Source: an uncultured Candidatus Saccharibacteria bacterium (GTDB lineage: Bacteria > Patescibacteriota > Minisyncoccia > Phycocordibacterales > UBA9973). Taken from it: a DNA stretch of 39,593 bases. Under the pieces are notes generated by a model. The model had not been told where the DNA came from, made no database searches, and saw only the letters and a list, made by a program, of their open reading frames with translations. The stretch lies in assembly GCA_964613545.1 (NCBI GenBank), contig CAZTHH010000001.1, forward strand, positions 1 through 39,593, in the 5' to 3' direction. The number at the start of each line of letters is the position of its first letter. Position 1 is the first letter of the stretch. Below, piece by piece: positions 1 through 39,593 of the stretch. Position numbers and translations under genes: made by a program.

Positions 1-24
1 CTATCCCGCACAAACGTTTCAAAA

Positions 25-1521
25 ATGAAACAAACTCAAACAACAATAAATAAGGAGAACATACCAAACTATGTTACACATGTAACAGAAACACTCGAAA
101 ATGCTGGTTTTGAGGCTTTTATTGTGGGTGGTTGTGTACGAGATCTTATCTTAGGCAGAGAGCCGAAAGATTGGGATATTACGACAAATGCGACCCCAGA
201 AGCGATAATCCCTTTATTTGAAAAGACTATTTACGAGAATGCCTTTGGCACAGTAGGGGTTTGCGTACCAAAGGATGTTACACAAGAAACATTAGAATAT
301 TATATCGTAGAAGTAACCCCTTACCGAGAGGAGAGCAATTACACCGACAACAGGCATCCGGAGAGTATTTCTTTCTCAAAAGATATAAAGGACGACCTAA
401 AACGCCGTGATTTTACAATAAATGCTTTAGCCTACAGCGTTTCACAGGATTGTCTAATAGACAACTATAAAGGACAAGAAGATATAAAAGACAAAGTAAT
501 TAAAACAGTAGGGAACCCAGATGAGCGTTTCCAAGAGGATGCACTCCGCCTTTTGCGGGCAATTAGGTTTTCCACAGTTTTGGACTTTGCCATAGAAGGG
601 GAGACATTATTAGCAATTGCTCAAAATGCCCATCTTATAAAAAATATTTCACAAGAAAGAATCCGTGATGAATTCACAAAAATTATAGACAGCCCTCATA
701 GTGCACGAGGAATTGGCCTCCTACAAAAATTAGGGCTCTTAAAACATATTATTCCAGAACTAGAAGAGGGAATCGACTGCCACCAGGGTGGAGCACATAT
801 CTATGATGTATTCGAGCATCTCCTCGGCGCTCTCCAACATGCCACAGAAAAAAAACTGCCGACAGTGCTTCGCCTTGCAGCGCTCTTTCATGATATTGGT
901 AAACCTCGAACGAAACGAACCCCAAGCAATAAAGCAAAGCCAACTTTCTATGGACACGAAGTTGTGGGTGCACGCATGGCGGACAAAATCATGAATCGCC
1001 TAAAATACCCAAAAGATATTACCGAAAAAGTAGTGAAGCTCATTCGCTATCATATGTTCTTTTCTGATACAGAACTCATTACACTCTCTGCGGTACGCCG
1101 AATTATTGCAAATGTAGGAACAGAAAATATCTGGGATCTTATGACAATCCGCGAGTGCGACAGGGTAGGAATGAACAAAACAGAAGCCCCATACCGCCTC
1201 CGCAAATACCATGCCATGATAGAGGAAGCGCTCCGTGATCCAATTTCCGTAAAACAGCTTAAGGTAGATGGAAACTACCTCATGAACACACTAAACATAA
1301 AAGCCGGACCCCGCATGGGCTGGATACTAAATGCACTCCTCGAAGAAGTACTCGATGACCCTACAAAGAACACCCTGGACTATTTAAGTGGTAGAGTAGG
1401 GGAACTCGACCCCTTCTCCGATATCGACCTCCGCGCGCTCGGCGAACAAGGCAAAGAAAAGAAAGAAGAACTCGAAGGTGAAGAAGTAGACAAACTACGA
1501 AAAAAGCACGGTGTAAAATAA
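25..1521 (+). CDS. cca: CCA-adding tRNA nucleotidyltransferase (nucleotidyltransferase head + HD domain)
   Basis: 498-aa ORF. N-terminal GGCVRDLILGREPKDWDITT and RRDFTINA motifs typical of the poly(A) polymerase/CCA family. HD-type LFHDIGKP region. Hairpin terminator follows. Confidence 0.9.
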   Translation: MKQTQTTINKENIPNYVTHVTETLENAGFEAFIVGGCVRDLILGREPKDWDITTNATPEAIIPLFEKTIYENAFGTVGVCVPKDVTQETLEYYIVEVTPYREESNYTDNRHPESISFSKDIKDDLKRRDFTINALAYSVSQDCLIDNYKGQEDIKDKVIKTVGNPDERFQEDALRLLRAIRFSTVLDFAIEGETLLAIAQNAHLIKNISQERIRDEFTKIIDSPHSARGIGLLQKLGLLKHIIPELEEGIDCHQGGAHIYDVFEHLLGALQHATEKKLPTVLRLAALFHDIGKPRTKRTPSNKAKPTFYGHEVVGARMADKIMNRLKYPKDITEKVVKLIRYHMFFSDTELITLSAVRRIIANVGTENIWDLMTIRECDRVGMNKTEAPYRLRKYHAMIEEALRDPISVKQLKVDGNYLMNTLNIKAGPRMGWILNALLEEVLDDPTKNTLDYLSGRVGELDPFSDIDLRALGEQGKEKKEELEGEEVDKLRKKHGVK

Positions 1522-1551
1522 AAGCCAATCAATATGATTGGCTTTTATTTT
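1521..1551. terminator. Bidirectional intrinsic terminator between convergent cca and Cys-rich gene A
   Basis: AAAGCCAATC (1521-1530) / GATTGGCTTT (1536-1545), a 10-bp stem with 5-nt loop. A-run lies upstream and T-run downstream. Confidence 0.75.
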
Positions 1552-3335
1552 TAGACTACTTCTTGCTGGTAGCAGGATTCACAGTAGACAATGTCTCCAT
1601 CTTTAGGATTGAACCCTGTTCTGAACGTTTCGCAACAAGGAGCATCTCCGTGAGTATGCTTGGCAGTATTTGTAAACTGACCTGTCTCATCCGCAGAACC
1701 ACCACACATACAATTTCTTTCGTAGAGCTCCAGACCAAGACGGAAGTGGAGTCGCTCCATGGTGCGGCAAGAAGGGCAGAGTGTTGGAAGTGGCACACCG
1801 ATATTTTTATAAAAAGCTAATTCATCGGCAAGAATCCGAAATGCTTTTGTGCAGTTGTGATTACAATTTGTTTCGTGAGCGCACTCAATAATTTCTGAAG
1901 TGATTGAATCACTAACTTCTTCTATATTGTTTGGAATATTTTCTGAAGTCAGAGTCGGTACATAAGATTTAGTATCTTGATCACGCCAGCGGTAACCTTT
2001 TTCTATCGCTTGTTCTTTTGTAAGAGGGAAATATTCTTGCGCGAGAGTTTCATTGTATGCCCAAGGACTCATCTCTACTGGAAAATACTCTCCATATTTA
2101 TACTCACGACCAGCTTTATCAACATATGGCATTTCCTCCATATGCTTTTTTATTTTCTCTACCATTATTTTATATTCCTCCTTTGTATACTGTTTATTTA
2201 AAATGCAGTACTCATGCTTTCGTAAACCTACACAACCAAACAGTTCTTGGCATCCATTTGTACAATTTATTGTGTATTCAGTATCATGTACATTTTCTTG
2301 AGTTAGTAATGCAAATTTTATATTCTGCACACCAGTACCACAAGATGTAGCCTCATACACGAGCTCAGCACCATCACCCCAAATACTATAATCATAGGCA
2401 TCTTTTACTCCCGGAGTTTCCTGAAGATACTGGGAATATTTTATATTTTCACATTCACGAATTAAAAACGAATCGTGCACATTTTTAGAATTACCGACAT
2501 ATGAACCATCACAATCAAAGTTCTTTATCCCTTGATGATATTTATTTGGGAACTTTTTCCAGAAAGCACTCGTATCGCGTATGGCACGATCAAGGCCCTC
2601 CTTTGTATGGAGCATGTATTCTTTTACTTTTTTATTATATTCCTCTTTTGAAAGTTGCTCGTTGAAGAAACAGTAACTTTTATTTCGTAAGTTCACACAA
2701 CCAAAACAATTAAGGCATCCTTGGCAATCACGAGAAAACCACAAATCACTCGACTCTACACATTGAGAGCAAAAGTTTGCACGGTAGCAATTCGCAAGCC
2801 AAAAAGATTGGTAGCTCGATTCTGTTTTTGAAATGTGAGAACAGTCCACGCAATCCCGAGAAAAATTTACTCCATTAGAATACATAGAATCTTCCGGACT
2901 TGTCGCGTTGAATACGAGATAACAATTTTTCGGGTCAGTCGCATTATTTGAGTACTCGCTATCCACTCCGCGGATTACATTGTTTGCCTTGAACGGCACC
3001 TCGAGCATAAGTTCGTACAGCTGGGCGAGAAATGGGCGAGACCAATCTATCTCACGCCCATAATTCATCGGATCCCATTCGTCAGAAAGCCAGAAATCGC
3101 GCTCATACACCTTCACCGGAGACTCGTTTGAATACATAGAGAAAATTTCCTTCCCAGAATAATCACTCTTCCTCTTGTATAAACCTCTTTCGTTTCGAAA
3201 AGCCAGCCGTCTTTGCGCCCGGCACATCGGGCAGAAAGTCGGATGGGGGACATTCATGCGCTGATAAAAAGAAGCATCATCACCATAAATAATAAAGTTT
3301 TTGTCACAATTTTTGCAAATTTTAGTTTCTTCCAT
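1551..3335 (-). CDS. Cysteine-rich multi-zinc-ribbon protein, paralog A (function unknown)
   Basis: 594-aa ORF with 33 Cys. CxxC...CPxCR zinc-ribbon modules at both termini. Internally duplicated Cys-periodic core. Clear paralog of ORF 4213-5925. Confidence 0.85.
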   Translation of the reverse strand: MEETKICKNCDKNFIIYGDDASFYQRMNVPHPTFCPMCRAQRRLAFRNERGLYKRKSDYSGKEIFSMYSNESPVKVYERDFWLSDEWDPMNYGREIDWSRPFLAQLYELMLEVPFKANNVIRGVDSEYSNNATDPKNCYLVFNATSPEDSMYSNGVNFSRDCVDCSHISKTESSYQSFWLANCYRANFCSQCVESSDLWFSRDCQGCLNCFGCVNLRNKSYCFFNEQLSKEEYNKKVKEYMLHTKEGLDRAIRDTSAFWKKFPNKYHQGIKNFDCDGSYVGNSKNVHDSFLIRECENIKYSQYLQETPGVKDAYDYSIWGDGAELVYEATSCGTGVQNIKFALLTQENVHDTEYTINCTNGCQELFGCVGLRKHEYCILNKQYTKEEYKIMVEKIKKHMEEMPYVDKAGREYKYGEYFPVEMSPWAYNETLAQEYFPLTKEQAIEKGYRWRDQDTKSYVPTLTSENIPNNIEEVSDSITSEIIECAHETNCNHNCTKAFRILADELAFYKNIGVPLPTLCPSCRTMERLHFRLGLELYERNCMCGGSADETGQFTNTAKHTHGDAPCCETFRTGFNPKDGDIVYCESCYQQEVV

Positions 3336-3341
3336 AACTAT

Positions 3342-3369
3342 ATATTACAATACTAAAAATAAAAAACAA
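3342..3369 (-). promoter_or_regulatory. Candidate promoter of Cys-rich gene A (TTGTTT-16-TAATAT, -10 box 6 nt before ATG)
   Basis: On the minus strand TAATAT = 3342-3347 and TTGTTT = 3364-3369. The ATG at 3335 lies 6 nt downstream of the -10, implying a leaderless transcript. Confidence 0.45.
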
Positions 3370-3385
3370 GTATAATCTGTATAAA

Positions 3386-3418
3386 TTGTTGACAAATTTT
3401 CAACAACTTTGATATAGT
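3386..3418 (+). promoter_or_regulatory. Promoter of TrmB-like gene with overlapping palindrome (operator candidate)
   Basis: TTGACA 3389-3394, 18-nt spacer, TGaTATAGT 3410-3418, ATG 6 nt further. Inverted repeat TTGTTGA (3386-3392) / TCAACAA (3400-3406) overlaps the -35. Confidence 0.55.
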
Positions 3419-3424
3419 AAGGCT

Positions 3425-4186
3425 ATGTTAGAAAAGACGCTAAATGAGCTTGGGCTAGGAAATAAAGAGATAGCGGTATACAAGCTAATACTTGAGCATG
3501 GGAAAATTGCTCCAGCACTTCTTTCACGGCTCGCAAAAATAAATCGTACTACTATATATAGTGTAGCGAAGGAATTAAAAGAAAAAGGTTTAATCGTGGA
3601 GGACCTCGGAGGGAAGACGCTCTATTATTTGCCCGTACAAGAAAATGAATTAGAAAAGATTATAAAGAAGGAACAGGAAAATTTAAATAAAAAACAAAGT
3701 TCAATTAAAGACCTACAAGAATTTTTAAAAAATGCTCCTGGGTCTAAAACGTATTCTGTGCCAAAGATACGATTTGTAGAAGAAGCTGATATAAAAGAAT
3801 ACCTTCACACCGCTTCACCGAAATGGAATGAGAATATGCTGACGGCAGATACTACATGGTGGGGTTTTCAGGACCATACCTTTGTAGAAGAGTTTAAAGA
3901 TTGGATAGTTTGGTACTGGAAAATGGCGCCAAAAGAAATAGACCTCAAGCTGTTCAGTAATGATAAAGAAATTGAAAAACATATGGTAGAACAAAAACTT
4001 GAACGAAGAAATATTCGCTTCTGGAGCGGAGAAGAAGACTTCACTGCTACGCAGTGGGTAATCGGCTCATACATAGTGCTCATCGTTACAAACCAAAAGC
4101 CCTACTACCTTGTAGAAATTCACGATTCAGTCCTCGCTCATAATATGCGCACACTATTCAAACGCATGTGGAAAGACACAAACTAA
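3425..4186 (+). CDS. TrmB-family winged-helix transcriptional regulator
   Basis: 253-aa ORF. The N-terminus (LGLGNKEIAVYKLILEHGKIAPALLSRLAKINRTTIYSVAKELKEKGLIVE) has the TrmB-type wHTH pattern, followed by a coiled-coil linker and a C-terminal domain. Confidence 0.75.
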   Translation: MLEKTLNELGLGNKEIAVYKLILEHGKIAPALLSRLAKINRTTIYSVAKELKEKGLIVEDLGGKTLYYLPVQENELEKIIKKEQENLNKKQSSIKDLQEFLKNAPGSKTYSVPKIRFVEEADIKEYLHTASPKWNENMLTADTTWWGFQDHTFVEEFKDWIVWYWKMAPKEIDLKLFSNDKEIEKHMVEQKLERRNIRFWSGEEDFTATQWVIGSYIVLIVTNQKPYYLVEIHDSVLAHNMRTLFKRMWKDTN

Positions 4187-4210
4187 AAACCTCCATTCGG
4201 AGGTTTTTAG
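4186..4210. terminator. Bidirectional intrinsic terminator between TrmB-like gene and Cys-rich gene B
   Basis: AAAACCTCC (4186-4194) / GGAGGTTTT (4199-4207) with 4-nt loop. Flanked by an A-run and a T-run. Confidence 0.75.
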
Positions 4211-4212
4211 TT

Positions 4213-5925
4213 TTACACCATTTCCTGCTGATAGCATTTTTCGCAATAGATAACTTCGGGGCGGTCTGGTGAAAATGCGGTGGTTACAGAAGCATCGCAC
4301 TTTGCGCAATGACGTTCGTAGAACTTTGGAATATTTATTTTTGCAAAGCGTGCACTGTCTCTACATTTTGGGCACTGATTCGGAATAGGGAGATTGAGTC
4401 TTTGCAAAATGCTGTACTCGAGCTGAATTACTTTATACTTTTTAGGACAAGTCGTGCAGGAAATAATCTCGTCGAGTATTTTGTCTCCTGATTCTGTAAG
4501 TGTCTCAGGAAGATCATTTCCAGTAATAGTCGCTTCAATATTCGCCTCTGGCTCTTCATGCCAAAAATATCCTTCACTTTCAGCCTCTACTTTTGTTTTT
4601 GGGAAAAATTTCTGTGCATTGGATGTATTATAAGCAAACTTACTAAACTCAGGTGGAAAAAATTCTCCGTAATAATACTTTCTCCCCAGTGCATCCACAT
4701 AAGGATTCTTCTTCATGTCTTCCATAATTTCGGCACAAAGCTTTTCGTAAATTTCTTTATCATACACTTTATTTAAAATTGCATATTGTTTCCGCTTTAG
4801 ATTGGCACAACCAAAATTATTTTTGCCAGCGATTGCCCAAATAGAATATTCTGTATTCATTACATCGGGAAAACAATAGCAAGAAAACTTCACATTACTC
4901 ACATTATCTCCAATATTTGCTGATTCATATATAAGATTTGCATTGTTACCCCAACCAGAATAGTCCACGCAATCTCTCGCTGGTGCCACCGTAACGAATT
5001 GGCAATTTTTACAATCTTCAGTACCATTTGATATATACATGTTTTCAGAATTTTTCGCCTCGTATACATACTCACCAGTAGTATTTAAATTAAAAGTATT
5101 TCCAGAATATGCACGATAAGGAAACTGCTTCCAAAATTTTTCAGCTTCAACTTTAATTGTTTTAATTCCAGACCTCGTATCAAGTTTCATTTCTTTTATC
5201 TTTGCCCCATAGTCTTCCTTGGAATATTTCACGTTAAAAATATGGTAAGAAGCGCCACGCAAATTTACGCAACCCACACAATTTGTACAACTGTAACAAT
5301 TACGAGAAAACCAAACATCAGTAGAAGTATCACATTCCTCAGAATACATCACTCTGTAGGATTTATTTTGTCCTATGGATTCATAACAGAGCTCTGAATC
5401 CTGCATGCGTAAACAATCAGTCGTGTCTTTCACACCATTGAGCAATGCTGAATAGCACACATTTTCACAATAATCTGCCCAGCCAGCGAGTGTACAGTTC
5501 TTGCTATACGCAATCGCATTACAATACTCACAATCTTTCAAAGTAAGATAAGTAGTCTCAAGAGCACAATATGGAGTCTTGTCACTAAGCTCTTTTACTT
5601 GTTCTAAAAAGGGGCGAGACGAATCATATTCCATTCCATATTCAGTTCCATCCCATTTATCACCCCACCAGCAAGGCTGACAATATACAGTAATATCTTG
5701 AGTTGCTGGATACATCGAGAGTGTCCGCTTATCACATAAATCACAGTTACGCCAAAACAACGAAAAACCATTCACTTTAGAAATTCTCCGAATCAATCTG
5801 CATTCAGGGCACCATGTAGGATGGGGAACATTAATTTTCTGATAGTAGAGCTCATCTCGCTCGTCTATCATAAATTCCTTTTTACAATTTTGACAGTTAG
5901 TATTCATACTGCTATTGTTCCACAT
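4213..5925 (-). CDS. Cysteine-rich multi-zinc-ribbon protein, paralog B (function unknown)
   Basis: 570-aa ORF with 36 Cys and the same architecture as ORF 1551-3335. Starts 3 nt after the xth stop codon. Confidence 0.85.
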   Translation of the reverse strand: MWNNSSMNTNCQNCKKEFMIDERDELYYQKINVPHPTWCPECRLIRRISKVNGFSLFWRNCDLCDKRTLSMYPATQDITVYCQPCWWGDKWDGTEYGMEYDSSRPFLEQVKELSDKTPYCALETTYLTLKDCEYCNAIAYSKNCTLAGWADYCENVCYSALLNGVKDTTDCLRMQDSELCYESIGQNKSYRVMYSEECDTSTDVWFSRNCYSCTNCVGCVNLRGASYHIFNVKYSKEDYGAKIKEMKLDTRSGIKTIKVEAEKFWKQFPYRAYSGNTFNLNTTGEYVYEAKNSENMYISNGTEDCKNCQFVTVAPARDCVDYSGWGNNANLIYESANIGDNVSNVKFSCYCFPDVMNTEYSIWAIAGKNNFGCANLKRKQYAILNKVYDKEIYEKLCAEIMEDMKKNPYVDALGRKYYYGEFFPPEFSKFAYNTSNAQKFFPKTKVEAESEGYFWHEEPEANIEATITGNDLPETLTESGDKILDEIISCTTCPKKYKVIQLEYSILQRLNLPIPNQCPKCRDSARFAKINIPKFYERHCAKCDASVTTAFSPDRPEVIYCEKCYQQEMV

Positions 5926-5928
5926 CTA

Positions 5929-6723
5929 TTACTTTAACTCAAGCACAATAGGGCAGTGGTCAGAGCCGAGGTAGTCGGTGAGCATTTCAGACTTTTTTAT
6001 GAGCTGAAGAAGGGGAGCTGAAACAAAGAAGTAATCAATACGCCAGCCGACGTTGCGGTCACGAGAAGAAGTCTTTTGATCCCAGTAGGTATACATGTCT
6101 TTTGTATTTGGGTGAAGTGTACGAAATGTATCTACATATCCGTGATCAATTACTTTTGTAATCCATGCACGCTCGATAGGGAGGAATCCGGTGTTCTCTT
6201 CATTTGCTTTTGGGCGAGCCAGGTCCACCGCTTCATGCGCAGTATTTACATCACCAGTAAAAATTATTTCATACCCAGCCTTTTTCTTTTTATCGATAAA
6301 TTTTAAAAATGCATCATAAAACTTGAGCTTGTATTCGAGGCGGTGCGGACCTTGCCCACCGTTTGGATAGTAGCCGTTCAAAAGAATAGTCTTTTGTTTC
6401 ACACTTCCTAATCCTTTTTCAAAATAAAGCACAATGAGTCGCCCTTCTTGATCGAGCTCTTGTATTCCTAAGCCATACTCTACTTTATCCGGCTTCACTT
6501 TTGTATACACAGCGACACCACTATATCCCTTTCTTCCTAGAGAGTGAGAGAAGTATGAATGATAGTTCTTTATGTTTCGCACTGCATCAGGAAGTTGCTC
6601 AGCTTCACACTTTGTCTCTTGTAAACAGAGAATATCCATCTTGTATTTTGCAAACAATCCATCAAAATTGCCTTGTTTCACCGTCGCCCGTAATCCATTT
6701 GTATTCCAAGAAATGAGTTTCAT
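5929..6723 (-). CDS. xth: Exodeoxyribonuclease III (AP endonuclease, EEP fold)
   Basis: Start set at MKLISWNTNGLRA (internal Met 37 of the 300-aa track ORF). Motifs ILCLQETK, GDVNTAH and C-terminal SDHCPIVLEL. TGtTACTAT -10 box (6730-6738, minus strand) lies 6 nt upstream of this ATG. Confidence 0.9.
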   Translation of the reverse strand: MKLISWNTNGLRATVKQGNFDGLFAKYKMDILCLQETKCEAEQLPDAVRNIKNYHSYFSHSLGRKGYSGVAVYTKVKPDKVEYGLGIQELDQEGRLIVLYFEKGLGSVKQKTILLNGYYPNGGQGPHRLEYKLKFYDAFLKFIDKKKKAGYEIIFTGDVNTAHEAVDLARPKANEENTGFLPIERAWITKVIDHGYVDTFRTLHPNTKDMYTYWDQKTSSRDRNVGWRIDYFFVSAPLLQLIKKSEMLTDYLGSDHCPIVLELK

Positions 6724-6863
6724 ATATGTATAGTAACACAAACTAATAAACTCCATAAAATACAAACCTTTCTCCGGTACGGATTTTTTGAAGCTTAAAA
6801 AATCCTGAAGTTTTCGGCTCGACAGCCTCAAAACCCCTACGAAAAGTTATATTTTAGTTTCGT

Positions 6864-7787
6864 TTATTTGCCTTTACCGTGGAATTTTTTGTGCACATCG
6901 CGGAGTTGGGAATCGGTGACGTGAGTATAGATCTGCGTCGTTGCAATGTTGGCATGCCCAAGCATCATTTGCACAGAGCGAATATCGGCACCATTACCGA
7001 GGAGGTCTGTCGCAAAGCAGTGGCGGATGACGTGGGGCGTAACCTTTTTTGATATACCGGCTTTCATTGCGCATTGTTTTACGATACGCTCGATGGAACG
7101 GCGGGTGAGGGAGCGAATTTCTTTTGCTGTTTCCAATTCTTTACCAACTTGCACAAAGAGTGCATCAGACATATCTTTCCGCAGTGCCATATAACTCTTT
7201 AGTGCATTCTTTGCTTCATCAGAAAGAAAGACGACACGCACCTTTCCGCCTTTTCCGCGAATAGAGAATTGGTCAGCTGTAAGATCAAGGTCATTCGTCA
7301 GAGAGCACAATTCCGAGACACGTAATCCTGTAGAAAACAGTAGCTCAAGGATGGCTTTGTCGCGCAAAGACTTTATGTCACTTCCACCAGAGGCAGTCAG
7401 CAACCGGCCAAGTTCATTTGGGGTAATAAGGTCAAGCGAACGCTCACCAACTTTTGCAAGATCAATCTCATCAGCAGTCATTGATTTAATCTTTCGGCGA
7501 GTGAGGAATTTCAGGAATACACGGAGCGCAATCATATAATAATTCTGTGTTTTTTTTGAAATAGTTTTACCTGTCTGGCGATTATTGCCAGTTGATTGGC
7601 GGTTCAGCCACAAGCGGAATTCTCGAACTTTTTCAATAGTGATATCTTCTGGCTCCTCGAGTTTAGCAAAAGCAAAAAAACGACTAAGATATTGATCGTA
7701 ATTTTCAACGGTTCGCAAAGCATTACCTTTTTCAATTTCAATATGCTCAAGGAACTCTCTTTTTAATTGGTCTAGTCGTGTCGCCAT
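6864..7787 (-). CDS. xerC: Tyrosine recombinase, XerC/XerD family
   Basis: N-terminal SAM-like core-binding domain. The C-terminus has HVIRHCFATDLL...LGHANIATTQIYTHV with the catalytic R..HxxR..Y pattern. Start taken at ATG 7787; an alternative GTG lies at 7796. Confidence 0.8.
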   Translation of the reverse strand: MATRLDQLKREFLEHIEIEKGNALRTVENYDQYLSRFFAFAKLEEPEDITIEKVREFRLWLNRQSTGNNRQTGKTISKKTQNYYMIALRVFLKFLTRRKIKSMTADEIDLAKVGERSLDLITPNELGRLLTASGGSDIKSLRDKAILELLFSTGLRVSELCSLTNDLDLTADQFSIRGKGGKVRVVFLSDEAKNALKSYMALRKDMSDALFVQVGKELETAKEIRSLTRRSIERIVKQCAMKAGISKKVTPHVIRHCFATDLLGNGADIRSVQMMLGHANIATTQIYTHVTDSQLRDVHKKFHGKGK

Positions 7788-7858
7788 ATGTCGCACAATA
7801 ATTGTATCATATATTGACTTCCCACGTCTTTTGCTTGATACTAAACAAAAAAATCAAT

Positions 7859-8239
7859 ATGAAAGTACTCACACGCACACTGATTGTTCTTTTTATTTTT
7901 TCATACAAGTTCACCCTCGCTCAAAATTGCGCACTCACTCCGGTAACATACTGCGATACCGTAGATGTATATATTCTCAAAAGCATCGTGTATAAAACAA
8001 TCAAAGGCTCTGGAAAGAAAAACGGTTTTTATTGGTATAACAATACCAAAAAAGACTGGCAAAAAATAATCCTGACGAAAGATACCACTCTAAAAGTGCG
8101 AATTAATGAAGCATCGGCAGATTGTGACAGTATACGCATCGCGTATAGTACTAAAAACCCAAAAGGAGTGATCGAACACTATACATATATATGTATCTTG
8201 AACGAAAATGGTGAACCCATTGAAAAAAAAGAAGATTAA
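7859..8239 (+). CDS. Small secreted hypothetical protein
   Basis: Start moved to MKVLTRTLIVLFIFSYKFTLAQ, a signal-peptide-like N-terminus. 126 aa with several Cys and no recognisable domain. Confidence 0.55.
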   Translation: MKVLTRTLIVLFIFSYKFTLAQNCALTPVTYCDTVDVYILKSIVYKTIKGSGKKNGFYWYNNTKKDWQKIILTKDTTLKVRINEASADCDSIRIAYSTKNPKGVIEHYTYICILNENGEPIEKKED

Positions 8240-8280
8240 GGCCCTTATGTAGCGATACAATAGGGCCTTTACTGTGCATC

Positions 8281-8309
8281 TTGCATAATTTTGCAATCCG
8301 TGCTACTAT
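8281..8309 (+). promoter_or_regulatory. rpsO promoter (TTGCAT-17-TGcTACTAT), -10 box 7 nt before ATG
   Basis: TTGCAT 8281-8286, extended -10 TGcTACTAT 8301-8309, ATG at 8317. Confidence 0.55.
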
Positions 8310-8316
8310 AAGCCCT

Positions 8317-8577
8317 ATGTTAACAACGAAGAAAAAGGCAACAATCATCAAAAAGAACCAGGTCCATGATAAGGATACAGGCTCTCCAGAAGTTCAGATC
8401 GCTATGATTACTGAGCGTATTGATGAACTTGCAACACATTTAAAGAAACACAAGAAAGATAATCACTCACGACGTGGACTTATCAAGATGGTGGCAGATC
8501 GCCGAAAGCACCTGAAACACCTAGAAAAGACAGACAAGACTCGCCATGAGAAAGTAGCTAAAAAATTAAAAGCATAA
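8317..8577 (+). CDS. rpsO: 30S ribosomal protein S15
   Basis: 86 aa from MLTTKKK. GSPEVQIAMITERIDELATHLKKHKKDNHSRRGL is the conserved S15 core. Confidence 0.9.
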   Translation: MLTTKKKATIIKKNQVHDKDTGSPEVQIAMITERIDELATHLKKHKKDNHSRRGLIKMVADRRKHLKHLEKTDKTRHEKVAKKLKA

Positions 8578-8582
8578 ATTAA

Positions 8583-8615
8583 GATACTCCCTCCTTCTGG
8601 TCGGAGTATTTTAAT
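8583..8615 (+). terminator. Candidate rpsO terminator
   Basis: ATACTCC (8584-8590) / GGAGTAT (8603-8609) stem with an inner CC/GG pair, followed by TTTTAATTT. Confidence 0.5.
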
Positions 8616-8631
8616 TTGATATACTATATAT

Positions 8632-9135
8632 ATGATAATCAAACACAAAGAACAAAGAGTCGGGGTATTTATTGATACTTCAAACCTCTACCATAGCGCA
8701 AAGAACCTCTACAAACGTAAAGTGAACTTCGGAGCAGTATTAAAAGACGCAGTTGCGGGGCGTAAGCTCGTCCGCGCTACTGCATATGTCATCACTAGTG
8801 AAGGCGGTGAAGAAAAAAACTTTTTTGAAGCACTTACAAAGCTCGGCATTGAAACAAAAACAAAAGACCTCCAAGTATTTTCTGGTGGGGCCAAGAAAGG
8901 TGACTGGGATGTAGGTATCGCCGTCGATGCAATGAAAATGGCACCACGCCTTGATGCCGTCATCCTCGTCGCAGGGGACGGAGATTTTATCCCGCTCGTA
9001 GAATATTTACAGAATACTCATGGGACACAAGTTGAAGTAGTCTCATTTGGTAAATCTGCCTCAATGAAATTAAAAGAGGTTGCTGATGATTTCCTCGACC
9101 TTTCGGTAAGTCCACAAAAATATTTAATTCGATAA
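8632..9135 (+). CDS. NYN-domain (LabA/DUF88-like, PIN-related) protein
   Basis: 167 aa. VGVFIDTSNLYHSAK ... DWDVGIAVDAM ... ILVAGDGDFIPLVEYL matches the acidic-residue pattern of the NYN/LabA family. Confidence 0.75.
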   Translation: MIIKHKEQRVGVFIDTSNLYHSAKNLYKRKVNFGAVLKDAVAGRKLVRATAYVITSEGGEEKNFFEALTKLGIETKTKDLQVFSGGAKKGDWDVGIAVDAMKMAPRLDAVILVAGDGDFIPLVEYLQNTHGTQVEVVSFGKSASMKLKEVADDFLDLSVSPQKYLIR

Positions 9136-9136
9136 T

Positions 9137-9967
9137 ATGAAACTCTCTTTGATACACAATACGTCAGATATGCATGTGGGAGGATTCCTTCCGGAAGCAG
9201 GCTACAACGAAGACCCAAAAGAGCTTTTCCACTTAGTTACATTACATAAAAAACACTTTGCAAAAAATTTAGAAGAATACAGAGAGGAAATTGTACAAAG
9301 TGGAGAATATAAAGAAATTCAAAAAGGTGTATACTTGCCTACGCACGCAAGTATTAATGATCATATTGTATTTGATACAACAAAAGGAATTATTGTAATT
9401 GAAAAGAACGTAACAATAATGCCATTTACCTACCTCGCAGGACCACTTCGTATAGATGAAGGAGCAACCATCAATCCGCACTCAAACATCTCCGGCTCAT
9501 ACATTGGAAAGTTTTGTAAAATAGGTGGGGAAGTTTCAAATTCTGTATTCGAAGCATATAGCAACAAAGGCCACTATGGATATGTAGGAGATAGCTATGT
9601 GGGAAGCTGGGTGAATCTCGGCGGAGGCACAGCCACATCAAATCTTAAAAATACATATGGCACAATAAAGATGGATGGAGTTGAGACAGGCGAGCAATTC
9701 ATCGGATCTATCATTGCAGATCATGTAAAAACGGCGCTCAATACAGCAATCTATACGGGAAAAATTATTGGTATGGGTGCACATATTTATGGAACAGTGA
9801 CGACAGATGTGCCACCATGTGTAAATTATTATGGAAAGGATAATATGATAGCAATTCCATTTGAAGTTATTGAAAAGACCGCAACACGAATGATGGCACG
9901 CAGGGGAGTAGTATTTAATGAAGGAGATAAAAAAACATTACAATTAATTTATAATTCAAATGAGTAA
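9137..9967 (+). CDS. Left-handed beta-helix (hexapeptide-repeat) protein, GlmU C-terminal-domain-like
   Basis: 276 aa. Hexapeptide-like run IGKFCKIGGEVSNSVFEAYSNKGHYGYVGDSYVGSWVNLGGGTATSNLKNTYG. No nucleotidyltransferase GxGxR motif seen. Starts 1 nt after the NYN stop codon. Confidence 0.55.
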   Translation: MKLSLIHNTSDMHVGGFLPEAGYNEDPKELFHLVTLHKKHFAKNLEEYREEIVQSGEYKEIQKGVYLPTHASINDHIVFDTTKGIIVIEKNVTIMPFTYLAGPLRIDEGATINPHSNISGSYIGKFCKIGGEVSNSVFEAYSNKGHYGYVGDSYVGSWVNLGGGTATSNLKNTYGTIKMDGVETGEQFIGSIIADHVKTALNTAIYTGKIIGMGAHIYGTVTTDVPPCVNYYGKDNMIAIPFEVIEKTATRMMARRGVVFNEGDKKTLQLIYNSNE

Positions 9968-10907
9968 AATATTAATTATCGGTGCATGTGGACAAATCGG
10001 TGTTGAGCTTACCCTCACACTCAGAAAGATGGTCGGCGGAGAAAATGTGATCGCAAGTGATATTCAAGGGGAGCATGCAATGCTTGCAGGGACGGGCCCA
10101 TACCTCACGCTCAATGCTCGCGACGCAATGGCAATCCATGAAGTAGTAAAAAAGGAAGGGGTGACGGATATTTACCTACTCGCTGCACTTCTCTCTGCAA
10201 CAGGAGAAAAAGATCCAAAGCTTTGCTGGGACCTCAACATGGAAAGTCTTCGAGGAATTCTCGATATTGGTGTCGCTGAAAAAGTAAAAATCTTTTGGCC
10301 AAGTTCAATTGCAGTATTCGGGCCGACTACTCCACGCGAGGGAACACCTCAGCACACTGTGATAGAACCGAGTACGATGTATGGTATTACAAAATACGCA
10401 GGAGAAATGCTCTGCCAGTATTATCACAATAAATTTGGACTCGATGTCCGTAGTGTCCGCTACCCTGGGCTCATCAGCTGGAAGAGTGCTCCGGGCGGAG
10501 GCACGACAGACTATGCGGTAGAAATATTTTATGAAGCAATTAAAAACAAAAAGTATTCTTGCTTCCTCTCTGAAAATACATACCTCCCAATGATGTATAT
10601 GGATGATGCCATCCGTGCGACCATTGAACTAATGCAGGCACCAGCTGAACAAGTAAAAAATAGACTTTCATACAATCTTTCTGCAATCAGCTTTTCTCCA
10701 AAAGAAATCGCCGAAGCCGTAAAAAAACATATTCCAGAATTTGAAATTTCATACGCACCGGATCACCGCCAAAAAATTGCGGATTCATGGCCAGCAAGTA
10801 TTGATGATAGTGAAGCTCGAAATGATTGGAACTGGAAACATGAATTTGATTTAGAAAAAATGACAGAAGTAATGCTCAGTAATTTAAAAGAAAAATTAGC
10901 ACAGTAA
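9960..10907 (+). CDS. tdh: NAD-dependent epimerase-fold L-threonine 3-dehydrogenase (extended SDR type)
   Basis: 315 aa. Rossmann motif ILIIGACGQIGVEL and catalytic YGITK. Lies two genes from kbl. Overlaps the preceding gene by 8 nt. Confidence 0.7.
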   Translation: MSKILIIGACGQIGVELTLTLRKMVGGENVIASDIQGEHAMLAGTGPYLTLNARDAMAIHEVVKKEGVTDIYLLAALLSATGEKDPKLCWDLNMESLRGILDIGVAEKVKIFWPSSIAVFGPTTPREGTPQHTVIEPSTMYGITKYAGEMLCQYYHNKFGLDVRSVRYPGLISWKSAPGGGTTDYAVEIFYEAIKNKKYSCFLSENTYLPMMYMDDAIRATIELMQAPAEQVKNRLSYNLSAISFSPKEIAEAVKKHIPEFEISYAPDHRQKIADSWPASIDDSEARNDWNWKHEFDLEKMTEVMLSNLKEKLAQ

Positions 10908-10910
10908 AAC

Positions 10911-10950
10911 AAAAATGACCCCACTTAAAAAGTGAGGTCATTTTTTATTC
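10911..10950. terminator. Bidirectional terminator after tdh
   Basis: AAAAATGACCCCACT / AGTGAGGTCATTTTT stem with one mismatch and about a 5-nt loop, followed by a T-run. Confidence 0.7.
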
Positions 10951-10970
10951 TGTACTGTCTTCATACCATG

Positions 10971-11438
10971 CTACTCTTTTACCGCATCCTTAATTGACTG
11001 CTTTTGGGGTTCTTTAAACCGAAAAACTTTCACCAAAAAAATCTTATCATCGATAATTGGAGTGGTCTCAAATGAACCCTTTTCCCCAAAAAAGAAAATG
11101 ATATATTCCGGCAAAAACATATTAGGATTCTCTTTTTTGCATGCAGATGCAAGAGACTTTAAAAAAGGTCGGTGATGACTATTAAAATACACATCGCGAA
11201 CGCCTAATCCAGGTCCCCAAATTAAAACTCTAATAAGCGTATGATCAGGATTTTCTGAAGAAATACCAGCTCCATGTAAGAATTCGAAAAACTTTTCTAA
11301 GAATTTTTCAGGTCCTCCCTTGTGAATATCCAATGCATCAGGAAATGGTCCAAGCCATTCATAGTTAATACTAGGCGATACGCCTATCATCTTTTTTAAA
11401 GTGACCCGCAGGACACGTTCGTTAGTTGTATATGTCAT
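10971..11438 (-). CDS. Hypothetical protein (155 aa)
   Basis: Intact ORF on the opposite strand between tdh and kbl. No recognisable motif. Confidence 0.55.
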   Translation of the reverse strand: MTYTTNERVLRVTLKKMIGVSPSINYEWLGPFPDALDIHKGGPEKFLEKFFEFLHGAGISSENPDHTLIRVLIWGPGLGVRDVYFNSHHRPFLKSLASACKKENPNMFLPEYIIFFFGEKGSFETTPIIDDKIFLVKVFRFKEPQKQSIKDAVKE

Positions 11439-11526
11439 GACAAAAATAATTAATTTAAAGAAAGAGTAGCATACTCACACTCTTTGTCAAATAGTGCAAA
11501 ATGATTATTTTTGGTAAATTGGTAGT

Positions 11527-12738
11527 ATGTATACAAAAAAGTTCATAGACCAATTAGCAGGGGATTTACAAGCAATTGAACAAGCAGGGAAATACAAAAC
11601 AGAACGGGAAATTTCGAGTGCTCAGGGTGCACGAGTGACCGTCGATGGAAAAGAAATGATTATGTTTGCCTCAAACAACTACCTCGGCCTTGCAAATAAC
11701 CCAGCACTTATTGAAGCTTCAGAGGCAGGGTTAAAAGAATTCGGCTTTGGTACTGCATCAGTTCGCTTCCTCTCTGGCACACAAACGATTCACCGACAAC
11801 TTGAAAAGAGAATTGCAACATTTATCGGCACAGAAGATGTCATCCTTTACTCTACTAATTTCATGGCAAATCTTGGACTCTTTGCGACTATCATAAATGA
11901 AGCATACGGGAGTACTGAACCATATTATAAAGATGTCATCTATAGTGATGCAAATAATCATGCTTCAATTATCGATGCATTTAAATTATGCAAAAAAGAA
12001 GTTACTGATAAAAGAATTTACAAAGGGGGAGATGTCGCAATGCTTGCGCAATTGCTCGAAGAAGACAAAGATAAAAACTACCGAAATAAAATAATTGCGA
12101 CTGATGGGATCTTTTCTATGGAGGGTACACAAGCAGATCTGCAAAAAATTATTGAGCTTGCAGAAAAATATAATGCACTCCTTTTTGTTGATGATGCGCA
12201 TGGCATCGGTGTTATGGGGGAGACTGGTCGTGGCACTGCACAAGCACAAGGAGTACTCGGAAAGATTGATGTCATCGCGGGGACACTTGGTAAAGCACTC
12301 GGTGGTGCGCTCGGTGGATATATTGGAGGAAAAAAAGAATTGGTGGATCTCCTTCGCCAGAAGTCACGTACCTATCTATTCTCCAACGCACTCCCTGCCT
12401 CGATAGTCATGGCAGGTATCGCAAGTATTGATATGATGGAAAAGGATTCCACACTCACAAAAAAAGTAAAAGAAAATGCAGCATACTTCCGTGCAAAATT
12501 AGAAGAAAATAATCTCCCAACACTCGAAGGGAATCATGCGATTGTACCACTCATGATCGGTGATGCAGCAAAAGCTGCCGACCTTTCCAAAAAGCTTTTT
12601 GAAAATGGTATCTATGCCACATCACTCTCATTCCCTGTCGTTCCCGAAGGTGAAGCCCGCATCCGCTTCCAAGTTTCCGCGTTACACACCCAAAAAGACC
12701 TTGATGAAACAATAGAAATATTGAAAAAGTTAATGTAG
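11527..12738 (+). CDS. kbl: Glycine C-acetyltransferase (2-amino-3-ketobutyrate CoA ligase), PLP-dependent
   Basis: 403 aa. FASNNYLGLANNP, FSMEGT, VDDAHGIG and the GTLGKALG Lys region are typical of the alpha-oxoamine synthase family. TGgTAAATT (11512-11520) lies 6 nt before the ATG. Confidence 0.9.
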   Translation: MYTKKFIDQLAGDLQAIEQAGKYKTEREISSAQGARVTVDGKEMIMFASNNYLGLANNPALIEASEAGLKEFGFGTASVRFLSGTQTIHRQLEKRIATFIGTEDVILYSTNFMANLGLFATIINEAYGSTEPYYKDVIYSDANNHASIIDAFKLCKKEVTDKRIYKGGDVAMLAQLLEEDKDKNYRNKIIATDGIFSMEGTQADLQKIIELAEKYNALLFVDDAHGIGVMGETGRGTAQAQGVLGKIDVIAGTLGKALGGALGGYIGGKKELVDLLRQKSRTYLFSNALPASIVMAGIASIDMMEKDSTLTKKVKENAAYFRAKLEENNLPTLEGNHAIVPLMIGDAAKAADLSKKLFENGIYATSLSFPVVPEGEARIRFQVSALHTQKDLDETIEILKKLM

Positions 12739-12741
12739 CAC

Positions 12742-12838
12742 AAATAAAAAGAACTGATCTCCGTTTTTCGCACTCTGGCCTGGGAGGGGTTCCCATCTAG
12801 TCGTAGCGCAGAAAACTTCGATTCAGTTCTTTTTATTT
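12742..12838. other. Long imperfect hairpin (about 97 nt) between convergent kbl and glmS: bidirectional terminator or small structured RNA
   Basis: 16-bp outer stem AAATAAAAAGAACTGA (12742-12757) / TCAGTTCTTTTTATTT (12823-12838). The interior is GC-rich and holds a GGGA/TCCC apical stem (12782-12794). Confidence 0.45.
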
Positions 12839-12840
12839 AC

Positions 12841-14676
12841 TTACTCTACAGTCACAGATTTTGCGAGGTTGCGGGGTTTGTCTACATCGGCGCCACGAAG
12901 AATTGCGGTATGATAGGCAAGGAGCTGAAGGGGAATTACTGAAATAATTGGCATCCATTCATCAGGTACATTTGGGATTTCAACAATATGGTCAAAAATA
13001 TCTTTCATTGATTCCTGTCCTTCGCGCACAAGTCCGATAGTGAGGGCACCACGTGCTTTTACCTCCTGCACATTAGAGATTACTTTATCAATCATTGCTT
13101 CATTTGTAGCAACCACAATTACCGGGAAATCTTTTTCCACAAGCGCAATCGGGCCATGCTTCATTTCTGCAGCAGGGTAGCCCTCCGCATGAATGTATGA
13201 AATTTCTTTTAATTTTAGTGCCCCTTCAAGCGCAACAGGGAAGAGCACACCGCGCCCGAGGAATAATGCATTTTCTTTATTTTTCAAAATTTCTGCAATC
13301 TGTTTTACTTTTGCTTCTTGTTTCAAAACTTTTTCGACAAGATTTCCAATTAATTCGAGTGAATCGACGAGCTTTATGTATTCTGCCTCAGCAAGCGTAC
13401 CACGACTTTTTGCAAGAAGAAGTGCAAGAAGGGAAAGGATCACTACTTGCCCGGTAAAGGCTTTTGTCGATGCTACACCGATTTCCGGACCAACGTGAAT
13501 ATATGAACCAGCGTCAGTCGTACGAGCAATAGATGAGCCGACAACGTTAACGATACCGTAAGTAATTGCACCTCTTTCTTTTGCAAGAGAAAGTGCGGCA
13601 AGGGTATCTGCCGTCTCTCCTGATTGTGAAATCGCAATCACAATATCATGCTTACTGAGGATAGGGTTACGATAACGAAACTCAGATGCGTACTCCACTT
13701 CAACCGGCATACCTGCCAAACTTTCAATAAGGTATTCTCCCACAAGCCCAGAAATCCATGACGTGCCACATGCGACGATAATGAGCCGGCGAGTTGTTGC
13801 GAGCTGATCTGCAATTTCTTCAAGCCCACGAAGGTGCACAGAATGATCTGGCAGAATGTGCCCACGAAGTGCATCGGAAATGGTGTGCGCTTGTTCAAAA
13901 ATTTCTTTTTGCATGTAATGATCGTAGCCATTTTTCTCTAGCATTTCAGCCTCAAGAGTGAGCTTATCAATAAATGGAGTATGCGGGACCCCTTCGATAG
14001 AAGAGACGGTGTATTCACCATTTCTTTTTACTTGTGCAATTTGATTATCATCCAAATAAATAACACTCTTTGTATATTCAGCAATCGGTGATGCATCACT
14101 CGCAATAAAAAATTCTTGTTCACCAATACCAATAACGAGCGGGCTTCCACGGCGTGCGACAATTAATGTATCTTTATCTTTTTCATCCATAACAATAATC
14201 GCATAGGCACCTACGACTTGCGTAAGCGAAATACGCACCGCTTCAAAAAGAGAAAGGTTATCTTTTTCTTTTACTGTTTCAATAAGGTGTGCGAGGACTT
14301 CGGTATCAGTATCTGAAGTAAAGGTATGACCTTCTTTTATAAATGCAGCTTTGAGCACTGCATAGTTCTCAATGATTCCATTATGAATAATTGCAATTGA
14401 CCCGGATTCTGAAAGGTGAGGGTGCGCATTTCGATCCTCTGGTGCACCATGAGTTGCCCAGCGAGTATGCCCGATACCAATGGTACCTTTTGGATTATGC
14501 TCTATGGCATATTTATACATCTCGGCGACTTTGCCTTTCTTTTTAAAGACATGGAGTTTTTCGTCCAAAAGGGCAATCCCCGCAGAGTCATATCCACGAT
14601 ATTCCAGCCGTTCCAAGCCTTTTACTAGGATTGGAAAGGCCTCTCTTTTACCTATATAACCAATTATTCCACACAT
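12841..14676 (-). CDS. glmS: Glutamine--fructose-6-phosphate aminotransferase (isomerizing)
   Basis: Start set at MCGIIGYIG (Cys2 nucleophile). Two SIS domains. The C-terminus ends KPRNLAKSVTVE. Confidence 0.95.
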   Translation of the reverse strand: MCGIIGYIGKREAFPILVKGLERLEYRGYDSAGIALLDEKLHVFKKKGKVAEMYKYAIEHNPKGTIGIGHTRWATHGAPEDRNAHPHLSESGSIAIIHNGIIENYAVLKAAFIKEGHTFTSDTDTEVLAHLIETVKEKDNLSLFEAVRISLTQVVGAYAIIVMDEKDKDTLIVARRGSPLVIGIGEQEFFIASDASPIAEYTKSVIYLDDNQIAQVKRNGEYTVSSIEGVPHTPFIDKLTLEAEMLEKNGYDHYMQKEIFEQAHTISDALRGHILPDHSVHLRGLEEIADQLATTRRLIIVACGTSWISGLVGEYLIESLAGMPVEVEYASEFRYRNPILSKHDIVIAISQSGETADTLAALSLAKERGAITYGIVNVVGSSIARTTDAGSYIHVGPEIGVASTKAFTGQVVILSLLALLLAKSRGTLAEAEYIKLVDSLELIGNLVEKVLKQEAKVKQIAEILKNKENALFLGRGVLFPVALEGALKLKEISYIHAEGYPAAEMKHGPIALVEKDFPVIVVATNEAMIDKVISNVQEVKARGALTIGLVREGQESMKDIFDHIVEIPNVPDEWMPIISVIPLQLLAYHTAILRGADVDKPRNLAKSVTVE

Positions 14677-14682
14677 ATATCT

Positions 14683-14697
14683 ATCATATGCTAAAAT
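14683..14697. promoter_or_regulatory. Back-to-back -10 boxes of divergent glmS and PGI/PMI genes
   Basis: TATGAT (minus strand, 14683-14688) is 6 nt from the glmS ATG at 14676. TGcTAAAAT (plus strand, 14689-14697) is 6 nt from the ATG at 14704. The whole intergenic gap is 27 nt. Confidence 0.5.
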
Positions 14698-14703
14698 AGA
14701 AAA

Positions 14704-15738
14704 ATGAACAATGAAACTATACAAAACGCAATAAAAGAATTTGATAGTAAAAATGTGCTTGGTTCTATTGAACTATTTGGAAAGCAATGTGAATTAGCAT
14801 GGAATGGAGAACAGCAAGGAAATGAAAATAAAAAAGAAATAAAAAATATTCTAGTCGCGGGGATGGGTGGTTCTGCCCTCGGTGCATACATGCTAAAGTC
14901 ACTCAATATTTTCACTGTACCAATTACGATGAGTCACGATTACACGATTCCGCAGTGGGTAAATGAGCACACATTATTTCTCGCAATGAGTTATTCCGGC
15001 GGAACAGAGGAAACTTTAAGCGCAACACAAAAAGCCTTAGCAACAGGAGCGACTGTAGTATGCATCACCGTCGGTGGAGCACTCGCACAAATTGCGACAG
15101 AGAATAATTTAGAATTACATAAAATAGATACGAGTGCGAACCCATGCGGACAGCCGAGGTTTGGAGTGGGCTCCATGATGATGGAAATTTTAAAAGTGTG
15201 TATAAATTATGGTGTGTGCAGTTTGAAAAAGGAAGAAGTGGAAAAAAGTTTAGAGGAATTAAAAAACACGACGAGCGGAATTGAAGCCGGCTGGGAAACT
15301 GCAGACAAATTAAAAGGCAAAATGCCCGTACTTATTTTTGCAGAGCATCTTACAAACGTGGGCAGATTTACTCGAAATCAAATTCACGAAACCGCAAAAG
15401 CACTTGCGCTCACTCATGAAATTCCAGAGCTGAATCATCACCTCATGGAAGGATTAACATTCCCTGATACCAATAAAGAAAAAGTAGTGTTTGTGTTTTT
15501 TGAGTCAGGAATGTACAGCACAAAAATACAAAAACGAATTGCCGTAACAAAAGATGTACTCACCAAACAGGGGATACAATATATAACAATTCCAGTTGTA
15601 GGGAATTCACCACTCACACAGACGCTCATTACAATGCTTACATCAATGTACCTCGCATACTCCCTCGCACTCATTCATGGAAAAGACCCGAGCGACATCC
15701 CTTGGGTGAATTATTTTAAAGAGCAGTTAGTTAAATAA
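14704..15738 (+). CDS. Bifunctional phosphoglucose/phosphomannose isomerase (SIS domain, archaeal type)
   Basis: 344 aa. LVAGMGGSALGAYMLKS and SYSGGTEETL SIS motifs. Size and layout fit the PGI/PMI family. Confidence 0.75.
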   Translation: MNNETIQNAIKEFDSKNVLGSIELFGKQCELAWNGEQQGNENKKEIKNILVAGMGGSALGAYMLKSLNIFTVPITMSHDYTIPQWVNEHTLFLAMSYSGGTEETLSATQKALATGATVVCITVGGALAQIATENNLELHKIDTSANPCGQPRFGVGSMMMEILKVCINYGVCSLKKEEVEKSLEELKNTTSGIEAGWETADKLKGKMPVLIFAEHLTNVGRFTRNQIHETAKALALTHEIPELNHHLMEGLTFPDTNKEKVVFVFFESGMYSTKIQKRIAVTKDVLTKQGIQYITIPVVGNSPLTQTLITMLTSMYLAYSLALIHGKDPSDIPWVNYFKEQLVK

Positions 15739-15751
15739 GAATACATCGAAC

Positions 15752-15787
15752 GCACAAAACCCCTTATTTTATAAGGGGTTTTTGTGC
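15752..15787 (+). terminator. Intrinsic terminator after PGI/PMI
   Basis: GCACAAAACCCCTTAT / ATAAGGGGTTTTTGTGC, a 16-bp stem with 3-nt loop. Confidence 0.75.
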
Positions 15788-15817
15788 TTGACAAATAGTG
15801 TATTACTATGCTATAAT
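15788..15817 (+). promoter_or_regulatory. Near-consensus sigma70-type promoter
   Basis: TTGACA 15788-15793, 18-nt spacer, TATAAT 15812-15817. Confidence 0.65.
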
Positions 15818-15858
15818 AATATCAGGTAAATAGATCTTTGATACTTTAGATTTCTATA

Positions 15859-15909
15859 TTTTATGGGATTTATGTATATCAATTTTTGGTATATATAAAT
15901 CCCATAAAA
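15859..15909. repeat. 22-bp inverted repeat / hairpin in the leader of the small membrane-protein gene
   Basis: TTTTATGGGATTTAT (15859-15873) pairs perfectly with ATAAATCCCATAAAA (15895-15909). Seven further pairs, two of them G-U, close a 7-nt loop. Confidence 0.8.
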
Positions 15910-15927
15910 ACAAGGGAATTTATACAA

Positions 15928-16215
15928 ATGAAAAAACTACTTTTAAACCCTGTTACGAACATCCTCTTGGATGCATTATTTTTTTTGGTAAGTTTTGCTT
16001 ACCGGATTATCTTTATTGGAATTGGAGCCATACTTATTTACATCGCCAGCCAATTTGTCGGAAACTTAGATGGATCCGTTGCTGAATTAGGAGGAAGATC
16101 TATCGATGTATTAATGGTATGCATGATGATCATTTTAGGTTTTGTTGTCGGGGGATTTGTAATTTTAAAAGCGTTTATTTCATCAAATGATGACTTACTT
16201 GAGTTACCATTATAA
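15928..16215 (+). CDS. Small integral membrane protein (95 aa, 2-3 TM helices)
   Basis: Start at MKKLLLNPV. Hydrophobic segments FFLVSFAYRIIFIGIGAILIYIA and VLMVCMMIILGFVVGGFVILKAF. Confidence 0.55.
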   Translation: MKKLLLNPVTNILLDALFFLVSFAYRIIFIGIGAILIYIASQFVGNLDGSVAELGGRSIDVLMVCMMIILGFVVGGFVILKAFISSNDDLLELPL

Positions 16216-16219
16216 AATC

Positions 16220-16266
16220 AAACCCGTAAGCCAGTGAAAACTCGCTTGCGGGTTTTCACTTTTTTA
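16220..16266 (+). terminator. Intrinsic terminator
   Basis: AAACCCGTAAGC / GCTTGCGGGTTT 12-bp stem with one G-U pair, followed by T-runs. Confidence 0.65.
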
Positions 16267-16332
16267 GCCAAGTTTTCACTCTTTATAAAAGGAGTGTTTT
16301 CTGTTATGATGCGAGTATTATCAAGTTTAATT

Positions 16333-16413
16333 GCTAGTCTCCAGACAGATAGAATTGAAATGCCAGTAATGAATAATGCTGGAAGGTTTCAAAGCTAGAG
16401 TCTGGAGAGTAGC
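16333..16413 (+). promoter_or_regulatory. Long stem-loop in the pnp 5' leader
   Basis: GCTAGTCTCCAGAC (16333-16346) pairs 13/14 with GTCTGGAGAGTAGC (16400-16413). Inner pairs are TTGAAA/TTTCAA and CCAG/CTGG. The structure ends 9 nt before the pnp ATG. Confidence 0.5.
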
Positions 16414-16422
16414 TTACACAAT

Positions 16423-18555
16423 ATGAAGTCACAAGAATTCGAAGTGGAAATCGGTGGTAAAAAAGTTACTGCAGTATTTTCTGATTTAGCCGAGCAAGCA
16501 AATGGTTCTGTTATTTTGAAAAGTGGAGGCACGGTAGTGATGGCGACAGCGGTCATTAGTCGTGATGGAAAGTCTAACCCAGGATTTTTTAATCTTACGG
16601 TTGAATATTTAGAAAAGTTTTATGCAGCAGGAAAAATTCTCGGCTCACAATTCACTCGCAGAGAAGGTCGCCCATCTGATCAGGCAATTCTTTCAGCCCG
16701 TGTGATTGACCGTACTATCCGCCCACTCTTTGATCACCGTATTAAAAATGCAGTGCAAGTAATCATCACTGTAATCGCTGTCGGCACCGAAGACCCAAAG
16801 ACGCTCGGTATCAATGCAGCAAGTATCGCACTCCATACATCAAACATTCCATGGGGAGGTCCTGTTGGCGCAGTACACATTAGTAGTACAAATGATGCAC
16901 CAAATCTTGCGGTAAACAATTATTTAAAGCAAGGCAATGATCCCGTCTACTCACTCGACCTCATGGTTTGCGGAAAAGATAAGACGATCAACATGATTGA
17001 AGCAATGTCATTTGAATTCGAAGAAGGGGTAATGGGTAGTGCATTTGACCTCGCAATAGAAGAAATTACAAAATGGGAAAACTTCCAAAAGACACTTCGC
17101 GAAAAACTCGGGAAGGAGAAGCTCGTGTTTCACACCGAAGAAACAACAGAAGAGATCAAGAAGCTGTTTAACGGGCTCATTGTACCGATTCTTGATAAAG
17201 GATTATTCAGCAAAACAGAAAGCAAGAAGACAATTAATGAAGCTGAGCATGAATGGAAAAAGTTTGTAGACGAAAAATACGCTGATAATGAAGGACTTAA
17301 ATTCGTCGCAGAAGACTATATAGAGACCTATATAGACAAGGCGTTACACGATGCTGCGCTAGAAAAAGACATGCGCCCAGATATGCGTGGCATGGATGAA
17401 GTTCGCGCCCTCTCGGGTGTGGCTGGTGGCATATCAGATGTGCTTCATGGCTCAGGAATTTTCTACCGTGGTGAAACACACGTGATGAGCATCCTCACCC
17501 TTGCCGGACCAGATGCAATGCACACTATTGATGGTATTGAATTTGATGCAAAGAAAAGATTTATGCACCACTACAATTTCCCTCCATATTCTGCCGGAGA
17601 AACTGGCCGCGTAGGCGGAATCAATCGCCGAGAAATGGGTCACGGCTTCCTCGCAGAGAAAGCACTTATTCCAGTACTTCCAGATAAAATTTCTTTCCCC
17701 TACACTATTCGTGTTGTGTCTGAATCGACTGCTTCAAATGGATCAACATCCCAAGCAAGTATCTGTGCGGCAACGATTGCACTTATGGATGGAGGAGTTC
17801 CAATCAAAGCACCAGTAGCAGGAATTTCAATCGGTGTAATGATGGATGCAAATGATAGTACAAAATATAAATTGATTACCGACATCCAAGGTCCTGAAGA
17901 CCACTACGGTGATATGGATTTCAAAGTCGCTGGTACTGCAAAAGGTATCACTGCAATTCAGCTTGATATTAAAGTAGATGGTGTTCCCGCACAGGTACTC
18001 AAAGATGCACTCGTTGCTGCAAAGAAAGCACGTCTTGGAATTCTCGATGCAATCAAAGGAGTAATCAGTGAACCAAGAAAAGACATTTCACCAAATGCAC
18101 CAAAGATTGTAGTCACAAAAATTAATAAAGAAAAAATTGGTATGGTAATTGGCCCAGGCGGAAAAAATATCAATGCAATCCGTGAACAAACTGGCACCGA
18201 AATTACTATCGAAGAAGATGGTACTGTATTTATCACTGGAAAGGGTGAAGGAGCAGATAAAGCAAAAGCAATCATTGATGAAATGACGCACGAATGGAAG
18301 CCAGGTGAAATGCTCAAAGGTGAGGTAGTTAAAATTGTAGACTTTGGTGCCTTTGTCCGCTTTGGTGGAAGTACTGAAGGGCTCGTACACGTTTCTGAAA
18401 TGGCACCGTTCCGTGTTGCAAATGTAAATGATATTTTGAAAGAAGGTGAAATTGTCCCAATCAAGATATTAAAGGTAGACGAAAAAGGTAAAATAAGTCT
18501 CTCAATAAAAGAAGCTGATAATAAATTCTTTGAAGCAAAGCAACCAAAGGTGTAA
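16423..18555 (+). CDS. pnp: Polyribonucleotide nucleotidyltransferase (PNPase)
   Basis: 710 aa with two RNase PH domains (FPPYSAGETGR, GSTSQASICA), then KH (GPGGKNINAIREQTG) and S1 (GEVVKIVDFGAFVRF) domains. Confidence 0.95.
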   Translation: MKSQEFEVEIGGKKVTAVFSDLAEQANGSVILKSGGTVVMATAVISRDGKSNPGFFNLTVEYLEKFYAAGKILGSQFTRREGRPSDQAILSARVIDRTIRPLFDHRIKNAVQVIITVIAVGTEDPKTLGINAASIALHTSNIPWGGPVGAVHISSTNDAPNLAVNNYLKQGNDPVYSLDLMVCGKDKTINMIEAMSFEFEEGVMGSAFDLAIEEITKWENFQKTLREKLGKEKLVFHTEETTEEIKKLFNGLIVPILDKGLFSKTESKKTINEAEHEWKKFVDEKYADNEGLKFVAEDYIETYIDKALHDAALEKDMRPDMRGMDEVRALSGVAGGISDVLHGSGIFYRGETHVMSILTLAGPDAMHTIDGIEFDAKKRFMHHYNFPPYSAGETGRVGGINRREMGHGFLAEKALIPVLPDKISFPYTIRVVSESTASNGSTSQASICAATIALMDGGVPIKAPVAGISIGVMMDANDSTKYKLITDIQGPEDHYGDMDFKVAGTAKGITAIQLDIKVDGVPAQVLKDALVAAKKARLGILDAIKGVISEPRKDISPNAPKIVVTKINKEKIGMVIGPGGKNINAIREQTGTEITIEEDGTVFITGKGEGADKAKAIIDEMTHEWKPGEMLKGEVVKIVDFGAFVRFGGSTEGLVHVSEMAPFRVANVNDILKEGEIVPIKILKVDEKGKISLSIKEADNKFFEAKQPKV

Positions 18556-18586
18556 TTCATAAATAGGGTATGCTATTATGTAGCAT

Positions 18587-19456
18587 ATGGATCCCCTCAA
18601 AGAAAATGAACAAAAGGAAATGCCTGTCGTGCCACCTGTGGCTCCAGGCATTTCTGGTATTCGGACGTATGCGAGCGACATGGCTCAAGCACTAGGTGTA
18701 GATTCCACGCAAATACCAGAAAAAGAAAATCTCCAAAATAAAGATACAATACAAAATCTTATTTATAGTATCGGTGGGGTATGCTGTATCCTGATTGGAA
18801 TTCTTGGTCTGGTGTATGCAAATAGTGTCTCAGTAAAAAATGAAGCTGTTAAAAAACAGGTGCCAATAGAACAACCGACGCTCATTACCCACGATACCAG
18901 TGTGTATATTGAACACACTGGTATCGTGGGTAGCGAAAGTGTTGCTACTGCATTAAAAAAAATTAGTAGCGAAAGTGTTGTGCCTGACAAAATAAAAGCG
19001 GTTATTTTTTATACCGGAGAAAAAACAAAATCAATAACCACTTCAGCACTTTTTACAATGATGAATGCAAACGCACCAAAAGAGCTCCTCACCGCTCTTA
19101 CTGATGAGGTAATGATCGGAATTTATACTCCAAAAAATATAAAAGAGAAACCTCATTTATTCTTTTTATTTTCTGTAAAAGACTCAGATAATGCCCACGA
19201 AGGAATGGCCCTCTATGAGAAAACACTTGGAGATGATTTTCATCCATTCTTTGAATCATCAAGCAGTCCACTCGCTCAAACATTTGAAGACACGTTAGTC
19301 GACAATATGATTGTCCGTGTGCTTAAAAATGAATCTGGAAAAGGAATTATGTACACTGCCTTTATAAACAAAGACTATATTGTAATAACTGATGGCATTA
19401 GTGCACTTTCTGAAATCAAACGACGAATTATCACTGAAAATGCAATTCCACTTTAG
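18587..19456 (+). CDS. Hypothetical single-pass membrane protein (289 aa)
   Basis: One TM helix (LIYSIGGVCCILIGILGLVYA) after a roughly 60-aa N-terminus. TGcTATTAT (18571-18579) lies 7 nt before the ATG. Confidence 0.6.
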   Translation: MDPLKENEQKEMPVVPPVAPGISGIRTYASDMAQALGVDSTQIPEKENLQNKDTIQNLIYSIGGVCCILIGILGLVYANSVSVKNEAVKKQVPIEQPTLITHDTSVYIEHTGIVGSESVATALKKISSESVVPDKIKAVIFYTGEKTKSITTSALFTMMNANAPKELLTALTDEVMIGIYTPKNIKEKPHLFFLFSVKDSDNAHEGMALYEKTLGDDFHPFFESSSSPLAQTFEDTLVDNMIVRVLKNESGKGIMYTAFINKDYIVITDGISALSEIKRRIITENAIPL

Positions 19457-19490
19457 TTGCACGTTTTACTCGGCATGATACTATACAGGT

Positions 19491-19850
19491 ATGAATACTG
19501 ATACATATAAAAATAAATTATTGGAAGAAAAGGCAGTGCTTGAAGGAGAACTCGCAAACGTCGCAATCAAACATACTGATAGTGGTGTCTGGGTAGCTGT
19601 GCCAGAAGCAGAAACATATGCCGAAGCAGACGAAAACGACAAAGCTGATCGCGCAGAAGAGTACGAAGCACGTACGGCGCTTGTAAACACACTCACCGAA
19701 AGATTGGGAGATATTCTCATCTCGCTTGCAAATATTGAAGCGGGGAGTTTTGGTACCTGTTATGGATGCGGAATGCAAATAGAAGAAGACAGACTCGAGG
19801 CAAACCCAGCAGCACAAACCTGCAAAACATGCATGAATAAAGTACTCTAA
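19491..19850 (+). CDS. DksA/TraR-family C4 zinc-finger protein
   Basis: 119 aa. An acidic coiled-coil is followed by CYGCGMQIEEDRLEANPAAQTCKTC. Confidence 0.8.
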   Translation: MNTDTYKNKLLEEKAVLEGELANVAIKHTDSGVWVAVPEAETYAEADENDKADRAEEYEARTALVNTLTERLGDILISLANIEAGSFGTCYGCGMQIEEDRLEANPAAQTCKTCMNKVL

Positions 19851-19874
19851 TTTTATTTAATTAATTACAATTGT

Positions 19875-19906
19875 AAAAACCTAAAGAATACATTCTTTAG
19901 GTTTTT
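19875..19906 (+). terminator. Intrinsic terminator
   Basis: AAAAACCTAAAGAAT / ATTCTTTAGGTTTTT stem. Confidence 0.8.
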
Positions 19907-19947
19907 ACTTTAGGAAAAGTTTATCTTTCTTTTACTACAATAGACCT

Positions 19948-21519
19948 ATGTCATTTTCACGAGTGTACGCGGCACAACCATATATACTAAAGGGAAAAAT
20001 TGTCACTATTGAAGTGGATATCACCAAAGGCACACTTCATGCTTTTACTATGGTAGGCCTGCCGGACAAAGCAGTCGATGAAGCAAAAGATAGGATGAGT
20101 TCAGCACTAAAAAATTCTGGATATAATTCTCCCAAAAATCAAAATCAGAAAATCGTTATCTCACTATCTCCGGCAGACTTAAAAAAGGAGGGCGCGTATT
20201 TTGATTTAGGAATTGCAATTTCATATTTACTCTCTGCCGAAGAATTAGACTTCAATCCCGAGAAAAAATTATTTCTTGGTGAGCTCTCACTCAATGGGGA
20301 ACTCCGCCCAATCAAAGGAGTATTGCCACTCACTCAGATTGCACAAAAAGAAGGATATACAGAAATTTTTGTTCCAACAGAAAATGCAAAAGAAGCGGCA
20401 CTCGTCGAAGGAATTACCATATATGGGGCACGTACACTAAAAGAAGTTATCGATCATCTCTATACAATCAAATACAATAAAAAAGGAGAAGCATTGGAGC
20501 CAGAGCGCCCTAAAATACTTCCGCAAACAAAAACAGAAATTATAAAGGCAGAGAAAATACACAACATAGATTTCTGCGACATCCGTGGGCAAGAAGGTGC
20601 AAAACGCGGTCTTGAAATTGCCGCAGCGGGCGGACACAACATCGCAATGAGCGGACCGCCGGGAACAGGAAAGACAATGCTCGCCAGAGTATTCTCGCAT
20701 ATTCTACCGGACCTACAGAATGATGATATTCTTGAAATCACCGGCATTCATTCTATTGTCGGACTTTTGGAAAGTGAATTAATTACGGAAGCCCCATTCC
20801 GTGCACCGCACCATACTGCATCATATGTTTCCATTATCGGCGGAGGATCAAATGTAAAACCAGGGGAGGTAACACTCGCACACAAAGGAGTACTATTCCT
20901 CGATGAATTTCCAGAATTTGAAAAGAAGGTTTTGGAGAGTTTACGCCAACCACTCGAAGACAATATTGTTTCTGTCTCTCGTGCAAAAGGCACCGCAATT
21001 TTCCCGTCCAACTTTATCCTTGTCGCAGCGATGAATCCATGCCCGTGCGGACACAAAGGTAATAAGCAAAAGCAGTGCATCTGTAAACCAAGTGATTTAG
21101 ATAAATACAAAAGAAAACTTTCAGGACCAATAATGGATAGAATAGATATCTGGGTGACGGTCGGCGCAGTGGACTTTGACAAGCTTTCCACCGAGCAATC
21201 GTACGGAGAAAAAACTAATACAATAAAAGAAAGAGTCTTAAAAGCAAGAGAAACTCAAGAAAAAAGATTTAAAAGAGCCACAAGAAAAATTAAAACAAAT
21301 AGTGAAATGAATGTAAAAGAATTAAATACATTCGCCCCGCTTTCCGAAGAAGTAAAACAAATCCTAAACCAAAGCGCCGAACGCCTTCAGCTTTCCGCCC
21401 GTGCATACCACCGCACAATAAAACTCGCCCGCACCATCGCGGATCTTGAAGGTAGTGAAAATATTTCCGCTTCGCACGTCCTCGAAGCACTGCAATACAG
21501 GCCAAAGGTAAATAATTAG
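19948..21519 (+). CDS. yifB: Mg-chelatase-like AAA+ ATPase, YifB/ComM family
   Basis: 523 aa. Lon-protease-like N-domain, Walker A (GPPGTGKT), Walker B (VLFLDEFPEF) and a CPCG zinc motif. Confidence 0.85.
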   Translation: MSFSRVYAAQPYILKGKIVTIEVDITKGTLHAFTMVGLPDKAVDEAKDRMSSALKNSGYNSPKNQNQKIVISLSPADLKKEGAYFDLGIAISYLLSAEELDFNPEKKLFLGELSLNGELRPIKGVLPLTQIAQKEGYTEIFVPTENAKEAALVEGITIYGARTLKEVIDHLYTIKYNKKGEALEPERPKILPQTKTEIIKAEKIHNIDFCDIRGQEGAKRGLEIAAAGGHNIAMSGPPGTGKTMLARVFSHILPDLQNDDILEITGIHSIVGLLESELITEAPFRAPHHTASYVSIIGGGSNVKPGEVTLAHKGVLFLDEFPEFEKKVLESLRQPLEDNIVSVSRAKGTAIFPSNFILVAAMNPCPCGHKGNKQKQCICKPSDLDKYKRKLSGPIMDRIDIWVTVGAVDFDKLSTEQSYGEKTNTIKERVLKARETQEKRFKRATRKIKTNSEMNVKELNTFAPLSEEVKQILNQSAERLQLSARAYHRTIKLARTIADLEGSENISASHVLEALQYRPKVNN

Positions 21520-21520
21520 C

Positions 21521-21556
21521 ATAAAATAAAATCCCCGTTCGGGGATTTTATTTTAT
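21521..21556. terminator. Bidirectional terminator (16-bp perfect palindromic stem)
   Basis: ATAAAATAAAATCCCC-gttc-GGGGATTTTATTTTAT between convergent genes. Confidence 0.85.
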
Positions 21557-21564
21557 GCGAGGTT

Positions 21565-21948
21565 TTATTTATTATAGAGTGCTCTTATTTTTGATCCAGC
21601 AACACCATCAGCGGGGAGCCCTTTAAAATTCTGGTATTCAATGAGTGCATCTTTGGTAAGCTGTCCAAAATTTCCAGTTGCTTTGTTTGCAGCGAGGGCT
21701 TTTGCCGCGGGGCCGACGTTTTTCTTTATTAAAAATTGCTGGAGTTTTGTGACGTCTGCACCTTTCATTCCCATCTTTAAGTTGCGCACAGTGCTCTTCT
21801 TCTTTTTCGCTTTTGGCTTTGCTGAATGCGGAGCAGTTTCTAAAGTAATCAATGGGGGATTGGTATATAATTTCTCTGCATTTACAGAAAGCGGGCTACC
21901 GATAAATAAACAGAAAATAAATAAAATTGGTGTAATTTTTTTAATCAT
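21565..21948 (-). CDS. Secreted peptidoglycan-binding domain (PG_binding_1-like) protein
   Basis: 127 aa with a signal peptide. GADVTKLQQFLIKK...GNFGQLTKDALIEYQNFKGLPADGVAG matches the PG-binding repeat pattern. Confidence 0.7.
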   Translation of the reverse strand: MIKKITPILFIFCLFIGSPLSVNAEKLYTNPPLITLETAPHSAKPKAKKKKSTVRNLKMGMKGADVTKLQQFLIKKNVGPAAKALAANKATGNFGQLTKDALIEYQNFKGLPADGVAGSKIRALYNK

Positions 21949-21966
21949 ATGTTTTATTCTAAAATA

Positions 21967-23268
21967 CTAATCATGAAAATCATCAGAAGTACTGGATTTC
22001 TTTAATCCCGCAAAAGGATTTTTATCTCCTCGTACCTCAAAATGAAGGTGTGGTCCAGTAGACTTTCCCGTAGATCCAACATACCCGATAATCTGACCTT
22101 GCTTCACGTGTGTCCCTGCAACAGCGGCTACTTTACTCATATGAGCATACATACCCTGAGTACCATTATCAAAATTTTCTACAACATAGAGACCATATCC
22201 GCCATTGTACCCTTGTGAATCAGCAATAAGGATAGTTCCGTCAGCAACTGCAAATATTGGTGTACCTATAGGTCCACGGAAATCAATACCATTCGAACCA
22301 TGCAACAGTTGAGAAATACTTCCCACCCCTTGTGGAAACGGCCATATATATCCATGCGCAATCTGTCCTGATGGTTGTGGTATATTTGTTTCAGGATCAG
22401 TAATTTTCTGGATAGGGGTGATAGCTGGCACAATTGCTGGAGCTTTTACTACAATAGGTGTTTCTACTACAGCGGTAGTCTTTTTTGCTTTATCAGCTTT
22501 CGCCTTTGCGAGAGCAGATTTTTCTTTTGTATCAGCATTCTTAATTTCATTTGCACTTACTCCAACCAAAAAGATAGTATCCCCACCATTTACTTCACTA
22601 GCTTTTTCAAGGAGATTATATTCCACAATATCACGAACCGTCGTGCCATATTTAGTAGCCACACTTTCAGCAGTTTCACCCTTTTTAACAGAATAGGCAA
22701 TACCATTAAGTGGCATAATAGTAAGCACAGTCCCAACTTTTATAAGATCAGCACGTTTTATATCACTGTTTGCATAAATAATGGCATATTTACTAACTTT
22801 TTCTTTTTTTGCAATAGAATCGAGCGTCTCACCCTTTTGCACAACGTGAATACCGAACTTAGAATCACTAATGTAACTTCCATTATCAAAATCAGCTTCA
22901 GTTCCCATCGGACCATTTTTTGACTCAAGTGCTTCATCGCCCACGATAGTCACCGTAGCTGAAGTATCAACATTCTTTAAATCAGTAGTAAGGCTTGGCT
23001 CCAGCAGGGGAACTGTTTGTGAATTATGCACAACATCGTCAGAGAGGGGTAACTCATTAGCTTGTGCATTTTGCGTAAAGAAGTCACTCATAAAAGAGAA
23101 AAATCCAGCATGTGCGGTGAGAGGTGAGATTAGAATTGCAGACATGGCAAAAAAACATACTAGCGCTTTTACCATTGAAAGCTTATAAAATAAAGATATT
23201 TTAGGAGAAACGGCATTTGAAGTAGCAGAAAAGCTCATTTCACCCTTTTTAATTTTAGTATTTTTCAT
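21967..23268 (-). CDS. LysM-domain M23 family metallopeptidase
   Basis: 433 aa with an N-terminal TM/signal segment. Two LysM-like units (HVVQKGETLDSIAKK..., YSVKKGETAESVATKYG...). C-terminal M23 motifs GIDFRG and GSTGKSTGPHLHFEVR. Confidence 0.85.
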   Translation of the reverse strand: MKNTKIKKGEMSFSATSNAVSPKISLFYKLSMVKALVCFFAMSAILISPLTAHAGFFSFMSDFFTQNAQANELPLSDDVVHNSQTVPLLEPSLTTDLKNVDTSATVTIVGDEALESKNGPMGTEADFDNGSYISDSKFGIHVVQKGETLDSIAKKEKVSKYAIIYANSDIKRADLIKVGTVLTIMPLNGIAYSVKKGETAESVATKYGTTVRDIVEYNLLEKASEVNGGDTIFLVGVSANEIKNADTKEKSALAKAKADKAKKTTAVVETPIVVKAPAIVPAITPIQKITDPETNIPQPSGQIAHGYIWPFPQGVGSISQLLHGSNGIDFRGPIGTPIFAVADGTILIADSQGYNGGYGLYVVENFDNGTQGMYAHMSKVAAVAGTHVKQGQIIGYVGSTGKSTGPHLHFEVRGDKNPFAGLKKSSTSDDFHD

Positions 23269-23410
23269 AAGAATATAACGGTGTGGCGGTGGCTCAGATA
23301 GCTTACATGGGTGCTGAATACTGTATATATAGTGGCCTCATGGCTCCCTATATATAAAGGGTAGCCCATATGGGGAATCAAGTCAACCAAATCTGGGGAA
23401 AGAGAGTGAA

Positions 23411-23439
23411 TAGACACAATAATGTATAAATTGTATAAT
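23411..23439 (+). promoter_or_regulatory. Promoter of the 872-aa membrane protein gene (TAGACA-17-TATAAT)
   Basis: TAGACA 23411-23416 and TATAAT 23434-23439, with the ATG at 23446 six nt downstream. It sits inside an 11-bp-arm palindrome (23422-23447). Confidence 0.55.
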
Positions 23440-23445
23440 TTATAC

Positions 23446-26064
23446 ATGGAAAAACGCACACAGAAAAAAACTTTTACTCCACTATCAGAAAAAGCCCTGA
23501 AAACAGCCACCATAAGACAACTCCTTGATAAGGGATACGACATTACAAGTCCTGAAGTAATTGCGTCCAATAAACGCGATATCGTAAAATTAGAAGCTAG
23601 CATAAAAGCAAAGGAAGAAAAAATAAAGTCTCGAATTCCTCCAAAAAGTTCAGTAGGGGCACCAGCACCGAGTGACGCTAGAGAGCCTGTAGGTATAACA
23701 GCAGCTGATCCAATTCACAACGAAGAACCAGTAGCGCTAGAAACAACCACTGAAGCAAAAGAAGAAGATACAACACCTGAAGTAATCCCTGAAATAGCCT
23801 CATCACCAATCAAGCAAGTAGAATTACTAGAAAAAGACAAGGAGCCAGTAGCACCACTTGAACAAAAAGATATCCCAGTAATTCATCTTGAACAACTCGA
23901 GAGTAACTTTATCGCAAAGCGTGAAATGTATGTAAAAGAACTCAATAAATACAATACGGAACGTAAAACATGGAGACAGTCAGCGTATAGATTGGGGCAG
24001 TGGCTTGGAATTACTTCCGAAGAAGAACATTTAGCAGAAAAATATCCAAATCTTATTGCATTAAAAAATACATACGATGCCGCTCGAATGACATACAGCG
24101 AGACAGCAATTATTGAAAAAACAGCGGCAATAAAAGCAGAGAATCCAAATATTACAAAAGAAGCACTTACGCAAACGCTCAACGAATACAGAGAAGGGGT
24201 AATAAATAAACGTATTCATCATGAAGAGTACCCAGAACTCACCAATGCGCAAGCAGAAAAACTTCCTCCAAACCGAAAACAAATCTACGACAAACTAGCC
24301 GGTGCATACGGATGGTACGCAAAGGGAACTGGTTTTGGGGCAAAGGTTAAACGTGCAGCTATTTCTACTGCCGTTTTCGGAACTGTTGGTGTATCATTTG
24401 GCGCTGCCGCAGCGATGGGGACCGGAGCATATCTTGGATATCGTTTTGCTAAAGGTGTCATCTCAGCCACTACTTCTGGCATGGTAGTAAAAGTTATTAA
24501 GAACTATCAAGAAAAAAGTATGAAGAAATTCACTGATATGCAAGCCAGCGCAAAAGAAAAAGCACTCTCAGATTTTAATACTGGCATAATCAATCTTGTA
24601 CAATACGAAAATAAATTAAAAGAAATAGAAAAAAGTATTGAAAAGAAAAATCGTAATCAACTCCTTGCTCGAGCAGGGGCAGGACTGCTCGTCGGCTTTG
24701 GTACTTCATATGGAATACAAGCAGCAGGGGGGCAAACACTTTACGAAGATGCATACCGATCAATAAAAGGAGGTGCACCAGAGGGAGGAAGCACCGTACA
24801 TCATCCACAAATAGGGGGCACTCCAATAGAAAAAAAGCCTGGAATGATATCTTCACAAGAAAAGCCAACCCACATTTCTGATTATGCAAAAGTACGTGCA
24901 ACCGAAGGAATCACTCATGCCCTCAAAGCACAACTTGAAAATAACACAGAACTCGCTCAAAAACTTGGATACCCTCTATCAGGAACAACAATGGAGAAAG
25001 CTCATTTCTTAATGAATATGGCAAAATCCCACGGATACATAGATGACACAGGAGAAATACGGGTGGGGGAAGTTGGAGCTGCCTATGTATTAAATGCAGA
25101 TGGAAGTATTACAGAATATGCCCCAGATGGTACAACTTCAGTAGAAACACACGTTGAGGGTGGTTCAAACAATGATCTTTCTGGAGGAAATGAAAGCTAT
25201 GAATACCGTGAACCAATGACAACACAAGGTGACATCACAGGAAAAGGGAATCTAATGAATGAATCCCAAAATAACACCACACAACAAAATTTTAATTCCA
25301 AGGAACCATTGATAGATTTATCTTCAAGAAAAATATCACCCATACCATCAACTCTAAATAACGAACCACTCAAATTACATACAATTGATTCTACGACGAT
25401 ACCAAAAGCTAATGAAAACGGAGGGGGTGGCTATTTCGACGGCTATGATTTCAAAACTCCTGAATACACAGAATCACAACCAGACTACAGCATCGGAAAC
25501 AATAATGATGGGTTACATTTTACAAAACAAGATGGTGGGGCTTTTGTATTACGTAACCAACAAAATCCTCTCAACCAAAAACTATTTAATGTAAGGCAAC
25601 GAATGCAAGGATATAATCCAAGAGGGAAATACTATAATCCTAATGCGGTAAAATGGTCAAAAACAGCACCAGGTAGTGAACCGACAACACACGCAACACC
25701 GACCCCAACACCAAAAGTAATTCCAAGTATCGAAAACATTGAGGCGCACAAACACAATGTAATTGATAAGATATTTGGACATAAAAAATTATTTGGAAAG
25801 CATGTACACGGTGAAGACTCTGAGTCATGGAAAAAAATGAAAAACATGACACTGGATAAAATAATGAATGGAAACAAAAAAGACTTTCCACGTTTTGAAC
25901 GAGATGAGGTAAATGATATTAAATTCCTTATGCGAAAAATAGGAATGGCAACAACTGATCCAAACGGAAAGCCGATAACAGTAGATACCCTGACCAAAAT
26001 CCTCGCAAAAATGGAAGTAGAGCAAAAATTAAACGTCGCAACATTATTAGCAAAAGAACATTAA
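23446..26064 (+). CDS. Large hypothetical membrane protein (872 aa from Met 23446; the track ORF starts at 23422)
   Basis: Long ORF with a charged/coiled N-terminal third. Gly/Ala-rich hydrophobic segments AAISTAVFGTVGVSFGAAAAMGTGAYLGY and LLARAGAGLLVGFGTSYGIQAAGG. Roughly 440-aa C-terminal region with no recognisable motif. Confidence 0.7.
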   Translation: MEKRTQKKTFTPLSEKALKTATIRQLLDKGYDITSPEVIASNKRDIVKLEASIKAKEEKIKSRIPPKSSVGAPAPSDAREPVGITAADPIHNEEPVALETTTEAKEEDTTPEVIPEIASSPIKQVELLEKDKEPVAPLEQKDIPVIHLEQLESNFIAKREMYVKELNKYNTERKTWRQSAYRLGQWLGITSEEEHLAEKYPNLIALKNTYDAARMTYSETAIIEKTAAIKAENPNITKEALTQTLNEYREGVINKRIHHEEYPELTNAQAEKLPPNRKQIYDKLAGAYGWYAKGTGFGAKVKRAAISTAVFGTVGVSFGAAAAMGTGAYLGYRFAKGVISATTSGMVVKVIKNYQEKSMKKFTDMQASAKEKALSDFNTGIINLVQYENKLKEIEKSIEKKNRNQLLARAGAGLLVGFGTSYGIQAAGGQTLYEDAYRSIKGGAPEGGSTVHHPQIGGTPIEKKPGMISSQEKPTHISDYAKVRATEGITHALKAQLENNTELAQKLGYPLSGTTMEKAHFLMNMAKSHGYIDDTGEIRVGEVGAAYVLNADGSITEYAPDGTTSVETHVEGGSNNDLSGGNESYEYREPMTTQGDITGKGNLMNESQNNTTQQNFNSKEPLIDLSSRKISPIPSTLNNEPLKLHTIDSTTIPKANENGGGGYFDGYDFKTPEYTESQPDYSIGNNNDGLHFTKQDGGAFVLRNQQNPLNQKLFNVRQRMQGYNPRGKYYNPNAVKWSKTAPGSEPTTHATPTPTPKVIPSIENIEAHKHNVIDKIFGHKKLFGKHVHGEDSESWKKMKNMTLDKIMNGNKKDFPRFERDEVNDIKFLMRKIGMATTDPNGKPITVDTLTKILAKMEVEQKLNVATLLAKEH

Positions 26065-26071
26065 TTAATAT

Positions 26072-26371
26072 ATGGATACATCACTACACACAATTCTCGT
26101 AAAAGCATTACAAATCTCATCACTCCCAGAGCAGGAACAGCAAGAAATGATTGCTTCAGTAGGAGGAATTATTTACCAAGCAGTACTCTTGCGCGCCCTC
26201 GAAGAAATGACTGAGGAGCAGACAACTGCATTTGAAAAAATCACCGAAGAAAGTACCGATCCCAAAACACTCTTTACATTCCTTCGTGGAAATCTTCCAC
26301 AATTTGACCAAATGATTGAAGAAGAGACAATGAAGTTCGTTGCTGAAGGGCAATCACTCATGAATAAATAA
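26072..26371 (+). CDS. Small acidic helical protein (99 aa), possibly the Patescibacteria-specific DUF5663-like family
   Basis: Starts 7 nt after the preceding gene. Glu-rich with predicted helices. The family assignment is from memory only. Confidence 0.55.
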   Translation: MDTSLHTILVKALQISSLPEQEQQEMIASVGGIIYQAVLLRALEEMTEEQTTAFEKITEESTDPKTLFTFLRGNLPQFDQMIEEETMKFVAEGQSLMNK

Positions 26372-26386
26372 ATAATAGACACACAT

Positions 26387-26415
26387 AAAAACGCACGAGA
26401 TACTCGTGCGTTTTT
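26387..26415 (+). terminator. Intrinsic terminator
   Basis: AAAAACGCACGAG-ata-CTCGTGCGTTTTT. Confidence 0.8.
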
Positions 26416-26432
26416 ATGTTAGAATGGGCTCT

Positions 26433-28352
26433 ATGCACAAAGACTTTTTAGATGAACTAAATGACAAACAAGGCGAAGCGGCACGCTATACCGAAGGACC
26501 GCTCCTTATCGTCGCCGGTGCAGGCGCAGGAAAAACAAAAACATTAACCTATCGAATCATTAATCTTGTTCGTGGTGGCGTCGCCCCACACAATATCCTC
26601 GCCGTAACATTCACTAACAAAGCAGCAAAAGAAATGCGTGACCGTACCATCGCGCTCCTTACAGATAGACACTATGATAGCATTCCAATGATATCTACTT
26701 TTCATGCACTCGGCGTACGAATACTCAAAGAACATGCACACGTCCTCGGGCTCACAAAACATTTTGCAATTGCAGATGAAAGCGACGCCATTAGTATTAT
26801 CAAAGATGCACTCAAAGAATTAGATTTAGATCCCAAACAATACGAACCTCGCAAAATAAAAGGTATGATTTCCCGCGCAAAAGGGGACTTCATTTCCCGT
26901 GAAGCATTTGCTCGTGATGCCACCAGTGCATTCCAAGATCTTGTGGGTAAAGTATGGGGCCTCTATGAAGCAGGATTAAAAAAGGAGCAAGCGCTCGACT
27001 TTGATGACTTACTTCTCAAAACAGTACTCCTTCTAAAACAGTACCCTGAAATTAAAACTGCATACCAAGCACGCTGGAAATACATCCACATCGATGAGTA
27101 TCAAGACACTAATGAAGTACAATATGAATTAACGAAACTGCTTGTCGGAAAAGAAGAAAATATCTGCGTGGTTGGAGATACGGACCAAAATATTTATAGC
27201 TGGCGCGGAGCAAATATAAAGAACATGCTCCATTTTGAAAAAGATTATCCGAGCACAAAAATAGTAATGCTTGAGCAAAACTATCGCTCCACAAAAACGA
27301 TCATCGAAGCCGCAAATGCAATCATAAAGAAAAATGTATTCCGCGCAGAAAAAAATCTTTTTACTGAAAACGAAGATGGGCAAACGATCACACTCTACGA
27401 AGCATACGACGAGGGGAGTGAAGCAACATTTGTCGGAGATAAAATACAAGAACTCATAGAAAATGGTACTGCATTACCGAACGATATCGCGGTACTCTAC
27501 CGAGCCAATTTCCAATCTCGTATTTTAGAAGAAGCAATGCTTTCTCGTAATATAAAATACCAAGTTCTCGGCACAAAATTCTTTGACCGCAAAGAAGTCC
27601 GTGATATTCTCTCATACATAAGAGCAGCACTAAACAGAGAGGGGCTTTCTGATATAAAAAGAATTATTAATGTTCCTGCACGAGGAATTGGAAAAGTGAC
27701 ACTCGTAAAATTATTCAGTGGAAATTTTGCTGAGCTTCCTGCTAGTATGCAAATAAAAATAAATAAATTTTATTTATTACTCGATTCTATTCGTGAATAC
27801 ATGGACGGACATACTGCAAGTGAGACCATTAAATTTGTTTTAGAAAAAAGTGGACTCGAAGAAGAATTAAAAAATGGGGGAGAGCTTGAACTCGAACGCC
27901 TCGAAAACGTAAAAGAGCTCGTAACTCTCGCACTCAAGTACGACACCCATGGCGAAGAAAGCATCGACATGCTCCTCACTGATGCATCACTTGCTTCAGA
28001 TCAAGACAGTTTGCTCCACACAAAAGGTGAGGGGGTCAGACTCATGACCGTCCATGCATCAAAAGGACTTGAATTTAAATATGTATTCATTACAGGGCTT
28101 GAGCAAGACTTATTCCCTCATGCTGGAATTGGTGGCAAAAATAAAAGCGACCAAGAAGAAGAGCGCCGACTCTTTTATGTAGCCCTCACTCGCGCTGAAC
28201 ACAAACTCTTTCTCTCATATGCATCTGTCCGTACTATATTCGGCATGCGTCAGGTCACCAGCCCGAGCGAATTCCTTTCTGATATTCCAGACTATTTGAT
28301 AAACATAGAAGAGAATCATTACGGAAAAGGTGATAGAATTGTCTATATATGA
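26433..28352 (+). CDS. pcrA: UvrD/PcrA-family ATP-dependent DNA helicase
   Basis: Start chosen at MHKDFLDELNDKQ, because TGtTAGAAT (26417-26425) lies 7 nt upstream and the 26406 track start falls inside the terminator. Motifs AGAGAGKTKTL, DEYQDTN, QNYRST and VHASKGLEF. Confidence 0.9.
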   Translation: MHKDFLDELNDKQGEAARYTEGPLLIVAGAGAGKTKTLTYRIINLVRGGVAPHNILAVTFTNKAAKEMRDRTIALLTDRHYDSIPMISTFHALGVRILKEHAHVLGLTKHFAIADESDAISIIKDALKELDLDPKQYEPRKIKGMISRAKGDFISREAFARDATSAFQDLVGKVWGLYEAGLKKEQALDFDDLLLKTVLLLKQYPEIKTAYQARWKYIHIDEYQDTNEVQYELTKLLVGKEENICVVGDTDQNIYSWRGANIKNMLHFEKDYPSTKIVMLEQNYRSTKTIIEAANAIIKKNVFRAEKNLFTENEDGQTITLYEAYDEGSEATFVGDKIQELIENGTALPNDIAVLYRANFQSRILEEAMLSRNIKYQVLGTKFFDRKEVRDILSYIRAALNREGLSDIKRIINVPARGIGKVTLVKLFSGNFAELPASMQIKINKFYLLLDSIREYMDGHTASETIKFVLEKSGLEEELKNGGELELERLENVKELVTLALKYDTHGEESIDMLLTDASLASDQDSLLHTKGEGVRLMTVHASKGLEFKYVFITGLEQDLFPHAGIGGKNKSDQEEERRLFYVALTRAEHKLFLSYASVRTIFGMRQVTSPSEFLSDIPDYLINIEENHYGKGDRIVYI

Positions 28353-29143
28353 TGCATACTGCAAAAAAGTCATTGGGGCAGAACTTTCTAAAGTCAAAAC
28401 CCGCACTTATAAAAATGTGTACCGCGGGGGAAGTTACTGACGGAGATTTAGTGATTGAAATCGGCCCAGGGAAGGGAGCACTGACTGAGAAACTTCTTGA
28501 ATACGGAGCGACAGTCATCGCTCTTGAAAAAGACCGTGACCTTATTCCACTCCTAAATGAAAAATTCGCCGAAGAAATACAAAACAAAAAACTGACTATT
28601 ATAGAGGAAGATTGCTTGGAATTTGATCCAAAAAGCCTAAAAGGCAAGAAATATAAGCTTATTGCAAACATCCCATACTATATTACAGGTGCAATTGTAC
28701 GAAAATTCCTCGAAACGGATCATCAACCAGAGAAAATTGTGGTTATGGTCCAAAAAGAAGTAGCAAAACGCATTGTTGCCACAAATGAAGGAGAAAGTAT
28801 CCTCTCTATTAGTGTAAAAGCGTACGGTGAACCAAAATATGAAATGAAAGTAGATAAACGCTATTTTTCCCCAGCACCAAAGGTAGATTCAGCAATTCTC
28901 TCTATTAACAATATAAACAAACAGTCATTTAAAAATCAAAACGAAGAAGGGTACTTTTTTAAAGTGCTTCATGCAGGATTTGCCCACAAAAGAAAAGTCC
29001 TTATAAAAAACTTAGAAGAGGTAGCTCCTAAAAACATAATAGAGCAATCGTTTAACACACTGACACTTTCTCCAAAAGTACGTGCAGAAGAAATACCCGT
29101 ATCCACCTGGCTCACACTCACTGAACTACTCCAGAAAAACTAG
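28349..29143 (+). CDS. rsmA: 16S rRNA (adenine1518/1519-N6)-dimethyltransferase
   Basis: 264 aa. SLGQNFL and the SAM motif VIEIGPGKGALT. ATGA overlap with the helicase stop codon. Confidence 0.9.
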   Translation: MMHTAKKSLGQNFLKSKPALIKMCTAGEVTDGDLVIEIGPGKGALTEKLLEYGATVIALEKDRDLIPLLNEKFAEEIQNKKLTIIEEDCLEFDPKSLKGKKYKLIANIPYYITGAIVRKFLETDHQPEKIVVMVQKEVAKRIVATNEGESILSISVKAYGEPKYEMKVDKRYFSPAPKVDSAILSINNINKQSFKNQNEEGYFFKVLHAGFAHKRKVLIKNLEEVAPKNIIEQSFNTLTLSPKVRAEEIPVSTWLTLTELLQKN

Positions 29144-29176
29144 TACGCCTGCAGAAAAAATTGTATACTATGGGTA

Positions 29177-30055
29177 ATGGAAAATTCATATTTACCAAGC
29201 TCACAATTCATAAAGCGAGTCATCGTTATTTTCTCTGTAATAGGAGCAGTCATTCTTATTACAAAAATCTCTCCGAATATAAAAAATAAACTCATTACCA
29301 CCGGTACTATAAATAGTGTCATGGTAAAAGATGTAGTTACTCAAGATAGCAACAAAAATGGGATTCAAGACTGGGAAGAGTCATTATGGGGGCTTGATCC
29401 TACAAAAGACGGGGATGCAAATAAAGAATTCATCGAAGCAAAGAAAAGGAAAGCTGGTATTAGTTCTAAAAATGCCCAAATAACAGATTCAACCGACCAA
29501 ATTTCACGTGAACTATTTGTGATTGCGTCTTCTCTAAAACAAAATGGTGCAGGGAAGGAAAGCTTAGACGTACTCGCTCAGACAATCGGTGGGGAAGTTA
29601 CTCCACTTACTTTTAATGATGTCTATCACATGAATGACATACAGATAGTCGCAACAACGAAAAAAAATATGACAGTATATCAAGAAAACCTCATCCGTCT
29701 TGGTAAAAAATATACATTACTTGGTATTGGCTCAGAACTCGACATCCTCGCCACCGCGCTTGATCGAAATGACAGCACAATGCTTGAAGGACTACCCCAG
29801 ATAAAAGCAGCATATCAAAACTTTGCAAAAGACCTAAAAAAAATTCCCGTTCCACTTGACCTAGGACCAAACCACATAACAATTATGAACGGATTGGACC
29901 ATACAGGAGTATCACTCGACACGATGGCTAAAATGATTGAAGACCCATTAACAGGTCTTTCAGGAATGCTCACGTATCGTATCTATAATGATCAATTTGT
30001 TGATGGAATAAATACGGTGAATAAATATTTATATAGTGATATAATAAAACGATAG
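29177..30055 (+). CDS. Hypothetical N-terminally anchored membrane protein (292 aa), first gene of the envelope cluster
   Basis: TM helix VIVIFSVIGAVILITKI, with the rest predicted to be extracytoplasmic. TATACT (29164-29169) lies 7 nt before the ATG. Confidence 0.6.
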   Translation: MENSYLPSSQFIKRVIVIFSVIGAVILITKISPNIKNKLITTGTINSVMVKDVVTQDSNKNGIQDWEESLWGLDPTKDGDANKEFIEAKKRKAGISSKNAQITDSTDQISRELFVIASSLKQNGAGKESLDVLAQTIGGEVTPLTFNDVYHMNDIQIVATTKKNMTVYQENLIRLGKKYTLLGIGSELDILATALDRNDSTMLEGLPQIKAAYQNFAKDLKKIPVPLDLGPNHITIMNGLDHTGVSLDTMAKMIEDPLTGLSGMLTYRIYNDQFVDGINTVNKYLYSDIIKR

Positions 30056-30056
30056 T

Positions 30057-33000
30057 ATGAACTTGTTTACCTACATGCAAAAAAAGACCCTCGCAGGAAT
30101 TCTCGTTTTTGCTATTTTTATTTCTCCAATAGTTCCAGTTTCATATAGCTACGCAGAAATTAAAGATCCAAACTATATATATACAGGAGGCATGCTGGGT
30201 GATTCTGCAAGTGGTACTACTGCGGACGATATCCTTAATGATCAAACGGGGGGGCTTGCATCGAACGCAGATCCGCTCGACACTGATACAACTGGTGGTA
30301 ATACAAATAAAATTGCATTATCTGTTTTTGGCTGCGGAAATGGCCCAAAGCGTTTTATTAAATCAATACAAGACCTTTCTTCGCTTTATGAGGCACAAAA
30401 GGTACTCAAAAGTGAAGGTTTAGCTGGAGGCCTTTCTCCGCTTACAAATGTTCTCGGCACAACAGCAAAAACTGCAGTAGAAATAAAAGCATTAGCAAAA
30501 GATATTAAAGATGCAAAATTAATTGCTGGTGCATCTACACTTGCAGCGCAACAAACAGCTGATAAAGAAACTCAAAAAAGTCTTGTTCTTATTAATTCAA
30601 AAATAGACAAACAGCTTGCTGCTGCCGAAGAACAAAAAGTATGGGAGCAGTGTTTAAACGGAATCGCCTACAAAGTCACCAAACACCAAATTGCAAACAT
30701 GACCCAAAAGACTATCAATTGGGTCAATTCTGGTTTTGCAGGAGATCCACTATTTATTAAAGACCAGAAAACATTTTTCAAAAATATTGAGACAAAAACA
30801 ATGCGTTCAATCCTTGGACCTATTTCTGCATACAATAACACTACCGTCTATCCATATGGCCAAGACTTAGCACGCAGTATGATAAACGGCTTTAAGACAA
30901 CCTTTGAAGAAAGAGCGAAATCGACACTCCAACAATCATTACCTTCAGGCAGTAGCCCAGATGATTTTACTAATGATTTTACTCAAGGAGGATGGTCAGC
31001 ATGGGAATCATTTACTTTAAATCCACAAAACAATCCACTTGGATTTCAAATGATTACGACTCAGCACATTGCAGACGAAGCGGCAAAAGATGTACAAGCT
31101 CAAAAGGATGAACTCACTCAAAAAGATTTTATTGGGCAAAAGAAGTGCGTGGAATGGGAAGCAGACGCAACGAAAGAAGATAAAAATCATCCATTTACAC
31201 TTAATTCAACAAAATTGAATGACCCAGATGCACAAGATAAATGTATCCGATATGAAACAATCACTCCGGGAGGGGTGACAGAGGCACTTATCAATGCACA
31301 AATTACATCACCAATAAGACAGCTTGAAATTGCAAATACAATAAATGAATCCCTTGATTCAGTATTTACTGCGCTCATTAGCCAACTTTCAACAAAAGGA
31401 TTTTCAAGTCTTAGTTCATTTAGTACACAAAACAACGAAATTACCGCAGACTATACACCAAAACGATACTATAATAGTTATGGATATCTGATCCAGGTCA
31501 GCAAAACGCATGGGGGATGGTATAACAAAGGGGGTAAATTTGATATTACTCGAGACTTAGATGATATCTATACTAATGATGCAACAGGCAAGAAAACATT
31601 AGTGAAAAAAGGTATTATCACTACACAAAAAGACTATCTTGAAGCAGCAACAGCAGCAATGAAAGGACTCGGACCGATACTCCCTGCAATTGGGAAACTT
31701 GATTATTGTATTCCGGGACCAAACCCAGGATGGGAACAACGAACTGATGAAAAAATTGCAGAATTGGTAGATTACATGCAGAATCAAAGTTTCAATGGTA
31801 CTAAAAAAAGTATGCTTCCAAAGTGGGTCTCTGGAAACACATTTGGGACATTTACAGGAATTGGTGCAGCGGCAGGTACTGTTATTCCAGGAGTAGGAAA
31901 TGCAGTGGGAGCACTTGTCGGACTCGCGATTGACGTCGGGCTATCTGTTTACGATAAAGTGCAAAAGAATAAAAATGAAAACAATAAAGTTGAACTTGAA
32001 GCACAATACGCCAAAGCAGAAGCAAACTTCTATGCAAATCAAAACGCACAGATTGCAAACTTTAGCTCACAATTCCAAAGTTATAGTGACTATGTTCACA
32101 AGAAATACGACACGATCGTTGAACCTAAACTTCCTGATGGAAGTAATAATCCACAATATTTACCAATGGCACAAGCCGGTCTTGATATTGTAAAAAATCT
32201 TGATCGCTATGATGCAAACGTAAAACAAGCATATCAAGATTATGATGAGGTAATTGGTCAAACAAAAACAAATATTCGTAAACTAGAAGCGATTAAAAAA
32301 CGTGTAGATGAAATCGTAAAAGGTGCACGTAAGCGTTGGGCAAAAGAAATTACTGACAAATTAAGTGCTCCTGGGCAAAAAATTGATTGGAGTTGTTTTG
32401 ATACATCTCTCGGACAAGGAGGTGATGGTTCTAACGATCTCGCCGATGGGGCAAACGGGACACGAACACAAGAGGGAACTGCGCTTGGTGCAGATTTTGA
32501 TACACCGCAACAAGACACCCAAGCACCAGTAGGAAAATGTACCACAGAAGTTACCGCAACAGGAATTTCTGTAAACGGAGATGCACCATTTAAATACTCT
32601 TGGTCACTCAAGACGGGCCAAGATGTAGTAACACTCTCAGCGGGGGAATACAAGGTAGATAATAATCAACTCTTCTCTGCAAAGGTAGATGCGTACAAAG
32701 ATTCTGGGCTTGCAAAACTTACACTCACTGTTGAAGACGGTAATGGTGATAAAGCAACCAAAACAAAAGACATAACAATCGCACATAAAGACGTAGATGC
32801 GCGAGGAGTAACCTGTCCAAAACCACCAGAAGCACCAGGAACACCATATGACATTACCGCAAATATTGTAAGCGATACTACAGCAGATCTGTCATGGTCA
32901 GCTCCTACAAACACAGGAACTTCTCCAATTACTGACTACACAATAGAATATGCACCGTATGCATCATTTGTATGGACTAAGTTTGCACACACGGCAAGCA

Positions 33001-33479
33001 GTACAACAAAAAGAACAGTTACCGGATTAGATAATAAAAATAAAACATATAAATTTAGAATTGCTGCGGTTAATGCCGTTGGATCAAGTGCAACAAGCCA
33101 ACCAGTAACACCGAAAGTTACTTATAACCCACAATTTGATGTCACCGCAGCCGAAGACACTGATTTTGTAAAACAATTAGCTGGAATGTGTATGGTAAAC
33201 ATTACTATCACAAACAAGAATTCAGCAAACGCATCAACATACAATTGGACACTATCGACAGAATTTGGAAATCAATATGTATCAGTAAATCCAGTCAAAG
33301 GAACTGGTGCGACAAACCAACCACCAAATCCAGCATTTAGTATTGATGCACATAAATCATACGGTAAAACAAAAATCAATCTAACACGCGACAACATTAA
33401 TGGAACAAAAGATACTGCAGTAAAAGAAATTACCATTACCAAAATGAACACAAATCAAAGTGGAAATACGTGTCAGTAA
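30057..33479 (+). CDS. Giant secreted protein (1140 aa) with one fibronectin type III domain
   Basis: Signal peptide ...FISPIVPVSYSYAEIK. Gly-rich hydrophobic segment GIGAAAGTVIPGVGNAVGALVGLAIDVGL. FN3-like block (about nt 32826-33116): DLSWSAPTNTGTSPITDYTIEY...YKFRIAAVNAVGSS. Starts 1 nt after the previous stop codon. Confidence 0.8.
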   Translation: MNLFTYMQKKTLAGILVFAIFISPIVPVSYSYAEIKDPNYIYTGGMLGDSASGTTADDILNDQTGGLASNADPLDTDTTGGNTNKIALSVFGCGNGPKRFIKSIQDLSSLYEAQKVLKSEGLAGGLSPLTNVLGTTAKTAVEIKALAKDIKDAKLIAGASTLAAQQTADKETQKSLVLINSKIDKQLAAAEEQKVWEQCLNGIAYKVTKHQIANMTQKTINWVNSGFAGDPLFIKDQKTFFKNIETKTMRSILGPISAYNNTTVYPYGQDLARSMINGFKTTFEERAKSTLQQSLPSGSSPDDFTNDFTQGGWSAWESFTLNPQNNPLGFQMITTQHIADEAAKDVQAQKDELTQKDFIGQKKCVEWEADATKEDKNHPFTLNSTKLNDPDAQDKCIRYETITPGGVTEALINAQITSPIRQLEIANTINESLDSVFTALISQLSTKGFSSLSSFSTQNNEITADYTPKRYYNSYGYLIQVSKTHGGWYNKGGKFDITRDLDDIYTNDATGKKTLVKKGIITTQKDYLEAATAAMKGLGPILPAIGKLDYCIPGPNPGWEQRTDEKIAELVDYMQNQSFNGTKKSMLPKWVSGNTFGTFTGIGAAAGTVIPGVGNAVGALVGLAIDVGLSVYDKVQKNKNENNKVELEAQYAKAEANFYANQNAQIANFSSQFQSYSDYVHKKYDTIVEPKLPDGSNNPQYLPMAQAGLDIVKNLDRYDANVKQAYQDYDEVIGQTKTNIRKLEAIKKRVDEIVKGARKRWAKEITDKLSAPGQKIDWSCFDTSLGQGGDGSNDLADGANGTRTQEGTALGADFDTPQQDTQAPVGKCTTEVTATGISVNGDAPFKYSWSLKTGQDVVTLSAGEYKVDNNQLFSAKVDAYKDSGLAKLTLTVEDGNGDKATKTKDITIAHKDVDARGVTCPKPPEAPGTPYDITANIVSDTTADLSWSAPTNTGTSPITDYTIEYAPYASFVWTKFAHTASSTTKRTVTGLDNKNKTYKFRIAAVNAVGSSATSQPVTPKVTYNPQFDVTAAEDTDFVKQLAGMCMVNITITNKNSANASTYNWTLSTEFGNQYVSVNPVKGTGATNQPPNPAFSIDAHKSYGKTKINLTRDNINGTKDTAVKEITITKMNTNQSGNTCQ

Positions 33480-33497
33480 TAGTAAACTATAAAATAT

Positions 33498-36400
33498 ATG
33501 GAACAAAACCCTAAAAGAACAAAAGCACTCATTATCACCTTCATCGTAGCACTTGGACTACTTATGGGAGTGTATTATCTATTCTTTAGTGGCAATGCTC
33601 CATTTAGCACAAAATCAGGAGGTACGGCTAAATCATTTTTTCCATTTCTTGGGACAAGTAAGAACAAAGATTTAAATACCATACAAAATGGTGAAAGTGG
33701 TCCAGTACTTACTGGAGGAGAGACAACAACAGATACTAGTGGTACAGGTATGCTAGCTGGGGGACAAAGTAATGGTACTAGCGGAGGTACGAGCACAAAT
33801 GATCAAATTACAGGAGGGGACACTACCACGACAGACGGAACAAGTACGGGGCAAGGAACAAATACTGGAGGAATAACTACACCGCTAACTCAATGTGCCG
33901 ATGGTATCGATAATGATGGAAATGGAGTACTCGATGCTGATGATGCTTCATGTCACACAGATAATAATATTGCAGATACGTATACACCAGAAAAAACATT
34001 AGAATTTACAATTCCAACCAAAAACTTTCCAATACCAACAAGCACATTTATTCCACAGTGTAGTGACAAAAAAGACAACGATGGTGATGGAAAAATTGAT
34101 ACACAAGATCCAGGATGTCATACAGACAATGACATAGCTAAGCCATATGATAAAAATAGAGTCACAGAATTTAGTCTCGATTCCACAAAAGGAAAAATTG
34201 ATGCTTGTGTAGTAAGTAGCGGAACAATACCAAGCACTGGAGGGACTATCCCAGTTCCAACAGGGCCAATTGTTATTCCACAGTGTAGTGACGGAATTGA
34301 TAATAACAATGACGGGCCATTTGATATTCAAGATCCAGGATGTCACTCAGACCTGAATCCAAATAATGGGCTATCATACAACCCTCAAAAAGTGCTTGAA
34401 ATGATAACAGCTCCTAGTATTCCACAGTGTAGTGATGGACTTGATAATGACGGAAATGGTTTACGGGATGCTCAAGACCCAACATGTTTTATCGTACCAG
34501 CTGACCCAAAATCATATAATCCCATGCTCTCACCAGAAGGTAAGGGATTTTCAAATGGTGTACCAGTTCCAGTCCCAGCAACAACTACTGGAACAACAAC
34601 GACCACAGGATCTGGAACTACCACAACAGGAGGTGTCTTTGGCCCAGCGACAACCACCACAGGAGGTACTGGCACATCAGGAACAACAAATGGGGGGAGT
34701 ACTGCGGGAAGCACCGTAGGTGGCGGAGCTGTGGGTGGTACAGTAGGAGGAGGCGCCGGAGGAGCAATTATCACACAGTGCTCCGATGGGCTGGATAATG
34801 ACCTAGATGGGAAAGCTGATGCGCTTGACCCAGGCTGCCACAGCGACAAAAATCCTCAGAACAACGGGCAAAACGGAACACCTAATACATATGACCCAAA
34901 AATAAACCTAGAAATCATCGCAAAAAAAGAACAGAAAAGTCTTTTTGCTGGACTATGGCAATCACTCAAAGAAAACACCGCAGGGAACAAAGTGCTTTCA
35001 AAAATAGTACTTGCTGTAAATACACCAACAGCGACACTTCAAGTAGCAGGGTCACCAGCAGGAACACTAACTGGGGTGCCAACACTTGCTACTCCACTTA
35101 GCACAACTACCGGCAGTACGGTCATCACGTCAACAGCCGTAAACAGTGGTGTACCAATACAAACCCTAAGCGGTATCCAAACACTTCCACTCACTATGTT
35201 TGGTATCTACCCTGGGCAACAGCTTCCACTAACCCCAGATCAACTCAGTGCATACCTTGATTCTTTGGGTGCCAACAAACAGGTTGTCGATAGTAATGGA
35301 ATAATTTGTCCTGACACAAAAAATAATCCAGTAATCACACAATGTAGTGATGGCAAGGATAACGATGGCGATAAAAAAATCGACGCGCAAGATCCAGGAT
35401 GTCACTTTGATTTAAACGCTCGTAATACTAAATCTTATACCCCTACAAAAAATGATGAAAAAGAAGTACTACCGCAGTGTTCAGATAAACTTGATAATGA
35501 TAAAGATGGAAAATTTGATAGTGCTGATCCTGATTGTCACTATGACTTTAATCCACTAAACCCAGGTTCATTCTTAAAAACAAAAAACAGCGAAGCAAGT
35601 ATCACGAACGGAAATGGAAGTGGTAATGGGGGAGCGCTTGGATACATACCTCAATGCCGTGACGGACTTGATAACGATGGCGATGGACTTTCTGATAAAC
35701 TTGATCCAGGATGTCACCTTGACCTCAATGCAAAAAACGCATCTTCCTATATTGGAGACAAAACATCAGAACTTGATTTTATTCCAGCGTGTATTGATGG
35801 GAAAGATAACGATGGCGATGGACTTTCTGATGCTAATGATCCGGGGTGTCACTGGGACTTAAACGCAGCACGAGTAGAGTTATGCAGTGATGGAAAAGAT
35901 AATGACGGAGACAAACTTGCAGACAAAAACGACCCAGCATGTCATACGGACGGAAATGCAAGTAATATTCTTTCATATGACAAAGACCTTGGGGTGGATA
36001 CATATACTCCATACAAATACAGCGAATTTAATCTCGTACCACAATGCCGTGATTTCGATGCAAATGGTAAAGCCCGTGACAATGATGGGGATGGACTCGC
36101 AAATGATCTTGACCCAGGCTGTCACACAGACTTAAATGCATCACATAATGGAAAAAAAGGCGCAATAAATACCTATGACCCAGAAAAGACGCTCGAGCTT
36201 AACTACGTTCCACAATGCAGTGATGGAAAAGATAATGATAAAGATGGACTCCTTGATGACAAGGACCCAGGCTGTTATATAAACAAAAATGTAGCTGTCG
36301 CAAAGGATTATAATCCAGAGGATAGTAATGAAATGGAGTTTGACTGGAACGGCAACAAGGGAACAGCAACAAAAACTACCGCACCAAATTGCCCAGACAC

Positions 36401-37544
36401 AAACATCACGCTCAAATTCACAAAAGAAGAACAAGATGAGCTCAATCAACTCATTAAAGAATTCTATGCGCTTTCACCAAATCTAAAGAATAGCGTTGAT
36501 GTCGCAAGTGAACAAGACAAAAAAATCCAGTACGATAAGCTTACTGCTGTATCTAATGCTCTTACTGAACAATGCGTGCAAGATAAAGCAATTGCTTCAT
36601 ACAAAGGACCGAAAGAAACAATGCGAAATCCATACTTTACCACTGACCCAAACTACTATTATCTTTCACAAGATGCTTCATACGACATGAAAGATGCATC
36701 ATTCGTATCACAAATTGCAGCAAACTTCTATCGTTTTACAAAAAAAGTCTACGATGTAAATGACACAGATCAAACTGACAAGGTAGTAGGTACTGATACT
36801 GATTACTGGAATCACCAGCGCGCATTTAGTTATCACCCAGATGAACCTTCTGGTGTAGACAATAGTCCTGGATGGCTCGGTAAGTGGGATGAAAAGATCA
36901 AAATTTACGAAACTAGTTACCCAGGAAGCGTGTACCCAGCACTCGCAAAGAAAAACCACTACCTCGCCGCTAACGTAGGGTATGCCCTCGACAAAGTATT
37001 AGGATTACGTGACACAAATGAAGACTGTTTAGATGCAAGTACTGGATACTTTGCTAAAAATGATAAAGATGTTTGTTACAACAGACCAGCGTACGGGCTC
37101 TACGACATAAAAAATATTGTAGACAAAGCATGGAGAGAAGGACGTAAACTCAAAGATAGTGAAATTCTAAGAGCGACAGCTGCACCAAACTGGAACCAAA
37201 TAATAAAAGGGGATTACGAAATACGATCTATTCAAGAAACATTAGATATTTATATAAATCCTCCTTATGGTGACGTTAAAGGTAAATACTTCTGTAATTT
37301 CGGCTCTGATACAACAAAAGATATTTTGGCAAATATTAGCCCAGACAATCACAGTCAAATTGTCTGCCCACTATTTAAAAGCTTAAGGGGTAATCTAGAT
37401 CTCTTAAAGACAACAGATATTCATGAGCTCAAACGCACTATTGATGATTATGCACTCCGCCTAAAATCAGGAGACCCAGCACTCTTCTACTGGAAGAATG
37501 CAATGCCTGACCAAAGCTTTGAAGCACAATTCCAAATCTGGTAA
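33498..37544 (+). CDS. Giant surface protein (1348 aa) with 12 Cys-bracketed Asp-rich (Ca-binding-like) modules
   Basis: N-terminal TM anchor ALIITFIVALGLLMGVYYLFF. Thr/Gly-rich low-complexity linkers (about nt 34575-34765). Twelve CxDGxDNDGDGxxDxxDPxCH repeats. Roughly 420-aa non-repetitive C-terminal domain. Confidence 0.85.
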   Translation: MEQNPKRTKALIITFIVALGLLMGVYYLFFSGNAPFSTKSGGTAKSFFPFLGTSKNKDLNTIQNGESGPVLTGGETTTDTSGTGMLAGGQSNGTSGGTSTNDQITGGDTTTTDGTSTGQGTNTGGITTPLTQCADGIDNDGNGVLDADDASCHTDNNIADTYTPEKTLEFTIPTKNFPIPTSTFIPQCSDKKDNDGDGKIDTQDPGCHTDNDIAKPYDKNRVTEFSLDSTKGKIDACVVSSGTIPSTGGTIPVPTGPIVIPQCSDGIDNNNDGPFDIQDPGCHSDLNPNNGLSYNPQKVLEMITAPSIPQCSDGLDNDGNGLRDAQDPTCFIVPADPKSYNPMLSPEGKGFSNGVPVPVPATTTGTTTTTGSGTTTTGGVFGPATTTTGGTGTSGTTNGGSTAGSTVGGGAVGGTVGGGAGGAIITQCSDGLDNDLDGKADALDPGCHSDKNPQNNGQNGTPNTYDPKINLEIIAKKEQKSLFAGLWQSLKENTAGNKVLSKIVLAVNTPTATLQVAGSPAGTLTGVPTLATPLSTTTGSTVITSTAVNSGVPIQTLSGIQTLPLTMFGIYPGQQLPLTPDQLSAYLDSLGANKQVVDSNGIICPDTKNNPVITQCSDGKDNDGDKKIDAQDPGCHFDLNARNTKSYTPTKNDEKEVLPQCSDKLDNDKDGKFDSADPDCHYDFNPLNPGSFLKTKNSEASITNGNGSGNGGALGYIPQCRDGLDNDGDGLSDKLDPGCHLDLNAKNASSYIGDKTSELDFIPACIDGKDNDGDGLSDANDPGCHWDLNAARVELCSDGKDNDGDKLADKNDPACHTDGNASNILSYDKDLGVDTYTPYKYSEFNLVPQCRDFDANGKARDNDGDGLANDLDPGCHTDLNASHNGKKGAINTYDPEKTLELNYVPQCSDGKDNDKDGLLDDKDPGCYINKNVAVAKDYNPEDSNEMEFDWNGNKGTATKTTAPNCPDTNITLKFTKEEQDELNQLIKEFYALSPNLKNSVDVASEQDKKIQYDKLTAVSNALTEQCVQDKAIASYKGPKETMRNPYFTTDPNYYYLSQDASYDMKDASFVSQIAANFYRFTKKVYDVNDTDQTDKVVGTDTDYWNHQRAFSYHPDEPSGVDNSPGWLGKWDEKIKIYETSYPGSVYPALAKKNHYLAANVGYALDKVLGLRDTNEDCLDASTGYFAKNDKDVCYNRPAYGLYDIKNIVDKAWREGRKLKDSEILRATAAPNWNQIIKGDYEIRSIQETLDIYINPPYGDVKGKYFCNFGSDTTKDILANISPDNHSQIVCPLFKSLRGNLDLLKTTDIHELKRTIDDYALRLKSGDPALFYWKNAMPDQSFEAQFQIW
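33891..36278 (+). repeat. Array of 12 in-frame coding repeats (about 22-aa Cys-DxDxDG-Cys module plus variable spacer)
   Basis: Repeated DNA words such as attccacagtgtagtga (three copies) and a 27-nt identical pair at 35670-35696 and 35805-35831. Confidence 0.85.
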
Positions 37545-37553
37545 TAGTGATAC

Positions 37554-37591
37554 AAAAAACACCCTATTAAAAATTTTAATAGGGTGTTTTT
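37554..37591 (+). terminator. Intrinsic terminator after the 1348-aa gene
   Basis: AAAAAACACCCTATTAAAA / TTTTAATAGGGTGTTTTT long stem followed by a T-run. Confidence 0.8.
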
Positions 37592-37594
37592 GCT

Positions 37595-37623
37595 TTCATT
37601 CTGATAGATAAAGGTGATATAAT
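37595..37623 (+). promoter_or_regulatory. Promoter with extended -10 (TTCATT-17-TGaTATAAT)
   Basis: TGaTATAAT 37615-37623. A roughly 27-nt leader containing AAAGGAAA (37639-37646) precedes the GTG at 37657. Confidence 0.55.
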
Positions 37624-37656
37624 AATCATACAGCATATAAAGGAAATTATTACTTT

Positions 37657-39593
37657 GTGAAAAAGATTTTCTCATCCATTTTCATACTTGTCATCACCGC
37701 GTCTCTCTTCGCGCCTTTTAGTGTAAACCTACAAGACAATAAAATAACACCGAGCATAGCTGAGGCAGGTACTAATTGTAAATTTGTCAGTACCGCATTC
37801 AGCCCAGCAGGACAACAGGCTAAAGGATGGAAAGCAGCAAAACCAAAACCTGGAGTGACCTTAACAATAGAAACTTCAGATTGTATTGGGGAAATTTTTA
37901 ATGGGTTTTTATACGAACATGATGGATGGAGTGCAAATGACAGTATACTTTCCATCTCAGATCATAAAATCACTCAAAATAAATTAGTTATTGACCTAAC
38001 ACCAGGAGAAGAAGGCTGTAATAATGGTGACTGCCAAATAATATATCGTTTATTTCTACAACACGGGGACAAATCCCCTGGTAACTTTGCAGTATATAAT
38101 TCAGGAGATGTATCCGGTGCAGCAGATGAACTCGACTATGATTGTGCCGACCCAACAAATTGCATACAAACAGATTCATGGATAGAAAACCAAGCAACTG
38201 GTGCTCAACAATTAAGACAAATAACTGCGAGTATTGTATCGGGGAAAGATACGCTAACAATATCCGGAGATGATCCTGATACAACAAGACTAACACTTTT
38301 AGGAACAACAGATACACTAACAATAGGAATTTACGACAGCTCAGATACCCTCCTTGCCCCAGGAACAGTTGGTGGAAAAAATCCTTTTGTATACAACATC
38401 GTAAATGATTTAGTAAAAAATGGGGGAGGAGTAAAATACAATACAATATTTAGTGGGCTACAACCAGCAACAACATACACCATTAAACTTAAACCTTCTT
38501 TTGCGAATACTGCTCTTATTAATCTAAACCAAGAACAAAATATTTCAGCAACAACACTGGATGCAAACGGGCAAGTGGTTAATCCAAATGGAACAGTTGA
38601 ACAAAACACTTTGGGTAAACAACAAAACCCTGATGGGTTACCTATATGTAGCTTAAATCCTTGGGCCACCAAAGGTACATTCACTGGCTGTTTACTTCAA
38701 GCATTTTATTATCTCGTATTTGAACCAACCTCTTGGCTTTTTGCAAAAGCAGGGCAATTCTTTGATAGCACCTTTGCATATTCTATTTCTGATACTTCGT
38801 ACCGTACGGGGTTCGTAGTCGGGGGATGGGGAATTGTACGTGATATCTGTAATGTGTTCTTTATTTTTGTGCTTCTCTATGTTGCCTTCTCTACCATCCT
38901 CAATATTCATGGATTTAAAACAAAAGAAATGATTATCAATGTAGTCCTCATTGGTATCCTGATAAACTTTAGTTTGTTTACGACACAAGTTATTATCGAT
39001 ACTTCAAATATACTAGCAAGAGTATTTTATAATTCAGAAAGTATCCGGCAAGAAAAAGAAAAACCAAATCAGCAATCAGGAGATACGAAAAGCCAATTAA
39101 ATGAAATTTCGCTCTCTGCAGGATTAGTAGGGAAAATTGACCCCCAAAAAATCCTTGCTGCACAAAGCTCTGTTTCCACAAATGCAATTGGTGAAGACGC
39201 AGATAACACAACATGGTTCATTACTATTCTGATGTCGAGTATTTTAAACGTCGTCGGATTTATTACTTTCCTCACCGTTGGTCTGTTATTTATCGCTCGA
39301 GTAATTGGGTTATGGATTGCTATGGTTGTCGTGCCTTTTGCATTCTTTTCATACACAGTACCGGCAATGCAGGGAATGGATACATTAGGCTGGAAGAAGT
39401 GGTGGCCGGAAACCTTAAAGATGGCATTTATGGCACCAGTCTTTATGTTCTTTATTTATATTCTTCTCCGATTCGTTGAAAAAGGATTTAATATGGTAGC
39501 AGATTCTCAAGGTACAGGAGCGACTGGTAGTGGAATGCTCGCAGTGATTATCCCGTTCCTTTTCATTATGATTTTCCTTCTTAAGGCAAAAGA
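37657..39593 (+). CDS. Polytopic membrane protein with large N-terminal ectodomain, possibly VirB6/TrbL-like (3' end beyond window)
   Basis: Open reading frame from GTG 37657 to the window edge (645 codons, no stop), translated by hand and absent from the supplied track. Signal peptide VKKIFSSIFILVITASLFAPF, a roughly 340-aa Cys-containing domain, then at least 6 hydrophobic helices (e.g. ICNVFFIFVLLYVAFSTIL, ILNVVGFITFLTVGLLFIARVIGLWIAMVVVPFAFF). The CDS call is solid; the family assignment is weak. Confidence 0.8.
   Translation, partial: MKKIFSSIFILVITASLFAPFSVNLQDNKITPSIAEAGTNCKFVSTAFSPAGQQAKGWKAAKPKPGVTLTIETSDCIGEIFNGFLYEHDGWSANDSILSISDHKITQNKLVIDLTPGEEGCNNGDCQIIYRLFLQHGDKSPGNFAVYNSGDVSGAADELDYDCADPTNCIQTDSWIENQATGAQQLRQITASIVSGKDTLTISGDDPDTTRLTLLGTTDTLTIGIYDSSDTLLAPGTVGGKNPFVYNIVNDLVKNGGGVKYNTIFSGLQPATTYTIKLKPSFANTALINLNQEQNISATTLDANGQVVNPNGTVEQNTLGKQQNPDGLPICSLNPWATKGTFTGCLLQAFYYLVFEPTSWLFAKAGQFFDSTFAYSISDTSYRTGFVVGGWGIVRDICNVFFIFVLLYVAFSTILNIHGFKTKEMIINVVLIGILINFSLFTTQVIIDTSNILARVFYNSESIRQEKEKPNQQSGDTKSQLNEISLSAGLVGKIDPQKILAAQSSVSTNAIGEDADNTTWFITILMSSILNVVGFITFLTVGLLFIARVIGLWIAMVVVPFAFFSYTVPAMQGMDTLGWKKWWPETLKMAFMAPVFMFFIYILLRFVEKGFNMVADSQGTGATGSGMLAVIIPFLFIMIFLLKAK

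Follow-up and report, generated by a model that had tools for sequence, protein, structure and literature searches.

The window (the whole stretch of 39,593 nucleotides that was analysed) carries on its minus strand two Cys-rich genes, which we call A (1551–3335; 594 aa, 33 Cys) and B (4213–5925; 570 aa, 36 Cys) and which belong to the 'A' and 'B' orthogroups, respectively. Both were delineated by ORF and homologue searches, together with alignment for A and an AF2 model for B, and the coordinates, lengths and Cys counts given in the sequence-only reading were all reproduced. A is convergent with the gene for a CCA-adding enzyme (25–1521, plus strand; Pfam PolyA_pol, HD and tRNA_NucTran2_2). 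Upstream of B on the same strand lie xth, an exonuclease III-type gene (5929–6831; Pfam Exo_endo_phos, 1.6e-27), and before it the gene for an XerC/D-type tyrosine recombinase (6864–7796; Pfam Phage_integrase, 1.9e-42). The ORF of B starts 3 nt from the xth stop, as had been reported; comparison with homologues suggests that translation may instead start at M7 (5907), giving a protein of 564 aa and hence a gap of 21 nt.

A and B align over their full length with 37% identity (E = 2e-132). The common architecture that had been claimed for them is confirmed, and on the basis of their sequences they are anciently diverged paralogues within one large uncharacterised cytoplasmic family, here termed F. 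The order of the modules is the same in both: a double zinc ribbon, a duplicated hexapeptide-like β-helix, a 'YGEFFP' domain and a further double zinc ribbon. With the two β-helix halves counted separately, each with its Cys-rich cap and helix, there are five modules. A signal peptide is impossible in either protein, judging from the sequence, because the N-terminus is a zinc ribbon.

The N-terminal module of B (residues 7–95; 5641–5907, minus strand) has the ligands C11, C14, C39 and C42 in its first ribbon and C61, C64, C82 and C85 in its second, and its C-terminal module (residues 487–570; 4216–4467, minus strand) has C490, C493, C518 and C521 followed by C540, C543, C561 and C564. The CxxC-x17-CxxC spacing is exact in the second and fourth of these ribbons. 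In A, residues 4–90 (3066–3326, minus strand) hold a zf_Tbcl ribbon (C7, C10, C35 and C38) and a second ribbon with S, S, E and F in the four ligand columns, which bears out its description as degenerate; residues 481–594 (1554–1895, minus strand), assigned by alignment, ribbon columns and hhalign, form a C-terminal pair of a zf_Tbcl-like ribbon and a zf_Tbcl_2-like ribbon expanded by a 22-residue CxC...HxH insertion. The N- and C-terminal double ribbons are homologous (hhalign probability 99.8, E = 1.5e-28; the negative control for internal duplications gave E = 0.094), as the recurrence of the module had implied. Both proteins score below the Pfam cutoff of 24 bits for zf_Tbcl (PF13451), A with 23.4 bits and B with 16.6 bits (E = 0.0077), and B is likewise below the cutoffs of 27 and 36 bits for zf_Tbcl_2 (PF23477, 20.9 bits; TIGR04272, 19 bits). 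Across 42 family members, zf_Tbcl matches at E < 1 were found in 21 (best E = 5.9e-05) and zf_Tbcl_2 matches in 26 (best E = 2.7e-07), some homologues carry precomputed PF13451 matches, and Foldseek matched the termini locally to phage zinc-ribbon proteins with a probability of 0.99, all of which agrees with treble-clef ribbons at both ends.

Conservation differs between the ribbons: all four Cys residues of the first N-terminal ribbon are retained in 192 of 197 relatives and those of the second in 137, the second being lost in ∼30%. The C-terminus, ...VYCEKCYQQE, is extremely conserved in the family alignment. The ribbon modules carry a positive charge (+5 and +7), whereas the protein is otherwise acidic (pI 5.3; family median 6.2). 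Given 33–36 Cys per protein, a zinc buffer or chaperone, or a redox-sensitive Cys-rich sink, can be envisaged. CxxC-x17-CxxC domains of small proteins from the archaeon M. mazei bind zinc experimentally (PMC12704099), a CutA1 gene occurs in eight family F loci, and in locus L002 the family has Fur and ZIP genes nearby. We nevertheless regard such a role as highly improbable: the ribbon sites account for only 12–16 Cys, i.e. three or four zinc ions per ∼580 residues, the core Cys are freely replaced by Ser, Val or Leu in relatives, the second ribbon is missing from ∼30% of members, and one member, P0350, has lost most of its ligands while keeping its Arg-rich ribbon helices and the remainder of the protein.

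Between the ribbons of B, the first β-helix half (residues 121–246; 5188–5565, minus strand) was assigned by AF2, periodicity and hhalign and ends in a cap, CxxCxxCxxCVNLR, and an SKEDY helix; the second (residues 271–406; 4708–5115, minus strand), assigned by AF2 and hhalign and modelled with lower confidence, ends in FGCANLK and a DKEIY helix. The FGC-x-x-L-[RK] cap that had been ascribed to each half reads VGC in the first half of B. The internal duplication is clear (half 1 against half 2, hhalign probability 99.9, E = 6.8e-35). The AF2 model (pLDDT 85) places four-residue strands every six residues and, as the Cys/Ser periodicity has a base of 3 and 6 residues, the core is predicted to be a hexapeptide-type solenoid and not a 12-mer repeat; the period of about 12 residues noted previously is present as a harmonic, alongside 18 and 24. 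The β-solenoid that had been proposed is predicted by AF2, with no significant match in Foldseek.

The top Foldseek matches were left-handed β-helix proteins (LpxD, γ-carbonic anhydrase, GlmU and PglD; E = 0.014–0.2, probability ≤0.35, TM-score ≤0.2), and viral hexapeptide proteins appeared in a second search; over both searches E was ≥0.006 and the TM-score ≤0.2, so none is significant. These matches and the six-residue strand period are what an enzyme of this fold, a hexapeptide acyltransferase or γ-carbonic anhydrase, would have in its favour. Hexapep models (PF00132 and relatives) gave no match at E ≤ 1 in A, B or any of the 42 members, although the same tool finds Hexapep in an unrelated neighbouring gene (9137–9967), and neither an invariant His nor any other catalytic signature is present among the invariant columns, which makes an enzymatic role a very remote prospect. 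A bactofilin-like structural protein, in which the β-helix halves stack end to end and paralogues co-assemble into a filament or scaffold, would suit the duplicated core and the arrays of distinct old paralogues described below, and bactofilin is among the weak Foldseek matches (rank 17, E = 0.72); MreB/FtsA-like genes are occasional neighbours. The bactofilin similarity is not significant, the MreB neighbours are sporadic, and helix caps and flanking domains at the β-helix ends would hinder head-to-tail stacking; polymer formation is accordingly rated as very unlikely.

The second β-helix half of B is followed by an acidic domain (residues 407–486; 4468–4707, minus strand) with PYVD..GR.Y.YGEFFP.E.S.FAYN, the family's most conserved motif. 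The domain was recognized from invariant columns, the conservation profile and charge, and it matched nothing in a structure search. Ribbons, caps and this domain are conserved in all paralogues, the β-helix bodies only among members of one orthogroup. Only the ribbons of A and B resemble known models. The ∼400 residues outside them have no match in Pfam, NCBIfam, PADLOC, PHROGs or the PDB and nothing significant in Foldseek. At the level of whole proteins, neither A nor B matched PADLOC anti-phage defence profiles, their PHROGs matches (E = 1.6e-4 to 0.27) are weak and without an assigned function, and no relatives were found in IMG/VR contigs. The architecture, for which no function had been recognized, thus matches no characterized family.

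Family F is large. Searches returned 2625 homologues of B and at least 7987 of A, all unnamed or 'hypothetical' and from Paceibacteria-type MAGs; a profile search gave 4928 representative matches, 2080 of them below 1e-30, and at least 588 loci were found in GTDB species genomes. By these sequence searches the members number in the thousands and come almost exclusively from the ultra-small Patescibacteria. Orthogroups are strongly conserved (60–80% identity across genera). Tandem co-directional arrays are common, with two or more copies in 51 of 87 loci and up to nine per 20 kb. They are made up of old paralogues, since just 5 of 197 members belong to the orthogroup of a neighbour within their locus. 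The sequence of the window could reveal neither these arrays nor the family's restriction to Patescibacteria nor its ATPase neighbours, described below.

The gene between A and B was confirmed as TrmB-like (Pfam TrmB, PF01978, 38.8 bits, cutoff 25.6, E = 8.4e-10), the match covering only the N-terminal HTH (residues 6–68) of this 253 aa protein (3425–4186, plus strand). No Pfam family was found in its C-terminal half, with only sub-threshold, chance-level matches past the HTH and none beyond residue ∼124, and NCBIfam TrmB-type equivalogs score 17–22 bits against cutoffs of 500–650. A perfect palindrome, TGTTGACAAATTTTCAACA (3387–3405), lies in the divergent intergenic region between A and this gene and is a candidate operator: the pattern TGTTGA-N7-TCAACA has its only exact match in the window here, the half-sites are conserved in L090 and L002, and at the best promoter-like site (TTGACA-18-TATAGT, 11/12, TG-extended; 3389–3418, plus strand), which precedes the TrmB-like gene, the palindrome overlaps the −35 box as well as the spacer. 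At the other end, a hairpin with a 15 bp stem (4180–4213) separates B from the convergent TrmB-like gene and is probably a bidirectional terminator. The TrmB-like protein would probably be an autoregulated repressor that binds the palindrome, with A probably transcribed from the promoter region shared with it and B expressed separately, behind xth.

The link between the family and this regulator is real but narrower than had been supposed. Orthologues with 83% (L090) and 55% (L002) identity keep the divergent position relative to A, and a TrmB-like neighbour recurs in a distant lineage (L088), but only 7 of 90 family F loci have a TrmB-like gene, always on the opposite strand and often within 100 bp. 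The TrmB-like proteins are a diverse set of ∼250 aa with ∼20% mutual identity, interleaved with family F genes in a few lineages. That the pair brackets the regulator is true of this window; B orthologues normally have a pseudouridine synthase gene on one side and rplS on the other, so the arrangement is lineage-specific, and B is convergent with the regulator gene, with the hairpin between them.

The sampled loci are phylogenetically non-independent and were chosen by similarity to B, which biases neighbour frequencies; with this bias, the commonest neighbours are genes for TraD/VirD4/HerA-like ATPases, found in 26 of 87 loci, with 43 of 45 copies co-directional with the family F genes. In 16 loci the ATPase gene lies within 300 bp (chance adjacency is estimated at ∼2%), and the association is spread over many orthogroups. 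There is no such gene within 10 kb in the other 61 loci, and none in the window. One type of neighbour ATPase is soluble and terminates in a conserved, acidic tail, ...EP[LM]I, a second has a zf_Tbcl_2 domain (48.7 bits), i.e. a CxxC-x17-CxxC ribbon as in family F, and a third, related type is membrane-anchored. Known type IV secretion effector families cluster beside virD4 and have conserved C-terminal recognition domains in common. Family F proteins might by analogy be translocated cargo or effectors, with the conserved terminal modules serving as recognition signals for the coupling-protein-like ATPases and with export possibly into a host cell; arrays that adjoin such ATPases, including the membrane-anchored relative, and the highly conserved C-terminus would fit. 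We consider this improbable: the identity of orthogroups across genera and the place of B in a housekeeping operon are unlike fast-evolving effectors, secretion would need four stable zinc ribbons to unfold, and immunity-like partner genes were not seen. Moreover, a survey of Patescibacteria found 5713 VirD4-like type IV coupling proteins in 2918 genomes, of which no more than 148 were near virB4; its authors raised the possibility of exaptation (PMC12102498).

The B orthogroup has other neighbours. In many genera its members follow a PseudoU_synth_2 gene at a distance of 5 bp and precede rplS by 54 bp; rplS is directly downstream in 15 of 39 members and PseudoU_synth_2 directly upstream in 12. 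Such an operon suggests a link with translation and not with a coupling ATPase. A also lies next to a CCA-adding enzyme gene in L002, as in the window. N-terminal GNAT fusions recur (eight clusters; an IMPase/SuhB-family fusion occurs once), and one GNAT-fused member is directly behind der/engA, preceded by mnmA, a MiaB-like gene and rnc. The family could on these grounds consist of ribosome or RNA biogenesis factors, whose Arg-rich zinc ribbons bind rRNA or tRNA and whose paralogues differ in their RNA or ribosomal target. Translation genes dominate the tiny CPR genomes, however, so that such neighbours are often expected; the other GNAT-fusion loci have no conserved neighbours, no known RNA-binding or modification domain was detected in profile searches, and up to 9–10 paralogues per genome are ill-suited to a single ribosome-assembly step. 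We judge this reading to be rather unlikely.

Our own tentative suggestion, a possible rather than a probable one, is that family F proteins are cytoplasmic adaptors. The shared modules (the Arg-rich ribbon helices and the YGEFFP domain) would bind a common partner, either nucleic acid or soluble TraD/VirD4-like coupling ATPases or both, and through its variable β-helix faces each paralogue would recognize a target of its own. The persistence of the Arg-rich helices in P0350 favours this adaptor role, as do the basic ribbon modules, the division of conservation between shared modules and β-helix bodies, the arrays of old paralogues, the ATPase neighbours and the exaptation raised for VirD4-like proteins (PMC12102498); the many loci without a nearby ATPase, the overall acidity, which is unusual for general nucleic-acid binders, and the operon of the B orthogroup speak against it. 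A bolder version, to which we give little credence, has family F and the orphan trio (soluble type 1 with its acidic tail, zinc-ribbon type 2 and membrane type 3) forming an unrecognized Patescibacteria-wide machine, in which up to about ten paralogous β-helix adaptors would present different nucleic-acid or protein cargoes to an exapted coupling motor. If true, it would account for the role of thousands of 'orphan' coupling proteins in these episymbionts.

Compared with known systems, the four terminal ribbons are all arranged as CxxC...CxxC, like zf_Tbcl and zf_Tbcl_2 treble clefs; in the known examples the domain is small, has no assigned function and either stands alone or is appended, whereas in family F two pairs flank the long unmatched region. 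The core shares with LpxD, GlmU, PglD and γ-carbonic anhydrase the six-residue strand recurrence, with Ser/Cys and aromatic residues in register, but its repeats follow [SC]-x-x-C-x-[YF] instead of [LIV]-[GAED]-x2-[STAV]-x, without a Hexapep match or recognizable catalytic residues. The regulator resembles TrmB-family proteins in its winged-helix domain and in the palindrome over its own promoter and differs in having no recognizable sugar-binding C-terminal domain. Unlike partners of type IV coupling proteins, such as TraM, which binds the C-terminal tail of TraD, or VirD4-recognized effectors, family F is not homologous to TraM, to relaxases or to the signal domains of known effectors; the ATPases beside it are soluble orphan proteins encoded apart from virB4 (PMC12102498), and the proposed interaction is deduced from gene order. 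The likeness to these partners lies in the adjoining TraD/VirD4-like ATPase genes, in the conserved acidic tail of one ATPase type and in the combination of conserved common modules with a variable part.

The finding on the two Cys-rich paralogues A and B and on the protein family that they define (the F family) is real, and its most informative features are visible only by comparison: Patescibacteria-wide arrays of ancient paralogues, linkage to orphan TraD/VirD4-like ATPases and an rluD-B-rplS operon. A (1551-3335, minus strand, 594 aa, 33 Cys) and B (4213-5925, minus strand, 570 aa, 36 Cys) are as the sequence-only reading described them, and it was right about their architecture: BLASTP aligns the two proteins end to end with 37% identity (E = 2e-132). 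Additional alignments, between the N-terminus of A and the C-terminus of B (E = 9e-9) and between core half 2 of A and core half 1 of B (E = 2e-4), indicate internal repeats, which we tested by profile-profile comparison using 197 family members. The N- and C-terminal profiles match with a probability of 99.8% (E = 1.5e-28, 82 columns), so that the double ribbon does recur at the C-terminus, and the profiles of the two core halves match with a probability of 99.9% (E = 6.8e-35, 117 columns), as expected of the duplicated core that had been proposed; an unrelated pair used as a control gave an E value of 0.094. The second N-terminal ribbon (R2) is intact in B (Cys61, Cys64, Cys82 and Cys85) and, as noted before, degenerate in A, in which the ligand columns hold Ser, Ser, Glu and Phe. 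Two details needed correction. In place of the claimed Cys periodicity of ∼12 residues, the Cys/Ser spacing follows periods of 3 and 6, with harmonics at 12, 18 and 24; together with the strand spacing in the AlphaFold2 model, this led us to reject a 12-residue repeat for a 6-residue repeat, and the first half of B can be written in rows of six as [S/C]-x-x-C-x-[Y/F]. The FGC cap assigned to each half is VGC in the first half of B.

The AlphaFold2 model of B, obtained with a 42-sequence alignment and numbered from Met7, has a mean pLDDT of 85.4 and a pTM of 0.86. It shows two small ribbons (residues 1-80) and then helices leading to the first solenoid half, in which four-residue strands occur once every six residues (128-187) and which is closed by a conserved cap, CxxCxxCxxC-VNLR, and a helix (230-259). 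The second half (∼270-375) is modelled with lower confidence and has a cap, FGC-x-NL-K, and helix of its own (384-400). Next is a mixed helical domain (the YGEFFP domain), whose motif PYVD..GR.Y.YGEFFP.E.S.FAYN is the best conserved in the family, and the C-terminal ribbon pair is the last module. The twelve ligands of the first ribbon (R1) and of the C-terminal ribbons (R3 and R4) are retained in 93-97% of the 197 relatives, and R2 is retained in 70%. The core cysteines mostly interchange with Ser, Val, Leu or Thr in these relatives and are thus solenoid packing residues rather than obligatory metal ligands; the general reading of them as metal ligands was rejected on this ground, the exceptions to the interchange being the cap cysteines Cys213, Cys216, Cys219 and Cys373 (570-residue numbering). 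A zinc-buffering role is very improbable for proteins with few sites each and with ligands that are frequently lost. The proteins have an acidic pI (5.3; family median 6.2), with two basic zf_Tbcl modules (+5 in A and +7 in B) and an acidic YGEFFP domain. In the A orthogroup the last ribbon (A residues ∼540-594; window 1554-1720) carries an insertion of ∼22 residues with a conserved C-x-C...H-x-H...C pattern (NCMCGG...KHTHGD..CC) that is absent from B and most other paralogues and might be an extra metal site.

Database searches returned 2625 relatives of B and at least 7987 of A, all unnamed or `hypothetical', from metagenome-assembled genomes of Nomurabacteria, Paceibacterota, Staskawiczbacteria and similar groups. 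Searching 1.84 billion cluster representatives with a profile gave 4928 matches (2080 below 1e-30), the best 150 of which were nearly all full length. GTDB species genomes contain at least 588 confirmed loci across many Paceibacteria lineages, and a third search, seeded with a divergent match, found the family in Gracilibacteria and Peregrinibacteria as well. A scan of IMG/VR viral contigs found no relatives, and a phage or viral origin was rejected on this basis. Patescibacteria have genomes of ∼0.6-1 Mb. Some of them give 15-20 kb (around 2% of the genome) to arrays of these 570-600-residue proteins, and single orthogroups keep 60-80% identity across genera, which argues for a function under strong selection, so far unnamed.

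In a survey of 87 loci (±10 kb), 36 have one copy, 22 have two and 29 have three or more, with co-directional arrays of up to 7-9 genes (loci L042, L070, L065, L050, L054 and L084). The 197 full-length members cluster into dozens of orthogroups, and only five have a copy from the same orthogroup in their own locus; the arrays are thus sets of old, individually conserved paralogues. Recent tandem duplication was rejected, as array members come from different old orthogroups. According to column conservation, the ribbons, the caps and the YGEFFP domain are common to all paralogues, and the β-helix bodies (B residues 121-210 and 241-375) are kept within orthogroups only. Such a split in the alignments is the pattern that would be expected of a common docking function combined with paralogue-specific recognition surfaces. 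Our preferred reading, a tentative one that could well prove wrong, is that these are cytoplasmic proteins acting as adaptors or in recognition: a partner common to the family (nucleic acid and/or orphan coupling ATPases) would be bound by the ribbons and the YGEFFP domain that all members share, and the β-helix faces would set the targets of each paralogue.

All-against-all clustering of the neighbouring open reading frames gave three frequent neighbours. TraD/VirD4/HerA-like P-loop ATPases occur at 26 of the 87 loci (45 genes, 43 of them co-directional; within 300 bp in 16 loci) and match Pfam DUF87, TrwB_AAD_bind, T4SS-DNA_transf and TraG-D_C and the NCBIfam TraD and CD1115 VirD4-like models. 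Three types of TraD/VirD4-like protein lie beside F arrays (L084 2774-6501 and 13892-15352, L042 836-4263, L067 4900-14288 and other loci): soluble proteins of ∼490 aa with a conserved acidic tail ending in EP[LM]I, proteins of 660-870 aa that end in a KEVPEDVLRKVLE tail and contain a bona fide zf_Tbcl_2 ribbon (48.7 bits), and proteins of ∼460 aa whose N-terminus is hydrophobic and which lack a Walker A motif and any Pfam match. The adjacency is distributed over many F orthogroups. Less frequent recurrent neighbours are CutA1, DnaJ/DnaK, an M17 aminopeptidase and a Sigma70_r4+HARE-HTH protein, the first and last of which are often alongside the TraD/VirD4-like genes. The family could also consist of exported effectors that these ATPases recognize, which is unlikely given the strong conservation of orthologues and the housekeeping context of B. 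A published survey counted 5,713 VirD4-like coupling proteins across 2,918 genomes of Patescibacteria, of which only 148 are near virB4, and its authors suggest exaptation (PMC12102498). The orphan genes of that survey are those found here beside the F family, which in this sample is their most frequent neighbour, and the role of these ATPases is a question raised in the literature.

The other two frequent neighbours, PseudoU_synth_2 genes (19 of 87 loci, upstream, median distance 5 bp) and rplS (18 of 87, downstream, median 54 bp), belong to the B orthogroup: 12 of its 39 members have the synthase gene immediately upstream and 15 have rplS immediately downstream, so that the usual place of B is rluD-(A)-B-rplS. 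This operon, a neighbouring CCA-enzyme gene and the fusions of family members to GNAT and IMPase domains would suit a function in ribosome or RNA biogenesis, which we regard as doubtful. The fusions are from contigs of non-CPR appearance, with Ser/Thr kinases, two-component systems and IMPDH, in which members frequently have an N-terminal GNAT acetyltransferase (eight clusters: P0350, P0391-P0396 and P0398; L087 8001-10196, L091 and L092) and once an inositol-monophosphatase-family domain (P0405; L089 3687-6185); P0350 has lost most ribbon cysteines and kept Arg-rich helices. In the window, B does lie 3 nt past the stop codon of an ExoIII-type gene (xth), itself after a XerC-type recombinase gene, and this xerC-xth-B string is a local rearrangement. 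Alignment with orthologues indicates that B may start at Met7, making the gap 21 nt. The xth frame (5929-6831) has a TTG start and an N-terminal extension of ∼37 residues, its Pfam domain beginning at residue 40; translation probably begins at the ATG of MKLISWNTNG (about 6720), which would leave ∼140 bp between xerC and xth, room for a promoter of its own.

The gene between A and B (3425-4186, plus strand) has the proposed TrmB winged-helix domain (38.8 bits, cutoff 25.6). An HMM of such neighbours finds them at only seven of 90 loci. The F(+) TrmB(-) F(+) layout is repeated in locus L088, from a distant lineage. In every case the TrmB-like and F genes lie on opposite strands, often within 100 bp, with 2-4 TrmB-like copies per locus and a mutual identity of these regulators of only ∼20%. 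Orthologues of the window regulator in L090 (83%) and L002 (55%) are both divergent from the A orthologue across ∼90 bp; a metagenome search with the window protein as single query found only one close relative. The A/TrmB intergenic region contains a perfect palindrome, TGTTGACAAATTTTCAACA (3387-3405), unique in the window, the rest of which has only chance-level sites with two mismatches. Its half-sites are kept in both orthologous loci. The palindrome and the region's best promoter-like site (TTGACA-18-TATAGT, 11/12) overlap at the -35 box and spacer of the latter. Other TrmB-like paralogues have palindromes of their own in the same position, such as TTGTCTATAA/TTATAGACAA in L088, which suggests that several autoregulators have diverged in their operators. 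We infer that the window regulator represses its own promoter through the candidate operator at 3387-3405 and probably also the divergent A promoter. The idea of a regulated pair is only partly right: nothing links the regulator to B, which is convergent with the TrmB-like gene and separated from it by a hairpin with a 15-bp stem (4180-4213). The palindromes just upstream of the starts of TrmB-like genes beside F genes are at L088 7420-7439 and 2370-2394, L002 3253-3274 and L015 2720-2736, and have related half-sites, TTGTCTA/TGTCGA. L002 (1-17749) has three F genes and five TrmB-domain genes, one fused to a methyltransferase, with a Fur-family regulator and a ZIP metal transporter at one end. 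Defining the family offers CPR cell biology three points of entry, namely partners that can be tested, a candidate operator and a protein with four Zn sites for recombinant work.

Rfam and tRNA scans of the whole window found nothing. Elsewhere in it, a stand-alone NYN-domain gene (predicted RNase; 8632-9135) is downstream of an rpsO-like frame (8281-8577), and a DksA/TraR-type C4 zinc-finger protein (19491-19850) just precedes a ComM/Mg-chelatase-like gene (19948-21519). Three very large frames (23422-26064, 30057-33479 and 33498-37544; 880, 1140 and 1348 aa), two without a Pfam match and one with an fn3 domain only, probably encode surface proteins of this small-genome bacterium.

Profile scans placed neither A nor B in a characterized family. 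The zf_Tbcl scores are 23.4 bits (A) and 16.6 bits (B) against a cutoff of 24, and zf_Tbcl_2 and TIGR04272 give 20.9 and 19 bits for B, below the curated cutoffs; zf_Tbcl is matched by 21 and zf_Tbcl_2 by 26 of 42 members, with no other recurrent match. Across A, B and these 42 members, scans against Pfam, NCBIfam, PADLOC and PHROGs found the ribbons alone, sub-threshold. Nothing usable came from PADLOC or PHROGs or from searching the PDB by sequence and by profile. Literature searches on the domain names, CxxC-x17-CxxC and Patescibacteria zinc ribbons or β-helices found no description of the family. Using Foldseek with the full model of B, nothing in the PDB or BFVD fell below E = 0.001. The best PDB matches are left-handed β-helix enzymes (LpxD, γ-carbonic anhydrase, GlmU and PglD; E = 0.014-0.2, TM ≤ 0.2), and those in BFVD come from a hexapeptide-repeat protein (E = 0.006) and from small phage `zinc-ribbon domain' proteins, whose local matches (probability 0.99) support the ribbon fold. 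The expected solenoid strands and ribbons are both predicted, but the solenoid matches are not significant. A hexapeptide-type enzyme, with neither a profile match nor a catalytic signature, is most unlikely, and assembly of the solenoids into bactofilin-like polymers seems quite unlikely. The C-terminal 185 residues, modelled separately and with high confidence (pLDDT 90.9), gave no match in the PDB (best E = 1.9). With no sequence or structure match beyond the ribbons, about 400 of the 570 residues lie outside described families and solved fold arrangements. By exclusion, the F family stands apart from every known kind of protein family except in its terminal ribbons, themselves without known function; even if it proved to be merely a structural Zn-ribbon protein, its ∼400-residue core would merit a new domain family entry.

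Follow-up and report, generated by a model that had tools for sequence, protein, structure and literature searches.

The window, which is the whole 39,593-nucleotide stretch of DNA analyzed here, ends in four tightly packed plus-strand open reading frames (ORFs) separated by gaps of 1 nt, 18 nt, and 112 nt, the last of them running off the window. A first-pass annotation had placed four consecutive genes at 29177 to 30055, 30057 to 33479, 33498 to 37544, and 37657 to beyond 39593, and the coordinates and lengths of the ORFs match that description. The features of the cluster and its upstream boundary are as follows.

28349 to 29143, plus strand: ksgA (rRNA dimethyladenosine transferase), with a phmmer E value of ~1e-90 to PF00398 (RrnaAD) genes at the equivalent position in relatives
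29177 to 30055, plus strand: gene 1, an ORF for a bitopic protein of 292 aa with a single N-terminal hydrophobic helix (aa 11 to 29)
30057 to 33479, plus strand: gene 2, a secreted protein of 1,140 aa with an N-terminal signal-like helix (aa 11 to 29)
30312 to 32396, plus strand: conserved core of gene 2 (~aa 86 to 780), delimited by orthologue alignment
32841 to 33113, plus strand: FN3 domain of gene 2 (aa 929 to 1019; PF00041, E = 9e-13, 48.7 bits against a gathering score of 25)
33498 to 37544, plus strand: gene 3, an N-anchored surface protein of 1,348 aa with a transmembrane (TM) helix at aa 11 to 29 (nt 33528 to 33584)
33894 to 36275, plus strand: array of 12 acidic Cys-bracketed repeats in gene 3, C.D..DND.DG..D..DP.C (NF033662, E = 2e-75)
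36381 to 37544, plus strand: conserved C-terminal module of gene 3, delimited by orthologue comparison
37555 to 37591, plus strand: intrinsic-terminator-like hairpin after gene 3 (17-bp stem and T-run, -15.5 kcal/mol)
37615 to 37623, plus strand: extended -10-like motif TGaTATAAT upstream of gene 4, read by eye in the sequence
37657 to 39593, plus strand: gene 4, an extended VirB6-position polytopic protein (GTG start, 645 codons, open at the window end)
37768 to 38676, plus strand: ectodomain of gene 4 (~aa 38 to 340), from AF2 secondary structure
38680 to 39588, plus strand: membrane domain of gene 4, six long helices (AF2 pLDDT ~90)

The ORFs of 1,140 and 1,348 codons are not chance products, because they attain these lengths in DNA with a local G+C content of 38 to 40% and each has hundreds to thousands of homologues. 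The earlier portrayal of the gene products, namely, N-terminal anchors, an FN3 domain, 12 acidic Cys-bracketed repeats, and a polytopic last protein, is borne out by profile matches, hydropathy, and AF2 models. Immediately upstream, ksgA ends 33 nt before the start of gene 1 and is itself preceded by uvrD and a gene for a DUF5663 protein; being a housekeeping gene, it bounds the cluster on the upstream side and is no component of it. The terminator/promoter pair that had been noticed between genes 3 and 4 is likewise present, as a hairpin with a T-run and an extended -10-like motif. A two-hexamer promoter scan was silent on the latter because it lacks a good -35 element. Comparable hairpins between genes 3 and 4 were found in relatives only at L025, L033, L034, L038, and L051, and in most relatives this junction is short or overlapping. 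Scans of the window for tRNAs and Rfam families returned no matches.

Against the known families in Pfam and NCBIfam, the FN3 domain and the acidic repeat are the sole matches of genes 1 to 3. The gene 1 product carries an invariant acidic motif (D-x-N-x-N-G-I-x-D-W-E-E-x-L-W-G-L-D-P, aa 57 to 75), after which its ectodomain is probably helical. Its slot in relatives is occupied by full-length orthologues with 30 to 31% identity, and its hidden Markov model (HMM) finds matches in 40 loci; searches of Pfam, NCBIfam, and PDB sequences gave no match. We also considered gene 1 as a missing VirB8 and rejected this on sequence grounds: the family profile retrieves no VirB8-type protein (VirB8/PrgL/TcpC) from the PDB sequences, and the family matches no Pfam entry and no ORF of R388, pCW3, or the first 45 kb of pCF10. 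The profiles of genes 2 and 3 are equally without a match in these three sets of ORFs.

The gene 2 product combines a conserved core, composed mostly of long helices, with a lineage-variable C-terminal part (aa 790 to 1140) that holds the FN3 domain and is absent from the orthologues compared. Five cysteines of the core are invariant (Cys93, Cys199, Cys364, Cys396, and Cys551) and a sixth, Cys780, nearly so; its motifs include NWVNSGF.GDP, NDF..GGW..W, ETxTPG, and LDYCIPGPNP. BLASTP against positional orthologues gives E values of 4e-73 and 5e-54, and the core defines an unannotated family with 8,510 cluster representatives at an E value of ≤1e-3. The family profile finds nothing meaningful among PDB sequences, and the AF2 model of the core is poor (pLDDT 55.7), with Foldseek recovering only generic helical bundles at E values of >0.7. 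The Gly-rich hydrophobic segment that had been pointed out in this protein does exist (~aa 607 to 625), but it is not a conserved feature of the orthologues.

In gene 3, NF033662 scores 248 bits against a cutoff of 41 over 12 stretches, and a strict regular expression counts 11 modules. The linkers between the repeats are rich in Thr and Gly (30% T, 26 to 32% G), and orthologues possess from 0 to 19 repeats by regular-expression count. The two ends of the protein are retained. The N terminus, MExNPK(K/R)(S/T)KA followed by the TM helix, is kept in orthologues, and the C-terminal module comprises a helical segment bracketed by cysteines (CPD..L.FT..E..EL..L...FY.L.P.LK...C) and ends in the form ...FE..F.IW. 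The terminal Trp is invariant in 14 aligned orthologues, and an E...(I/V/L/M)W tail is found in nearly all complete orthologues listed. This third slot is lineage-variable, unrelated families being present there in some lineages.

The gene 4 product, whose homologues measure 665 to 1,196 aa, starts with a signal-like N terminus and a ~340-aa ectodomain with nine cysteines that differs among orthologues. The AF2 model, which is poor in this region, gives a β-rich ectodomain with one FN3-like sandwich at ~aa 220 to 305. By phmmer, the ectodomain also resembles the pilin/VanY protein encoded downstream in relatives. The membrane domain is the most conserved part of the cluster, with 43 invariant columns in an alignment of 120 sequences; AF2 places its helices at aa 342 to 377, 385 to 414, 422 to 458, 515 to 557, 579 to 616, and 626 to 644. 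Hydropathy yields five peaks besides the signal peptide, in agreement with the at least five TM helices of TrbL/VirB6 proteins.

The gene neighborhoods of relatives extend this picture beyond the window. The first-pass annotation had suggested that the cluster begins a type IV secretion locus, with ATPases lying beyond the window. Indeed, among the 37 related loci whose sequence continues for 6.5 kb or more past the gene 4 homologue, PrgI/VirB3 is encoded downstream in 34, TrsD in 35, and the VirB4 ATPase in 35, the order being a ~320-aa protein, PrgI/VirB3, TrsD, and VirB4. Loci that can be read further continue with a protein of ~330 aa, then a VirB2-like pilin/VanY protein, and then a peptidoglycan-binding protein; beyond these, three loci reach jag-yidC, two reach rnpA, and one reaches dnaA. 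Pfam searches with the neighbors in L004 recovered PrgI (1.2e-9), P-loop_TraG (1.1e-23), T4SS_pilin (7e-4), and PG_binding_1 (3.7e-10). Upstream, in 40 related loci with at least 7 kb before the gene 4 homologue, the anticipated co-conservation is seen for gene 1 (37/40), gene 2 (36/40), and gene 3 (28/40), with ksgA upstream in 35. The complete order uvrD-ksgA-g1-g2-g3-g4-d317-PrgI-TrsD-VirB4-d328-pilin/VanY-d496 is present in L002, L004, and the 170-kb contig carrying P0002, and from g4 onward in L001; the same gene order recurs in ~45 species-level genomes. In L041, L044, L053, L054, and L059 the gap between gene 2 and the VirB6-like gene is only -1 to 6 nt, which indicates cotranscription. 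L058 has VirB6-VirB3-TrsD-VirB4 right after ksgA, without genes 1 to 3. Synteny by itself is a weak argument for counting genes 1 to 3 as parts of a type IV secretion system (T4SS), as uvrD and ksgA are equally conserved neighbors.

Such a system is already in the literature. It was described in Patescibacteria by Wang et al. 2023 ("Candidatus Southlakia epibionticum" SEML1_0006-0019), the one species tested cannot grow epibiotically without its genes (PMC10633639), and a phylum-wide survey has been presented by Quiñonero-Coronel et al. 2025. PMC12102498 details the distribution of the system, its similarity to MPF-FATA, its site near ksgA/rnpA/dnaA, and the lack of a relaxase. The literature regards it as nonconjugative and as probably moving proteins or other macromolecules over the epibiont-host interface. 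Hence, the initial suggestion of an undescribed system does not stand, given these publications (PMC10633639, PMC12102498), and the locus by itself is one more instance of a described system. We consider it probable that the four genes make up the 5′ half of a chromosomal, origin-proximal, MPF-FATA-like T4SS locus from a Paceibacteria/Nomurabacteria-like member of the Patescibacteria, the downstream part of which is seen in relatives. The window agrees with the published chromosomal context in having ksgA 33 nt before gene 1 amid housekeeping neighbors. The T4SS is not new; the three genes for large surface proteins ahead of the channel gene are conserved partners, which seem to have gone unannotated.

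VirB4, VirB3, and TrsD have relatives in the conjugation machinery of monoderms, and a tyrosine recombinase gene lies at 6864 to 7796, both of which might be expected if the cluster belonged to a DNA-transferring conjugative element (ICE or plasmid). The recombinase, however, is ~22 kb away from the cluster, has housekeeping neighbors, and is XerC/D-like; the scanned ORFs of the window include no relaxase and no VirD4/TcpA coupling protein; and the site, between ksgA and, in relatives, jag-yidC/rnpA/dnaA, is constant across dozens of species. Further, the published survey reports relaxases in 103 genomes only and rarely near virB4. We accordingly reject the conjugative reading on the missing relaxase and coupling protein and the housekeeping context, and regard it as extremely improbable. 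A different question is whether gene 4 is a genuine relative of VirB6/TrbL. Its placement as a polytopic subunit in the VirB6 position, as first claimed, is upheld by its six helices and by its precedence over PrgI/VirB3-TrsD-VirB4 in relatives. It could still be an unrelated membrane protein recruited to this position, i.e., an analogue of VirB6/TrbL and not a homologue, and this would account for several results. Gene 4 itself has no match in Pfam or NCBIfam; hhalign of its membrane profile against PrgH, TrwI, and TcpH does not rise above control membrane proteins; its family profile finds nothing meaningful among PDB sequences; and Foldseek of the whole model against the PDB returns only weak FN3-type matches to the ectodomain (E values of 1e-3 to 5e-2), with no VirB6 or T4SS chain in the top 50, although the model of the membrane domain is confident. 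In addition, 33 close homologues have no Pfam TrbL match at an E value of ≤1 in a Pfam set that apparently lacks PF19590 and PF26593, as we judge because proteins with precomputed matches to them score nothing. NCBIfam gave TrbL_P (0.021) and CD3337/EF1877 (0.13) in one homologue each.

Other observations make this recruitment improbable. In two independent distant positional orthologues, L054 and L058, PF04610 is the top match (2.6e-4 and 4e-4), covering profile positions 27 to 191 and 50 to 175 of 215 with 21.3 and 20.6 bits, i.e., below the Pfam cutoff of 25.9, as are all the Pfam matches in orthologues. The region of L054 matched by PF04610 overlaps the one (aa 92 to 290) that aligns to aa 390 to 607 of gene 4 with an E value of 3e-29. 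HMMs of the gene 4 family give TrwI and PrgH 11 to 17 bits, versus ≤3.5 bits for five control membrane proteins; precomputed PF19590 (TrbL_3) matches exist for 9 of the 120 homologues listed (P0002 being marked "weak"); and published searches find VirB6 homologues near virB4 in this phylum. The earlier VirB6/TrbL reading of gene 4 agrees with the topology. Homology is weakly supported, through a transitive link, by the subthreshold PF04610 matches of distant orthologues and by the slight yet specific score advantage of TrwI and PrgH over the controls, and direct profile and Foldseek searches do not support it.

Within this T4SS locus, we propose that gene 4 acts as an extended channel subunit in the VirB6 position, with a Sec signal, a variable β-rich ectodomain, 6 to 7 TM helices, and a cytoplasmic tail rich in Lys, which would be encoded beyond the window end. 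Genes 1 to 3 would specify Sec-exported envelope proteins coinherited with the channel gene: for gene 1, a membrane-anchored protein carrying the acidic motif; for gene 2, a secreted protein whose core is rich in helices and contains disulfides and whose Ig/FN3 tail is swappable; and for gene 3, an N-anchored stalk, built of acidic repeats that probably bind Ca2+, displaying the conserved C-terminal module. Together they might make up the portion of the machine that lies outside the cell, spans the wall, or touches the host, functionally analogous to the surface proteins PrgA/PrgB/PrgC of pCF10, and the hairpin after gene 3 may tune the stoichiometry toward many surface proteins and fewer channel subunits. 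Taking these features together, we tentatively suggest, with slightly less than even confidence, that genes 1 and 2 along with a variable third-slot protein constitute an unrecognized extracellular module of the Patescibacteria T4SS that spans the wall, contacts the host, and docks on the VirB6 ectodomain. Such a module could fill roles for which the phylum shows no adhesin and almost no VirB8. The third-slot proteins, in turn, might be lineage-swappable heads or cargo recognized by their conserved aromatic tails at the C terminus (...LNIW, replaced in other lineages by ...YEYYF...).

Genes 1 to 3 could instead encode general surface or adhesion proteins of the Patescibacteria envelope that are mere neighbors, lodged between ksgA and the T4SS genes. 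That uvrD and ksgA, which are unrelated to secretion, are just as syntenic (35/40), that L058 possesses the T4SS core without them, and that unrelated families fill the third slot in some lineages would all sit well with this, as would the lack of similarity to known T4SS components and the strong hairpin terminator and -10-like motif that lie between genes 3 and 4 in the window as in its closest relatives. We think it unlikely, though by no means negligible: genes 1 and 2 keep their place directly ahead of the VirB6-like gene even at loci whose membrane domains have fallen to ~28 to 35% identity, gene 2 abuts or overlaps the start of that gene in the five lineages named above, and the three products are all exported to the envelope, which is what one would expect of the extracellular parts that are missing from a monoderm T4SS.

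No T4SS before that of the Patescibacteria had been shown to be essential for the growth of the cell that carries it. If genes 1 to 3 are the outer parts of this system, they would supply concrete candidates for the apparatus that contacts the host in the phylum's largest class, among them an unannotated family of ~8,500 representatives, and the variable third slot, repeat number, and Ig/FN3 tails could all be compared against host range.

In comparison with known systems, the locus shares with the published Patescibacteria T4SS a chromosomal site near the replication origin, adjoining ksgA in the window and followed by jag-yidC, rnpA, and dnaA in relatives; a core, in relatives, of VirB6-like protein, PrgI/VirB3, TrsD, VirB4, VirB2-like pilin, and wall hydrolases; and the absence of a relaxase and coupling protein nearby. 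The published account lists only components recognizable with existing HMMs. In the sections considered, it does not name as components any of the three genes that follow ksgA and precede the VirB6-like gene; adhesins are given there as "not detected," and VirB8 is described as almost absent. Gene 3, with its 12 copies of the repeat, resembles the acidic double-disulfide repeat proteins of NF033662; that model names a repeat and not a function, and the N-terminal anchor and the ...NIW C-terminal module fall outside it. Gene 4 recalls the extended VirB6 proteins, described generally in PMC12857230 and exemplified by TcpH of pCW3 (832 aa), in having at least five hydrophobic helices, large hydrophilic domains, and, as seen in relatives, adjoining VirB4/VirB3 genes. 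TcpH, which itself has no Pfam match, gives no significant alignment to gene 4, and the gene 4 family adds an N-terminal extracellular β-rich domain and a C-terminal Lys-rich tail. The Prg/Pcf system of pCF10 from Enterococcus faecalis, the MPF-FATA prototype, is a monoderm T4SS with PrgH (VirB6-like), PrgI (VirB3-like), and PrgJ (VirB4). It differs in residing on a plasmid that transfers DNA and has a relaxase together with a VirD4-like coupling protein, in having LPXTG-anchored surface proteins without sequence similarity to genes 1 to 3, and in its PrgH of 266 aa, which, unlike gene 4, is without a large ecto- or endodomain. There too, genes for large surface proteins, PrgA (891 aa), PrgB (1,305 aa), and PrgC, immediately precede those for the channel, and the order prgA-prgB-prgC ahead of prgD-L parallels that of genes 1 to 3 ahead of gene 4.

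The last segment of the window opens the Patescibacteria T4SS locus in its Paceibacteria-type form. Four plus-strand ORFs, lying exactly where the first-pass annotation had placed them, make up that segment:

29177-30055, plus strand, gene 1, 292 aa
30057-33479, plus strand, gene 2, 1140 aa
33498-37544, plus strand, gene 3, 1348 aa
37657 to the window end (39593), plus strand, gene 4, 645 codons and still open

The intergenic spacers are, in order, 1, 18, and 112 nt, and the architectures attributed to the four products (FN3, 12 repeats, helices) are upheld by hydropathy and domain searches. The 112-nt spacer between genes 3 and 4 contains a strong terminator-like 17-bp hairpin with a T-run (37555-37591) and a TGaTATAAT motif (37615-23), which was read directly in the sequence and is absent from the output of a two-hexamer promoter scan. 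A hairpin at this junction, where the third slot (the gene position after the gene-2 homologue) meets the VirB6-like gene, occurs only in the window and in five loci around gene-4 homologues of related genomes (L025, L033, L034, L038, and L051); in most other loci the junction is short or overlapping. The hairpin may act as an attenuator for stoichiometry.

Homologues of gene 4 are found by the hundreds in Patescibacteria (665-1196 aa). The order read from the DNA around three of them begins with DUF5663-UvrD-KsgA, continues with genes for proteins of ~295, 660-1090, and 300-860 aa, the gene-4 homologue, and a protein of ~320 aa, and proceeds through PrgI/VirB3-TraC-like/TrsD-VirB4, a protein of ~330 aa, a T4SS_pilin+VanY protein, and a PG_binding_1 protein of ~450 aa to jag-yidC, with yidD-rnpA following in two of the three and dnaA in one. 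By BLASTP, window genes 1, 2, and 3 have their homologues in the three genes that precede the gene-4 homologue. A further survey, with one genome per species, supplied 54 more loci. Among the 40 loci with at least 7 kb upstream, genes 1, 2, and 3 were found in 37, 36, and 28, respectively; among the 37 with at least 6.5 kb downstream, VirB4 and TrsD were each found in 35 and PrgI in 34. Family HMMs detect gene 1 in 40 loci and gene 2 in 41. The earlier proposals of a type IV secretion system and of co-conservation of the four genes hold, because relatives carry VirB4, TrsD, PrgI, and pilin genes downstream and genes 1 to 3 recur ahead of gene-4 homologues.

The same annotation's claim of an undescribed system fails, since the Patescibacteria T4SS is already published. 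Wang et al. 2023 (PMC10633639) showed that a Saccharibacterium requires for epibiotic growth an unusual T4SS devoid of relaxase and coupling protein. The phylum survey of Quiñonero-Coronel et al. 2025 (PMC12102498) reports a VirB4 clade specific to Patescibacteria, akin to MPF-FATA systems and associated with TrsD, PrgI/VirB3, VirB6, and VirB2-like pilins, a location near dnaA, rnpA, and ksgA, and a near absence of relaxases; a 2025 review (PMC12857230) treats the Patescibacteria T4SS as an established newcomer. What is new here is the unannotated accessory trio, genes 1 to 3, and no more.

The window is ordinary chromosome, coding for a CCA-adding enzyme, GlmS, PGI, PNPase, ComM, an M23/LysM peptidase, UvrD, and KsgA; domain scans found neither relaxase nor VirD4 among its ORFs. 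Further genes of note are as follows:

1551-3335, minus strand, large protein of 594 aa
4213-5925, minus strand, large protein of 570 aa
6864-7796, minus strand, 310-aa XerC/D-like tyrosine recombinase whose N-terminal domain is SAM-like
21565-21948, minus strand, small PG_binding_1 protein
21967-23268, minus strand, LysM + Peptidase_M23 protein
23422-26064, plus strand, Cys-free protein of 880 aa whose central region is hydrophobic and rich in Gly/Ala

The sole matches of the 594- and 570-aa proteins are the treble-clef zinc-finger domains zf_Tbcl and zf_Tbcl_2, one N-terminal and one C-terminal, with the remainder unannotated. The recombinase has housekeeping neighbours and shows no sign of marking a mobile element that holds the cluster. 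The PG_binding_1 and LysM/M23 proteins, ~6 kb upstream of gene 1, could be wall-remodelling partners, because VirB1-like candidates noted in this phylum by the 2025 survey (PMC12102498) carry M23/LysM domains. The 880-aa protein has a weak HlyE match (0.008) as its only domain match; its phmmer similarity is confined to an ORF at the equivalent position in L034 (9e-14) and, in L038, an ORF immediately preceding the VirB6-like gene (2e-4). By position alone, it corresponds to larger proteins (1348-1442 aa) in L002, L003, and the 170-kb contig bearing the gene-4 homologue P0002.

Gene 4 displays, by hydropathy and structure modelling, a signal-like N-terminus, a Cys-containing ectodomain of ~340 aa, and six long helices. 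In position and topology gene 4 is compatible with VirB6, to which the first-pass annotation likened it; neither gene 4 nor 33 close homologues gave a direct TrbL/VirB6 profile match, and Foldseek with a model whose membrane domain is confident gave no T4SS match. The Pfam library bearing on these negative TrbL results apparently lacked PF19590 (TrbL_3) and PF26593 (TraC-like), since proteins with precomputed matches to them score none in the scan. NCBIfam gave only faint matches for gene-4 homologues, and hhalign against PrgH, TrwI, and TcpH did not rise above controls. In two distant positional orthologues (L054 and L058) the top Pfam match is PF04610 TrbL (2.6e-4 and 4e-4; neither reaches the gathering score), and the matched region aligns to gene 4 residues 390-607 (E 3e-29). 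With gene-4 family HMMs, TrwI and PrgH reach 11-17 bits and none of five control membrane proteins exceeds 3.5 bits; precomputed TrbL_3 matches occur in 9 of 120 among the homologues listed (graded "weak" for P0002). The sequence evidence is thin; taking it with position and topology, we call gene 4 an extended subunit in the VirB6 position that is probably homologous to VirB6. Its ectodomain (37768-38676) also matches, by phmmer (1e-8 to 3e-12), the downstream T4SS_pilin + VanY proteins of four relatives, which suggests a beta-rich domain common to VirB6-like and pilin-like components:

L002, 18749-20134
L004, 18348-19979
L008, 17189-18637
L020, 10270-11736

Apart from an FN3 domain and an acidic repeat, genes 1 to 3 gave no match to a known family. 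Gene 1 has a single N-terminal helix by hydropathy and, just outside the membrane, an invariant acidic motif, DxNxNGIxDWEExLWGLDP, which may resemble bacterial TSP3/EF-hand-like Ca2+ loops, a lead to which one precomputed PF18884 match in a distant family member contributes. Gene 2 combines a signal-like helix with one FN3 domain (PF00041, 9e-13), and the Gly-rich hydrophobic segment noted earlier is real in the window and not kept in orthologues. Its core (~aa 86-780), from a family of 8,510 representatives at E<=1e-3, has five invariant cysteines, a sixth that is nearly so, and several invariant motifs; the core model is poor, chiefly long helices, and found no fold match.

Gene 3 has a single N-terminal helix and 12 acidic Cys-bracketed repeats (NF033662, 248 bits). 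Its giant size is a variable spacer, because orthologues span 162 to 1843 aa with 0-19 acidic repeats (regex count) while the N-terminal anchor, a ~100-aa Cys-bracketed module, and an E...(I/V/L/M)W tail at the C-terminus persist. The C-terminal Trp is invariant in 14 aligned orthologues, and nearly all the complete orthologues listed (257-1843 aa) end in this tail, most commonly ...LNIW. A conserved aromatic tail placed so strictly at the terminus has the look of a signal for docking or sorting. Some of the more divergent lineages have nothing in the third slot, and gene 2 abuts the VirB6-like gene (gap -1 to 6 nt); in others an unrelated signal-peptide family (652-1165 aa) with a common C-terminal ...YEYYF... 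motif occupies it, so the slot seems swappable between families, both with aromatic tails:

Window, 36381-37544, plus strand, C-terminal region of gene 3 with the tail
L002, L004, L006, L008-L034, L046, L050, L051, gene-3 orthologue as last gene before the VirB6-like gene
L042, 5996-9493, ...YEYYF... protein
L045, 7767-9725, ...YEYYF... protein
L048, 7488-9707, ...YEYYF... protein
L038, 1-1206, ...YEYYF... protein

Genes for exported envelope proteins thus lie closely packed before that of the channel subunit of a relaxase-less T4SS encoded on the chromosome. With evenly balanced confidence, we propose that genes 1 to 3 form the part of the T4SS that is extracellular or touches the host. The gene 1 and gene 3 products would be membrane-anchored and that of gene 2 secreted, with the acidic repeats of gene 3 providing a Ca2+-stiffened stalk of adjustable length. 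The main rival explanation is that the trio are mere neighbours of the T4SS, like uvrD and ksgA; ksgA itself was found in 35 of the 40 loci with at least 7 kb upstream, and in the L058 lineage the T4SS core directly follows ksgA, without genes 1 to 3. As a host-contact part, the trio, while sharing no sequence similarity with them, can be likened functionally to the surface genes prgA-prgB-prgC that precede the channel genes of pCF10.

What the first reader, a model, noticed from the sequence alone, without database searches (positions are those of the whole stretch)
33891..36278. Twelve Cys-bracketed D-x-D-x-D-G modules (thrombospondin type-3 / MopE-like) in the 1348-aa protein
Seen: the motif C-x-D-x-x-D-N-D-x-D-x-x-x-D-x-x-D-P-x-C-[HFY] occurs 12 times, for example QCSDGKDNDGDKKIDAQDPGCH, QCRDGLDNDGDGLSDKLDPGCH and ACIDGKDNDGDGLSDANDPGCH. 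Spacers of very variable length follow; the shorter ones often contain SY/TY-x-P. Copy 11 carries an insertion (QCRDFDANGKARDNDGDG). Established: Asp-rich DxDxDG loops closed by a disulfide are Ca-binding units in thrombospondin type 3 repeats, and a related CxDGxDxDCDG motif is the putative metal-binding MopE repeat. Inference: the protein may be a Ca-stiffened stalk or adhesin displayed on the cell surface. That would fit an attachment role for an episymbiont.
Basis: partly seen in the sequence, partly recalled or inferred. Interest (0 to 1): 0.6.

Follow-up and report, generated by a model that had tools for sequence, protein, structure and literature searches.

The report
Teneurin-type calcium modules in T4SS-locus protein
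The twelve Cys/Asp units are real copies of an already catalogued bacterial repeat, related to the calcium-binding "C-rich" domain of animal teneurins, and they form the variable-length stalk of a membrane-anchored surface protein encoded in a changeable slot of a type IV secretion locus in an ultra-small bacterium.

Summary
ORF 33498-37544 (1348 aa) carries 12 units, C-x-D-G-x-D-N-D-G-D-G-x-x-D-x-x-D-P-G-C, at exactly the stated coordinates.

The repeat is not new. NCBIfam NF033662 ("acidic double-disulfide repeat") matches 12 stretches at 248 bits (cut-off 41). Pfam TSP_3 and MopE models do not match.

The only solved relatives are teneurin C-rich domains (PDB 7PLP), which bind three Ca2+. 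The window's units are a one-disulfide subtype. They keep the C838-C857 pair and 7 of 9 side-chain Ca ligands, and lose two Cys, E835 and D856.

Orthologs share an N-terminal membrane anchor, a helical Cys-paired C-terminal domain and a terminal [FY]E..LN[IV]W motif. They carry 0-23 units.

In 17 of 17 loci with enough flank the gene lies between a large secreted protein and a VirB6-like protein, upstream of TrsD/VirB4. In the nearest relatives this slot is empty or holds unrelated genes.

Best reading: a Ca-stiffened, length-tunable stalk on a fast-evolving surface protein linked to the type IV secretion locus.

This scan had already tied this repeat to NF033662 and teneurin in at least 25 other genomes, so the repeat itself is ordinary.

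The parts
33498..37544 (+). Gene for the 1348-aa repeat protein (stop codon included)
   Evidence: ORF list. Orthologs P0002, P0003, P0004, P0012 and P0023 share both termini.
33519..33587 (+). N-terminal membrane anchor, aa ~8-30, preceded by K/R residues
   Evidence: It is the only hydrophobic segment in the protein (Kyte-Doolittle 19-residue maximum 2.43 at aa 11). The sequence ME.NPKK.KAFIITFI... is conserved across family representatives.
33588..33884 (+). Gly/Thr/Ser/Asn-rich low-complexity linker, aa 31-129
   Evidence: Composition T20 G18 S8.
33894..33956 (+). Unit 1 (CADGIDNDGNGVLDADDASCH)
34059..34121 (+). Unit 2
34284..34346 (+). Unit 3
34428..34490 (+). Unit 4
34551..34769 (+). Second Gly/Thr-rich low-complexity linker, aa ~352-424
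   Evidence: Sequence shown.
34779..34841 (+). Unit 5
34842..35342 (+). Non-repeat insert, aa 449-615; its last ~50 residues are conserved in P0002, P0003 and P0004
   Evidence: BLASTP of aa 448-615 against the homolog set.
35343..35405 (+). Unit 6
   Evidence: modelled
35478..35540 (+). Unit 7
   Evidence: modelled
35655..35717 (+). Unit 8
35790..35852 (+). Unit 9 (short tail; the next unit starts 11 aa later)
35883..35945 (+). Unit 10
36045..36125 (+). Unit 11, with a 6-aa insertion between the first and second Asp positions
   Evidence: It is counted among the 12 stretches by hmmscan but missed by the genome scan.
36216..36278 (+). Unit 12
36387..36647 (+). CTD-a: Cys-bracketed helical hairpin (C965...C1026, then GPxxxxNPY). 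This is the most conserved part of the family.
   Evidence: Alignment A2/A5. The profile finds 310 cluster representatives, mostly through this part. AF2 predicts helices with pLDDT 53-74 here.
36648..37517 (+). CTD-b: variable C-terminal region with two further Cys pairs (1177/1193, 1266/1290)
   Evidence: Shared only with the closest orthologs P0002, P0003, P0004 and P0012. The AF2 model is poor.
37518..37541 (+). Terminal motif FEAQFQIW; family consensus [FY]E..LN[IV]W-COOH
   Evidence: E and the terminal W are invariant in A2. The motif is present in 101 of 150 family representatives.
37555..37591 (+). 17-bp-stem hairpin with flanking A/T tracts, 11 nt after the stop codon (terminator-like)
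29177..30055 (+). Upstream 292-aa gene; the conserved first gene of the envelope block
   Evidence: Homologs lie in the same position in all loci tested.
30057..33479 (+). Upstream 1140-aa secreted protein with an Fn3 domain; a conserved neighbour
   Evidence: Pfam fn3, E 9e-13. Synteny.
37657..39593 (+). Downstream polytopic VirB6-like membrane protein, running off the window
   Evidence: Conserved neighbour. Further downstream on the contig are a TrsD/TraC-like gene and a VirB4-like (CD1110 family) gene.

Best explanation
**Module.** Each unit is a one-disulfide variant of the NF033662 / teneurin C-rich calcium-binding module. A 20-residue Asp/Asn loop (C-x-D-G-x-D-N-D-G-D-G-x-x-D-x-x-D-P-G-C) is closed by the disulfide equivalent to teneurin-4 C838-C857.

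The loop keeps the ligands D840, D843, N844, D845, D847, D851 and D854. It therefore most likely holds the two thrombospondin-type-3-like Ca2+ ions. The third site, which in teneurin involves E835 and D856, is probably lost (inference).

A tail, H-x-D-x-N...[ST]Y-x-P...E, is predicted to fold back on the loop. This gives a ~45-residue module.

**Protein.** Twelve modules and Gly/Thr-rich linkers lie between an N-terminal membrane anchor and a ~400-aa helical, disulfide-paired C-terminal head. With Ca2+ bound, the modules would act as stiff beads holding the head away from the membrane, beyond the wall. The number of modules (0-23 in orthologs) would set the reach.

**Locus.** The gene sits in a variable slot of a chromosomal, monoderm-type type IV secretion (T4SS) locus: ksgA, 292 aa, ~1000 aa Fn3 protein, [slot], VirB6-like, PrgI, TrsD, VirB4, wall hydrolase. 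The most likely role is a fast-evolving surface or host-contact accessory of that machine.

**Shown versus inferred.** Shown: repeat identity, homology to a solved Ca-binding domain, ligand and Cys conservation, protein architecture, synteny, and unit-number variation. Inferred: Ca binding, stiffening, and the contact or adhesion role.
For: - NF033662 matches 12 stretches, 248 bits, E 2e-75.
- A profile of the 2-Cys units hits only teneurin C-rich domains in the PDB (7plp_A, E 7e-4).
- A profile of the canonical 4-Cys bacterial units hits 7plp_A at E 4.9e-9 over its full length, with all four Cys aligned.
- The teneurin-4 C-rich crystal structure has three octahedral Ca2+ ions and disulfides 1-3, 2-5 and 4-6. 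Its Ca I and II sites are TSP type-3-like (PMC9058538).
- Ligand-equivalent positions not fixed by the search pattern are 77-100% Asp in 298 family units and 98-99% Asp in 899 other units. The E835 equivalent is hydrophobic. The D856 equivalent is mainly Gly in the window's own units and mixed (N, G, E, S) across the family.
- AF2 on units 6-7 gives pLDDT 89.8. DSSP marks single bridge residues at H25, Y36, H70 and F81, read here as His-Tyr/Phe bridges. The top Foldseek PDB hit is 7plp_A, rmsd 1.4 A over 20 columns.
- The genome encodes VKOR and a DsbA-like thioredoxin, so it can form extracytoplasmic disulfides.
- There is a single N-terminal TM segment, and the repeat region has net charge -59.
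- Orthologs share both termini and carry 4-23 units, or 0-22 among family representatives.
- Synteny with VirB6-like, TrsD and VirB4 holds in 17 of 17 loci with enough flank.
- TrsD and VirB4 are also identified downstream on the window's own contig.
- In the nearest relatives the slot is empty or differently filled.
Against: - No metal-binding experiment exists for any bacterial member.
- Two of the nine teneurin side-chain ligands and two of the family's four Cys are missing from these units.
- Housekeeping genes (uvrD, ksgA) are equally syntenic, so conserved order alone does not prove a functional link to the T4SS.
- A strong terminator-like hairpin separates this gene from the VirB6-like gene.
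- The family is missing from both same-family genomes and was found in only 2 of 401 sampled genomes of the phylum. It is therefore not a core T4SS part.
- The C-terminal head has no recognisable fold (pLDDT 48.7).
Confidence: 0.7

Rival explanations
1. The units are true thrombospondin type-3 or MopE-family repeats, and the protein is a generic Ca- or Cu-binding adhesin.
For: The core D-N-D-G-D-G-x-x-D-x-x-D equals the TSP type-3 Ca motif. PMC9058538 describes the teneurin Ca I and II sites as TSP3-like. PMC3278476 aligned the teneurin core with the PF11617 consensus. One unit gives a weak TSP3_bac hit of 13 bits.
Against: Pfam TSP_3 and Cu-binding_MopE do not match at E <= 10, either for the window protein or for canonical 4-Cys carriers. 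No thrombospondin or MopE chain appears in the PDB profile searches at E <= 10 and E <= 1. The Cys spacing follows teneurin/NF033662.
Confidence: 0.08
2. It is a Ca-binding envelope or S-layer-associated protein with no functional tie to the type IV secretion genes. On this view the shared gene order only reflects a conserved chromosomal block.
For: uvrD and ksgA are conserved in the same block. There is a terminator-like hairpin before the VirB6-like gene. The gene is dispensable in close relatives that keep the T4SS. The same module occurs in many unrelated surface proteins: 36 of 301 phylum genomes and at least 1343 carriers.
Against: The gene always lies inside the run of envelope genes, between the Fn3 protein and the VirB6-like protein. 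Its gaps to upstream neighbours are 1-18 nt. It keeps that position in 17 of 17 loci at only ~25-60% identity. Gram-positive-type T4SS loci typically carry repeat-rich surface proteins (own knowledge; PMC12102498 for the reliance on adhesins).
Confidence: 0.2
3. The modules bind a transition metal (Zn, Cu or Ni) through the conserved His after the second Cys, and serve metal capture rather than stiffening.
For: His follows the second Cys in 81-84% of units of this family but in only 6% of units in other carriers. A MopE-like motif resemblance is noted in the literature (PMC3278476).
Against: Each unit has only one His and no Cys or His cluster. All other conserved ligands are hard oxygen donors, typical for Ca2+. 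AF2 marks the His and the tail Tyr/Phe as single bridge residues, which suggests a structural role.
Confidence: 0.05
4. It is a secreted substrate or effector of the T4SS rather than a fixed surface component.
For: It is encoded in a T4SS locus, is highly variable, and has a conserved extreme C-terminal motif that could act as a signal.
Against: It has a strongly conserved N-terminal signal-anchor typical of Sec-dependent membrane insertion. It is disulfide-rich and 1348 aa long. Its C terminus is acidic/aromatic, not the basic type used by known coupling proteins (own knowledge).
Confidence: 0.04

Closest known systems
NCBIfam NF033662, acid_disulf_rpt (acidic double-disulfide repeat)
   Same: The HMM matches all 12 units (248 bits in all). 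They share the C-x-D-G-x-D-N-D-x-D-G-x-x-D-x-x-D-P-x-C core. Carriers are exported proteins of Patescibacteria, DPANN archaea, Myxococcota and others.
   Different: The canonical unit has four Cys (C...DC.DP.C.....C), as seen in L012, L013 and L018. The window's units keep only the first and third Cys and match model positions ~6-27 of 32. Each unit alone scores 30-38 bits, below the 41-bit cut-off. They add an H-x-D-x-N...SY-x-P tail.
Teneurin C-rich domain (human teneurin-4 residues 834-871, PDB 7PLP; Meijer et al. 2022, PMC9058538)
   Same: It is the only solved relative found by profile search. The first Cys, seven acidic/Asn Ca ligands, the Pro and the closing Cys align residue for residue. 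It is also the top Foldseek hit for the AF2 model.
   Different: Teneurin has a single copy with six Cys (three disulfides) and three Ca2+ ions. Here there are 12 copies with one disulfide each. The E835 and D856 equivalents are lost, so probably two Ca2+ ions bind per unit. Teneurin uses the domain in a compact dimer interface, not as a tandem stalk.
Thrombospondin type-3 repeats (Pfam TSP_3 PF02412; TSP-1 structure 1UX6, as cited in PMC9058538)
   Same: The D-x-D-x-D-G-x-x-D-x-x-D calcium motif and disulfide closure. Tandem Ca-dependent 'wire' architecture.
   Different: No HMM or PDB-profile match. The Cys spacing and flanks differ.
MopE-type motif (Pfam Cu-binding_MopE PF11617)
   Same: The short consensus C.DG.DN.CDG..D resembles the core, as Tucker 2012 noted for teneurins (PMC3278476).
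   Different: No HMM match even at E <= 10. The Cys inside D-N-D-C-D-G is Gly here. There is no evidence for copper binding.
Repeat-rich surface proteins of Gram-positive conjugation systems (PrgB/PrgC of pCF10, TraO of pIP501; own knowledge)
   Same: Large, acidic, repeat-containing surface proteins encoded inside a monoderm-type T4SS locus, and variable between systems.
   Different: No sequence similarity. This protein is anchored by an N-terminal TM helix rather than an LPXTG sortase signal. PMC12102498 reports that no PrgB-like adhesin was detected in Patescibacteria.

Membership tests
NCBIfam NF033662 acid_disulf_rpt | HMM score above the curated cut-off (41 bits) | tested here: met
   248.1 bits, E 2e-75, 12 stretches.
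NCBIfam NF033662 acid_disulf_rpt | Four conserved Cys per unit (two disulfides) | tested here: not met
   All 12 units have two Cys. The position equivalent to the second Cys is A/K/T/S, and there is no fourth Cys. Canonical 4-Cys units are seen in L012, L013 and L018.
NCBIfam NF033662 acid_disulf_rpt | Acidic D/N ligand pattern D-x-x-D-N-D-x-D-x-x-x-D-x-x-D | tested here: met
   D or N at every such position in all 12 units.
Teneurin C-rich domain (7PLP) | Significant sequence-profile similarity | tested here: met
   A1 profile against the PDB: 7plp_A, E 7e-4. A4 (4-Cys bacterial units): E 4.9e-9. Teneurins are the only family matched below E 0.05 in either search.
Teneurin C-rich domain (7PLP) | Six Cys forming 1-3, 2-5 and 4-6 disulfides | tested here: not met
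   Only the 1-3 pair (C838/C857 equivalents) is present (PMC9058538).
Teneurin C-rich domain (7PLP) | Nine side-chain Ca ligands (E835, D840, D843, N844, D845, D847, D851, D854, D856) | tested here: inconclusive
   Seven of nine are conserved. The E835 equivalent is I/L/V and the D856 equivalent is mainly G.
Teneurin C-rich domain (7PLP) | Same fold | tested here: inconclusive
Teneurin C-rich domain (7PLP) | Binds Ca2+ | not testable with these tools
   Needs ITC, DSF or crystallography.
Thrombospondin type-3 repeat (Pfam PF02412) | HMM match | tested here: not met
   No hit at E <= 1 for the whole protein, nor at E <= 10 for fragments.
Bacterial TSP3 repeat (Pfam PF18884) | HMM match above 25 bits | tested here: not met
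   13 bits, E 0.093, profile positions 1-10 only.
Cu-binding_MopE (Pfam PF11617) | HMM match | tested here: not met
   No hit at E <= 10.
Patescibacteria MPF-FATA-like T4SS locus component | Encoded within the run of T4SS genes near virB4 | tested here: met
   TrsD-like and VirB4-like (CD1110) genes lie ~4.4-5 kb downstream of the stop codon on the same contig. The same order is found in 17 of 17 loci.
Patescibacteria MPF-FATA-like T4SS locus component | Homology to a named T4SS protein family | tested here: not met
   No Pfam hit above threshold, and NF033662 is the only NCBIfam hit.
Patescibacteria MPF-FATA-like T4SS locus component | Present wherever the locus is present (core part) | tested here: not met
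   Absent from G284, replaced in G256, G337 and G143, and not seen at this position in G324. The CTD-a domain was found in 2 of 401 phylum genomes.
Sortase-anchored Gram-positive T4SS adhesins (PrgB/PrgC type) | C-terminal LPXTG sorting signal | tested here: not met
   The C terminus is ...FEAQFQIW. Anchoring is by an N-terminal TM helix.

The most novel reading that the evidence does not exclude
The family is the missing host-contact element of the Paceibacteria type IV secretion system. It would be a membrane-anchored protein whose reach is tuned by adding or deleting Ca-stiffened teneurin-type modules (0-23). Its variable head, exchanged or replaced between close relatives, would determine which host cell the epibiont can engage. 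The conserved C-terminal [FY]E..LN[IV]W peptide would dock the head to a neighbouring locus protein.
Probability: 0.25. Interest if true: 0.6.

Novelty: new member of a known kind. Interest (0 to 1): 0.35.

Why it matters
The repeat itself is catalogued, and this scan has met it many times, so it adds little on its own.

What is useful is the context. Surveys of Patescibacteria type IV secretion systems report no adhesin (PMC12102498). This locus, however, has a variable slot. In one lineage the slot holds a membrane-anchored protein with a Ca-module stalk of very different lengths. That gives a concrete candidate for the surface or host-contact part of a machine known to be essential for epibiotic growth in other Patescibacteria.

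It also gives a natural series of 0-23 modules for testing whether these modules act as calcium-dependent rigid spacers.

Tried and rejected
- **Pfam on the whole protein, on fragments and on 4-Cys carriers.** No TSP_3, MopE, dockerin or EF-hand family was found.
- **Word-based homolog search with the C-terminal domain.** It found only the query itself. This was misleading, because orthologs at 25-30% identity surfaced later through the repeat-region search and local BLAST/phmmer.
- **AF2 of the C-terminal 419 aa with 12 sequences.** pLDDT was 48.7, so the model was not used for a fold search.
- **The search for related loci with the wider alignments A2 and A5.** A 4-sequence alignment worked.
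- **PDB search with the VirB4 N-terminal fragment.** Nothing was found; NCBIfam identified it instead.
- **Literature search for the NCBIfam repeat name.** No papers.
- **A recent tandem expansion or slippage array.** Rejected, because the units are only 60-78% identical in DNA.
- **A core T4SS subunit.** Rejected, because the gene is absent from same-family genomes that keep the locus.
Full report
**1. The observation**

The + strand ORF 33498-37544 encodes 1348 aa. A pattern search finds 12 units whose paired Cys lie at aa 133/152, 188/207, 263/282, 311/330, 428/447, 616/635, 661/680, 720/739, 765/784, 796/815, 850/875 and 907/926. In DNA this is 33894-36278.

Unit 11 carries the reported insertion. 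Spacers between units range from 11 to 168 aa, and most units are followed by H-x-D-x-N and an [ST]Y-x-P-like element.

The units are 60-78% identical in DNA, mean 64%. They are old copies held by selection, not a recent expansion. Units 8 and 9 do share an identical 27-nt stretch (family D2).

**2. What the repeat is**

Pfam gives nothing relevant for the protein, for fragments of it, or for 4-Cys carriers from other genomes. TSP_3 and Cu-binding_MopE do not match even at E <= 10. One unit reaches 13 bits on TSP3_bac, whose cut-off is 25.

NCBIfam NF033662, "acidic double-disulfide repeat", matches 12 stretches with 248 bits, E 2e-75.

In a sample of 301 genomes of the same phylum, 36 carry the repeat in diverse proteins. 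None of 14 control genomes does.

Canonical members have four Cys: C-x-D-G-x-D-N-D-x-D-G-x-x-D-C-x-D-P-x-C-x(4-8)-C. The window's units keep only the first and third Cys.

**3. Solved relative**

A profile of the 2-Cys units matches teneurin C-rich domains in the PDB, best 7plp_A at E 7e-4. The next hit, an unrelated lyase, has E 0.22. A profile of canonical 4-Cys bacterial units matches 7plp_A at E 4.9e-9 over its whole length, with all four Cys aligned. No thrombospondin or MopE chain appears in either search.

Meijer et al. 2022 (PMC9058538) report the following for the teneurin-4 C-rich domain:
- It binds three Ca2+ ions.
- The ligands are E835, D840, D843, N844, D845, D847, D851, D854, D856 and three backbone carbonyls.
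- The disulfides are C838-C857, C852-C863 and C858-C869.
- Sites I and II resemble thrombospondin type-3 repeats, and site III resembles an LDL-receptor A module.

Mapped onto the window's units:
- The retained Cys pair is C838-C857.
- Seven ligands (D840, D843, N844, D845, D847, D851, D854) are conserved. For positions not fixed by my search pattern, conservation is 77-100% in 298 units of the orthologous family and 98-99% in 899 units from other carriers.
- The E835 equivalent is I/L/V.
- The D856 equivalent is mainly Gly in the window's own units and mixed (N, G, E, S) across the family.

I infer that the two TSP3-like sites are kept and the third is lost. The paper's text does not assign ligands to individual sites, so this step is inference.

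Tucker et al. 2012 (PMC3278476) had already aligned the teneurin core with the MopE Pfam consensus.

**4. Structure prediction**

AF2 on units 6-7 (aa 612-703), with 28 tandem pairs as the alignment, gives pLDDT 89.8 and pTM 0.60. The model is almost all loop and 3-10 turns. DSSP marks single bridge residues at H25, Y36, H70 and F81, which I read as His-Tyr and His-Phe bridges. If so, the tail belongs to the module, which is then about 45 residues.

The genome encodes a VKOR and a DsbA-like thioredoxin, so exported Cys pairs can be oxidised.

**5. The protein**
- One hydrophobic segment, aa ~8-30, follows K/R residues. No other segment reaches TM-like hydropathy.
- Next comes a Gly/Thr/Ser-rich linker, then the repeat region (net charge -59, 26 Cys), then a C-terminal region with three more Cys pairs.
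- The total of 32 Cys is even.

The repeat-region search recovered at least 1343 carriers of the module within the 741-2359 aa length window. They are typically combined with DUF11, PKD, CARDB or PPC domains, and sources name Patescibacteria, Woesearchaeota/Nanoarchaeota and Myxococcota.

Among these carriers is a set of true orthologs (P0002, P0003, P0004, P0012, P0023, P0026, P0030, P0047, P0068, P0079, P0093). They share:
- the N-terminal ME.NPKK.KAFIITFI anchor;
- a Cys-bracketed helical hairpin, here called CTD-a (L.FT..E...L..L.R.FYLIAP.LKT...QC...GNPWY);
- the extreme C terminus [FY]E..LN[IV]W.

Their unit counts are 4, 5, 5, 6, 7, 7, 7, 9, 12, 14, 23 and 23.

An exhaustive profile search with the C-terminal alignment finds 310 cluster representatives, mostly through CTD-a. 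Of the best 150, 59 have no unit at all and 91 have 1-22.

AF2 of the C-terminal 419 aa is poor (pLDDT 48.7, all-helical), so its fold stays unknown.

**6. Genomic context**

Housekeeping genes surround the region: pnp, comM-like, uvrD, ksgA, glmS and the CCA-adding enzyme.

The gene follows a 292-aa gene and a 1140-aa secreted Fn3 protein, with gaps of 1 and 18 nt. It precedes a polytopic VirB6-like protein.

Further along the same contig lie a TrsD/TraC-like gene and a VirB4-like ATPase of the CD1110 family.

The order ksgA, 292 aa, ~800-1200 aa, [this family], VirB6-like, (PrgI), TraC-like, VirB4, ~320 aa, wall hydrolase recurs in:
- five metagenomic or genomic contigs carrying orthologs;
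- the 13 species-representative loci with enough flank, whose record titles read Candidatus Nomurabacteria, Paceibacterota or, for several assemblies, Saccharibacteria.

One of the 13 carries the same protein and neighbour layout as one of the five contigs. That makes 17 distinct loci out of 17.

Quinonero-Coronel et al. 2025 (PMC12102498) describe this monoderm-type chromosomal T4SS. They note its proximity to ksgA and that no PrgB-like adhesin was detected in Patescibacteria.

**7. Limits of the T4SS link**
- uvrD and ksgA are just as syntenic, so gene order alone is not proof of a functional link.
- A 17-bp-stem hairpin at 37555-37591 follows the stop codon. The gene may be transcribed separately from the VirB6-like gene.
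- CTD-a was found in only 2 of 401 sampled genomes of the phylum.
- In the two same-family genomes the locus frame is intact, but the slot is empty (G284) or holds an unrelated 940-aa protein (G256).
- Three same-order genomes show other genes, and no homolog of this protein, between ksgA and the VirB6-like gene.

The gene therefore occupies a variable slot and is an accessory part, not a core one. That pattern, together with the changing module number, is what one expects of a surface-exposed, partner-facing component. This last step is inference.

**8. Verdict**

They belong to NF033662 / the teneurin C-rich family as a one-disulfide subtype, not to the TSP3 or MopE families.

The repeat is already catalogued, and earlier follow-ups in this scan reached the same assignment in at least 25 other genomes. 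I reached it independently first.

The added value here is the orthologous family, its 0-23 module series, and its place in a variable slot of the Paceibacteria T4SS locus.

Noticed in passing
window 37555-37591: A 17-bp-stem hairpin (AAAAACACCCTATTAAAAATTTTAATAGGGTGTTTTT) with an A-tract and a T-tract sits 11 nt after the stop codon of the repeat gene. It is a possible bidirectional terminator or attenuator between this gene and the VirB6-like gene.
   Followed up: no
window 37518-37541, and family representatives: The extreme C terminus [FY]E..LN[IV]W-COOH is conserved in 101 of 150 family representatives, while the ~200 residues before it vary freely. It may be a docking or sorting peptide.
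   Followed up: partly
L042-L046 (G284, G256, G337, G143, G324): The position between the Fn3-protein homolog and the VirB6-like gene is a variable slot. It is empty in one close relative and holds unrelated 940-aa, or 592- plus 485-aa, genes in others. The rest of the T4SS locus is conserved.
   Followed up: partly
L008 (own genome, contig C14, 2-1897, minus strand): A second carrier in this genome has a signal peptide, aromatic GW-type repeats, one Ca unit, a G/T/D low-complexity stretch, TM segments and a carboxypeptidase-regulatory-like region. L018, from another genome, has a related layout with seven 4-Cys units.
   Followed up: partly
L021:4960-6318 (same contig, beyond the window): A TrsD/TraC-like gene is directly followed by a VirB4-like (CD1110 family) gene that is cut by the contig end. 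A stretch of withheld N bases interrupts the end of the VirB6-like gene.
   Followed up: partly
window 35670-35696 and 35805-35831: Units 8 and 9 share an identical 27-nt stretch (GATAACGATGGCGATGGACTTTCTGAT), although the units are otherwise about 64% identical in DNA. This suggests local gene conversion or a more recent duplication.
   Followed up: partly
window protein aa 237 and 604 (DNA ~34206 and ~35307): Two extra Cys lie outside the units (IDAC and ICPDTK contexts). The IDAC context recurs in P0002 and P0004. They may form a long-range pair.
   Followed up: no
P0104 (2278 aa, JGI 'cysteine-rich repeat protein'): This bacterial protein combines the same units with NHL-type domains, including Pfam PF25021, which I recall to be the teneurin NHL family. 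It hints that module and teneurin-like body co-occur in bacteria.
   Followed up: no
G000:C33:173-532 and G000:C17:3877-4320: The 0.53-Mb genome keeps a VKOR and a DsbA-like thioredoxin, which form an extracytoplasmic disulfide-forming pair.
   Followed up: partly
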